NCBI GenBank assembly: GCA_036172245.1
Contig: JAYWIR010000031.1
Coordinates: forward strand, 1,054,001-1,118,000
Direction: 5' to 3'
Origin: Raillietiella orientalis
Taxonomy: Eukaryota
Length of the DNA stretch: 64,000 bases
Position 1 is the first letter of the stretch; each line of letters starts with the position of its first letter. The position numbers and the translations under genes were made by a program. The notes below the pieces were generated by a model. The model was not told the origin of the DNA and searched no databases. It saw only the letters and a list, made by a program, of their open reading frames with translations. Below are positions 1 through 64,000 of the stretch, piece after piece.

Positions 1-799
1 TGTGCAACGGATTGTAAGAGCATTCCAGGAGTAAATTTTTGTCTTCTCGTAAGAGTTCTTCTTGCTCCCGGACCTTCCTTGTGGGGACAAGGGATCAGTA
101 ACGTTGCTGGGGATTCAAACGAGTATTCAGTTATCGTCGAATTAGAAGACGAACTGAAAAGAAGAGCTGGTGCTCATTCGATTATTACAGTAATTATAAC
201 TATTAATTAACGCTGTTCTTTGATATCGAATGATTCGGAGGATGAAAACTTAGAGGCTGCATCCACAGTAGACAGGGAAACTCGCAATGAAATTAAGGCG
301 TCCAGCAAAAAACCGGATAAGGTAGCGGTTAGGAAAGAAACTGATGCTAACGACCACTCAGGATTCGCGTCCACTTTATTGCCATTGGCAATGTTAAAAG
401 TTTCCTGTATTCAGAAAACGCAAATCTTGGTTGACTGCTCTTCCAGCCGTCCTCAGCTGAAAAAAGTGAGATGCATGAGATTTTGAGAAACGAAGATCAT
501 TCAGAGGAGTGACTCTTATACGTCTGTCTCCCTTACGTCTAGAAATCTGACCCCTTTCTCGAGATCCATTTTTAAGAGACTGCTCAGACTCAGTAAAACG
601 CGTGTCATGTCTGCGTTTCTCCACTCCAGAATGGTCTCATTGCTGATGCTGCACCACCGCTCGTTTAAGAAACAGTGGTTACAGGAAGACCCGAATTGTT
701 TTTCGTTTTCCGCTTTTGTTTTTCCTCACTCGAACAGACTGAAGATCGAAGAAGCTTGCCTGGTTGCCAACTGATGGAAATCTGGTCATCCTAAGGCTT

Positions 800-2130
800 T
801 GCCAGCGAACGCTCACTCCATCCCGGCAACGGCATCTCGCCGACGAACTTACTCCATGGCAGCCGCAAATGTCCCAGCGCACTCCACGGAATCTCTCGTG
901 AAAGCCTGTCGAGACTGCATCAAAGGGAATCTTTCGCGATCGGTTTTATTCGAATCTTCATAGAAAGTTTTCATCCAGCGGTCGCTTTCACTCGGCGTAA
1001 CTTTCAGTTTTGCCAGATCGAAAGACGAAAGACAATCGTCCTGCTCTGGCCCTCCATTCACCGGTGGACCGATGCACGAACGGTGGCGGCGGTGCGAAAT
1101 GGCACTGCGAACCGGAACTGAAGCCGGAAACTCGCGGCAGCTCTTGGGGGCCAATTCGGAGAGATCCGGCCGACACCGGACTCGTGCTGGCGCTGCTGCG
1201 TTCGCCGGCTGCCTCCTTGGCGAGGGCTGGTCCGCACGTTTCGGCAAGAGCCTCCTGCCGGATAGACTCCGCGGCGTGTGTCTGCGAGTCATCCAGCCAT
1301 GAAACGGGTCCAGTCGGAGGAACAAAAGCGCTCTTAAGCTGGGAGGGTCTCTCTCAAAGGGTGCGTGTGCCGCGTGCCAGCCGCAATCCCTTTCGGGAAA
1401 GGCCGCTGGTCCATCCGGGAAACGAACTCGCGAAGCTCGCGAACGCCTCTCCGTCCATCCCTTCCAGCATTCCAACGATTCCGCCGCCGCCGCTGCGCAA
1501 AGTCCTCGAAAGACGCTCTGCCGTGTTCCGAATCGCGCGTGGCCCCTGTGGCGGCGGCGTGCCGAGGGAGCGAGCGGAGCTTCCGCTCTCGAGGATGTGC
1601 ACTCTCTGGTGGCGTCGACTTCCACCTTTCTGCGACACGGAAAAATGCAGCGGAGGCACTTCCGTGTTTCCTCGAATTCCGTCCGCCGGTAGCTTTCCGC
1701 AAGCGGTCGGTCCTGTCTTCGCAGGAGCTCCAGTTTGTGGGAAAAAACATCCGTTCAGGTAAAACGAATTTCAGAAGGGAAAAAGACTTTGCTCGAGTTC
1801 AATGCTCCATCGTTACACGCGCGGAAGATTTCGGCATCCCAGGGTTTCCCCCGATGCTGCAGGAATCGCAAACGCAGAGCGCGCGCGCATGCGCGCTTCC
1901 TTCCCGACATCCGCTGCTGCGCCGGGGGATCTACCCTCCAAAGAGGGAACCTTCCGAAGGTGAATTTTCGTGAACCAGGAGACGGGAGAGGTTTTCCTTT
2001 CGGAGGATGCCCTCCGTGCACGAAGCGTGGACATGAAAACCAGGAAGGCCCCACTTTGAACGAATGGAATCCAACGCGTGTTCGCCTTTTCCTGTTACCT
2101 ATTTTCTCAATCCTTAAAAGGTCCGCGCAG

Positions 2131-2163
<33 letters not shown>

Positions 2164-2350
2164 AAAAATAAACGGTGACCACCGTTTGCGGACGCGAGCG
2201 CTTACAAAGTGCCATCTAGGGATTGGCTCGTGATCTGATTCGAACGATACCCTAAGCACCTTGATTCTCGCCAAGGGATTTTTCTTGGCTTTTGGATCCG
2301 GCTACGTCCAAAACCTATGGCTGCGACCTGCCGAAGGAGGTTTCCATGGT
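800..2350. promoter_or_regulatory. GC/CpG-rich island, possibly the 5' end of a minus-strand gene
   Basis: CpG-dense; A29 tract at 2133-2161; alternating gcgcgcgcgcatgcgcgc at 1879-1896; minus ORF 849-1625 ends at a GTAAGT donor-like site. No consistent gene model could be built. Confidence 0.35.
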
Positions 2351-5180
2351 TTTGTGGGTCAACACATGCTGGTCAGGAATGTCTCGTGGCACTTACGTTT
2401 TTAGATAACCGAATGCTTTATTGACACATATTTTCTTCGTGGCAGAGTACAACCGCTGCGAGGGTCACTTTTCGCTGCTACAGACGTTGCGACCTCATTT
2501 ATTTTCATCTTTTTAATTTGCTCCTCGCTTCGGCTCTTTGTGACGGAAAAAATCATCTGGAGAGCTGGGATGAAAATTTCAACCTCTCTGTCTTTTGTCT
2601 GCTCCCAGTTTGAGCCCATCAGAGTGTTCGTGTTGCGAAAACACGCCTTTAAGCATGTCGTGGAAACGAGGGCTCAAGAGTTTTCCCTCCTTCCGATCGA
2701 CTGAGCTCAACACGAAAAAACTCTTCGGGAGGTCAGGTCAAGGCGCCTTTGACAAGAATAAAGCATGACTTGAAAAAGGGCGTTGCAGTACTGTTCGACG
2801 GTTTCCGGGGGGCGGTGGGGAATTCGGACGGATGAGATCGGAACTCCAGACACTCGTGGAAAAATTTCGGTGCTGTCGACATTGCGGTCATTGGCTGACT
2901 CCGGAGCAGCATAACACATCCAGAAAATCTTCAGGGGATTTAAACGTGGAAGTCGAGCGGTGTGTCTTCGAGGACTCGTGGTTTGGCTCGGGGGAGGGGG
3001 GAGGGGGAAGAAGAATTTCATGATCCCCTTCCCCTGCCTCTCCCATCCAAAGCAATCCGCGAGATGGGGGTGCACATGGGAAATCTGCATGCTCCGCTTG
3101 GAGACCTCGGCTGAGCCGGGAACCCGGGAAACTGGAGCCCGGTCCTCAAATAAAGCTGTCCAGTGACACATTCCTGGTAATTTAAAAAGATTACCGGAGA
3201 ATTGGGAGAATGGCGAAGAGTGTAAAGGTCGCCCAGACTGGTGGCCGAACGTATTGATCCGGCGTGCTTGGATTTCTTTTGATGTTTGCCCTCCCCTTCC
3301 TCCCATCCCCTTCCGTCGCGGGCTGTTCGGCTTGTGCTCGACTTGGTTTTGGAGGATCTTGCCTTCAATTCTTCCGATGTGTTGCCTCCGTCGAAAGGAC
3401 CGTCACATCTCACAACAACGACGTGCCCTTGAAGCATCCATCAATGCGATTCTTAAGGCCACACAATGAAATGCACAAAGTATCTGCAACGGTGTTACTT
3501 CTCATTTGATGGCTAAGGAAGATGCAGATTCATGTGCATCCCTGAGCAGTCGAAAACCTCGAGTTGCACCCCTAGACCAATAGATATCCTAAGTGTGCAA
3601 AGGAATGGGACCAACAGCAGCTTCTTCCTCTTCCGCGATGGTGGACTCTGGAAACAATCAACTTTTTCCACGTTCTCTCGAGGACAAGAACTCTTGAGCA
3701 GCTGCTTCAAATCGCTGATGTGCCATTATTAGTGCAGCAAAGACTGCTCCCTATCACAAAGAGGAGCAGACAGCAACGCAGAACGTTTTCAGACGTCACT
3801 GCTGCTGACACGGATCGAACGATTAAGCGAAAACAGTGCCTTCATTCCACTGCTGTCCGTTTTCCCATGCATGCATGCATCATCCTTGCTTCCCAAGCTC
3901 CCTGCATCGCCATTTGCAGGTTTGCCTTCATTGATCCCGACGAAGAATCCAGCATTCGTATCTTCCAACTTTTTGATGCTGTTACAGAATACTTAGTTAC
4001 TGTTTTCCTGCCTTGTGATCTGAAAGATTTCACTAAGCAGATAATGTTCTCGAAGATAGAAAAGCATTGCATATGCAGTTAATGATTAACCCTTTTGCAT
4101 CGCCATCTTCAAGAATGGGAACGCCGGTCTGCGCAGCAAACTACCTTTGTCACTCTTTAGCATGTGCAAGCATGTGGAACAAGACGTTAAAGATGAGATG
4201 CTCAGATTGTTTCTTCTAGCAAGGGCCATTATATGAAATCAATTTGTAAAAATGAAAGAAACTGCTGTCCTCTAGAACCCCTCTCTTGATGGAAGGAAAA
4301 ACTCCGCAAGTGGCCAAGAGGTTTGAGTAGGTTTCGTGCTCGATGGTTCCTTGCCTACGACTGGTTAGTATAGGGGAGCTGAAGTCATTAAAGTCATGTG
4401 TTGTTTTGGAGTCCCAAAGACTAGCCGTCTGGTCTTATTGGATTGTCAATCAACTTGCTGCCAACGTAGAAGTAGCTTGCTGGGGGCATTTGGCGATCTC
4501 GGTACTCCAAAGAAAGCAGCAAAGCTTCCCCTCGATCCTGAGATTGCAAGCAAGTCGGCAAGACTAGATGAAGATCGTTGCTAGCTAACCTGGTGATTAG
4601 GGAAGAAGGAAAACTGCTCAGCGTCCGACGATGTCCAGGAAAGTGAAAGCTGTGTTTAACCTCGAGGGATCATGCACAAAGGTGAAAACAAAACGATTTA
4701 CATGTACACGAATCTGTAAACAAACTACCGAACACATGGGCGTTTGGAAAGAAAAAAAAAAAATGAATCTTTGCGGCACGACACGAGATGAAGAATTGCG
4801 ATCCATTCATGGCAGATTTCTTTGAAGGTACAATTCGAGGAAACATCTTGATGCGAGATGCAAGGCATCGCATCTGTATGCATGTAGGTAGTCACTTTCC
4901 ACACGTGGGCACAAACATATGCGCTCTATGCGCTCTCATTCAGAGCAAAATGGCAGAACTGAAGCCTGAAAGCAGAGAGTCTCCAAGCCTTGGTGAATGT
5001 TTCAGAGATGTAGCAGGCCCACATCTCCATCTGAAAGATATCAGCTCAAAGCTGGAAGGTGTCATCGGAGTGCACTACGACGAAATTCCAGACTCCAGCA
5101 AATAACGGTGCAGCAGCCGGATGGCTTCTTGTCCTCTGTCTCGAAACTCAAAGCACTGATCTTGAATCTGCGGTGTGGAT

Positions 5181-5792
5181 TCAACCAAAATGCTCTGCAT
5201 CCAATGATCCATCCGATGCAATGATCCAAATTCGTTTACTTTGCATTTTCTGGTTCCCGTTCCACTTCGTGCTCACGGGAATCCGCTTTTGTTTCCATAG
5301 TTTCGTCGTCTCGTTTCCTCCTGCCAATCCACAGCCTGCCATTATGCTAAATGGAAAAAATTGAACAAGAATAAAGGGAAACGAGAAAAATAGGATGTTG
5401 TGGCACTCGAGTTTCTTCAGTAAACGATCTTCATTATTTATTCTATTAATGTAACTGATTTCCCAACTCTTGCCAGCTGACCTTTTGCATTGTACCAGCA
5501 AGTCGTTTGGAACTTTTTTGCTGCTTAGAAATCTCCGTCCAGGGCTCTCTTTTTGTTCGGGAATTGGAAAGCATTCGGAAATCAAAGCGACGAAGATTTG
5601 GGTCTGGAAACTGGGAAAAGATTCCCTCTGCAAATATTCGCCGAGTTCTCGTCGTCGAAGACGGCAAGCATCCTGATTGAGGAAAGCAAGGAGGAAATCA
5701 TAGGATGCCTGGTCGTGCCGTAAGCCTGGATCCTTGGTGGCGATGCTACTAAAGTGATGCCCTCTGATGTGTTCAATGCTCATGATGGACAC
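5181..5792 (-). CDS. Candidate exon or gene relic (203-codon open frame), product unknown
   Basis: Long for the local base composition; no recognisable domain and exon boundaries unresolved. Confidence 0.25.
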   Translation of the reverse strand: MSIMSIEHIRGHHFSSIATKDPGLRHDQASYDFLLAFLNQDACRLRRRELGEYLQRESFPSFQTQIFVALISECFPIPEQKESPGRRFLSSKKVPNDLLVQCKRSAGKSWEISYINRINNEDRLLKKLECHNILFFSFPFILVQFFPFSIMAGCGLAGGNETTKLWKQKRIPVSTKWNGNQKMQSKRIWIIASDGSLDAEHFG

Positions 5793-8700
5793 TTACGTCT
5801 TAGATCCACTTGAGTAAGTGGAAACGGATTTTTCAGTCTACCTTTTTGAACATGAATGTCCGAGATGTTTTCGTGCTTTTTCTCGAACTTCACCTTTCCC
5901 ACAACTGGCTGCACTGCTCAAGATGGACTTACTTATGAGTATCCCTCTCTTATGGTTGATTCCATGCGAAGCATTGGTTCGTACGCTCTTCTTTCCGTCC
6001 ACTCTTGGAGACTTAGCCAGCAGCATCAGGCGTATTACGTTTCCCATATCTTGCAGCAGCGGTTCCATGTCGAACCGGGATTTGCGAGACTAATCTTCAA
6101 GCTCGAGCACATTTTATGCTCCACGTTTTCCGATTTCACTGGAGCTTTACAGGCGCCGTTTCTTTCTTCCTTTTTTTCTTTTTGTTTCTGCGGTCATTTC
6201 TTTCACTGTTTGCCTGCTCAAATGCTGATGACCATTTGAGGCCTGAGGTATTCTTGAGACATAGGTTTTGTGCTAATTTTTGGGGTTTTTTTTTCTGGAA
6301 AAAAAAAAATTCAATGCAGAATAAAGAGGACTCTCTTTACTTTCTCATTTTTTCCGTGCGATGGGAAAATTCCAGGTAACCACTAGCAGCATGCACCATA
6401 AAAGATGATTTTTGATCTTTCGGGTGGGATCATTGGGGATAGAGCGTTTTTTGGAGATGAAAAAGCGTCTCATCCAAGCGTGGACCCCTCTGAAGCTGCG
6501 TAGTTTTATTTTCGACGGAGTGAAGCGAAGCATTTCCTCGTCAGTGAAATCTCAATCTCAAGGCGCCCTTCGTGTTAAAAAAAACATATGAGATCTTAGT
6601 CGTTGTAGAATTCGAAGAGGCACTCCTTTTGCATGTCTTCTCACAGAAAGGGCTCGCTCTTTGGCAAACCAACGGGGATATATGGCCCCTAGAGATTACA
6701 GCTTCTCCTTAATTTCAACCAAGGGAAATCGACATTTCACTTCTCCGAATGCCTAATTTCTTGACGCGTTCCCTCGCATCCAAAAGATGAAGAGACACAT
6801 TAAACGTCTGAATTTTGCTAGCAGTAAGAAGAGTTCATCGTGTCTGAAGCATGGAACTAGACCAGAGAAAGTTATCATCCGAAGAAATCATTACGGCATT
6901 TCTTTTACGTTTGTGGGTTTTTTTTTTTTGTTGTATGAACTCTTCCTAGGAGAAATCAACGTCTGCTGGGGGCTTCTTTTCCTCTGTTTTTTTTTTTTTC
7001 CATTCTCTCGACAGATCCGATCTGCGGCAACCAAGAATTCTCACCCATTCAACACGAAACACAAAATCTCAAACACGTTGAAAAAGGAAAACTTCTGTTG
7101 GCCTGCTATAAAAGAAAAGCTTTTAACAGCACAGAGCGAAGAGTTCCACAAGAAACAGAGAGGGCAATTTGCCAAACTGGAATTACCAGGGGTTGAGGTC
7201 TCAGCTGATGTGAGATGCTGAGGCCTCTGACTTTCATATTACTACTTGATGGACAAAAGAAATGATGAGAGTCTACAAAGCAAACTTGCATATGGAAATA
7301 TTCATGTACTCGTGCAAAACGTATTGGGAATGATCTACCATGAGATCGTACTATGAGTTTCTGAGGAAGGCATCAAAGTCCCTTATGGTTGTACTTCAGG
7401 GTGAAGCAACGTGGAGACTCTTTTGCGAACGAAGGTGACCTTTTGTTTCTGAGACTGGGCTCACTTCTCACGGAACAGCCCCGGAATGGGACTCGTGTCA
7501 TCATGGGTACATTCAAATAATCATGAAAAATCTGCATTTATTGACCACCCATCTATGGTGACTTTATGATGATGGCAGGAAGTCTAGCAAATACAGGAAC
7601 AACGCACCGATCTTCCTGGAACGTTTTGTTTGGGAAAAAGACACTGAGCGTTCGATCCCCCAAAAAGAGAGAGATGTATCATCTATACTTGTCCCCTAGG
7701 GTTATCAGCTTCCTTGAGTGAAATGGAAATTTCATTAGATTCGTTCCCAGGCGACAAGGGACTTCTTGAAAATTAACGCGGAAACATGGAACGTCTTTAA
7801 AAGAATCCAGTGAAGGACCAAAGTTGCAGAATCTGATTGCTTTTCTGTTTGACTTTCATTTTCATATTTTCCAGGCTAATAGACTTCATTCCATGTGTAA
7901 ATTCTTGTTTATTTCATGTTGTGTTTATAAATCCGTGATTTAACGATTTAAAATTGCAATGTTCTTCTGAAATTATTTCTTCTCTCACCAACCTTGTTCA
8001 AATTGCAATACGAATCACATACCGTACTATACGAAGAGTTGTTTCGGTAGATTGAGATCAATTTGGATTTGATGATAGATGATGAGCGAAGATATTTCCA
8101 CAAATTTTCCGTGAGGTTCCCTGAATTTTCCATCAGCTCCGTTATTCATGAGATCCTGAATTCTTAGCAGATAGCCGCAGTCTGGCAAGTTCCTTTTCCC
8201 ATTCTTTCTGTAAACTGGAGTCACGGACCTAAGTTCTTGGATCTGGGTAATACCTTAGCAGCATCCTTTCCTGCAGACCTGAATTGATTTCCATGTGGTC
8301 ACATTCTTCCTCCTTGGTCCCCTTTTTGCCATCTTGGATCACTTGCAGTAGATGCAGGATTTCTTTTCAAACTCGCATCCTTTCCCACGTAGAGCCCGCC
8401 TATTGGCTGATTTCAAGAGGCACTTCTGAACACTGGACCCCAAGTAAACAAGGATCAAGAAGTATATCAAGAACTCTCAACTCTCAGCCTCTGAGTTTCA
8501 GGTGTGAACGTAGGGAAGCCAAGAATGAGCTCGAGATTTGAGGCCTTGAGCTGATGAAAGGTCGAGTCCATAAATGATCTGGAAATTTCGCTAGCATTTT
8601 AACAGAGCGACGAATATGTTTCACTTCATTCTGAGTCTTCTGAGAGGTGAAAAGCAGGACTGTTAACATCGATATTCATGAAAGGACAAGGGAAAAGCAT

Positions 8701-11408
8701 GGGAGAGGGTCGTTGACACTCGTTTGCATGGAGGTCAAAAAAAATCTGAAAACTAAGCCGTTATACAATATTAAAGAAAGCTACATCATAGAGAATGCTA
8801 AATTGATGGAGTATCATCGAAAAACTCCTTCCAAAAAGAAAGACTCAAGCCTTTCCAGACAGTGGACAGCGAAGATTTAAAAAAGAATGCTGCTGTGTCT
8901 AAAATCAAAGCAGTGTGGAATTCTCAGGTAGCAAAAATCAGAGCAGATTACATTGGATCAACATCAGAACTGGATCTTTAGAGAAAGAAGTGAAAATCCA
9001 CAGCAGCCCAGTTTTAAAGAAGGTAGTGAGAATGAAGTGACGAAGCGAAAGAGTTGCCCTGGTGCTTTAATCTTTCGAGAATGATCCTCGAAATGAAATG
9101 CAGGAGAAACTCCAAACCTTGCCATCTAAAATGCAGCCAACCAATCGTGGATAAATAAAGCAAAGAGGGACAATTCGAACGAAAAACAAACGGGAGTCAG
9201 GAAGGTTGAGAGTTATCTTGGAGGCCGTGGCATTGCCTCACGAATGCGACACACGTAAAAGATCACCGGGATAGGGAGCGAATAGGAATAAAACTTCAAG
9301 ATGAAAATGAAAAAGGAGTTCGAATGTGCTCTGGTCAGCAAGCAGAAAATTAGCATTTTCTGACCAGGGGCACATTACTTTGACTACACTTTATTATCTC
9401 AGTGCTGAATCAACCATCTTGAATTCCATAGTGCACTGTCAACGAGATTCAGCGTCCACGCTCCATCCCTGGGTGCAGATGTCCATTTAAAAGTTGTTCA
9501 TGGACTTTGCCCGGTCCGAGCTTCGGTTCTTTGACCAGACTGGCATCGATTACTACAATTTGGCTTTCTGCTGAGCTCCTCATCATTCGACGGCTTTCAG
9601 TTCCTCCTTGGTCTGTTTCTTGAAAAAGACCACAGTCACAGTGGTATGGTTGAAAGTCCTTCTGGTTTTTGGACATAACTGCAGTGTCAGAGTTCAGTCA
9701 CAACTTAGGACATGGATCTACTTTTTGGAAATTCCTCAACCAAAGGGATTTTTTGTGGTCGTCAATTGCTTCGAGGATGACAACAGAATGCAGGGGGAAA
9801 TATAGCAAATGAAACTGAAAACTTCCATCTGCAATTCAAAAGTTCTCATTGCAGATGAGACAGATTACTTTAGCGCATCATCATCGGATGGCATTTTCCG
9901 CTGACATTTTCGCAGCACTCGGACCATTTCGGAAAAAAAAAACAAAAAATAGAAATATTATGAACTATGGCTCTCCGCCTTACATGTCACCGCCTCATCC
10001 CTGTTTCCTGAAACGTTTCTGTTCGAGTGCAGCAGCAGGACTCGGTCGAAATTAACGAAGTCCTCTGATGGTTGAGCTATTGCAAGGTGAGTCCTTCGAG
10101 TCACAAACGGGAGCTCCCGGAATAAATGGAGACTGGGGAATGTGTTACAAAGAAAATTTAGCAAGGGCAAACGGTTACTGAAAAGTCACAGCTATGGAGA
10201 TGGAGAGGACAAGTCATAGGAGTGGAATAGAAGCCCACTGAAGTTTCTTAAAAGAGTTTTTCGAGCTCATGGGGCAATTTTAGTGAATTATTAAGTGGTG
10301 GTTTCCAAGGTCCACCACATTACTAACACCCCGGAAGCAATCAGCTCTTTCGTTTGAGAAAATGTCTAACACGAGCAACTGTACTGTGGACTGCTTGCAG
10401 ATTAAATCACAAGCTCTTTAATTGAGAACTACAGCTTACGTATGCTATGATACCTCTGTAGAACGGAGACTGAGCTGTTAGGATACAATTCAAATTATAG
10501 AAGAAGGGGCCAATTTTGTTCCTTCCAGCTTTGGATGAAATTAGGTTGAGCGTCCACTTCTTTCAGCTTGCTCGCAACACTAAAACATCTATAAGTTTAA
10601 GAAAGATGGGAAGTCCGCATGTGTTTTCCATGCAACTCTTGGAATCGGAAAATGAGCAAATTAGGTGAGGATCTTCGTGTCAGAGAGTGCATTCACCAGC
10701 AATGGTATGATTCTCATAATGCAAACTCCATGTTGGCAAAATCAGCAAACTACCAGTGTTTACAGTGACAACTCGAAAACGACCAATATGCGCTGAGAAA
10801 GAATATTTATTCTTAGAATAGGACAGTGTGGTCACAGGTCCATACCCTCTTTCTAATTGGCATTCAGCTTAGTTAAAAGAGAAAAGTTGTTTATCGGGGA
10901 GATTTTTACAATGGTCTCATCGAATGCAAAATGTACTGCAGAGGAAGAAATGACCCCAATGCACAGCACATTTAACTTTGGAAAATTGAAACGTGTCCGT
11001 TTCTTTGTAGCGCTCTGCTTTTATTGTGTTCGTGGTACCGTTATGGTCTGCAGGTAAGAACACCAAAATCAAATCCTCCCCAAGTTATGAGCCTACAGGC
11101 AGAGACTGAATGCAAGAATTCGCATTTTGAGCCTTTGTTAGAAGCATCTTCTCGGAGGACTCCTGTGAGAGGTGAAAGCGCCAAAATACAGAAAGTTCCA
11201 AAACAGTCATAGAAGTTTTCTGAAGAAGTAATGGACTCGCTATTGTTACTGGAGATCATCTCTGCTTCTGGAGTAGGATGTGGGCAAGCGAACCTCTTGA
11301 GCAGATGGAATACTAACAGCATTCTGTTGATTCTGAGTCAGCCCTCGGAGAGCTGTCAAGTTGGAAGCTCAATGTCCGTTCAACTTGCTTCCCTTCTTGT
11401 CGGGGAGG

Positions 11409-13742
11409 CTAAGAGAAGGTTGTAATGGTCACAGTGGAATTTTGAATTCGTGGAGAAGGGTCAAAGAGTCTGCAAAGAAACTGAAGGCTAGTCCCAAAAG
11501 TCTCGAGTTGACGTGAACTTTTGGGACAACTCGGGAGGCGCAGGAAAGCTATGGCATTCCACGTGCCCTCCGACCACTGCAATGCGTTGCGCGGTGCTTC
11601 ATCGGAAAGTGAGCTCCACAATGTCGACATCAGTGAGAGCATTTGAAATGTAATCTTTAGCTCTTCAATTCTGCGAACCACAGCATCAAGTGATGTTCAA
11701 GAAAGTACAGATCAAGAGCGATTGCAGCTTTATTTTGCATTGGTGCAGGTTTCTAAGAGTGGATAAGTAGGAAGGAATGGGATCCCAGAAAATGAAGTGA
11801 AAAAATTCATGCTATAGCTGGAATTTGAGTAAGGAGCTTTGGAATTTGGACCTTTCTGCAACTCTTCAACAAGTTCTAAGGCACATTTATGAAGATTTGT
11901 ATAGGTGGCTTCCCACTCCCGTATGGAACAGGAAATCTCGAAAACCAAAGGTCCAGTGAGTCAGTTCATCCTTACATCAGCTGTGGTCCATACTCAGAAC
12001 CCTGCTGATGACGTCACGTGTTGTGTTTCAAATGCGGTGGATTTTCCCCACTTGAGATACGATGATTTGTTACAATTCATCGCAGAAACGCTTGTAAACA
12101 CAAGTGTCTTAGTAGTGATGCTATAAATGGGCAGAAATTCTTCCGAACAAAACATTGTCTTATTGAGAGCATCTTTCTCGCTTTCGCTGCTGTCACTGAT
12201 ATTGCTGCCTTGAGCAGAAAGAGTAAACAGCAATGGCTGCTAAGAGATTGGTTCGTTCGAGAATGCTCCTTTCCTTTGCATAAAACTTGCCTTCAGAATA
12301 GAGATTCTAGAATCTGCACAGCAGGATGCTCTGAAGTCCAAGTGGAAGAAGATGTGATTCCTGTGTTCACCAGATAATGTGAGAAAGGTGGATGCCTAAA
12401 GTCACATAATGGAACTTTCAGAGTTCTTCTGCTTCAACGATCAAGGCTAGCTTACGATGATTACTGGTGCACTGCTGTTCCCCGGGCATAATTTCGCCAT
12501 CTGCTCATTAACTCGACACTCAGAAAACAGAAATCCTACAAGTTATTCTTCCATGCAGACCAGAACTATAATTACAGTTCCTCTTTTGTACGAACTTTGT
12601 CTGATTCTCGGTTATGAAAGAAGGAGCATAAATATTTCCTCCTCCCCCTCTCCCCTCAAAAACAATCCGAGTTCAAACTTGCATATTGCATCATTCATAG
12701 TTAAATCTCAAGGGGTATTCGATATTTATTATCTCATTTACTTCTTCCGTCGGCAAAAACGCCTTTGAACCAACGAGCAAAGCAGCACACTCTCTGAAAG
12801 GGAGGCGTTCTTATCTAATAGTGTGCACAGCTATTCCAATGGATTCCATGAATTACTCCATCTATTCCTTTAGGAGCTGCGGGTGAACTGATAATTCTGG
12901 CAAGTGCTGAATGCCGCTGAATTCGATCGAAATTCTGTTTTTCTCAGACCGCGCCACCCGGTTGAATTGATTGCATGGTCTAATTTCTTGTCGGACCGCT
13001 GCTTCCTTCCTGCGGTGACTTGCGAGATGCAAGAACGAGTTGCATGAGATTTTCGAAACGGTCCACACGCAGTTTCATCGGATGCATTCGAAACAGTGAC
13101 CAAAGCGATAGCAGGGTCTCCAAGTGAGGAACCCGTGGAAAGACACTCTTCAGAAGGGATTGAATCAGACAGCAGCTGCTTCCCGGTAATTGCTTGGAAC
13201 TCCCTCTTCAGCCACGCAGGACGGTCTGCCACCAATTCGAATCACGGATTCCCTGACACGCTGGTCTGCTCGTAAAATGCTGTGGGGAGAACTTGTTTTC
13301 TCTGTTTTAACGATTCCATTTGTTTATCAGATTTAGAATTCGATCCACCTAATCTGAAGCATTCGTCTCTTTCCGCTTCATTCATATTCTCCAGTCATAC
13401 GAACTCTTTTGGTCTTGAGGTTTCTTCTTGGTTTTCCGTTCCTCGTTTTCGACATTTTCTTCTTGGATAAAGCAGTTGGACTTTTACCAAATCTGCCTTC
13501 AGACTACGTTGTCAGTCATTTTTCCCTGTCAGCTAGTTAATGATCATTTTCTGTAATTCAGGAATTAGTGAGCCACTAACTCGTTCGGGGGATTCTGAGC
13601 CCATGGTCCATTCTTGATGATGAGACTTGGGAACACTAGCACACTTCTTCGTGCTATGTTCCATCGCTTCGAACTTCGCCTCGTTATTTGATAGGTCGCT
13701 TCTAAAACATGGATGTACGCGTTTTCCAATAAACATAGCCAC
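11409..13742 (-). pseudogene. Decayed long reading frame(s), product unknown
   Basis: Five ORF-track ORFs (13533-13742, 12870-13235, 11994-12233, 11730-11948, 11409-11681) share one frame. 13742-12870 has only 4 internal stops (1 TAG, 3 TGA) in ~290 codons of charged, protein-like sequence; ~12400-12870 is stop-rich. Confidence 0.4.
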
Positions 13743-14302
13743 GTTTATGAGCTCTCAGCAATTCGGGAACTTTCATCAGATCTCTCTTCGATTTTATCCA
13801 TAATAGGCCAACCGATCAATTCAAAAATCATTTTTTCAGTCAACCAGGAAGACATGCTTCTTGCATCCAGAGTTCCAGAAGTCTGTGTGCTAACCCAAAA
13901 AAAAAAGCGAAGCATTTTGGAGCAAAATGCCCATTTTTTTCCCCTGCTAGGTGCATTTTTTTTCCTAGACACCATATTGTGTGTCATGGAAATAGAGGCA
14001 AACATAGAAATCCACATTTGTTTTTGGAATGGATTTCGATTACATTCCTTGCGTGACTTCTTCGATGTCGAGAACTCATTTTTTTAATCTTTTAGATTCC
14101 TCATTCTTTCTGCGTTCGTACGTGGAAATTTCGAAGCAGTCCCCAATTTTTCTCTAGTAAAACGTGAGATACAAGTTCAGGTCGAAAACGTGTTTTCTGT
14201 ACCGTACGTTCCCTTTGTTAAAGAATGTGCAAGGCCGCGCCTGCAGTGGTGCTTTCGTAGCCAGCTGTAAGGGTCCATGAGCTTGCAAGCGCCACAGTCT
14301 TT

Positions 14303-15848
14303 ATCACCCGGATATGCCGCGGCATTTATTATTCAAATTTTTACATAATGAAAATTTGATAATAAAGTCTGGTAAATAGGTTTAGGCAGAACACGTGGTT
14401 CTGCCTATCTTGACACACTTGCCTCTGCCAGTTCGCAGGCCGCAGAGATCCCGTCCGGATGCGATGGGGAATGAAAACCACAGACAAAAACAGAAAAATC
14501 AAATAAAAACCAAGGGGAGGGAAATGTTTTTGGGGAAGGGAGGGCTGGGAAGGGATCACTGATCGCTCCGGGTGGTTCTCTGCATCCTGTTCAGGATGCG
14601 GACAAGTTGCAGACGTAGTGGTCTTAGCCGGGACCATCGGGAAGCTTTCTCAATGTTGAGAGCCGCCCAGTGGATGGCGTTCCGGCTGTTATGTCCTCTC
14701 CTGGACGCAGTCCATTTTGCCAGGATCCCACGTATGCAGCAGAGAACTGCCACACACGCGGCTGCTGGCAGGGCGTCCTGCATCAGGAGGCGACGGAAAA
14801 TGTCCTTCGGGTCGCCCCCGGGAATGTTCAAGATCGCCGACAGTCGATCCCACATGGGTCGGAGGGCGACACACTCGATGATGAGGTGGGGGAAGGTCTC
14901 CTGGTCCCCGCACCCTGCACAATTGGCATCCACAATCCCTGATGTCCAATGGAAGAGACGTGCTTTGCAAAGGAGTTCCCAATGGAACACTAGCAGCGCC
15001 GTCTCCTGCCATTCCAGGGACAGGGTGCAACTATCCCAGCACTCTGGGGGCCACTTAACCTCCTCCGGAGGTATCCCGAGCAGCTCGCCCCAGCGCACAA
15101 GTCCTTTAGACGGGACGCTCGGGGTTGCAGCGTCCGCTAGCTCCCGAGTCGTCCACGCCTTCAGCGATTTTCTCCTGCCTCGGATGAGGCAGTACACTTC
15201 CCACAATGCTCTCTCGTTGCTGTTTCTAATGTTCTTGAGGCAGGAGAGAACGGGGGCAAGGGGGGTCAAGGAAGCCCACAGAAACTTCTGCGGGTTGTTT
15301 ATGATCTCCTGCAGGGGCTGTCGAGCGTTGAGTCCTCGACGGAGACAGTTGCACTCCGCCTCGCTCGTGCCGTTGATCTTGGCCCACGCGTAAACTGACT
15401 CCTGAAACCAGGCAGTGCAGTTCGCGGGGAGGCAGGAGATCCAGGTATTCTCCCTCATCAGGGCGACCATCTGGCGCAAGTCACGGCCACAGCTGATGAG
15501 GCTGCGCTGGTATGCCACGAGAATCGAGGACAGTCCTTCGCAGCCGGTCGCTCTCCTGGCGAGGATCCGTGCGGGTTCGCACCAAGGCGTCATCCAAGAC
15601 GCCGCCGCAAGGGCGAGTCTTCTGAATTGGAGGCCCAAGCCACCGTCCCTGCGTGGAGCGCACATGTCTTTTAATCGGGCACGGGACCTTTCTGTGCCCC
15701 AAAGGGCTTTCCTTAGGAGGACCTCGGTCCTTTTTTTCATGATCGGTGGAGGGGAGCAAACAAAAAGTAGGGGGCGAAGGAGGGGGGCCGCGAAAGCGTT
15801 CCACGCCGCGGCCCGTTCCGGCAAGTAAAACTTGGCATTCTGGAACGG
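14303..15848 (-). mobile_element. 5'-truncated L1/Tx1-type non-LTR retrotransposon, copy A (young)
   Basis: Encodes post-RT ORF2 motifs (LLRKALWG, CAPRRDGGLGL, zf-RVT-like CAGCGDQETFPHLIIEC..LRPMW), then a pyrimidine-rich 3' UTR with a stem-loop. Flanked by a 14-bp TSD: gcgccacagtcttt (14289-14302) and gcaccacagtcttt (15849-15862). GC is higher than in the flanks. Confidence 0.92.
14556..15848 (-). pseudogene. Uninterrupted C-terminal ~430 codons of LINE ORF2 (post-RT region plus zf-RVT); endonuclease and RT core absent
   Basis: ORF track 14556..15956; the part above 15848 is TSD and flank read in frame. The TGA stop is at the same position in copies B and C. Confidence 0.85.
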
Positions 15849-18800
15849 GCACCACAGTCTTTCGATAGAAGGGGAAGCCAAATATGCCGTGACGTGCAGG
15901 AAACATTGCTGGAGTTTTTGCTGTAATAGCAAAATGGACATACGAAACGAATCCAAAAGAGCACATCTCCTTTATTTCGCTTAGCTTGTGTGCTTTGAAA
16001 TGAGCTCGGAATATCTGAGCAGTGATTTGTGAGAAGTTCTGTGAAGAATGCCACCTGGATCCGATTTGGCTGCTTTATTTATTTTTATTTTTCTCGTATT
16101 ACGAAAATCCTCGCTCCTGAAGACTCATCTCATTGGCTTTGATCACTGCAGCTTCATCCTAAGAAGAAAAAAACACTTGAGTGGGTTGGTTCTTCTGGCA
16201 CAGGCAGTTTCACTTCAGCACAGGAAGAAGAACCAGAGGAAATGCAATCTTGTGGAAGTATGGGATAAGTTGTTCGAAATTTCTGAATGGAAAATCGCAC
16301 TTTGCGATTGCTTTCAGTTCTGTTGAGAGCAAGGACGGTTTTTGGCGTGCAATTCTGTAAGTTCAGTCTGTAAGTCTAAGCGTACGTCCGCGAGCACAGA
16401 CGCGTCGAAGAAGCAAAACCCATCTCACGTCTGTCCGGATGATGAAAATTTGCATACGCCCAGCAGTGTGTTCCCAGGAAACAAACGCTCACGGTTCAAA
16501 ACAGTGCTTCTAAACACAACATGGTTTGGAAGGTTTTTAAAGACTGACTTGCTTTGCAAAGCTCAGCCTTGCTGAAAGAGGTTTATCTCGTTCTAAAGTC
16601 AGCTCCACAATCTCACTTTCAGCAAAGCAAATAAGGATCGTGGCCAATCCCCCACCTGCTACGTGAGGCAAATCCGAATTCCTTAATCATAAAAGGAAAA
16701 AGGCCTAGTGAAAATAGACACAGCCGTAAGGACACGTAAAGAGTACATTCAGATGGGCGAGCTCTACATCACTTTTCTAACGGCAAAAGGTTTTGACCGA
16801 AGCGATGGGAAAAGATATGGACATGAGGTCCGTATATCCATTGCAGTGAATACGGAATTTTTTCTTCTTCTTTTTTGAGGAGGAACCAGGCAAATAACAA
16901 CAAGCAGGAAACCAAGTTGAACCACCATCTGCTACCACTTCCGGTCGCGCAACGTAGCATCAATGAATCAAGAAGTGCCATCTGCTTTAAATTTCCTCCG
17001 TAGCTGCCGCTTGGATCCGAAGAAAATCGCTTCTTTTGTTCCATCAGAATGAAGATCGTCCGCTGTACGTCTGAAATTCTTCACAGAAGACAGTCAGTGA
17101 GTTTTTGTGTTTGTTTACTTCATGATCCGCGCAAGATAAATGCGTGAAATTCATACTTCGTGTTAATCAGAACTGTCCACTCTTTGACGCAGTCACTATC
17201 GAGGCTCGCACACACTTTCCCTTTGGACCATTTTCACAGATGCACTTTCTCTACGGCTCGATTGGTCGTGAGTTCCTTCCAGATAGAAAAATTCCCATCT
17301 TCATGAAACAAATGTCATCATATGCTTTTCACATCCCTCGGCCAAATGGATGTGAGGACCTCTATTCTTCATGAATTCGAAGTGAATACAATCGAAAGTT
17401 TCAGACCCGGAGTCTATTGGTCTATTTGGACAAAGCGGCTGGCGGCTCAAGAGTGCACAGTCAAGAGAAAGCGATAGTCTTCATTGGTGCATAAGAGGAC
17501 TTTCAGGCATATTCAAAATACCCTCTTTGGGAGCAGATATTTTTAGAAATCCCCGACTGCGCGAAAAGTCACCATCTGTGGAAAAAGATCTTCGTCGGTA
17601 AACTTCATCTTAATTAAAAGAAGTTTTTTGTACCTTTTTTTTAGGAATCGTTGTGTGGCTGCTGCGAAGAATGCCCAAGCAAAGACGAAACAGTTATCCC
17701 TTTCTGGTCAGTAATGACACGTCCCTTATTCGTGACTGTTTCCTCGTTCCAAATAAACGGAAAGTCGGGAATAATTCCAGTCCTTGGATTAGCTGCATGA
17801 AAACGAAACTCTTTCTTTGTATCGGCGGACACGTACTGATGATGACCACGTTTCCTTTCATATTCTTCCGAGTAAATGAATCTTTGCCTGAATGCAATGT
17901 ATCCAAAGTTTGGCTCCTTCGGAAATTGCTAATGATAAACAACATCTCGATGACGTGCACGTCAATTCACTTGATTTGTTTGAGGTCATTTGTGATTCTT
18001 TTTCGAGTTATCAGTCTTTGATCGACTCCAGTTTGCTACTCGGTTCTCTTTTGATCCTAACCCAATTTTCGCAACCAGAAACTACTTCCGGTTCGGGGAA
18101 ACTATACAAAACTCTATCTCGAAATGGAATACAGTTGAAAGTGACATCAACGAGTTTCTCTACTCTACTACTGTCTGGCTCCAGTCTGCTCCTCGCTGGG
18201 TTCCTCACAGACTTTGCTTCACTCGCACAGTTCAGTTCGATGCAGGCGAGTAGTGCTTCCGATGGCATAAATAATTCTCTTCGAGTCAAAAAAAAAAAAG
18301 TCCGTCTTGCTTTCTGGAGGACGAACTTAAGGTACACTTCTTTGTATATATGTATGTTGATTATACCGAATACATCTTAATCCTTCCTTTGCATATCTTG
18401 GGTTCAGCACACCTTACTTCTTTCTATGCTGAAGAAATCCTCGTCATCCCAAATGGAAAGCTCTTTGCCGGCGAGTCTCCAGAATTTGCAGCTCCAGCAC
18501 AGCAATGAGCGTTCTTTGAAGATGCAACTCGAGAACTCCTGCTTCTCTTAAATGCCTTCTTGTTCATTGACTATGGTTCTTGTGCTTTCACTCTGATTTC
18601 TATGCTTTCTGCCCTCTCTTCGTTCAATGCGCAGAGCTGCTTAGCTGCTGAATCTTGAGGACAAAGTAGTAACTATCATTACTGTTACCACTGTGATCAT
18701 GAAAAGTGATAAAGTTTGAAACAATAGCGATGAATCCGATTTTGTAATTTGACCAATTTGAAGTTTAGTTTCCGGCCCGAAAAGATAACTTCGTTCTTTT

Positions 18801-21003
18801 ATTTTTGTTTTATCTGAAGTGCAAAGGTGCATCAGAATGTCAGAAGATTCACAGTTTGCTCAACGTTGAAAAGATCTGACCATATAATTGATGTCTTTCT
18901 GAAAGTTACGATAATAACTTTGCTGGAATGAGCTATCAATCTTTCTCTATTTCTTGGCGAACGCTTCGTGAACTCTTTCTTATCAGGTTTTTCATCTATT
19001 GCTTACGATTCTTCGCATTCTATCCTTTATGACAAACAAAAGCACGCAAAAAAAAAATATTATCAAGCCTATTTTTTTTGCGATTAAAGAAATCCCAGCA
19101 TTTTGGTTCCGCAGTAATCTCCAGGATTGGCATCGGATAACCATGGGTGCCATTCTAAGTGCGTACGTATACACATAGCAATGTACACAAGTAAAGCTGC
19201 TGCGTCGGCTGGTGTGGAAAGCCCTGCCGGTGAGTTACAAGCGACGGACATCTATCGAATTGACTCTGTACCAATGAAGTTGCCGCAACCTTCACTGGGA
19301 TCCACAGCTTCCGAAAGCTTCTTCACGCACGCTGTGCGTTTCTTTTGGATGGACCGAATCTGTGCAGCTCACGGACGAGCAGCAAGCTGTTCTGATGATT
19401 GCGAATCCTGAAATTCCTGAATTGCTCTCTGGAGTTTAAGAGATTTTTCTAGGATGCAGCATATGACGCATCGTAGGTACGTCGTCAATCGTCTTCCATA
19501 AGCAATTGGTGTAAAGCATTCGTATCGTTTCAAACTTCTTGCTTGAAGCTTTTCGTCACCTCTGAATGAGATCACTCTCTCACATCCAGGTTTTCTGTTC
19601 AATTAAAGCTCGCTTGAAACGCAAACAGCAGTTTGCTATTTTCCACGAATGATGTGCCTAATTGTTTTCCATCTTTCCCATAATCCTTTCGGAAAAATGA
19701 ATAATGCAACCTCCTGACGGCGAAATCCCATCAAATTCAAAGACAGTAATTTAAAGACCTGGATGCTCAGACCTTTTGTACTTGTAGCAGATGTGAAAGG
19801 GAAAAGCAGATTTTGAAAATTCTGACTGCAGTTGGGTTTTATCAATTTTTGAGGATTTCCCACAGAAGAGCGCCAAGATCTACTAGTTGTTACTTCATAT
19901 GAGAGCTATGACTATTATGAGGATTGTTAAATAGCTTGGCTTCATAGAGAAGACTCTTCCATAGTTAGAATAATGTGCAACTTGGTCACTTTCCAGCTCC
20001 ATTTGCAGACTGACTTCACTTATGAACTCCTTTCTTTGGAATGATTGGAATTCCCCATGCATTTGATGGAGAAAGCACATTGGCATTAATTCTGCCTGTA
20101 AATTTCACTATAAAGTGGACAATGGAGCGAGATAGGCTGCTTTGCGATAGTGATTTGCGTGTTTATCGTGGGGCAAAGTTTGCTGTCCTACCTTGTGCTA
20201 TTGGCAGAAATTAATTAACGAAGTTCGTTCTTTCTTTTGACGTCATTAAAGGGTTTCTTTCAAAATAGGTAGACTGTGCAGTAAGCTCGTGATTTGCACT
20301 CTTGTTTCATTCACCAGATACAATGATCCACTTTTCAACGTTTGATGACCACTCACAAAAATTTCTTGGTTTGCTGCTTCCAGTGGCATGGAATTCATTC
20401 TGAAGAATTGTACAGTCCCTCTGGCATCTTTCGGTAACTTGATCTTTAATACAGTAGCAAAGAAGTAGAGGCTTCTGGGAAATAGACCATATCCAATTCC
20501 TCATCCGAAGAGCATTGGTTTCGCACTCGAGGATTGCTTTACTCAATCTTGAGGTCCTACCAGCTTTCTGTTCACACGACTCACTTCAATGGAACAGCAG
20601 TCCATATCATTAGCTAACTTATACCTCACTGAAGATCAAGTTTGCAGCCGTAATGTCTTTCTGTTCCTGCCTCCCCGAGCTGTGCCAAAGGCACACACAA
20701 TCCTGCTGCTTCCTGTAAAGTGGCTGCCTACTTCAACCAACACAACGAAGGAGTGAATAAGCAAATCGCCGATTCCAGAAAATTCAAGGGATCAACCATG
20801 AACGCTAAGAAGACGATTCCGGCCAAGTCTCCTAGTTCGGACTTTTTAAGGGTTCTAAGCTATTTGATGGGATTTCTCATCCTTCCTCAATGTCCTTATT
20901 TTGAGAGGAATCCTGGCGACAATCTACGACTGAGGTCGTTGATCGCAAGTCACCTCATTTTAAGGTGAGAAACACGAAAAGTCTGAGACAAACTCCTCCC
21001 TCA

Positions 21004-21351
21004 TCAGCCAGTTATGGGGTACCCTAGAAAAATAGGAGGTGACTTTCCTTCTTGGGTATGAGGAGGCACTGGAAATCTCCTTAGGAGAACGTTTCGAAGG
21101 AACTCGTTAAGGTCCCACCGAACAGTTCTTTGGTCATTTTTCCGATCGATTCGAACGTCACTTTGCTCCATTTTGATGGATGAAATAATAGCTGGATTTT
21201 CATCTTTTTTAAATATATTGAACTTATCACTCATAGTTCGTTTATCAAACCTAGCGTTATTTTTAATGGGATTTACTTGATACCATTTTTCAGCTTCAGC
21301 TTCCTCTTGACTTCGTACAAAATCAGCATCTTTCACAGAATTTTGGAACAT
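21004..21351 (-). CDS. Candidate small ORF or gene relic (115 aa), product unknown
   Basis: ATG-initiated, D/E/K-rich protein-like composition in AT-rich DNA; no recognisable domain. Confidence 0.3.
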   Translation of the reverse strand: MFQNSVKDADFVRSQEEAEAEKWYQVNPIKNNARFDKRTMSDKFNIFKKDENPAIISSIKMEQSDVRIDRKNDQRTVRWDLNEFLRNVLLRRFPVPPHTQEGKSPPIFLGYPITG

Positions 21352-23480
21352 GCTTTAGTGACCCCAGTCAGGCTGCCCGTCACGTGGTCGCTGAATTCTT
21401 TCCTTTTCAGAATAAAATGACAGAAAGAGTACATCCAATTTGTATGCGTGTTATTTTCAGCAGGTGATCTTCTGCATGAGAAGCCGTGCATCTTCTAACT
21501 TTACGTTTCATGCATTTAAATGGAAGGATTCCAGTCATTAATCATGAAATTCGAGAGGATTCGAGTTCGGCGAAGAAAAAAGGGACCCTGAAAGCCTTAC
21601 TGCTTGAAAGAAATCGTAGGGGTTAGCGCGTAGCAAAGACTTCAAGAGCTTCTTTTGACATCAAAGTACACACAACTCATTTGGCATCTAATTAAGCACT
21701 CCTAAACGCATTTGCAAACACATTTCAAACCGATTGGATGCTCTGTAAAGTGCATTTTTCCGAATTTCTGCCTTCTTCTTCCGCAGTCTTGAAACTCTGA
21801 CGTTGCAAATCGCACTCTGTATCATTTTTTTCAGTCAGCATTTGCCAAACTTTAGATGGTCACCACAACTGATCGCGTGCGCCCGATGTGAACATGTGGC
21901 TATCCGAGCTCGATAGATACATAAATTTCGTTGATAGTACTCGTTTACGTACACTCTATTTTCTGGAAGATAGAATGAAATCCAGCAAACTGTTTTTTCT
22001 GAATCATATGCAAATTCTCCCTGAATTGCGACTACAGTGGCCGCTTCTCATATATGCAGTAAGCTGAACTCCAAACTTTTGCATCCTCCATGATGCTTTC
22101 ATTAAAATGACAAACCGGAAGTGTTTTGAAGAGTTCGAACTCTCTGAGGGATGTTCAGTATGAACTTAAAACTAAATAGGCCAGTGTAAAATGTGATGCA
22201 AGGGTTAATTCATCACTGCAAAGTAAGGCGATAATGTGGAGACACATGATTTAAGTTCGGATAATGAACAGTGAAACGAAGAAGTTATCATTTAAAGTAA
22301 AGAAAGAAAAAATGGGGTGTTCCGCTTCGGATGTCGTGAAATAGTTTGAAAAGTAACTGAGGAAGGCCTTTGGAAAAAAACTGTCATTTACAGGCTGATA
22401 GCTATTACTCGTTCCGAGTTTTTCTGAAATTTTTCATGAAAGGATGAATTTCGATCTTGGATTCCCTCATCTTCTTCATTCCTTTTCTTTCTTGTAAGAG
22501 TTTTTCTGGAATTTCCAGTAGTCAGCATGGAAGGGAATCTGGATAACGTTCGGTGATTTACTTAGGAGGACATGAAAGCACCGCCTTATTTTATGAGGTC
22601 ATAAGCGTTGTTCTGACAATTATCCTTGGACACCATCATTTCAAATCATAACTGCCTCATCATTCTGCATTCCTGATTAGACACCAGCGCGATTTCAGAA
22701 ATTCAGCTTATAGCTGCCTCAAGTAGCGTCACCTGTAGCAAAAAGAAACATCCATGGAAACGCAGAGATGCCATTGAGCCAACGAGTCAGCATCTGCATA
22801 AATCAAAACCTCTTATGTGTGGTTCTCCGTGTTTTGAAACTATGGTGCAGACCGTTGCTATGCGTGCGGCGAATCATTCTATAATCTCTCTCGAATCGAA
22901 TCCAAGAAATGACGAATCGTCCGAATATGCAAATGTCATCTACGATATCAAAATGAGAATACACTGCTGGTTGCATATAAAAAAGAGATACTTTCAGAGC
23001 TGTTTACTGAGGTGTGAGAAAATTCTGCACAGGAAGGTCATCACCAAAATGTCTTAGAATGGTTCACTTTGAAAAAACAAAAAAACAAAAATGAACTCCG
23101 AAATGGATAGCCTCTGCATTGAAGCTTTTGACCAGAGCACACGATCAAAACTCCAGAATTCGCCCTGTGCACTAGGATGAGTGATTTTTTTTTTTTTCTG
23201 TCTGAGCGAAAGCAATTCTCAAGTTTCTTTTTTCGTCTGTGCATTAAAGTAGAAGAACTGTTTCTATTCAATCCAGCACTGTGGTCTCACATTTCCACAT
23301 TCCACAATGGCTGCTAGTGTCATAAGGCGGGCCCCGCCAATCGCGGAATCTACGTCATTAGAATATCTGGCTTCAGGATATCAGTAGGGATGCAAGCAAG
23401 AGGAGAACTAGCGTGGGCACAAATCAGCTGAAACGGTCATAAGGATGGAAAATCTCACCTCAGTAGTAGTACTGGAAGTG

Positions 23481-23543
23481 GATTTTCTCATCAGCATACG
23501 ATCCAGTTAGATTGCATTCTGATCTTGCACTGATGAGAAAATC
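23481..23543. repeat. 63-bp hairpin with perfect 14-bp outer arms
   Basis: gattttctcatcag (23481-23494) / ctgatgagaaaatc (23530-23543), with imperfect inner pairing. Confidence 0.85.
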
Positions 23544-24200
23544 GAACAAAAGTACAAATCCTTCGTGCCGTGGACAGTACACCTCCTACATGATTGCAAA
23601 TGATTGATGAAAATTATCATCCGGGAACTTCCAGGTGATGCGGCGAATCCGTCCGAGCTTTCAGTTCAACTGTGGCGCGATCCTGCTCAGTTTCCGAGGA
23701 CCCGCACACAACGAACACGCAAATTCGTTGAGAGTGGGCAGCCATATCTCCAGACGTTGTCTCAAAAGGATGGAGAATTTTTTTTTTGTCTCTGGATCGT
23801 CCAGTCGGAGTAGCTGAACACACCACATCACAGACTCAGATTGCGCAGGGCGATCACTAAAAAATCGAAGTCAGAAGGCATGGTGCAGATAATGATCCGT
23901 ATCCGTATCCGAAAGAAGAAAGTATAGGGAGAGGGCAGCTGCAGTGTCGAAACAGTGAAGCATCAAAAGAAGTGAAGCGTTAATCGGGGTGGGATCCCAG
24001 ACGGTTGCGACAGACGGGGACGCTGTTTAGTAGACTGGAAAGTAGGGTCACACGTAACTGTGGGAATGGCCAGTACTAAAAACACCGTCCAACTGTTGAC
24101 CATAGGTCTTCTTTGCATCCAAATTTCCAAAAAAGACACAATGAACACAAGTCATGAAGCAGCGAATGTCACTCAGAGTTGAATGGGCTCGCCTGGCGAT

Positions 24201-25018
24201 TCTCACTCGTTATGCAGGGGCACTTATTACGGAAAGTAATAAAAGTACATTTTTGTGGTAGAACCATTGGTTCTACCACGTGCTTGGGACCTGCTGAGGA
24301 CCGGTACGCAGACCGGCGAGGTCCTCTTCGGCAGGGTGGGGGAAGGGAAAACAAAACCAAAAAAAAAAAGGAAACAAACAAAACAGGGGAGAGGAATTTA
24401 AACACGGAGAGGGGAGGGAAGGGCCAAGGAAGGGATCACGGTACGTTGCCAGGCGTCTTCTGAATCCTGCCCAGAATGCCGACAAGTTCCGTTCGGAAGA
24501 TGTCCAGGTGCGACCATCTTGAGGTGGTCCTCAGGAAGATCCGCGTCCAGTGGATGGCGTCCCTGCCATTCTGGTCTCTTCCCTCGTTTCAGGCTGCCAT
24601 GATTCCGTGGATGCAGTAGAGAACTGCTAGGGACGCGACTGATGGCAGATCGGCACCGCGCACGAAGAGGAGTTTGAAAATGTCCCTAGGGATGCCCATC
24701 GGGATTCCTAGGATCGTAGCGGGAGATCCCAAATCGGTCGGAAGGCAGCACAGTCCAACAGCAGGTGCGGGAGGGTCTCCTTCTTCGTGGACTTCCCGCA
24801 CTGAACTTCCACGCTCCCCCATGTCCAGTGGTGAAGGTGCGCTTTGCGCAGCTCCCCATTCAACACCAGCAGCGCCGACTCCTGCCAGTTGAGGGGGAAG
24901 GCGCCACTGTTCCAGCACGCTGGGGACCACTTCACCTCCTCCGGAGGGATGTCGATCAGCTCCCCAGAGTGGCAGTCCGTGGGGTGGGACATTCGGGGAC
25001 GCAGCGTCCGTCACTTCC
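24201..25018 (-). mobile_element. Degenerate 5'-truncated LINE ORF2 3' fragment, copy B
   Basis: Translates with frameshifts to EVTDAASPNVP..GELIDIPPEEVKWSPACW..ETLPHLLLDCAAFRPIWD, homologous to copy A; same 3' UTR hairpin (24255-24279). TSD gggctcgcctggcgat (24185-24200) / gggctcgcctgatgat (25019-25034), 14/16 identical. Confidence 0.88.
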
Positions 25019-25034
25019 GGGCTCGCCTGATGAT

Positions 25035-25841
25035 AGAAATCCTTTCGGGTTCTTTTGCTTTCGCTGCTTTCCTTCAAGTTTTTTTCTTTTTGTTGGGTTT
25101 TCTTTGTTGTTGTTGTTGCTGCTGTTGTTTCGCTAAGTGCTGAAGAACCGTTCGCCTTCTTGAAATGGGCTCACAAATCTTTTTAACATTGTCCACACCA
25201 CCTAAGGGTGCGTGTGGTAACTCTTTAAGCTAGGGGACAACTCCAAGGAACCACCCTATGAATCCAGGAAGCCTCCGGACGAAGGAGTCCGCACTTCTTA
25301 CGCTTGGTAGGGAACAACAAAGGGAACCACTTCCTTATTCTGTTCGGAGGTATCCACAAAGGGGTCCTGTTTCATTATTTTTTCTCCAGAGACAACCTGG
25401 AAAGGATCCGCTCCTGGAATTTCTTCTCTAGAGGGAGCCCGCAAGAGCACTGTTCCTTGTTTCCTCCTCTGAAGAGACTCTTAGTTTCTCTGAAGGACTC
25501 TTCCCGAAGGGAGCAGAGCGCTTCCAAACACCCTGCGGAAGCAACTCTGCAGGGAGGGTGTAAACAGCCTCATGGTAAGGGTGTCTCCCGAGAGGAGAGT
25601 GGCTCCATTCTCGCAATTGGGGTGGAATCCCGAAGGGAACCGACTCCCTGATTCCTAGAAGGACGCCAGCAGATCGACTTCCAATCCCGCCCAGTCAGCG
25701 GGGGCATCCGGTCTTCCACCAGTGCCGCACCCGAAGCCTGTAAGGAAACCGGGGTCATCCTCTGGGTGGTGACCCGAAATCCACGGCGCATCCATTTCTC
25801 GAGGGGGCGACTCTCCACGTGGGGATTTGAACCTGCAACGC
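25035..25841 (-). mobile_element. Repeat X1: decayed ORF1-like segment
   Basis: Clear DNA and peptide similarity to ~32240-32950 (VAGSNPHVESR/VAGSNLHVEGR; QASGAALVEDRMPPLTGRDWK/QASGAATLVENQMPPLTGRAWK) and, inverted, to ~27240-27745. ORF1 identity is inferred. Confidence 0.7.
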
Positions 25842-26429
25842 GGGCATCGCTGCTGCAGCTCAAACTGGATTCCTTCGATTTTGCAGTTTCATGTGCTCTC
25901 AAGGGTGATCTTCAGGAGCGACATTTCGAAAATGAATTACAGTCCACAGTGGTTCGGTCCTGTCGCTTTTCACTTTCAACGGCGCTTGGCATCGTAGCGC
26001 GACAGATAGCGATGACTGAAGATGTTGCAATGGCGGGACAGCGAATTGAGACCGTCGGAAAATCTGCTCCGCTCCAGAGCCTCTCTGACGGCATTGAGGA
26101 TTTCCTGATCGCCAAAATAAATGTATTTGGAAGATTCGGTCTTCGCTTACGAGATGACCTTAATGCAGCACGTGATCTTACGGCGGATGCACGAAAGAGA
26201 AAGCAGAAACGATGCATCCCTGTGTTTTTTCCCTTGAGTACGAACAGCTCACATCACAATTTCTCTCGCATGAACAACACGAGATGAGAAAGAGGAGGGG
26301 TTTCCAGCAAAGTATCACGATTGGAAGTGGCTGCTGTCCCAGTGGCAGGATTTCATACTTTTTTTTTCCCGTGACAATCACTGGAGCAACCCTTCGGTGA
26401 TGGAAAGAATAATATTTTTTTTTTTTTCG

Positions 26430-26630
26430 CGCGCGCGGCGCTGTTGCTGCTGCCCCGGGGTATCCCGTGCAACACCCGCCGGCATCATTGGACGCAGGGG
26501 GGTAGGGGTAGACCCGAACTGTCAAGTGCGGGAGCGTGGATCCCTCCCCCACCTGCTATTGGATTGTCCTGCCCTCCGGCCTTTGTGGGAACGCTTTGCC
26601 GCGGCTCTGGGAACACCCAGCGGCAGCTCC
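26430..26630 (+). mobile_element. Internal LINE ORF2 zf-RVT fragment, copy D (no 3' UTR); ends approximate
   Basis: GIPCNTRRHHWTQG / VDPNCQV..GSLPHLLLDCPALRPLWERFAAALGTP matches the zinc-finger region of copies A-C. Confidence 0.8.
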
Positions 26631-27119
26631 AGTTCCCCTGCTCACAAACACATGAAGCAGACGCCTTTTATACATTTCACTACTGAAATTCTAAAGAAAA
26701 CGATGAAGAAGGAATGAGTCACAGCGGAGGACAAATCTCAAAGAGAGTTCGGAATTCGATGGATTCTTAAGTTGACGAAGAGATACAAGATGGCTTCGAT
26801 TCCTTTCGACTTTATTAATGCTGCGACAGCGGCCGCAGTAACAGCAGTCCTGAAGAAGCGAAGACTGAAGAAGCCGCGGATGCAGTTGTTTTATAGAAGA
26901 TGATGAGGAAAAATTCACGGAAAATTAGCGATTTTAGAAAATCGTATGAAGTTCATATCTGAAAGTCGATTATTCTATTAATGGTTCAGTTACTAGTTCA
27001 AAGCGACTGTAAGCAACCAGCTGAAAGATCCACAAAAATGCCCCTCGAGGAAAACCAAAAAATGCTCGCTCTCTTCGGTTGTTGTTGTGAAATGCTGCTG
27101 ATGCACTGCAGCTTTCCAT

Positions 27120-27740
27120 AGAGCCTTCTCTTGGGGGTTCCATCAAGCACATTAGTCACTCAATGGGGATGCTACCTAGGGAATTTTCCATCGAGTACCA
27201 TGGTTCTCCATCGAGGGGAATGATCCATCGAGGGGATCATGCAGCTGGTTGACTGATACCTCTCCAGAGTGTCCAGAAGTGCTTCGGGAAGCGATCGTTC
27301 AGAGAAATTTGAAAGCGTTCCCACGGGGTTCTCTTCAGAAGAAAAACAAGGAGAAGATTGTTCCCTTCGGAGAAGAAACAAGGGAGCGGCTCCTTCCGGA
27401 GGGTCCTTGCAAAGAAAACAAGAGTGGTTTCCTTTGGAGCTCCTTTCCGAGACAACCAGGGCAACGGCGCCCTTCTGGATTCCCTATCTAACTCAAGAGA
27501 GGAACGGACTCCTTCCTCGGGAGCTTTCCTGGATTCGAAGGATAGTCTTTCCGCAGTTACCCCCTAAATTGAGGAGTTATCACGTGCTCTTGGGTGGAGT
27601 GTACAATGTTCAAAAGCTTTCTGAGACACCTCTAAGTAGACAAACGATTCTTCAGCACTCAGTGAACCAATAAAAAAAAAAGACTGAAAAATAAAATCTG
27701 GAAGGAAAGCAGGGAAAACAGAAGGACCTAAAAGAATTTC
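27120..27740 (+). mobile_element. Repeat X2: decayed ORF1-like segment (5' boundary approximate)
   Basis: Homologous to X1 and X3 (shared gggttctcttcag, caaccagggcaa, ggactccttc, gagtta.cac, ttcttcag; peptide LRSYH..LGGV..RQTILQH). Ends at gaatttc-catcatccag. Confidence 0.7.
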
Positions 27741-27753
27741 CATCATCCAGAAC

Positions 27754-28668
27754 TCCCCTTGCCTTATTGCTGACTTTCTTCAGGGACGCAAGGGACAGCG
27801 TGATCTCGGCAATGTGGGAAGTAACGTGCTGCATAGCAGCAAAAAAGAAACTTCTGGGGAAGTGGAGAAGTCGGGGAGTCACGGCCGCTGCGACCCCGAG
27901 TTTACCACCCCATGGACTTGTACTCTGGGGAGAGTTGCTCAGCCTCCGGAAGAGGTGAAACGGCCGCTGCGTGCTGGAACAGTGGCGCCTTCCCTTTCAA
28001 GAGAGGAGGAGTCGATGTTGTTGGTGTTGCATGGAGGAATCCCGTGCAAAGCACTCCTTCGCCACTGGATACGAGGGAGCGTGGGTGCTCAGCGCGACAG
28101 GTGCGGGGAGAAGGAAATCCTCCGTCACCTTCTGGTGGACTGTGCTGCCCTTCGATCCCTTTGGGTCTCCTCGTAATGACCCTAGGATTTCCAGTGGGCG
28201 GCCCTGGGGACATTTTCAGACGCCTCTTTGCGTGTGCCGCACTGCTGCCAGCCGCGTCCCTCACAGTCCTCTGCGGTCTTCACGGGATCACGATGGCCTG
28301 AAACTCCAGAAGAGGAGGCCGAAATGGCAACGGCACCATCCACTGGACGCAGATCTTCCTTGAAAGCGCCTCGAGATGGCCCCACCCGGACGATATACAG
28401 ATGGAACTTGCCAGTATCCTGAACAGGATACAGAGGACGCTGGGTAGCGGACTGTGATCCTTTCTTCGGTCCCTCCCTCCTTCCCGTGTATAAATCCTTC
28501 TCCTCTGTTTTCGTGTGTTTATTTTTTGGTGTATGTTTTTGTTTCCCCTTCCCTCGCGCTGCCGGTCTTCGGCAGGTTCATTGCACGTGGTAGAACCAAG
28601 GGTTCTACTACACCAATGTATTTTTATTACTTTCCGTAAGAAATGTCCCGGCATAACCGGGTGATAAT
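27754..28668 (+). mobile_element. Degenerate 5'-truncated LINE ORF2 3' fragment, copy C
   Basis: PLALLLTFFRDARDS..AAATPSLPPHGLVLWGELL..CGEKEILRHLLVDCAALRSLW with frameshifts; 3' hairpin at 28587-28611. Perfect 13-bp TSD catcatccagaac at 27741-27753 and 28669-28681. Confidence 0.9.
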
Positions 28669-31600
28669 CATCATCCAGAACAAGTCAACAAAATGTGCTA
28701 TGAGTGACTCTACAGAAATGGTTGCTTCGGCTTAGAGTCATTTGTTCCAACAACCGCAGTCATTCGGATTTATGAAAGTTACCCATGCAGCAGGATTTCT
28801 TGCTTGGCTGCAGGATCGTCAATAGTTCAGGAAGAGACCAATTCAAACAAGAAAACAGATGAAGCAGTAAATTATTCTGCAGCAATTATGCACTTCTGAT
28901 GCGATGTTTGGAAGAGCCATCATCGGAGGGGATTCAACTCTCTTGATTTCAAGTATCATCAGCTTCCTTGGAAATGTTTCTTGCTGTTAGAGCAGAAATT
29001 GGAATGCCATGATGCGCCGGTCTTGAGCTGTTGACACGGAACACCTACAGAACCACGGAGGATCGTAGTAGATCGTCTGCAGGAAATCGGAAACCGTATG
29101 AAAGTTGAGATCTGTCAGTGATGACAGAAGGGACTTTGGAAAATGAGAATTTCTCTGAATCTCTGGACTTTCCTTCTCTGATGCATAGACAGAGAAGTGA
29201 GTCAGTCTTCCGTACAACGCGGGGGGTATGTTCCCCGTGTAATACGAAGCCTATGGATTGTGCATGGATAACACGATAGTATTTACAAAAGAGTAAAAAA
29301 TGCATCTTGAAAGCTATGACAGTAGAATATCTATTATTTCACTTTAAATCAAAAAGAATTATCAAAGGTGCTCTTTAACTGAAAGTTGAAAAAAAAAAAA
29401 AAAAAAGCTCTTATAGTTTTGTGGATATTTAATCAATGCAAGCAATTGTATGGTTTCAGCTCTATCACTGATGGATCATGTAGTAGCTTCCTGCCCTATT
29501 TTGTTCACGGATATTTGGGTGGAACAGAATTCAACCCACTTAAATCACTTGCTTTTATTCCCTTTAAAAAGGACTGAACTGACCCTCAGATTGAAATTAA
29601 TTCACAGCGCGGTGCAGGGCTGCCGTACGAGCGTCTCCACATTTGCGCCGCGTTGTACGAACCCGCGTTGTACTGGTCGGGTGTACCGTGCCCGAAAGTG
29701 GAAAGAGAACATTTGGAGATTCTTGTATCCATCGGTTTTTGAACGGCGGATCTGCGGGATGGAATTCGGCATACATTCGTCCTTTTCCCAGAATTTTTCA
29801 AAACGAAAACGCACTTCCGTATCTCTCATATGGGCAAATTGATTCAACAGAATTGAAAAATTCATTCATCCCTGTTTTTGTTTTTTCATTTGAAAATGGG
29901 CGTGCATTCTAAGATTTTGGAAAAAAATCTCGTTTCTAATAGGTATCTCGAGATATTGGTTTTACTTGCTTAGGGGTTCACTGCATTTCACATATGCAAT
30001 GAGCTCTTGCATTCTAACTGTTCATCTGTAATAGCACCGTCAATGATCTTCTAAATGTCATGTTGAACTCTTTTCACTCGCGTTGCATCCGTAATTTGGT
30101 CACTGATTATCTGCTAGAAGGGCAGATCTGAGCGCAGAAAGGAAGAGGAAAAAAAACGCACACCCACACGCACGGACACGTTGTCACAAGAAGTTTCTTT
30201 GGATCGCTGGTGCAAGCAAAGATATTCATCTGCAATGATGTTTGGCGATCACACACTCACTGCAATCCGTCATTCTTATGAAGAAGTTGACCTGTTTCAA
30301 GGAAGATTCACGCATTCAGCATCTGTTAACTGATACAACGAAACTTTGAGTTTTTAATGGGTAGCTGAGGATGTCTTAGGAGGAGGAGGATATTGGAAAA
30401 TGGTTACTGCAAGGGTAATTCTTTTTTACGCCGAACCTCCGAAATCACGTTGAAATGCAGAGCACCTCCAGCAGCAAACTTCGAATGATGACCAATTCTG
30501 TTGTTTGGCTGACCACAACAAAGCCCGCAGGAAGGAAACGGGAAGAAAGTCCTGAATCTTCGACCGAAGGACTGATTTCTGCTTTCGACAGCGGCTGCCA
30601 GTAGAATTTCAGGAGCAGAAAGAGTTTGCTCTTGAACAGTTTGCTCCAGTGCCGTTTCGTGCTTGGCATGTGAACCGACGGTATCAGCTGATGCTCAGAG
30701 TACAGAGAAGAATCGGGAGATTTTCTGATTCGCACTGAAATCACAGCAGAGGTTGGTCCGGACACTGGAGATCCCAAAACCAGGCCGTCCCTCATGACCT
30801 ATGTCCAGTCATTTTGAAACTGTTGCTGCGCATGGCACGGGAACCACATTCTTCTAAAATCCCAAGGCCTTGCTAGCTTTAGAACAGGGATCGAAGCTGC
30901 TGGAAGCTTCTCTTCCGGCTTTTCAAACGAAGTTGTTGATTTCATGTGACTGGAGTGATCCTCGATTGGTATTATTTTTTAGAGAAAGATGCAAACTGGA
31001 ACGAGCAGTAAAAGAAAAACTTGGCAACGAAAACTATTATAGAAGTGTCATTGGAGCTCTCGAGATGAAACTATTCATCCTACGTCTAAAATCGCGTTGG
31101 GAAATCGTTCACTACTGAAATTCTTTTTTTTCGGAAAAAAAAATTCATAAGAGTGTCAATTTTTCTTTTTTAGTGATTCTGCTCCTTTCTCATATTTATG
31201 ATTATCAATGTAACCTTCAGTGAAGTGTGTGCGCGAAAATAATACGGAACTCCAGCGTTGCACCCTTACTGCATTGGTCATGAGGTAGAGTGGCTTGAAG
31301 AGTCGTCTGGCTTCTGGGGAAGAAGGCAACCAGGAAAAAAGAACTGGCTGCCTTTTTTCACCGTTCATCAACCCACTGCAACGCCGCGATCTTAGGACCC
31401 GACCGTCTTCGTAACGCTGCTGCCAACCGTTCATCAGATTCCATCCCGGAGCTGTCAGCAGCCAAGATTGCCTCTTCCCTTGCTCCTTGTGAAAAGGATG
31501 TTTGATGAAGACGGTCCTCCGGTTTCGGCGCCAACTTGTGATTAACGGGAAGACCGCGAGCTCAGCTTCATGCGGCATGGAGTATCTTTCTGTTCAGGGT

Positions 31601-32049
31601 CTCTCTGGGCCTTTGCTCCTTTCTGGTGCTCCATCCTAACAGCTGCTGACGGCGCAAGTTTCTTGCTCTTTGACCTTTCAGCGTGCGGAAACGGAGGCGT
31701 CCACTCGTTTGCTGCTTGGACGTCATTCTAATGGGAATCGCGAAGGAAATCCGGTGCGGAAACGAGCGCCGCCGTCCGAGTCTGTCTGCAAACACTGGAA
31801 ATCTCCAAAGCAGCTCTTGCAATTTCCAGGATTAATGCCTCTTGATGATGGCCGTGCTTGCCCGTTAGCAGGCATCGGGGCCACTGCTCCTTTGCGCGCC
31901 AAGGAGAATCCGGGTTGGACTTTGCCGGATGGAAATCCTATCTGGACGTCAATCGCAGTCTGGACTGCGGCGTTCTCTTTTTTTTTTATTGAGCAAGAAT
32001 ACGTGCAGAGCAAGCATTCCTGGAGAGCAAAACGAAACTTCACTTTCCT

Positions 32050-33300
32050 GATGATGGAAATCCCTACTTCCCTTCCGGCTTTCGCTTTTTTGTTTTTTCG
32101 ATGGTCGGGTGGCCCTCGCTGCACAGAACCGGCAGCCCTTCGAGAAGCCCGGGGAACTTCCCCGCCTCGAGCCTATTGTCCCGATTCCGAGTGGGGAACT
32201 GTTTCCCTCCGGGCCTCCTGTGCTCCTGGAGATCGACTGAAGAACCGTTCGTCTCCTTAGGGGTGGCTCATAAGACCTTTTAGGCACCGTCCACGCCATC
32301 CGTGTGGTAACTCCCTAAGTTAGGGACCACTCTATGAATTCAGGAAGGGACTCCAGAGGAAGGAGTCCTTCCCTCTCTTACGCCCGGTAGGGAATCCGGA
32401 AGGGAACCCTTGCCCTGGTTGCCTCCGAAGGGAATGGGACCCTGAAAGAATCCTCTTCTTTGTTTTGTCCGAGATGGTCCCCCGGAGGAGACTACTCCTC
32501 GTTTCTTCTGCGAAAGGAGCCCGGAAGGATGTGCTCCTGAACCTCTTCTCCGTAGGGAACTTGCAAGGGAACCGCTCCTTTCCTCCTCTGAAGAGAACCC
32601 TGAACCCCGATTCGCTGAAGGGTAGCTCCCGGAAGAGAGGGGCACGCTCTTACACTTTGGAGAGGCAATCACATGAGGGATGCGGAGGTGTCAACCAGCT
32701 TTACAGTACACGATGGAAGCCTTGTTTTCCCAAGAGAAGGGGAACCAGCTCATTGATTCTCGGAGAGTCAGCTTCCAGGCTCGGCCAGTCAACGGAGGCA
32801 TCTGGTTTTCTACCAGTGTGGCCGCACCCGAAGCCTGTACAACAACCGACATCATCCTGCGGGGGGAAGGGGGGATGTGACCACTTTAAACCCATGACAC
32901 AGCTCTTTCTCGAAGAGACGACCCTCCACGTGGAGATTCGAACCTGCAACGCTAGCGGAGGCTGCGGCCTCCGCAACCACCAGCGCGGTCTCGACTTCGG
33001 TGAGCGGAATCCCGCCCAGATGGAAATCCCGGATAGACTTTCGTTGGGACGTTGCTCGCTCCAGACTGCTGTTCCTTTATTGCGTAGAGATACATACAGA
33101 GTGAGGATTCCTCTTGATCGAAACGGGATTTTTGCAAATCGGGGAGCGAGAATTCGAGAATATTCCTCAGGTGGCGGTGATGATACGGCAGCAGCTCTGT
33201 CATCTCCAAGGTGCTGGGTGGCAAGAAACTAGTGGACCAACCATTCCAGGATGCAGGCGTGACAGGCGGCGAATTTATTTTTTTTTCTTTATCATGTGAG
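32050..33300 (-). mobile_element. Repeat X3: longest ORF1-like copy, with no ORF2 fragment following (5' boundary approximate)
   Basis: Frameshifted peptide KSIRDFHLGGIPLTEVETALVVAE..QMPPLTGRAWK..FSWENKASIVYCKAG*H resembles the RRM plus degenerate zinc-knuckle layout of L1-type ORF1p. Ends at gatttccatcatcagg, like X1. Confidence 0.6.
32107..32234 (-). repeat. Diverged partial copy of the neighbouring gene embedded in X3
   Basis: 32107-32181 aligns to 33896-33970 and 32182-32234 aligns to 34067-34119 (DLQEHRRPGG..DNRLEAGKFPG versus DLQEHRRSGG..DNRLEAERFPG), with the 96 bp between missing. Confidence 0.85.
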
Positions 33301-33666
33301 ATCTCCTGGGCACTCCTGAGCGAGTCACCTTTTACTGGAGCCACAGCCTCCGGCTCTCAGCGTGGTTTGTTCCACAGTTGCTGTTATTTCCGTGATCGGC
33401 GTTCCTTGAAGATTGCCAACTGGTAAAGCGCTTTCGGGAGGCGACGGAAGCAGGCGTCGGAATCCAATCGGGATTGCGGCCACTAACGTCCACTTCCTCC
33501 CGTGGTTCGGGTCTGGGTCGCCTTGGCAACGGAGCTTCGTCCGGACGACGATTGATTCCGGCCCGCCTCCCACATTCCTCCTTCCACACGATCTGAACGG
33601 ATCCGCGCAGGGATCTCGGGTGGAACCTTCTCCGGAGCGATGGCTGAGGACCTCAGTCGGAGGGTT

Positions 33667-36030
33667 TCAGAAAGGAGGGTACAGAAGGAGTTTGCTCTCG
33701 ACTTCTCCCTGGAGAGGCAAGATGCCAGCGTTTGCAACTGGGATACGGATGAGAGGGATGATGAGACGTTGCCTCGCAATTCCCGCTTTCCCGGTTCGGA
33801 ACGCCCTCTCGTCGGGCACCTCCTGGGATGGCCGGTTCTTCCTGGGAGCGTTCGCGTTCCTCTGCTGCTGCGCGCCGCCGAAGCCCCCGCCGCCTGGGTG
33901 GTCCTCGCTTCGCGGGACCGGTAACCCTCCGGGAGGCCCGGGGAACCTCTCCGCCTCGAGCCGATTGTCCTGAACCACGTGGTTCCTGCTGCCCGAGTGT
34001 CTCCCTGGGACGAACGCATCTGCATCCCGGAAGGGGTCATCGTTCCTTTGCAGTGCCAGCTCGTCACGATCCCGCGCGGCGAACTCCTCCCCGCCGGATC
34101 TCCTGTGCTCCTGGAGATCAGCGGCACGCTCCAGACCCGGATCCTTTCTGCGAAATTCCGAGGCGAAACGGGGTCCCGGAGAATCCCGATCGAAAGAAAA
34201 CGGGGAGAACCCCACCGCTTCCCGGTGGCTCTGGTGGCGGCTGGAGGCGTCCGCACGTGGAGGAGGAGGGGCAGGGCGCTGCTCTTCTGGATCCGGGAAG
34301 CGACCCGCGGACTTGGATGGTGCCGCCTCGCGGGCTCCAGGCGCTCCTGAGAAGGAAGTGGCGAGCTGCTGCTGGGGAACCCGCTCTCGGAAGAGCCCGT
34401 TCTGCTCATCTGCGAAGAGGGACACCTGCTGGCTCGGGAACGGGTTCTCCGGAGCGCCTCTCCGCGGTCCCGGTTGGGTCCCGAGAGAGTCCTTTCGGAA
34501 GAAGCCGCTGTCCGACCGACGCGGAAGCGGGTTTCCATCCTGAAGGAATGAATCGTCTGTTCCCTTCGGGCTCAGGCGGTTCCTCAGTGACTCCCTCGCG
34601 CCGGTGGACCTCTCTTCGCCGAAGGCGCCAAACCCGGGGCCACCTTCCCTCTGTAGGGGGGGGTCGGGCTGCGGGCGCCTCCCGAGCGGAGCCACATCGA
34701 TCTCCTCAAACCCGCTGCCAGGCAACGGATTCCGATGGAGGAGGCGCTTTCTCGCTTCTTCCGGGTGGAACAAGCCTGCGTTCTTCCTGAAGGCGGACCC
34801 GACGCGCTGCTCTTTCTTGCGGACAAGCACGGAGTTGTCCTCGTGGCCGATTCCATCGGCCCCCAAGAAGAGGTCGTTCCCCGGGAACGCTCTCCGGACC
34901 GCAGCCAAGCCCTCGGGGGAATTTCCGCTGAATCTACCGGGTCCTATGGCGTCGGGATTCGGGGGCAGGCGGGGTCGCAGAGCGACCGGAAGGATCGGCC
35001 GCTCTTCTCCGCCTTCGCCCGGCCCGGGAGGGTTCCTCTTGAGGAACGCCCGGTCGGACGGAGGCGCGTCCCGCTGGAGGGGGAAGCTCTCCTCGCGGGC
35101 GGGGGGCAGCCTCTTCGGGACGTTGAATCGGCCGCGTCCGTGGTCGGCCGTCTGGAGGGCACTCTCATCCTGACCGACGCGCAGCCGGCCGTGCCCCTGG
35201 TCCTGGAGGAGGAGTCCGGAAGGAACGGAACCCGACAGCACTGGAGGCGGGATGTCCTCGAGCACGGCAAACGTGAAGCCGGCGCTCCTCCGGCCATCTC
35301 CGGGCAGCGGCAGGGGAGCAGTCAGGAAGCGGAAGTCGGGGATTCCCGCTGCAGGAACGGGGAGGGACGCCGCCGTGTCGTGTCGGCTCAGGGGAGGGAA
35401 CCCTTGGTCAAAGGGCAGCGTCTTCCGCCTGGGGATCTCTCTGTGGATGGCGGCGACGGTGGCCACCGGCGGTGGGCCCTGGCCGGGTAGGCGGGCACCC
35501 AAGGGAGGGAGCCGCGCCGCCGGCCGGAAGCCTCTCTGGGGCCTTTCGGGCTGCCTCGGGACAGGAATGTGCCTTGTCCTGGGTGGCGCCGGATCTTCGA
35601 ACGGGGGGCCGGGCTGCCTCCCAAAGCTGCCGAACCCGCCTTCCCGGTTCCCGAAGTTCGCGAATTCTTCCCGCTTCTTCACGCGGTTTCTTACAGGAGG
35701 AGGCACGCTCGGCACTCGGGGATTCCCGCCTCTTCCGCCGGCGGGGACGCGCGCCATAACGTCCGGCTCCCGGCCGCTGACGGGGGACGGTCCTTCCGGT
35801 GGCATCCCGGAACCCGTGCTCTCCCTCTTTTCCCTGAAGGACCGGAGATCATCGCCTGCAGAGAGCCTGCCCCGCCGGGAACGCGAAGACCATTACCGGG
35901 ATTCCCGAGGGCGAAAGACGTACCTTTGCCGCGGCGCCGGAAGCGTCCCCGCGGATCCGTGGACCAGGAGGCACATCCAGACAAGTAGCTGGGAGCAGAC
36001 GAGGAAGGCCTTCTTGCTCTCCGTCTTCAT
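33667..36030 (-). CDS. Putative secreted ~768-aa intrinsically disordered Pro/Arg/Gly/Phe-rich protein; exons 36030-35924 and 35866-33667
   Basis: ATG at 36030 begins a signal-peptide-like MKTESKKAFLVCSQLLVWMCLLVHGSAG. A phase-matched 57-nt GT-AG intron removes the only in-frame stop and joins it to the 712-aa ORF, which has no Cys or Trp, unlike the overlapping frames. Confidence 0.75.
35867..35923 (-). other. Predicted 57-nt spliceosomal intron
   Basis: Donor AG|GTACGT, acceptor GGGCAG|G, both phase 2; contains the in-frame TAA at 35893-35895. Confidence 0.7.
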
Positions 36031-39000
36031 CCCGACGCTCCTTCGGCCGCGTCCCCGGAGCGATCGGAAGTTTTCTCTGCCGGGGCGATGACGACCCTGC
36101 TCGGTCCGCGAGATTCGGGTCTCGGTCCCCAGCGGTTCATCCGCGAGGTCGAAACGGGGGAAGGAGGGATGAGGTGGGAGGGGTGGGGGGGGAGGGGCGA
36201 ATCCCCCTTTCACTCGGCTTTTCCTTCCACTCGGGCACCGTGTCCTTTCCTGGCGGAGAGGGAGCGGGTCGGGAGCATGGTCAGGCGTGGCCGGGGTGGC
36301 TGGAGAAAAAACACGGGTGAGATCTCGTCGTGAACTGAGCTGCGGGCCGAGCCTCGAGCTTTAAAGACCTGTGGGAGCGCGCGGCGGTAATGGAAGTCTC
36401 AAGGATAAGCAGAGGTCCAAGATCGGGCGCCTGTGCCCGTCCGTTCCGTTTTGGGGGGAGCGCGCGAAACCTCGTCTCGGGTGCACTGGCGGCTGTGCCC
36501 TCCACCTTCCTCGCGCCGGGGGAGCGTATGGCCGTCACGGACGGCTGGGCAGCAGCAGGGTCGGAGGTGTGTTCTCGACCACCGCCTCCTCCTCACGGAG
36601 TTTCCTCCTCCTCCTCCTCGACGTCCCCTTCCCGGCTTCGAAGTCCGCAGGCGTTTCCCCCTTTCCCGAACTTCTTTCCCTTTTTCCCTTCCTTACGCCC
36701 TCCCTTCCCCCCCCCCCCCCCCCACTTTTCCCTCCTCTCCTTTCCTCCTCCGGGGCTGTTTACAGCTTTACGGTCAGGAGGAAGAATTTCCGCCGGGCGA
36801 CCGTGGGCGGCCGCGAGGCGAGTGGGCGCAAAGGTGAAATATTTCTCTCGCCATTGTAGCACTCGAGTTTTCCTTCGCGCGAAGGACGCGCGCTTCGGAG
36901 CGATCTCGTGACAAGGAGGTGCTCGCCTCTCTCCTCTTCCGGGGTGGGATTTTTTTTTTTTTTTTGGACAGCGGCGGCGGGGAGGAGGACGACGATGCTG
37001 CCACGACTACGGAACCCGTCGCCGCTGATCTGCAGCGGCCTGAGCGAGCAGGGAGGGAGGAAGGGGGGGGGGGGGGGGGAGGAAGAAGAAGAAGAGCAAA
37101 GAAAAGGAAAGAAAAGAGAGCATCGGGAACGAAGGGCTCATCAACTCTTTCACAAACCCGACTCCGAGGCGGGCGCGCGCGCACCTCCTGCACCACCACT
37201 CGAAGAGCTGTTTCGTCACCTCGCCAAAAGACGACGCACATCCTTGGGTAGATCCGAGTTGCGTCATTTTGTTTTCCGTGGATGATACGGTTGTTCTATT
37301 TGCGACCGTGGATCGCCGTTCTTCCCCCCTCCCTCTGTGGCGCTTTCCCGCGTGCCCCTCCCCCGTTGCGTGCCGAGAAACGGGTCCACGCGACGGCGGC
37401 GGCGGCGGCGGAGCAGGTTGCGCAACCCGTTGCGAGACCCGCGGGTATTTTTAACGCGATCGCCGCGCCCTTGCGATGCGCCAAGAGCGCCGCTGCCGAG
37501 CGGCCACCCCGGACCCGCTTCTCGGAAAGGTGGAGGCCGGATGGATGAGGGGGGAGGGGAGAACGGATCGTCTCCAGGAAAGCGGGCAGACCGGCCCACG
37601 AGGCTCGGCGAAACCACGCCCGAAGATCCTCGCCGCTTCCCTCCGTGTTTAGGGAGCAGCAGCCGCCTACCGTTAGGATGAATGATCGAGCGAGCATTCT
37701 GCGCAGAAACGGATAGGAGAAGGGGGAGAGGGGAGGGGGGGAAGTACCCTTCGGCCGTCGGCTCAAGGTGGCTTTCTGCGTTCCGGCGCACCACCCAAGA
37801 GCAAGGCGCGCACAACCGTGCAAGCTCTCTCGTCTCTCTTTTAAAGCACAGCTCAGTTCTTCCTTTCTTGCACCTTGCTCGCAGCTCCCTGAAGGCCGAC
37901 TGGCGCCCATGATTCGCTGCTTCATCTCCGTGGCGCCGCTGGAACGTCCTGCGCCTCCTGTTCCTCTCACGTTCGCCAGCGTCGCTGATGAAGTGTGGAC
38001 GATTCCTCGCTCCCATCCGCAAATCGCACCAACGCGGCGTTTCCAAATGTTCTTCGAGGACTGGGAGGGAGTCGCGAACATCCTGGAGCATCCTGGAGCT
38101 GCTCCAGCAAAGGGGAAACTCCGGCACTTTTCAACGATCCTTTGCTTCGAGGGACATCATCCTGACTGCGGGTCGCACTCCGAATGATCTCTGCATCACC
38201 CATCCAAGAAACACGGGATCGCTGGTGAAATCTGTGCCGAAACGATACATGTAGTCCAAATCAAGAATTGTATAAATTCTAAAACTCCGTTCACGGTGAT
38301 CCCTCATGAAATATTTATACCCTCCATTCTCGTGCCAAAGTGGGGCGTGAATTGCGTCTCTCACGTCGTAATTATCGTTCCTCTCCAGCGCATCTCTCTT
38401 GTCGTTTCCCAGGTGATTCCAGTGACGATGAGGAGAGGTTACGGACCCAAAACATAGGTGCATCCTTATTCGAAAATTGTGAGCTCAGGAATTCCTGCAC
38501 CCGCCACGAAAAGAATAAATAAATCGTACGAGGTGGAGCTGTTTGTTTACTCCCCTAAGCCTCTTGCAAGGGAGACAGCACGGGTCGCTCTTGGTAACCT
38601 GCTCCATTTGTGCACATCATAGTTAAGCACGGCTGCCAAAGATGGCATAGTGTTTTGTCTTATTTGTGCCATCCTCGTGCTCCATAATTGCTCTTGTGGC
38701 AGTATGGTCTTCCGTACAGTGCTCCAAATATAAAAAGCATCCCATCTTGGGCGAAAAGGTGCTTCGATCAGAGATCGGCCACGGCAGAGCCACCACCGAA
38801 TGGACAAAGAGGAACGAATCGGTACGTTTCGTTGCGTCAGCTCAAATAGCAGACGCATTCAATTAAGTGATTTCGAAAATGCCCACGACTGATTCCTTTT
38901 AATAGTGTTGCTCATTGAATTTCGAAACGGTTAGACTCCTGGTTGTACAACTTGTTGCACTTCCTTTCGAAATTGCGGAAATTCAAAAAAAAGAGAAAAA

Positions 39001-42000
39001 AACATACACACACAATCCGAATTCTAATTGGCTTTCGAAGTAGCATCTCAAGGTAAGACGATGATTTTTCATTTAAAGCGGATTTAAGGAATGTCATTTG
39101 TTGCTGTGAGTGTACGGGGAAAGGTGACGACGGTACACGATTTCGGTTTTCCTTGCGATCGAGAATAAACAGTTCGTTTGGTTTTGTTTTTTTTTTTCCT
39201 TTATGTATAGGAAACACACACACACACACACACAAAAGCGGCCGAGAAGCAACAGGTTCTGTGTACTAAGTAGTGCATTCTCATCCTTACCGCTTTTTGT
39301 TTGGCCTTCTTCTGCCGTTGTTTCGTTTTTATTCCATCGAGATGTCAAGGCAGATTTCAACAGAATTGTATCATTGAAAGATGCCATTGTGCATTTTGCA
39401 ATCAGCGGTGAACACCTTCTTTTTTTTTTCCCCCCCTTCATTCACCTTAAATATAGTCTCAGCATCCTGGCACGACTTGATCGGATTCTTGTACAATGTT
39501 CTAAAGGGTGGATTCCAGAATGGACCCTGGCTTTTGAGAGCAGGAAAGCATTTGCTCTTGAGGTGTTTGCCACACGAAGTTCGGGCGTCCGTAGGAGTCC
39601 TTTTCCGAGGAATCTTTCCGTGTTGAAGAGAGCAAGGAGCATCCTCTTTTTTTTTTCTTTTTTTCTTCTTCTTCCTCTTCTTCTTCTTCTTCCCCCGCGA
39701 GTGCGATCGCAAGCGTCACCGCATTGATACAGAATGATTGTGATGCATAGACGTGTCCAATTCGGATATCATAGGGACGGTCTCTTGAGCGGTTTCGGAT
39801 CAGGAAATGACGCAACTTCACAAGCCAGATGAAAGTGCAAGTATTCTTGCAATTCGATCTTTTTCGTCCAGGTTGCAAAACCATAATCGATTGTCAGAAC
39901 TTAGAAAAGTTCCAAAGATCAAAAGATTGCTGGGATTTTGATAGATAAATCAAGATTTCTCAGTGGTTCGGGAAGATAGAAATCTGTCTTTCCAGAGCTC
40001 GCTGCATTCGTTGCATAAGATCGCCATGATCTCCGTGTTTGTTCACAGGAGAGCTTTTCCATTCAGAAGTGCAACAGTGACGAAAGTGGAGGGCGCATTT
40101 TACTAAGGACCCACTTACAAGATGCTCATCGCTGATGATGCTGCTCAACCGAATTTTTTTTCTCTCTCCCGAATCCCAACGTTCTGCAATTAAATAATTA
40201 ACTCGCTTATCAAACTGCCATCCAAGGCCTCCTCGTTATACCCAGAGATTCTTTTCCACCACCGGATGCGGTCAGCGTCAGCGTCACCGGGGAAAACATT
40301 TTATTTTTTTTTTTCTTTTACCACTCGATCGTCGTGGTCCACTGACGAAACCCAGTGGATGAAGCGAGCGGACAAACACCATCCCTCACACATCCATTCA
40401 TGTGCATGCTTTGGGCACATCCAGTAGGCTGCTGCGTTCCACCGTGCTCAGAGGGTCGCGACGCCTCCGAGGGGGAGTCTTTGCGCTCCCGCAAAGAGGT
40501 TTTCGGACGCCCGGGGAGGCCCAACGGGCCTCGGATCGTGTACGAACTCGCATCGTTTTTTCCCCCTTTATTTCGTACCAGCGAGGATCTCGCGCGCTGC
40601 TGCTACGCATCTGCGAAGAGAGTCGTCCTTGTAAAAGTATTTCTCCAAAGCTTGCACACGAGCTCGCGAAAATCCTTCGGACACGAAACGGAGTCTCATT
40701 TCTTCTCCGGGAATCCGGAGCCAGCTCCCCGGATCCACTCGTCCGTCCTTCGCTCCCTGGAAGGGACCTCCTCTCCCCTTCTCTCTTACCGGCCGAGAAG
40801 CTTTTGGATTCGTCCCAGGCTGTGCTCGCCTCGAGGTGCTCTCCCTCCCTCACCTTCCCGAACCGAAGGGTGGCGGCGGAAGCTTTGGGGCCGCCGTGTC
40901 CCGGAGGCGCTCGATCCAGACAGACCGGATTTCCAGGAAAAGCGATAGCCGTCGGGAACCACCAGGAGCTGGAATCGCTCGGGGAGGGAAAAAAACAGAC
41001 CTGGAGAGAGAGGAAGGGAACGAGGCCCTCAAATACTATGTTTCGTTTCAAATAGACGAAGCCTGCAAGACCAGCAAGCTTCAGAAGATGGAGGCGATTC
41101 TGGAAGCGTGCCAGAAAGAGCCATTCCGCAGGATTTAAGCATCCAAATCACCGACGCGGATTTTGTAATTCGTGATAACTGCTTTTCCTCCATGGGGATG
41201 CAGTGAGGAAAACCCAACCTGTTCTTGCTTCCTTCTGCTCCGATTTCGGATCGCTTGATTTTCTCTCTTTCCTCCTTTTTGTCACATTCACGCATTTGCG
41301 TCCTGATTATTCCTGATGGGGAGATAGCTCCAGCTGCCCTATTTGCTCGGGAAACTTTTCTTCCGACTCCTTTCGCAGTGCGCGTCGCAAAAAAAAAAAA
41401 AAAAAAACAGCATGACCTACCAGAGTGCTCCCGGAACAGGTTTCTTCTTTTTCTTTGGTGAATCCAGAAAATTCCCTAGGCATCGAAAGAGGAGAAGGAG
41501 CGAGGATCTTTCCTGGATGGAGACGGAGCAGATTTCGTTACATAAAGTTGCCCCCTGACGAGACTCTGCAACCCGTTCTCAAAAAGTGAATCTCTGAAAC
41601 TGAAAAAAAATAGAGAGAAGCATCGAAGCAGATCGGCACGTGGAAGACTCATGAAGAGGACTCTGTGAAGGCAACCAGCAGAATTCTGACCTAAGGAAAT
41701 CGAGCAAAGAACGTGAATCACGTTATTTCACTGTGTGCCTTTGGTTCAGTGGAGAAAAGAAAGATGAATATCAAGGAAGGCAATGGGCAGTGGACCGTCT
41801 GGGAAACACCGCATGCGGACGAGATGAATCGTCGCTGCAGAACAACCGAAGAGACCGTCTAGAAAAAGCAGGGAGGATCCAAAGAACGAGCTCCGGTAGT
41901 GAAGAGGCGTTTCGGGATTCGGAGAACGCTCCAGGGGGATGGCGGCGTATTCAGTCAGAATGTTTCCGTGAGATTCCTACCGGAGAAAAAAGGCACCTGC

Positions 42001-45000
42001 GACAGAGGTAAGCAAATATCTGACAGGCATCGAGTTGCCGAATTTTTTACTTGAATTCATGGAAGATTTTTTAATGGCCTAACCACACGCGCAAAAATAA
42101 GCTCGGGTTGGCTCCACCGCGAGGCAAAAGTTTAAAGAATCCATCGCTCGTTCGCGCCGCCACTTGATGTTCCACGCTCCTGTTGAAAGGGAACCTTTGA
42201 CCCCATCGTGCTTGATGCATCCGTCCCGAAAAGCCTTCAACGCGGTCCTCTGTGAGCAAGATCATGCAACCCACGAAACTCATAAACATAGGGAAAATCT
42301 CGCCTCTGCCGACCCCCCGACGCAGAGTTTTCAGCATTGGCACTCGGAAGGGGTCAAAACGAATTCCCGCGAGTACTCATCCAGTCAAAAGCAAATGAAA
42401 AAAAGTGAAGCCGACGCTGAAAATTCGCTCAGGATTCCCTAGCAACGGCATCACGCAAGCCTGGCTCCCTTGTCTGTTTTGCATTTTATCGTCTTGACTT
42501 CTTGTGTGTGCCCTTGGGTGCGTTCTCGACCCTGAGCAAATATTGAACTGGTGATTATTGCATTGCGCTTTTAAGGTCCCATAAAATCTCCAGCTCCGTG
42601 AAGAATCCTTTAAGAACTGTTGTGTCTGCTTTGACATGGAAGTCGCTGTGGGCGTTTGTTTACAGACATCGTGGTAGATGCCGAAACCATTGCATCATTT
42701 ACAGAGTCCACGAGTGATTCTGTTCACCAAGTTTGCATTTCAAAACCCACTTTTCCTTCGATATTCTGGTCAGGGAGCGGAAGATTGGAGCTCTAAAGTT
42801 ATTGGTAATTTGCAAATCATTTGTTCGTCGTGCGTTCGCTGACCCTAATTCCATGTGAAACTTCTGCAGCTTCCATTTTCCCGAAATCTCCCCCTTGCGA
42901 TGCAATTTCTGCCACCAGCTGGAGGACCGCAAGTCTGTCGGAAAGTCTGCTGGTTTTTCATTTGTTATTGAATGCAACTCGGCGATTTGCTGAAGGGCTT
43001 CGCAAGCACTATGGATGTGTCTTTTTTTTTTTTTTTCTTTTCTTTTTCTTTTTTTCAAAGTGTGTGCGTTATTAATGCGCTGTTCGAATGTGGCTTTCTC
43101 CTGCATCATCTCATTTTAACATGCCGGTTGCATTCCGTGGTTTGCTGGTGCCCATCAGCCCTAGAACTCGGCGTTCGCCCCGAATCGGCTTAACTTCTTG
43201 CAAAAGGTATGAATCAAAACAGGAGTTTGGTTTGCCTTCCGAGTTGGTTTGCGCTCAGCATTCTCAGGGAACGTCCCTTCACCCCTGTTTTCAAGTCAGA
43301 AACGAAAATCACTGTGATCTGCATCGGTTTTCCAAAGATACCATTGGGAAAGAAAAGAAAAAAAAGCAGCAGCAGCAGCCACCACGTCGTTCAGAGGTGT
43401 CCTTTTCGGGCTCAGGTGCCCTTTGCCTTCTTGCCTTCATTCTGTACCAGGCGCGGGCAGTCACCCTCTTTCGAATCGCAGCGAATCTTATCCCTATGGG
43501 ACTCGCTGATGTAAACGTACCACCCTCCCGGGGGACGAGCGTAGTAGTTGGAACGGAGAGAGATCTCAGAGGGCACTCCTAATGACGGTAAAACAGCAAC
43601 ATCTAAACTTAAAAGCTGCCCGTCGCCAGAATTAAAGAACCATGCATTTCGTGAGTCTAAAGCTGTGACCCAGGCCACCACCATTTCTTAAGAGGCCCTT
43701 CGCACAATTCTGGATCGGCGGCGAACCCGCTGCAACGAAAGGGTTGTCTATGGCAGGTCTACGCTAAATCTGTTTCCCACGCCCTTGCTCATCTTTTAGG
43801 AGCGGAGCAGTGCACGCTGCTTGTGCAATGCTCCACTTAAAAGGATGCAGATGGGAAAATTCTTGGTATAAACTTTTGCTCGCTTAATTCTTCCCTTCAT
43901 TGACCATCCTTCCTGGATAATTGGGTGCTGCAGGTCCGATCCGCAAGCCGGTCGGTCCTAACTGAAAGCCAGTTTTTCCCTTCGCATTCCATGATTCCAC
44001 CATTCCGGGCTCCAGCTTGGAATCGCCGATTCTTCCTGCTTTGCTTGCAGTCTTCCTGAATTCTCCAGCAGATCCCAGATCAGTCTGAATGTTCTTCCGG
44101 TGACTCCATGGTGCACAGCATCATTTTCCGTTGTTGGTAATCCGCACTTGCAAGCATGGTGAGGACATTCTTCAGCGTTAGATTCTCTTTCATGGGAAAT
44201 GTACCGCGAAGAATCTTGAACTTTCCTCGCAAAAAAAGTCTGTGTCCAGAAATGCTGCTGCTAATAAATCTTCTTTCTCCCCTTTCTTTTTTTTTTTTTT
44301 TTTTACCTCCTGATAAACAACGGAAATAACCTTCAATTATCCATTCAGGCATGTTTTCATCTCTGTTCCGTCTTTCCTCGTTTTATGAGATCTCTGGATC
44401 TCGTGGACGGTGCGGAACAGAGCAGATTCACCCAATCTACTCATTCGTCTCACCACGAAATAGTAAGCCGACTGGTCCTGCCAACTTGCATGCTCGAAAC
44501 TTAAAGACGGAATGAAATGCAGGGTTTTTTTTTGTGTTTTGTTTTTTTTTGTTTTTTTTTTTTTTCCGGATTCAGCGACAGCTGTCCATCTTCTTTTCGT
44601 GATTTTTATGGCATCCATCTATCTATCTCAATGATCACGTCTCCATGCATCTATGTGTAAAAGAAGATATGGAAAAATATCCGCGCGTATACGGTTGCAT
44701 GCAGCTCTCTTTTCCGATGACTTCAGCAAAGGCTGAAATCAAAGAGTAAGAAGACATGAAGTTCACCTAGGTCTCGCTTCATCCGCCAAATAATGCGAAA
44801 GTGACCATCTGCGTTTGAAGATTGCATTTAAATTGCAATAGTCTTTATTTTCAGCATCCCCAATGATTTCCGGTACTGGAGGGAACTGCTTTCCCTCCAT
44901 TTCCCATCTCCCTTTGGGGTGGCACAGTTCGGAAATCGGGCATCACCTTGCAAGTTCATCTCGGGGCTCATCTCGCGCTCGCGCATCTATCGCTCACCGA

Positions 45001-48000
45001 TTCGAAAATCACGCAGCTCGATGGAGATTAATCACGGTTCAGAGTCCCACGATGCCTCCGTTTCTTTTCCTTTAATGGAAAAAAGCTTTCAGGAGGGAAA
45101 AGAAGAGGAAAAGAAAATATCTCTGGAGGCAACGAAACGGGAAATAACCGAACGGTGTGACACTTCGGGGATTTGTCTTTTACCGAACCACACAGCAACA
45201 CTTTGGCCCTCATTACCCCCACCGGCCGAAATAAAAGTTGGGATGCGTTTCGGCTTTCAGTTCAAACTTTCCAAACGAAGATCCGCCCAGTTGTGCCATC
45301 GATGCATCAACGATTCCAAGTTTACTTCAAAACAAGAAAAGGATCACTGCGAAGTTTTTCTCCTTATCACTGGTCACATCTTTGAGGTGTACACCTTTAA
45401 CCAACCTAAGTAGGGGGCGACTTACGTTAGTTGGATGAGCGCATCTGTGTGCCAGCTGGATTTTTCGGGATGTGCTATCTTGAAATACCACATGAGTGCA
45501 ACATCGATACTTGTAAATGTATATGCTGCTATTTGTGCATAATCATTTAATAAGTAGTTATGCCCTTGAGCGCACGGGTGCATATATGTGTATATAAGAT
45601 TCGTAAGAAGCAGTTTTAGATCATTTCGGTTCCTTAGATGCAGAGTTCAGTTTCATTTTATTTTATTTTATTCTTTTCAGCTGTTTTGTGAGCCTTTTAC
45701 TGTTTTTCCGCATCCGATTTGTTCCAAGGTAACTCGTTCAGCGTCCCTGCATAAAGAAATCGTACTTTTGCAAAATCGACTCTCCTTTTTTTGAAACTCA
45801 ACCCTCCGTTCGGATTCTGGACATGGTAAGTTCCCCATATTTTACGTACTTGTGACTCCTTTCTTGTGCTGTCGAGGATTTTCAGGTGTACAATACTTAC
45901 TGTTTGGCGAGTGAAACACGTAAACGTTTCCTATGAAAGCGGTACATTGAAATTTTCTCGATGAAATTTCGCTGCATTACATAAGAAACATGAATTTAGC
46001 GATCACAGTATCACACTGTTCGTGCAAGCGTGTTCAGAATATTCGTGGATGAGGTGCAACGCTTTTGCAACGGTAATATTCCTTAATTGTGGGGTCCAAG
46101 CATCCGAGTGTGTGTTTATGAATGCCTTTCAATTAAAATGAAACGTTGCAAGGTCATGGAGCATCTTGAATGTCGCAGGGCTCATCTGGCAGCTTTGTCA
46201 GAGCAGGAGCTAGACTGGGAGCCTTGGCATCAATTATTTTCTGAAAGGAAGATGTTTTGAATTTTGGAGTTCCGCTACCATGTCGCTTTTCCCACCTACA
46301 TACCTACCACTACCGTCTAAGATCCTCTACTGCCAATTTTTTGACAGTCCCATGGCTGGGACGTGAAACGGAAAAAAAACGGAAAACTTTGGACTTATAG
46401 GTATCTCTGAATTCATGGAAATCATTTCCTAATAATCCCACATTTTTTAACTTTATTTCACGGATGTGTAGACGTATCCGTGTACGGTTGTGTACGCATT
46501 TTCGTTTGCGATGATCCTTGCCTCGTTTCTCACCGATCCTGTTCCCATGTACATTTTGTCATATCGGCGCGAGCTGCCCGGCGTACGAAAATTTGAAAAA
46601 GGGGGTGACGGGGTTTTTCAATCTGTTGGAATCGCAAAGTGTCATCTCAGTGGCTCTGCAGCGTACAGAGTTCGATACGGACAGCTTCTGCGAAATCCGG
46701 AATCAAAGAAAATTGGCGCGATTCTGCAGTCTTGAAGGAAGCTATGAAGAAGCTGTTGCTTGTTCTCCGGAAACCGAAGTGAACCGAGAAGCGATGCAGA
46801 CGGCTTTCGGAAACTGGCGAGGATGATCATTGTGAAGATTGGCGAAGGAGCCCAGGAGAGCGACCGCTATTTTCTCTGGAACCTCATTCGAATGGGCAGG
46901 GCTGAATGGACTTGGTGTAGGAATCGTGTAGCGAGGCGCAAAGTATCTTCCCTGGATGGGTGTTTGCACACCACGCAAGAGCGGGGGGCGTCGGTCGTTC
47001 TCACACGAAGGTTGTCTTAATTCCCTCCACGTGCCGAAACACCGCGATCCTCGGACGAGCTCGGTTTGGGCGAAAACGCTTTGCTTCAGACATTTCGGCT
47101 CGTTATTGCTATTATTATTAAGTGTGTTCGCCGGTGCACGCTGGAACTTCGAGGGAGGTTCGCTTCCTGTGTTTGAAACAGAGGCTGGTTAGAAATCTCC
47201 TTAGATTGAGTCGTGTGGAGAATTCCGCAGCACGCAATCAACACCACCGAGGCGAAATCGGAATCTTTAGAATCTCAGCACAGAAGCGAAGACGCATCCC
47301 ATCCCAGAAGCTCCTCCGAGTGCGGCGATGTACGGTGGAAAACAGGAGGGATCACTTTATTCTCAATTACCCTTTTGATGCCATCAAGCATTAAGTGTCT
47401 TTTCCTTTTTGTCATCCAAGTTCGAATGGTAAAAAAGAAAAGATGTGGTTCGCCACTTGCCAGGAGGTCACTTCATATCCAGATTGGATCAAAAGTTCAA
47501 TTGCCTACGAGGTTCAGATTGCTAATATATGCTAATACTTTTTCAGGAATCATATATCAAATGATGCCTGAAAAAAGTGATAGCTCGCAAGGAGAGTTAC
47601 TGAATTCCTGGCAATCAAACGATCTCAGCACTAATGCTCTTGCACACAAGAGTGGTACATCCCAACTTAAGTGTGCTAAGAATAGTTTCTGAGGTCAAAA
47701 TGATGTCCGTTATCTTGGAAGGGGAATACGTCCAGCTTAAGAGATACAGATTTTAATAAATGGGAAAGAGATGCTGTGCTTTTTTTTTTAGCCGACTTGG
47801 AAGTTAGAAATCATTGCGCTAAGATCATCTTAAGTGTACTCTAAACTGTTGCTTCTCATGGATAATGTATCAAAGATAAGATAATCCAAACAGGGACAAA
47901 AGTGAATGTGTATCTGTTCCGGAAACGTGAGTTTCTGTTGGAGAGAAAACTCACGAACGCTCTCATAATGATAAACATGGAGCGACTATGATGTGGCTCT

Positions 48001-49123
48001 GTACTGAAATGAAAGTCAATACCAAGGGACCGTGGTCACTGTTTCTTCTGCAATCAGGCCTGGGCATCACCATCTAGTGAAAATTACCATTACAATTCTC
48101 TGATTGCAATCATTGCTGGAGCTCTGCTCTCTTTGGAAGGAACATCTTGCCCGTGTGGGCGCCTTCTATCCATCCACTGCCTTTGAGGGTGCGTGAAATG
48201 GCAGCGATAGGAAAAATTCAATTTCGAGTGATTGCTTGCACTCTGCGAAAGTTTTAAAAGTAATTCGGTGGCATTCAGAGTGGGGGGGAAAATGGCGATT
48301 TTCGTGGATTCCTGCTTTCGGAGGTCGCTTAGCTTTCGAAGCTCTTCTGCACAATAGTGAGCTGTTGCACTAGCGATCGGTTATGCTTCTGAAACCTTCT
48401 GAAAACCCATGAGAGCAGGCAGCACTTTCCGCTCATCGGATCATGCTGAGTATTCCAGCACATCCACGACTCTGTCCTTGAAATTTCCCTCTTTCCGTCC
48501 GGTAGAAAGAGGACAAATAGACAAGAACATCCTGATGTAGTCGCCAACCTACACGGGTGCCACCGTCAAATCACTTACCGTATGGAATCTTCCTTTCAAT
48601 TTTCGTTTCCCCGTCGCCTTCCCGGCCCTTTGGATTTTTGCAATATAAGATGTTGTATCCTGTTTTCATCCGTGTCGCACACACTGAAAATGCAGCATTT
48701 GCACCCATGTCTTTACAGATAGCAAACAAATACAGCGGCACACTGAGCCTGCTGTCTCGTGTATCGAGTTGAAACCGTTCGTTCGCTTCTGAAAAATGGT
48801 TCTTCAATTATGGCATTTTCCAAGAAGTGGCAGCTTCCTCACCATCCTTGCGTTTGTGACCTCTACTTGGCAACACACGTGCTTCTCTTTCTCGTTGGCG
48901 GGCATCCGTTTCCATGGACACGAACTGAGAAATCCGAACACCAGTTTCTCTAGAAACGGTTTTCAACACCGTTTCCATTTTCATAAAAGCAGACGGATGA
49001 TTCTTCGTCGATGCCGCTTTCTCTCCTTTTGCATTCTCTTCCACGCTGAACATTATGCTAACGGTGGATCTCACACGAAATTCGAATCTCCTCTAAACAT
49101 CTTGCGAACGCTGGTGTGTCGTT

Positions 49124-49161
49124 CTACACTTCGATCTTAGCCAAAAGGCCGAGAAGCGAGT
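49124..49161 (-). pseudogene. U2: 3'-truncated U2 snRNA copy (5' ~36 nt only)
   Basis: Minus strand reads (ac)TCGCTTCTCGGCCTTTTGGCTAAGATC(g)AAGTGTAG, equal to canonical U2 nt 2-36 with one inserted G. Similarity stops inside the branch-site recognition sequence. Confidence 0.88.
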
Positions 49162-49784
49162 TGCACGTATTCCACAGCAGGCAATCATCTCCGAAGCCCT
49201 CACAAACTATGAACGCTTCAGTAGCCCTTCGAAAATTTCCGAACTTCATGCCGATTGGGAAAATAGGGAACTTTGGTCGGGTCAGAGACCTCAGTGGAGC
49301 TGTCACAGAAAAGGATAAAAGGCGGATGCAAGTACCGCGGCTGTCTGAACTCCGCCATGGGGTGTGACGCCAAGGATTGAAGTCCGAGTTGCACGTTTGC
49401 GCTTCATGAAAGGGTTACCCTTTGCACCTCGGAATGAAATTCTCCAAATGCCATCCATCCTAACGGCGTAAGCTTCTAATGCAATGTTCATCGCAGCCGT
49501 TTGATGTGCCAAATGGGAATGATCATCTAAATTAGTGCTAAACGGTGGCTGCTTGCTATCGTATTTTACTTCTAACGAGCATACCTGTCAATCGCCTTGG
49601 GGTAATATTATCCGTTTGAGCAATGAGCGTTTTAACTATTCGACGAACGCGGTATTTCCTTCTTCACGGACAGCGCTTCAGGGTTTCCAACGCAAAGATT
49701 AGGACTCGACTCACTCACCGTTCCTCCCGGATTCGATCCATGCGGAGGATCATCAAGGAAAACGGAAACGTCATTCTGTACGAT

Positions 49785-49833
49785 CCGGATGGCGTCGTAT
49801 ACATATGGCCGGATTGCGTCGTATACATAATGG
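49785..49833 (+). repeat. Two-copy 24/25-bp tandem duplication
   Basis: ccggatggcgtcgtatacatatgg followed by ccggattgcgtcgtatacataatgg. Confidence 0.9.
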
Positions 49834-52800
49834 CTCCGCGGCCAAATGTCTGGAAAACGAAATTCCTCCAGCGCTTCCTAAGCCATCTATCCCCCATCCA
49901 AAGCAAGTATGGGGATAATTTTTGGAATTTCTGTTGCTATGCGACCAAGATGTTAAACGAGAGACACTCACATGTACTTTCCTCCAAAAATGATTCCTTA
50001 CTTTCGATTACTTCTCAAAGCTCAAGACCGCTTCCTGACTGGCTGAGGATGAATCTTCTAAAACCAGTTCTTGTTTTTAGCTGCATGGCACATGAATAGA
50101 AATGGATGTGAACATATTTGTAATTAATATACCTTTCCATTTGATCTCTGCTTCGCATTCTTTAAAAAAAACCGAATACCAAATCATTATTACGAACTTG
50201 ATGTAATTTATTATCATGAACATGTGGAACTAAATAAACATGAAAGCATTTCCTGTTTCTTCTCGAGGCACGTTCCTAGGAATTTGTTACCTAGAAAACG
50301 AATTTTTGCTGGGATAGACATTTTTCTTATGTATTTGAGCATGCCGGGTGATCAGGGAATGCACAAGTGGAAATTCCTGGCACTTTGACTATCGGAGTCC
50401 CCACGCGCTGCCTACTGCTGATTTCGTGAAAACTAACGAAAGTATTTCGAGCACGGATTTTCGTTTTTTTTTTTTTTTTCTTCTCATTTTCGATATTTCA
50501 TCCCTGTACTGTGCTCTCATCGCTTTCAGGAATAAGGAATGAAGAATTTTCCTCCTCTCGGCACATTCATTAGAGAATCTCAATGGTTGGAATTTGATTC
50601 ACTACTCTTGAATAGGTTCGTGCTATTAAGTGATTTTCTCAGAGTGAACATCTATTGCTCTGCAGGCTGGCAAAGTCACTGTTCAGAATTCAAGATTGGA
50701 GAGCAGTCATTTTTTTTTTTTTCTTCCTTCTTCATGTGGAAAAATTGGAATGCTTCCGTTCTCATTTCTTCAGCGCTGAGAACTTCAGCTCGCCTTCGGT
50801 CACAGTGTTTCACTTTAACCGAACGTCCCATTTAGCGCCGAAGAGATCCGTGGTTGCAACATTTCTCCGAAAAGGCGTACCGATCGTATAAGAAGGAAAA
50901 TCTCGAAATGTACATCGCAGCTAAAGTAGATGGTAGCCGAGAGAATGGAAAGTTCTTTGTTCCTCAAGATAGAATGCTGTGAGGTCTTCCGGCACGGTTC
51001 GAGGGAGCTTCCATTCAGGAACGCGTCCTTCTTTGCAAACGAAGAAAGACACGTGACCGCATTCAAAGACGTGCGAAACAGCTTCTTCCGATGGGATTCT
51101 CATTTCCGTGAGGCTGTGTGTTTTTGAAACTGTTCGGCACAACATGCACGAACCCTTTCACGTGATCTCCTCAACACATCACCTTTCTGGTTTGAACCTG
51201 CACTGTTTCCATTTGTCATTCGTTTGCAGATATACAGTATTCTCTGGACTAATTTCATCATATACGCCATTCGTAAGCAGAAAGCTGCATGCACCCCAGT
51301 GTCCATAAGATTTTCTGAAAACGTGGAAACGCCACAGCCAGGGAAAACACCTGCTGAACTCTTATTCCCGAATGCTTCTGCGTATGATCACCAATGGCGC
51401 ACCCCGGCAGCTCCGAAACCCTTCTGCGCCGATGGAGAATTGCTCTGCGAAGAGACGAGTAGCTATCCTTTGTAAGTACTCGCGTGTGAGAGATGTCTTT
51501 GAAAAGATGCGAACGTGCGGCACAGTTTGCCAATTAATGGAGGCGGACACTCCACTTGTTAACATTAAGAGAACACGGCGTGTCGGTGGCGTTGAAACGA
51601 AAGGTTTTCCTTTTTTTTGTTTTTTTCCTCCCCTTTCTTCCGTTCACCTTGTAAACTGATTGTCAGTGTCATCTCGACGGCGGAATTTCCAAAAGTCCCA
51701 TCCATTCGGATGTGACAGAAGGAGCTCAGGTCCCGAGTTGGAGTGCAAAGTGCAGCCGCTGGAAAGGCGGCTTCCAGCCAAAGCGTTTTAGAAGGGCGGC
51801 GAAGCATAGAGAAAATGGAGTGACACTCCGTGGAGAAAGAGACGCCGCACCGCACAGAGCTGCATTTCCAGCATTGGATCTGTTGGTCCTGGCAAGCAGC
51901 GCAGTATGCCCTGCCTTTTTTTCCTTTTTTTTTTTTTCCTTCCGACCGTGGAAGAAAGGAGATTCGTCTTCTGATGCTTCTCGTCCTGAAGGGCAGATCG
52001 TGCCTGGAGACCAGTGGGAGACCTAGAAAAGAAAGACCTAGAAACTTGCCTTGGCAACTCGGTCCATCGAGCTTTTCCCTGCAGTACTTACTGAAGGCAG
52101 GGAAGGGAGAACAACTTTCAATCAAATTCCAGTGCGTCCCGAATTCCGCCACAATTTGCAGGGCCGCCAGCGAATTGGAGAGATTTCATACCCGAATCGC
52201 TACCGTATTTGTGCCGTCTGGACGAAAAAGGGGAAAAAAAGGTCTTGAAATTGCATCAAGCACAGGGAAACTGGTTTAAGAGACCTGCGCCTTGTCGTTT
52301 TTTTCCAGCTTGCACGCGGACGAGCTTTTTCCCTCTGGTGCTTTTCATCTTCCAGGATTTAATAGCAGACGAATGTGTTGTGGATGTCAGAATTCCTTGC
52401 AAACAAACGATGATTCGGTCGATTCGCTTTTGTTTCGCCTGCGTGGCAATGAACTCGGCAGCAGTGACCACACAGCTCGCTGTAGGGAACAACGTATGGT
52501 TCTGCTGGCAGTGCAAGATCACAATCTTCCAGAATCGAAAATCGTCGTCGGGAAAACACACACACACACACAAAAAAAAATTGATTCATTCGTTGGCAGT
52601 GATCGCTGAAACCCTGAACTGGAATCGGCAGTCAGGGGGTCTCGTGGAATTCACCAAACGGAATTCGTCAAGCAGCTTTGCACACGGCGCATATTTATGA
52701 GGCAGATGATTGGGGCACCTCAGCGAACGCTGCTGAAGGAAAACTTCCATCCTTTCCGATCTATTTAGCAAACAAACGGAACTCTATAAAATGAAGCGTC

Positions 52801-53261
52801 GTTTTGTAGACGATTGACAGGTGGTGGTTTCTTGTTGGGGTGTCGCAGTGGCTTGCAGATTTGATTTTCTTCACCCTCGACACATCAGGCAAATCTCTTG
52901 GCACTGTTTTCTGTTTTTTTTTTTTTTTTTGTCTTTCGCTCTTTGCTTTTGCCCGGAGACACTCTCAGTATTTGTAAAGGATGCATTCAGGGAAACCGGG
53001 TTCGATTTTTTGTTGAGTAGAACGCTCGTCTCTCTTAAGATGAAGAATAATGACTCTTCCTCGAACACAGTTTCCAAGATGCGTTTCGGCAAACGAGTAT
53101 TTTAATCGTTTCGTGTCCATACGCGACGAAGGGAATAAGTTGGTTTACCAAGGATTCCCGGAAAGTGCAAGGTTGCAATGAGGAGGCGCTAACATGAAGA
53201 GGCTGCTAAATGTCAGGAACGACTGGTAGTCGTTAATTATCGATTTGAAGCTCACCGTATT

Positions 53262-54068
53262 GTGATTTCGAAATCAGCGAAGAAATTACATGCCTACGGA
53301 TTCGAAAACGCAGCCTCCAAGTACCACATCTATGGAGGTTCAGCGGTTGAACTTGAAATTTGGGAAGCAGCTCGCTCAGAGAATTTGCAAGTGAGCTCTC
53401 ATGATTGTCCACGTTTGGTGTCGGAGCAAGTCAGCAAGGCTTCGCATCCAAAAACGACCTTCTACACGGTCTCGGGGATCTCGATGCTGATGATGGACCG
53501 GGAAACATCGCGGAAAGCACGAAAAATCCAGCAGGCAAGTGGAATCAAGGAAGTAGGCAAACAAGTCAGCAAGAAGTTTGTGATGAATCCATCGTCTCAT
53601 CTTTAAGCAGTCAGGTCACGGGAAAAAGCTACGGCTCCATGTCCCGATGGAAAAAATCCAAACTGTGCATCTTCATTTTCTGACATGAGTAGGCAAATTG
53701 ATCATTGTGCTCCTTTCGAGAAGGTTGAGAAAGCGGCTCTGTGAATGTAACATTCAAGAATTTGAGGATTCTTAGCAGTTCGGAATCTAAAATCTAAATT
53801 TAGAAAATTGCACTGAAAGAGCTTGGTTTCACTCCTCCTCCCATCGCTTTCGTCTGCTGTAACACGGATTCGAATGCAATCCAGAGGAACAGCGGAGAGA
53901 ATCTGGATGGCTTCCCGACCGACAACGGAAAGCCCGGTGACTCCTCTGGAAGTCAACTACTTCTCCTCGCTGTCCCTGACTCTTTGTGTCCTATTTTATC
54001 GAGAGCAATTTCAGCGAAATACAAAGGCTCAAGCGATGGCTACTGATCTTTGCAAAGCATTAGTGTGA
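53262..54068 (+). pseudogene. Possible decayed reading frame, product unknown
   Basis: ORFs 53262-53606 and 53823-54068 are in the same frame, separated by a stretch with several stops. Confidence 0.25.
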
Positions 54069-55848
54069 TTACATGATTTCATCACGTCATGAATATTTTG
54101 CCTTTGCAATGCATAATGTGATTGTGATCCAAAAGCCTTCCCTTCTGCTAATTTCCTGGGTGATTTGACTTTCTGATTTAGCCACTTTCTCGGGAAAGGA
54201 TACAGCGAATTTTGTGTTTCGGTCCACTCATCAGTATTTATGGAAATGACGCATGACAGAATTGTTTCCTTGGCGTTGGATTCAATGTATCTTTGATCTA
54301 GGAAATGCTGCTGCAGCGGTGTTCCCTGTCACGACGTGTTTTCCCGTAGCATTACATAAATGAGAAATGTATTCTGCATTTAGAAAAAGAAAGTACAAGT
54401 TCAAAAGTGACATTGAAATCACGAGTCTGAAAGATTCTTCAACGCTAACACGAAGTGGTCCAGGGTTATGACAGTAGATCTTGCACAGCGAAAAACTGGT
54501 GCAAACTGTCGGAGGAAATTGCAGAGATGAACCTGTTGGTACCATTCGAATCGAAGGTCAATCGGATTCAGATGTTTATGGAATTCAAATTACGAGAAAC
54601 GGTGGCTTCGGTATTTCAAACCAAAAGTTGGAGTGTAACGTTAACCATCGATGTTTGTTTCGTCCTTTGCCAATCTTCTGCCCTGACGGCCGTCGATCCT
54701 TGATTTCATTTTTCTGCAACAAATGCAAACTCCCGAATCATCTTTGTGCTTCCCGTTTTAAAATGGCGCGGATTCTCGGTACGTGTGCAATCTTTTTGAT
54801 CCAGTCTGCATGACTGTCGAGAGTACAGCTGTGACGAAAGTCGACCGTCGATAACTGATACAGCTCTTCTGAAGCACTCATCTCGCACCAAGAACGAAAA
54901 CAGAATAAGCAAGCGACGCATCAAGATGTCTAAAGTTTATGTTCGCATCTTAAAGCAGGTGTTTATCTTTGCCAACTTTGAACCAGCATCCCACGAACCT
55001 GAGGAAACGCTTTCCGTCAAAAGCATCGGTTCTTCTTCAGAATGGGGTCGTTTTGGCCTTCGAAGGGATTTCCTGCTTCTCTATTAGCTGGGATCTTCGT
55101 TCTTGTCCCCCCCCCCCCGAAAAAAAAAAACTTGGATTCAGCCATTCGAAGCAATGAGATCAGGCAGCCGTTCCCTGAAAGAATCTCTCTCAAACTGGAC
55201 CACAAAGTGCAACGTTTACGTGTTCATTGAGAGCACACGAGCTACGTAAAATTCTCGCGTGTACGTTTGGTGAAAAAACGCACTACATGGCGTCCAGCTG
55301 ACTGCTCTTCCACAGACCAAACCGAATTCCCGATATCTTTCCATCATGGCTGTTTTCGTAAGCTTCGGAGATGCGGGAAGCATCCGTGGACTTTGAGCAC
55401 GCATCGCGTATGTGAAACACATCCGGAAGCTCCCTGTCACAGCAGAACGACGGCGAAGATTTCAAGGCTGCGAAACGTCATCGAAACGAGATCAGAAAAT
55501 GACGGCTCCACGTAAGATGCTGTTTGCCGATGTTTTCAAGCTAAATGAGAGCATTTGCGGAACTTTATCCACCAAAGGCCTGTGGCTCGTTTTCAAGCCG
55601 TCACGCGATCTGAAATTCGTACATTATCTCTGTGCTTTTGTTGGCTATGGCTTTTCAGTCTAAAAGGGTGCCGGGGATTCATTTGGGTCCACTGCATCTC
55701 ACAAAGATTAATTGCTTCCAAGAGAGCACTGGTTTCTTTATAGATGAGTGAGCCATCGTGGTTTTTTTTTCTTCTTCTTCTTCTTCTTATTCTCTCTCTC
55801 CCCTGAACAAGAAAGGAATTTTTCTTGCTAAAAGATAACAACTCTTAG

Positions 55849-56359
55849 ACACTTGCTACTCCACTGGGACGTGAAAGATTTGAGAAATGTGAAATCAAGC
55901 ATCCATCATGTGTGGAATGTCGGATTTTCTGGGGAGCCTTTGAAGCATTTGCGCAGACCAATAATAACCGTAGTTAAAATGGCCGATGATGAAATTTTCT
56001 TAAATGCATTCATTTCGCACATTTTTCAAACTCGTTTACACCGCAGATGCATCTGCCATAGGCCGTCTCTCGTTCTGAGAAGCAGAAGCATCCATGAAGA
56101 AAGGAATACCTCTCGAAAACAGAAAGCAGATGTTGCCAATTATTTTAAAATAAAGTGTAGTGACTCGGATGATTGTGTGGCTTATAACCAAATGTTAACA
56201 AATTATTCCTCTTTTATTCCACTAAGAGCTCTTGTTCAATATGCACTGAAGAGAAACAAGACCGAGTTTTACACGGACGACTCGGCGGTTTTATCTCTCA
56301 GAAGAAACTACCCTATGGCATTTCATGAACTGGAAGAAATGAGAATCTGCGTTGCCAAG
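55849..56359 (+). CDS. Candidate exon or gene relic, product unknown
   Basis: 178-codon open frame in AT-rich DNA, bracketed by cttag| (55848) and AAG|gtaaag (56360). No partner exons identified. Confidence 0.3.
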
Positions 56360-59084
56360 GTAAAGATTTATTATCCTAGTAATGCTTGAAGATTAGAATG
56401 AAATGTAAAAGTTCCTTGAAAATTGGGGGCAAAGAGAATTACTCATTTTATTCTTATATTTCTCCCCCCCCCCACGAAATCCATGCAGTGCCTATGGGAA
56501 CAAAAGTGGCTTGGAACATCACACGACTTTCACATGTTTAGAGTTTCGCTCGCACGCGTGCAATTAGCATACGTGGATGAATGGAGTGCCGAGTTACTAT
56601 CCGATCCAAAAAAAAAATCGATAAAAAGGCTTCCTTTGCAGTCCTTTGTGTTTTTTTTAAAGGGATGAACCGACTGTAAAGGGATATTTACGAGTTAGTA
56701 TTGTGACATGAGTTACTTTCCTTTGCAATTTTCCTGCGGAACGTTAAGGAGAATTCTTCTGTCAGTTCTAAAAAAAAAAAAAAAAAGAAAAAAAAAAGAA
56801 TCACATGACGAGCCATTTTTTTTTTTCTCTCTGCTTTCAAAAAAAAAAAAAAAGAAACTATGGTCAATCCAGAGTTTTTGGAGAAAACAGCACCCGTGTA
56901 AGTGTGAAATAAGAAGGAAAATGACGGTATGCCTGAAAGTGATGACAAGAGATTAAGTGCATGATTTAAATTAAGATCCCCCGCATATTCGAAAAATCAC
57001 CTCTATCGACTGACCAGGTTCAACGTTGACCGAGAACAGAGTGGACATTTCACCTAAAGTGGCTTAAGGATAAGTTGACGCCGAGGCAGCGTTTGACGCG
57101 AAAGATTTTCCTCGAATCGGTCACTCCTGATCGTGGATGGGCTGAGAAGAATGACCCATGGATACCTCCCTAGTAGAATGCAATTTTTTTTTTTGTTGTT
57201 TGTTCAGAATTGGTCATCTGAATCCAACAGTCATTCTGTAGTGAATTCTCGTTACCTGTGCGTGACCTGAACTCATAGCTAACAACGGATGGATGCTGGG
57301 AGACTTTGCAATGATTACAGAGAGAATAGAGGGGGAAAAATCTGAAAACTCGACTAATTTCAGTCACGTCTGTTTAAATCCTTCCGTTTTCAGCCAGTGG
57401 TTTTCTGAATTAGCATTTTTATTTTTCTGTTTTCCATTGGGATACTAATTGTATTTTTTGTCTTCCTAGGAGGATATCTTCTATCCCAAAGTTGCAAAGA
57501 CTGTGAATGACAATTACCAGTATATTGCAAATACAGAAGACTTTAGACAAGCAGTGACTGTAGAAAAATGCCTGTAAGAAATTTCATAAAGCATTACTTT
57601 CCACAGCATCTAAGAATAAGTCCATCTTCCTGAAGAGAATTTACATCAACTTCCTACTCTCTTTTTTTTCCTTTACAGCTTTCTGCTTCTATCAAAGTAG
57701 AAAAAGTATTCCCTGTCTGAGTTGAAAGCATAGGTCAAAACCTGACTCGTGTCTTCCACGTTTCCACTTCCAGACTTTAGTTTTTCATCAGAAAATCGCC
57801 TCTCGTATAAATATTCTCAAAATGAATTTCAAAGATGGATGCAGCTTCCATTTGCTTTTGTGTTTACATCTGTTTCTTCCACCACAGTTCTCCAGACATG
57901 CCTTGCTCTTCCATCATATCGGTTCCGTTTGGCTACACCACAGTCTGTCGGCAGAAATATATAACAAAACGGTTGGTAAGTCTGTCATTAGATGGAACAC
58001 CTAAACTGACGTCGAATATGTTTCTCATACCGTCGTGCTGTGTTTGCCAACTGATCTACAAACGCCCCAGCCTGGGATTTTCCGAAAAAATCGAGGCTCC
58101 CAAAATATTCAGAAAATTATAAACTTTATATTTATAGATTTAGTTTTTTTTATCATCTGTTACGGAATACCAAGTGTATGTGTTACGTTCAATAAATGCT
58201 TTTATGAAAATGTCAAAATAGTAGTTGTGGGGATTTTTTTAGTTTCGAAGTACGCCAAGAACTGCAGTACGGCTGACCAACAAAATTTACAATTAATGTG
58301 CCCGAATTGAAAAATCAGCATGAGTCAGTCACTTACGAAAATAGGTAAAAACTTATGAAATGGATTCCGATTTACTGAAAACTGCAAAGTACTCTTTCAT
58401 TATTCAGTTACTTTCACTATGAAAGCATTTCATTGCTCGGGATTAATTACGGACATATGTGGCTAGGCTTCAGGATGTGTGTGGAGTCCTTAAGGAAGTA
58501 TCAGTTTGTTAGATCCTCGGGCATGCTAACGGCCAGCTGAGTTTCACCCTCAAATGATGTGTGATAATGTTTACAATTTGGCATTTTTGAGTAATACCGT
58601 ATCATCATCACTGCTGCTTCCTGAAGTCTCCTGATGGGACTCTGCTGTACCGCACCAATTCAGTTTGAAATTTGCTGCCAAGAAAGAAATGTTGAGAATC
58701 TTCAAATTAAACATCTGATCCAAGCATCATGGACATGGTAATAAGCATGATGATTTGGAGACTGCCTCTTCTGTGGCTGTCCCATGTATGGTGACTGGGA
58801 GAACAGAAGTTAAAAGAGGGGTATGTGAGTTTTTCGATCGTTCACTTTAGTTCTAAGCAATCGTTTGGATTCCATTCCCTTCGAGCTTCCAGCTCTGGGT
58901 ACGAAATTCAACTCCCGGGAGGGTTCAGGGAATAGTTTTTCAAGGTCAACTTCCGGTAAATTGCAGCTGAACAGTACAGAATTTTCTTGGGCATTGTGTG
59001 CAGCACCCGAGGCTGTGACCATTCGTGACTCAACGTACACTCAGCTGAAAGTGCGTCTGGTCCCCCAAATCGGCCGTCTTTAGA

Positions 59085-59134
59085 AAATCGAACTGCAGGG
59101 CGCTCATTTCAATGAGCGCCCTGCAGTTCGATTT
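59085..59134. repeat. Perfect inverted repeat, 24-bp arms with 2-nt spacer
   Basis: aaatcgaactgcagggcgctcatt-tc-aatgagcgccctgcagttcgattt; the arms are exact reverse complements. Confidence 0.97.
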
Positions 59135-62100
59135 CGGAGAGCAGAAATGTTGCTGTAGCCTTTCGTCCTTGCCGAAATTCTTTCCCAACTTCTTCGAGCT
59201 TACAGAAAGGATGTTTGACGTGAAAAAGGGAGTGCCAAAGCACTGTGCGAAGTTCAGAGCAAGAGAGGGCATTAGTGATGAATGAAAAAATAAATCGCTT
59301 CGAAACTAAGAGCCGTACACTTTACTGTGTATACATGGAAAAGCTTTATGTACACTTTTTCAACTACTTATGTCTTTTCACACTGCACTTTCAGCTCATC
59401 GGTATGTCTAAGGTCTGATAATAGTTAGCCTCGTGATTCAACAGAAGTTGAGTTTTGCATTTCTGCACAATACATTCCGAAGTCTTATTTGCTGCTCTTC
59501 TTATGCTGTGCACTCACTTTGAGTGCAATGTTCCCATCTCAAGGACATTGATGAATCTTTCTTGCGAACAAAACATGGAAAGTTCTTAGGGGAGGAAAGT
59601 GCAATTGCTTTTCCTTGTCAGCAGGCCTGATTTTCGGAAACCATGTCCTATAAAAGTCATATAAAAATGATAAATAATTCCAATGCATTTGATTGTAATG
59701 AACTAGGGAGCGAAATTCTTGTAGGATTCCATTAAAAAGACCAAATACAGCTTGATGCGAGGACGAGAAAAGTTGTCTCTGAGATTGCAGAATGCCTCAG
59801 CTCTGTTTGGCTGATGCACTGACAATAAAAAATACTCATAAAAAAAAAAACCATCCTTTTATGCCCCAAGAAGTCCATGATTCTTTCTCCTTTCAAGATA
59901 AGCAAGTATTATCACGGATTCAGTGATTCGTCTCACCAAAGGAACTCCACAGAAATGTCCTTCAGCCTCTTCGAGTAGATAAGTCCTTAGAAAACATCCA
60001 CTGGAACGGTATGAATGCATGAATATGTCTCTAGACGAAACTGCAAATCATGCAAATGGCTAGAAGAATGATTTCCATTTCAATTGCAGACATCACCTCA
60101 ACGTTTGCTGTCCCTTCAAAAAAGAGTAAATTCACTGTTAGCTATTCAGGAAAAAGGAGCCTATGAGAAATGATGCATCAGTGCCAAGGAGGTTAAAGAA
60201 AATCCTTGGTAGATAAGCTCATAGAGCTCACGAAGCGCAAAGTCGATAGAAAATTTCTCGAACACATCGGTTGGGGAGGAAAATGCTCCTTACTCCAGCG
60301 ATTGCATCTCTGTAAACCGAGAATCTTCTAAACTGTAGCCAATGGATAGCAGGAATCGCGCTTGCGGGGAGCGAATGTAGAATGCATCTTCCCTCTCAAT
60401 CTGCACACGTTTAGCAGCTGATCTTAAGCTTCGCTGCATAATGTGGATGTGAATTTTCTACTGAGGGATGAAACGTTATTTTCCAAACGGTGATGGATCG
60501 TTCTGATGCACATGAGAGATCCTATGTTAATTCTTGTTCCCGTAGAAAGCAATTAGGTACGTATTTCCTGGGAAAGTAGTCGGTACAATCCAAAAATCCG
60601 AAAAATTCAAGATAGAAACCACTCTCTTGGCGACAAACATCCCCGGTCCATTGGCAACGAGGAAGCAAAGCAGTCCAAAATGCTGCTCTCCAAACGAAGG
60701 CATTAAAAAGGCTTGATAATTCTCATTGAACGTGTATTTGTTATTTATTTTTTGGTCATGGCAGGCTTTCCAAATGAATAGTTTTTACGGTGATGCTTTT
60801 TCAAAGCGTTTCGGAACAGAGGAATCATAGTGTCCTTTGGTTTTGAATTTTACGCGCACAGTGTACTGCACGAAATGAGGAAGACTTTTCCATTTCCCTG
60901 AAGCTTTACAACAGCACGAAGCACTGTTTACAGTCTTTCGGATGAGACCACAGTGTTTCGAGATCATTCCGATTCTTCTTCTAATGCTTCTAATGCACCA
61001 CTCTAATCGATCTTTTGATCTCTGCATAAACAAAAATTTTCTGCTCGATCATACGGCTCCACATCATTCTGCACAATCAGTCAGATCCCTTACACTTCTA
61101 TGCCTCTCTGTTTGCAATCTTTTCTATGAAAAAAAATGGAAAGAATCTTTCGAGATTTATTTTTTAAGATTCCACCGAGGTTAACTTTTTTAGACATTTC
61201 CACAGAGCGCTTGCTTTTGAAATCGTTTTGAGATGGCTTCTTGGAATCACCTTGCATCTGCACAGAGCCAATACCTTCGGGGAATCGAGACTCCAGATTG
61301 GATGCTAACTCGGATCAAGACCTCAAGCAGGTCAAACTGTACAGCTGGTTGCTTGGCAAAATCCAAGGATCGATCTAAGGAACCTTTGGGTTTGAGAGCT
61401 CAAGAACTTCCCGCTGGAAATGAAAGCGATTTTTCTGCTGTTTCAAGCTTTATTGAAATCATCGGCCTTCTACGGTTTCAAGTCAACAAAAAAGTCCCTC
61501 GTCTAATAGCGTCTTCTTTTAGAACCATAGGGCGGATATCTGCGGTATTCCAACACGGTTTCGTCATCGTCAGGACGGACGTCAGCAGCTCTTGGGCGAC
61601 GAATCGGATAGTAAACGGGCCTCGGTCCGTGGCGGTGGCGATATTCAGAAATCACCTCGCCCTCGCTTGTGGACACCGCTCTTCTTCTTCTTAAGGATCC
61701 ATCGTCTCCAAGATCATAAAGATCAGGAAACGTGTGGAATTCGCGAGCATTCAGAATGTCCTTTGCCGCCTCGGCAAACTCCTATGCTCTGTTTTGAAAA
61801 CAAGAAGTGGTAAGTGTGCAAATACCGCAAAGTCGAAAGGGCTGTCAGCACTTTCAGCTCTCTTTCTGTGGGCAGAATTCGGAGAATCATCACTTTGAAA
61901 CTCTGCCACGCTGAGAACGTTGTCATTTTTCGAATGAGGTAAGCCGGCCGCATGGGCGTCCCCACTTTGAACTGCAACAGCAACATACAGGAAGAAGACG
62001 ATGGATGCTACCTGGGAGAAGAGAATACTGCAATCGAAAAGAGCATGGGAAATCAGGTTGCGCATTTACCATCTTGGATCTCATTGCATCCGCTTTTCCC

Positions 62101-64000
62101 TCCAAACGGTATAGGATTACCTAGAAATCAGTGGCACTGTATAAAGATATTGAAATCTCCTCCGATTTTTATATACAATTGCCAACCTTGAAAAAGATTA
62201 TTTGTTAGCATAATGAGGCCCTGGAGCCGTGCTCGAAATCCCAGAAGTCACGAAGCTTCAAACCATCATCCTTTGCTACAGGAAAGAATTCACGACAGCT
62301 CGTGTTCGGCATGAGTGATAGCACCACGATCAGCATGCCGAGATTCCTTTGGGATTCTTCGAGTCAAGGGATGGCTGATGCCTCGGCTTTCACTTGCCAC
62401 GGTGACAAGAGGAAACCGAGAGTGGATCGGGAGCTTCTGCAGAATGTGCCTGGTTCAGGAGGCACTCGTTCTCGGGGATATTCTGGCCCTTCCGTTCGCC
62501 TAAAGAATAAGCTTGCAGCCGCCATTTCATCCTCAATTCGACCATTCTTTTATTCTGAGTTTTCGGCATTCGGTCGTCATTTGGGCTCCGGTGTCTGCTA
62601 TGAGCACAGAACGGTGACGGCCAAGAGGAGTCCTGCGCTCGTAGATACGACTGGTCCCCCCACAACACGCCAAAGCTTGTTTTCGATGAGCCAGTGCATA
62701 ATTCTTGGAGTCGGAATGTGATCTCAGGAACGTAGACGGAATAGGTTGCAGGTCTTGGAAGGTTAAGCGCGTAAAGTTCAAAGTGGTGTAGGGTGAGAAT
62801 CAGTAGTTGAAGGACATGGAGGAAAATGGAGACTTCTAAATGAAATCGCCTGAAGAGTGGTTTTTGCTCCTGATGAATCATTGCATGTTGTGCCAGAAAC
62901 AAATCTGATATCCATGGAGGTCTACCTAAGGTATCTGTGGAGGTCTTTTGATCTAGATAATGAGACCTGAAGGCAAGTTGCTAAATTATAACTGGACAGA
63001 AGTGGAGAAAGGCATGAAAGTGGCGAAGGTTTGATGAGACAAGCACTCAGCTTCCAGCTGGATGTCCGTTCAAAGGGAGTAGAGTCAAGGATGTTAGTGT
63101 GACATGTAATAGGTGAGAAGCACGTGACCGAAGTAATCATTATGAGTTTAGTAAGGATTTCTTGGGTTGTCCACCTAGCTAAACATCTAGGCAATCTGGA
63201 GGAGAAATCATAAAGACAGTTTCTTCTGTTCCAGTGAAACCCTCGAAACGTGGATGGCTTTTAGAAATCTCCGAAAGTCCTCCTTCTTCTTCATCTTTAT
63301 TTTTTTCAGGAGCACGAAAAGAAAGAATGCTTATCTACTTTTCACAATCCTTTTTCCTTACGAAAGGCAGAAGGAGGAGGAATTCACTCCGCACTTTTTG
63401 TCAACTACAACTCGTTGCCGATTTTGCTTTATTCTTGACGATGATGGCGTTTGAAACGAAGAGCTGCTGAGGTCATAGGGCTGCACAACGTTCAAAAACT
63501 GAGTGGCAAAGGCCTCTTTTTTTTATTCGGCAGACTTTTCCAGACTTCCTCTGCATTTTTTTTTCTGTTCCAGATTTGTCACGGCTTGTCAAATCTACTA
63601 GGGACTCCTGGATTTCTTCAGGAGAGTGCTGGTTCATAATGACGGCTGTCCGAAAGGATGTCAGCGAAGAGTTTTAAAGGCTATCATCAATGTCTTCAAC
63701 CACGTTGGAGGACTAGAAATAAAGTATGAGTCTCACAGATTCTCATCGGAATTTCCATCTACGAAACAACTTTGAAAAATTCTTTTTCCTGTCATTTTTA
63801 AGTGCTGCTGTGGGATCTTTGCATTTTCTGAGTTGAGTTTCTCTGTACAGTTGACTAAGCCTCTCGCATGAGTTTCACGGTAAAAGGTTTTCTAAACTCG
63901 TGGAGAAAAATCTGAACTGAATCCATTCGATCTCTTCAAGGAGAACGATCTTGAACTTTGATGTCAACACTTGGTCAAAATTGCTCTCTGTGTCATAGCT

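Follow-up and report, generated by a model that had tools for sequence, protein, structure and literature searches.

The arrangement found twice in the window, in which a 3' piece of a LINE directly follows a repeat (X) in the same orientation, is very probably the work of two separate retroposons, the SINE X and the LINE subfamily LX, inserted one after the other. The window is the whole stretch of DNA that was analysed, i.e., 64,000 nt of Raillietiella orientalis (assembly GCA_036172245.1, contig JAYWIR010000031.1, positions 1,054,001-1,118,000, forward strand). Its mapped parts, in window coordinates, are as follows, Z being a hairpin that belongs to the 3' part of X.

14301..15971, minus strand: copy A, a fragment of a distinct though related LINE subfamily, with a different tail and not behind X (context only)
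24185..24194, minus strand: locus B, 3' TSD copy
24198..25018, minus strand: B, a 5'-truncated LX piece (tblastn with the full-length relative P0003; LX profile)
25019..25028, minus strand: locus B, 5' copy of the LX TSD, 10 bp after ATCATC
25029..25846, minus strand: X1, an old SINE copy (SINE profile match, model 48-922)
27205..27747, plus strand: X2, a 5'-truncated old SINE copy (model 305-922)
27748..27753, plus strand: locus C, 5' copy of the LX TSD, 6 bp after ATCATC
27754..28669, plus strand: C, a 5'-truncated LX piece, with ORF2 from about residue 984 of the full-length relative, starting in a C-rich truncation hotspot
28670..28681, plus strand: locus C, ATC tail (ATCATC) and 3' TSD copy
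32050..32993, minus strand: X3, a full-head old SINE copy that ends at ATCATC with neither LINE nor Z, i.e., an empty Z-less site

X1 runs from the SINE 5' start to ATCATC, with a deletion of about 45 nt in its head between two GCGTTG repeats, and X2 also stops at ATCATC; both are without the Z tail. Piece B contains the ORF2 C-terminus from about residue 1023, the 3' UTR, a terminal hairpin and the ATC tail. The two TSD copies agree at 14 of 16 positions at locus B, once the ATC tail is counted, and at 13 of 13 at locus C. The preliminary description of this DNA had placed a TSD between the two parts, had set aside simple internally deleted LINEs and had taken the two loci for independent events. 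All of this stands: junction copies of the TSD are present at both loci, and both the truncation points (~1023 versus ~984) and the TSDs differ, which makes B and C two independent events. The common end that it had assigned to the X copies, TTTCYATCATC, is likewise found in X1, X2 and X3. Two of its details are lost. The AG or CAG thought to be fixed after ATCATC is present at 7 of the 83 X ends, and three of these 7 are the window's own; the supposed third TSD copy at 25842-25855 is mostly the SINE's own 5' start, including its first five bases TGCCC, with a match score at chance level (4.5 versus an off-diagonal mean of 4.4). The window's elements are dead, and nothing here implies a function for the host.

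The claimed layout is real and genome-wide. All samples are best-scoring subsets, with 40 scored candidates per search. When the 8-mer following the X end was compared with the 3' flank of its own LINE, using permuted pairs as the control, they agreed at the threshold of at least 6/8 in 20 of 38 composites of a Z-less X and LX, versus 4.1% of permuted pairs, which is more than chance; at 7/8 or more, the figures are 12 of 38 versus 0.6%. The remaining 18 of the 38 Z-less composites, and 13 of the 22 composites with Z, fall below the threshold. Decay and ectopic gene conversion (the latter at L196/L203, L197/L059 and L062/L073) explain some of these missing TSDs, not all. In old Z-bearing copies, TSD-like matches flank the whole SINE (p 0.017 by permutation, on 12 rows, i.e., 11 composites and one solo copy).

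X measures about 970 nt and is a non-coding SINE with a probable tRNA-derived head; it is not an ORF1. Its complete form comprises a head, a body, GGATTTCCATCATC, the ~45-nt hairpin Z, a T run and poly(A). Young copies extend past ATCATC into Z and poly(A), have TSDs of 9-15 bp and lie at A-rich insertion sites; visual inspection of 20 empty-site loci showed TSDs of the whole SINE in 9, and one copy (L083) lies within another LINE with a 13-bp TSD. X is thus a dispersed, non-coding repeat with a fixed 5' end, a poly(A) tail, TSDs and 5'-truncated copies, as a SINE should be. In its head, the B-box and a T-arm-like stretch are clear, and in a comparison with 30 of the 62 tRNAs listed for the genome the best local matches reach z 4-5.5 over shuffles; an Rfam search of 23000-39000 returned no tRNA match and nothing else relevant. 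Covariation in the Z hairpin is near zero (15 rows, one of which, L135, is on the wrong strand). Z was also considered as LX's own tail and rejected, as the full-length relatives end in a hairpin and other short tails. Where the profiles called neither an X end nor an LX end upstream of a Z match, an X-type end motif still precedes it. LX followed by Z without X upstream is observed in L139, L140, L147 and L151, which this reading does not account for. Among metagenome contigs, no relative was confirmed.

The preliminary description had proposed that X could be the ORF1-only partner of a split LINE, with its 3' end targeted by the ORF2 element. The targeting of the X end is borne out; the partnership is highly improbable. 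Of 29 LX copies, 25 do lie next to an X that has their orientation, and stop-free stretches of the X consensus reach 218 codons, but X has a tRNA-like head, a poly(A) tail and its own TSDs, its deletions are not kept in frame (45 of 172 are), and full-length relatives of LX carry their own ORF1. Furthermore, comparison with two genuine ORF1 proteins from related LINEs gave no match to X (best E 0.016, the database being tiny), and a Pfam search of its reading frames gave no relevant match. HAL1 is an ORF1-only element; X, which encodes no ORF1, is like it only in its position relative to the LINE.

A second proposal made X the 5' part of the LINE itself, one LINE RNA being primed both at its 3' end and at an internal ATCATC, with the X peptide RISII as the first strand of the endonuclease. 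The LINE tail and the X end do both have ATCATC. However, where this proposal would have X contiguous with APE-RT coding sequence, X instead continues into Z and poly(A); no match to X is present in 15 stretches with full-length relatives; RISII differs in sequence from the first endonuclease strand in P0003; and at L078 the LINE's own endonuclease start comes after the TSD. The proposal fails, since X does not belong to the LINE, and its probability is close to nil. Paired insertion at one site does exist in a weaker form, as the stacked LX copies of L198 and L096.

LX is one extinct subfamily of L1-group LINEs, whose copies are 5'-truncated and have a short hairpin and an ATC tail at the 3' end; no intact copy was found among the matches listed. 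Young intact relatives of LX are still in the genome. One of its relatives, P0003, with which LX pieces align from residue 30 onward, carries PF03372, PF00078 and PF13966 (APE endonuclease, RT and C-terminal zinc motif), and a CCHC-knuckle ORF1 is present in relatives that are ~70% identical (P0004 and P0005), that of LX itself not being recovered. Among the best matches of the RT, at 27-33% identity, is an alligator Tx1 protein; the P0003 RT forms a long branch outside this protein (support 87) and is not sister to it. LX forms one clade (35 rows, SH-aLRT 99), and separate LINE subfamilies are found at X position ~165, antisense (6 rows, SH-aLRT 97), and at X position ~733 (2 rows, SH-aLRT 97), so one SINE is used, at separate sites, by three or more LINE subfamilies. 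A fixed ORF2 start, suggested by many matches from query position 833, was rejected as an artefact of B's own truncation point.

The preliminary description was right to expect a target-specific L1/Tx1-type LINE cutting at ATCATC. With an LX-only query, an X end is directly upstream in 25 of 29 other LX copies among the matches listed, one of the 25 being judged from its extended locus; three copies are without it and one is unclear. In the passages of PMC4494074 used here, a LINE is regarded as target-specific when one repeat occurs in more than 20% of its flanks. The shared site, the independent truncations and the TSDs also identify LX as target-specific. With an X query, LX follows X in only 8 of 29 other loci among the matches listed. 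Z follows the LINE in 22 of 60 composites and 215 empty X-Z junctions were found (control 0), which shows that the SINE is the target. The preference is strong, not strict, as 3 of 29 copies lie outside X. Among LX copies outside X, motif and TSD are retained in L195, L199 and L152, and the motif only in L147. The exact 11-mer motif occurs 831 times and the longer SINE-type 14-mer 446 times; there are therefore many good sites outside X, and a longer context may matter.

The junction pattern is seen directly, and the steps leading to it would be those of the standard target-primed model. The LX endonuclease would prefer TTYCCATCATC and nick there, the ATC tail would pair with the nicked strand, reverse transcription would proceed over a variable length, and the cDNA would join about 9 nt further on, so that ATC plus 6-13 nt would be duplicated. 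Most insertions would fall in the SINE because it carries the motif in hundreds of copies, the product being SINE, TSD, truncated LINE, TSD. As an LX insertion regenerates its target site, the site can be reused: L198, at a SINE site, and L096, at a weak non-SINE site, both have stacked LX copies with three TSD copies and a short extra piece on the 5' side.

Sequential insertion has to be weighed against the possibility that X plus LINE piece is one composite element, multiplied together from a handful of master copies or through segmental duplication. Of 50 truncation points at the 5' end of LX, 21 do cluster at 900-950 nt from its 3' end, and some junctions are common to two or three loci (L196/L203, L197/L059/L200 and L062/L073). 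However, the truncations range from ~390 to >2,000 nt, the junction sequences vary from locus to locus and agree with the 3' flank of the locus in question, and the X tree is a star in which composite copies form no clade of their own; the shared junctions lie in tracts of 90-99% identity, mostly with unrelated flanks, as gene conversion predicts. Amplification as a unit is thus already largely refuted, and we consider it very unlikely. A template-switch chimera is expected to have a TSD around the whole chimera and none between its parts; in X-LX, the TSD is found between the parts and after the LINE. The resemblance to the snRNA-L1 chimeras, as presented in the passages of PMC4494074 used, lies in a small-RNA-derived part that precedes a truncated LINE on its 5' side and shares its orientation.

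Another alternative to sequential insertion concerns the Z-less composites, in which LX could have inserted first, at a genomic ATC site, and copied the overhang of the target, followed within one episode by re-priming at the nick on the AUCAUC of SINE RNA. Such coupling would fit the stacked copies of L198 and L096, as well as L042, a TSD-X-TSD-LX-TSD arrangement of equal divergence, and L247, where a second 5'-truncated X, whose 3' end is outside the view, lies directly behind an X end; an A-rich left flank is also rarer in Z-less X (4/20) than in Z-bearing X (7/12; Fisher p 0.053). It nevertheless leaves unexplained the 22 composites in which Z follows the LINE, and solo Z-less X copies exist (16 X ends, a few with partial Z). 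The left flanks of Z-less X lack the LX motif. X is moreover usually more diverged than the neighbouring LX (45 of 47 composites, 0.175 versus 0.121), a gap that is inflated by sampling on the LINE (0.148 versus 0.133 in 6 X-anchored composites), and the two divergences show no positive correlation within composites. Coupled insertion is improbable.

In many old X copies, X1, X2 and X3 among them, the sequence breaks off at ATCATC and Z is missing; this recurrent 3' end is located just before the Z hairpin. These copies are scattered across the X tree, which does not support a separate Z-less subfamily. Like many of them, X1, X2 and X3 are without a 5' TSD, which was detected in 2 of 18 composites and 0 of 16 solo copies (p 0.06 on 27 rows; one clear case, L042), and the left flank of Z-less X does not show the LX target motif (p 0.45). 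Internal priming on the AUCAUC of SINE RNA by an ATC-tailed LINE is the preferred reading and could, tentatively and at slightly under even chances, account for Z-less X; it would predict a 5' TSD, which is mostly absent, and the motif in the left flank, where it is lacking. The main alternative, deletion from a cut at the ATCATC site, is possible and rated lower. Reciprocal products, with foreign sequence joined to Z, were not seen among 57 distinct Z matches. A broader and rather unlikely possibility is a feedback, in which the LX RT would prime on the SINE AUCAUC and spread Z-less copies that may end in LX's best target, sometimes by re-priming at one nick in the same episode. A radiation of sister LINE subfamilies that differ in their tails of a few bases may then have split the SINE into separate landing sites, and a G-quadruplex in the nascent cDNA may set the preferred truncation about 943 nt from the 3' end.

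Z-less X can be compared with tailless retropseudogenes, which the passages of PMC5322556 consulted describe as 3'-truncated copies of small RNAs, with TSDs and with a preferred end in a single-stranded region, and attribute to internal priming by mammalian L1 on A-rich, target-complementary sequence. Both end in a preferred region, that of Z-less X lying just before a structured one, the Z hairpin; the Z-less end is, in contrast, an ATC repeat, with the TSD mostly not detected.

LX homing resembles that of Tx1-Mar LINEs and SINEU-3 in crocodilians; the form of targeting is known, and what is unusual is the type of landing site. According to the portions of PMC4494074 used, these insert into Mariner-N4_AMi, ~90% of SINEU-3 copies are flanked by the target (25 of 29 for LX among the matches listed), and tandem insertions sandwiching a TSD are read as sequential, 5'-truncated copies showing their independence. 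In both systems, the machinery of an APE-type LINE favours a single site within a different, abundant repeat. Compared with what is described there, the target is a probably tRNA-headed SINE instead of a DNA transposon, the LX site lies ~50 nt from the SINE 3' end, exactly where many SINE copies end, different sites of one SINE are used by at least three LINE subfamilies, and the RT of the LX relative is not sister to the alligator Tx1 protein. The SINEU-3 TSD resembles the LX site (p 0.01 versus shuffles); another SINE spot scores higher, and this resemblance was not used. Other sequence-preferring APE-RT LINEs that, like LX, home to multicopy sequence with TSDs are, in the parts of PMC4494074 and PMC4640811 consulted, Tx1 (Tx1L) of Xenopus in Tx1D, Keno in U2 snRNA, and Kibi and Koshi in microsatellites; the LX target is of a different class.

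In the literature searched, most subscription papers and Repbase lying outside it, no case of a SINE as landing target of an APE-type LINE is described. With LX, SINEs join the repeats on which APE-type LINEs are seen to land. One SINE, at least three sister LINE subfamilies and young intact relatives constitute a natural series for target choice, which bears on which endonuclease residues and 3' tail bases set the target, a question that is also of use for RNA-templated insertion. Stacked insertions and Z-less copies, finally, bear on the poorly understood 5'-joining step.

Both loci in the window have the layout given in the preliminary description, in which an X repeat, a short repeat, a 3' piece of a LINE ORF2 and the same short repeat follow one another. 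The units are:

25846-25029, minus strand: X1, ending in TTTCTATCATC, then a 10-bp stretch
25018-24198, minus strand: ORF2 piece B, after the 10-bp stretch; the identical 10 bp recur behind it
27205-27747, plus strand: X2, then 6 bp
27754-28669, plus strand: ORF2 piece C, then ATCATC and the same 6 bp as before C
32993-32050, minus strand: X3, stopping at the same base as X1 and X2, with no LINE behind

The shared end base of the three X copies was confirmed, X3 having this end without a LINE, as were the distinct 5' truncations of the ORF2 pieces (B starts at about residue 1023 and C at about residue 984 of a full-length relative). The AG or CAG said to be fixed after ATCATC is present at just 7 of 83 X ends, 3 of them within the window, and the supposed third target-site duplication (TSD) near X1 contains the first five bases of the repeat itself, with a match score at chance level. 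Between the two units lies a small isolated LINE ORF2 fragment (26436-26632, plus strand). GC-rich open frames of 741 and 362 codons occupy 33483-35892 (minus strand) and gave no match in a Pfam search; parts of this region recur at 32107-32234, adjoining X3. The 210-Mb assembly (491 contigs) was searched, and all genome counts come from top-scoring samples (the best 40 scored candidates of each DNA search) and do not give copy numbers.

X had been read as an ORF1-like segment, which it is not. Two real ORF1 proteins of related full-length LINEs, with a CCHC knuckle, find no similarity in 16 X copies and their consensus (best E 0.016, tiny database), and the frame is kept in only 45 of 172 X deletions. 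Aligned copies begin at one fixed 5' position. A B-box-like GGTTCGAATCC lies about 55 nt into X, the body has short duplicated units, and an A-rich stretch precedes GGATTTCCATCATC; the head weakly matches tRNA 3' halves (z 4-5.5 against 30 of the 62 tRNAs listed for the genome). A 28-base pattern spanning the junction of X with Z, the hairpin that follows ATCATC, has 215 matches, the control pattern none. At 20 such loci inspected, Z forms a hairpin about 45 nt long; behind it, 18 have a run of T and then poly(A), the other two (L221 and L227) being cut short. TSDs of 9-15 bp around the whole element, starting in A's, were seen by eye at 9 of these loci, the fetched stretch ending at or inside the head at 4 of the 20, and at locus L083 an X copy lies within another LINE, with a 13-bp TSD. 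The junction matches, the hairpin with poly(A), the whole-element TSDs and the L083 insertion therefore show that X and Z together are a SINE of about 970 nt, with ATCATC lying inside it about 50 nt before its end. Z is absent from X1, X2 and X3. In many young SINE copies (L228-L237 and the list of 215 matches) ATCGTC replaces ATCATC; these copies could have escaped the LINE, or ATCGTC could be a CpG state that decays to ATCATC.

The ORF2 pieces belong to LX, a LINE subfamily. Its full-length relatives, about 70% identical and located in LINE-dense regions, encode ORF1 and a 1,212-residue APE-RT-zinc protein; X has no match in the 15 stretches that contain them. All of them end in one short hairpin and a few subfamily-specific bases, which in LX are ATAATC plus ATC. 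A tree built on the ORF2 3' region puts 24 copies that follow X and 11 that lack it into a single clade (SH-aLRT 99), separate from the full-length families. The best matches of the RT are 27-33% identical, an alligator Tx1 protein among them, and the RT is a long branch; from these comparisons the LINE can thus safely be assigned to the L1 group, membership of the Tx1 clade being possible. No intact LX copy was found among those sampled, the longest pieces being about 3 kb. At L078 the endonuclease start of LX is retained downstream of the TSD, which rules out that RISII, the terminal peptide of X, is the first endonuclease strand. In the LINE-dense regions L173-L187, on small contigs and at the ends of contigs, tandem and nested arrays contain relatives that are young and in part intact; in L180 (minus strand, about 8290-8470) a LINE 3' end with its hairpin occurs in three tandem repeats.

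Among the best-scoring LX copies found with a 421-nt LX-only query, window copies apart, an X end lies directly upstream in 25 of 29, is absent in 3 and is unclear in 1; with X as the query, LX follows at only 8 of 29 other loci. Z lies behind the LINE in 22 of 60 composites (X and LX at one locus) with both ends, so that in these the LINE sits inside a complete SINE. Where Z is present, TSD-like matches still bracket the whole SINE (p 0.017 on 12 rows; by eye in L065, L089, L141 and L048). In 20 of the 38 Z-less composites, at least 6 of the 8 bases after ATCATC agree with the LINE's own 3' flank, which permuted pairs reach in 4.1% of cases; the other 18 fall below this threshold. As motif and TSD are also retained at LX copies outside X (L195, L199, L152), a short sequence seems to be what the LX enzyme recognises. 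The genome has 446 occurrences of the SINE-type 14-mer (control 2) and 831 of the 11-mer target motif (control 40); X thus provides a large share of the good target sites, not all. At L139, L140, L147 and L151 an LX piece is followed by Z with no SINE upstream, possibly as read-through copies or swapped flanks.

Independently truncated LX pieces within TSDs thus occupy a fixed site, which is empty in other copies, and split complete SINEs. Under the standard target-primed model, LX would nick the bottom strand within ATCATC, its ATC tail would pair with the nicked strand, and a cut in the top strand would fall about 9 nt beyond. Each insertion recreates the site at its 5' side, and the site was reused: in L198, X and a TSD are followed by a tiny LX end, another TSD, a long LX piece and finally Z, and L096 has the same stacked layout at a non-SINE site. 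At L057:1748, L062 and L056 the target bases are briefly doubled right after ATCATC, resembling a zero-length insertion.

Z-less copies are dispersed in a star-like tree (24 changes, shuffled mean 26.5), and therefore arose repeatedly. In the passages of PMC5322556 concerned with tailless retropseudogenes, these are explained by internal priming. Internal priming on the SINE RNA likewise fits the Z-less copies, their exact ATCATC end point, the single clear triple-TSD case (L042), the X inserted directly behind another X end at L247 and the missing A-rich left flank, which is present in 4 of 20 Z-less against 7 of 12 Z-bearing copies (p 0.053). Against it, a 5' TSD is seldom seen (in 2 of 18 composites and 0 of 16 solo copies), and the LX motif is absent from the left flanks of Z-less X (p 0.45). 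The Z-less copies could also stem from coupled insertion or from a deletion that starts at a cut in the site.

In 45 of 47 composites, X shows more divergence than the LX piece beside it. The gap shrinks in the 6 X-anchored composites (mean divergence 0.148 for X, 0.133 for LX), because sampling on the LINE inflates it. None of 32 LINE-bearing SINE heads is of the young type, a younger SINE clade in the tree lacks LX, and young-type copies lie inside LX at L210 and L212; the order is old X, LX, young X. Ectopic gene conversion blurs some loci, such as L196 and L203, whose identity is 97-99% through the junction and whose flanks are unrelated. Copies that are otherwise old share near-identical tracts at separate loci (L196/L203, L197/L059, L062/L073, L156/L096, L045/L195), consistent with recent conversion of this kind.

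Other SINE positions also carry LINEs. An antisense subfamily lies at about 165-180 (L041, L044, L045, L051, L069, L082, L098, L194, L204, L215) and forms its own clade (6 copies on the tree), as does a sense subfamily at about 733 (two copies, L070 and L198); sense LINE-type 3' ends occur at about 79 (L144, L041) and 619 (L111), and the sense ends at all three positions carry other short tails. LX 5' ends are clustered: measured from the 3' end, 21 of 50 fall at 900-950 nt, 13 of 56 at 941-946 nt and, in a short-query sample, 10 of 16 at 888-956 nt. The hotspot falls at a C-rich stretch (near window 27754) that, read on the cDNA strand, is the one canonical quadruplex motif of the 1,514-nt LX consensus, at 943-916 nt. 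A connection between quadruplex and truncation would be no more than a lead; three single old copies have a broken motif, the peak may owe some of its sharpness to gene conversion, and a stronger G-rich peak near 230 nt lies beyond the reach of the samples used.

Insertion of LX in X works like that of Tx1-Mar and SINEU-3 in Mariner-N4, and of Tx1 in Tx1D. The stacked copies of L198 and L096 have the same architecture as the tandem SINEU-3 copies that, in the portion of PMC4494074 concerned, sandwich a TSD and are read as sequential insertions. The targets listed in the relevant part of PMC4640811 are rRNA genes, spliced leaders, tRNA genes, transposons, microsatellites and telomeres, and no LINE aimed at a SINE is described in the literature searched, subscription papers and Repbase lying outside its scope. 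The results give good support to the targeting of a SINE by LX being real, and a variant on the known repeat-targeting LINEs rather than the split, bipartite LINE initially considered.
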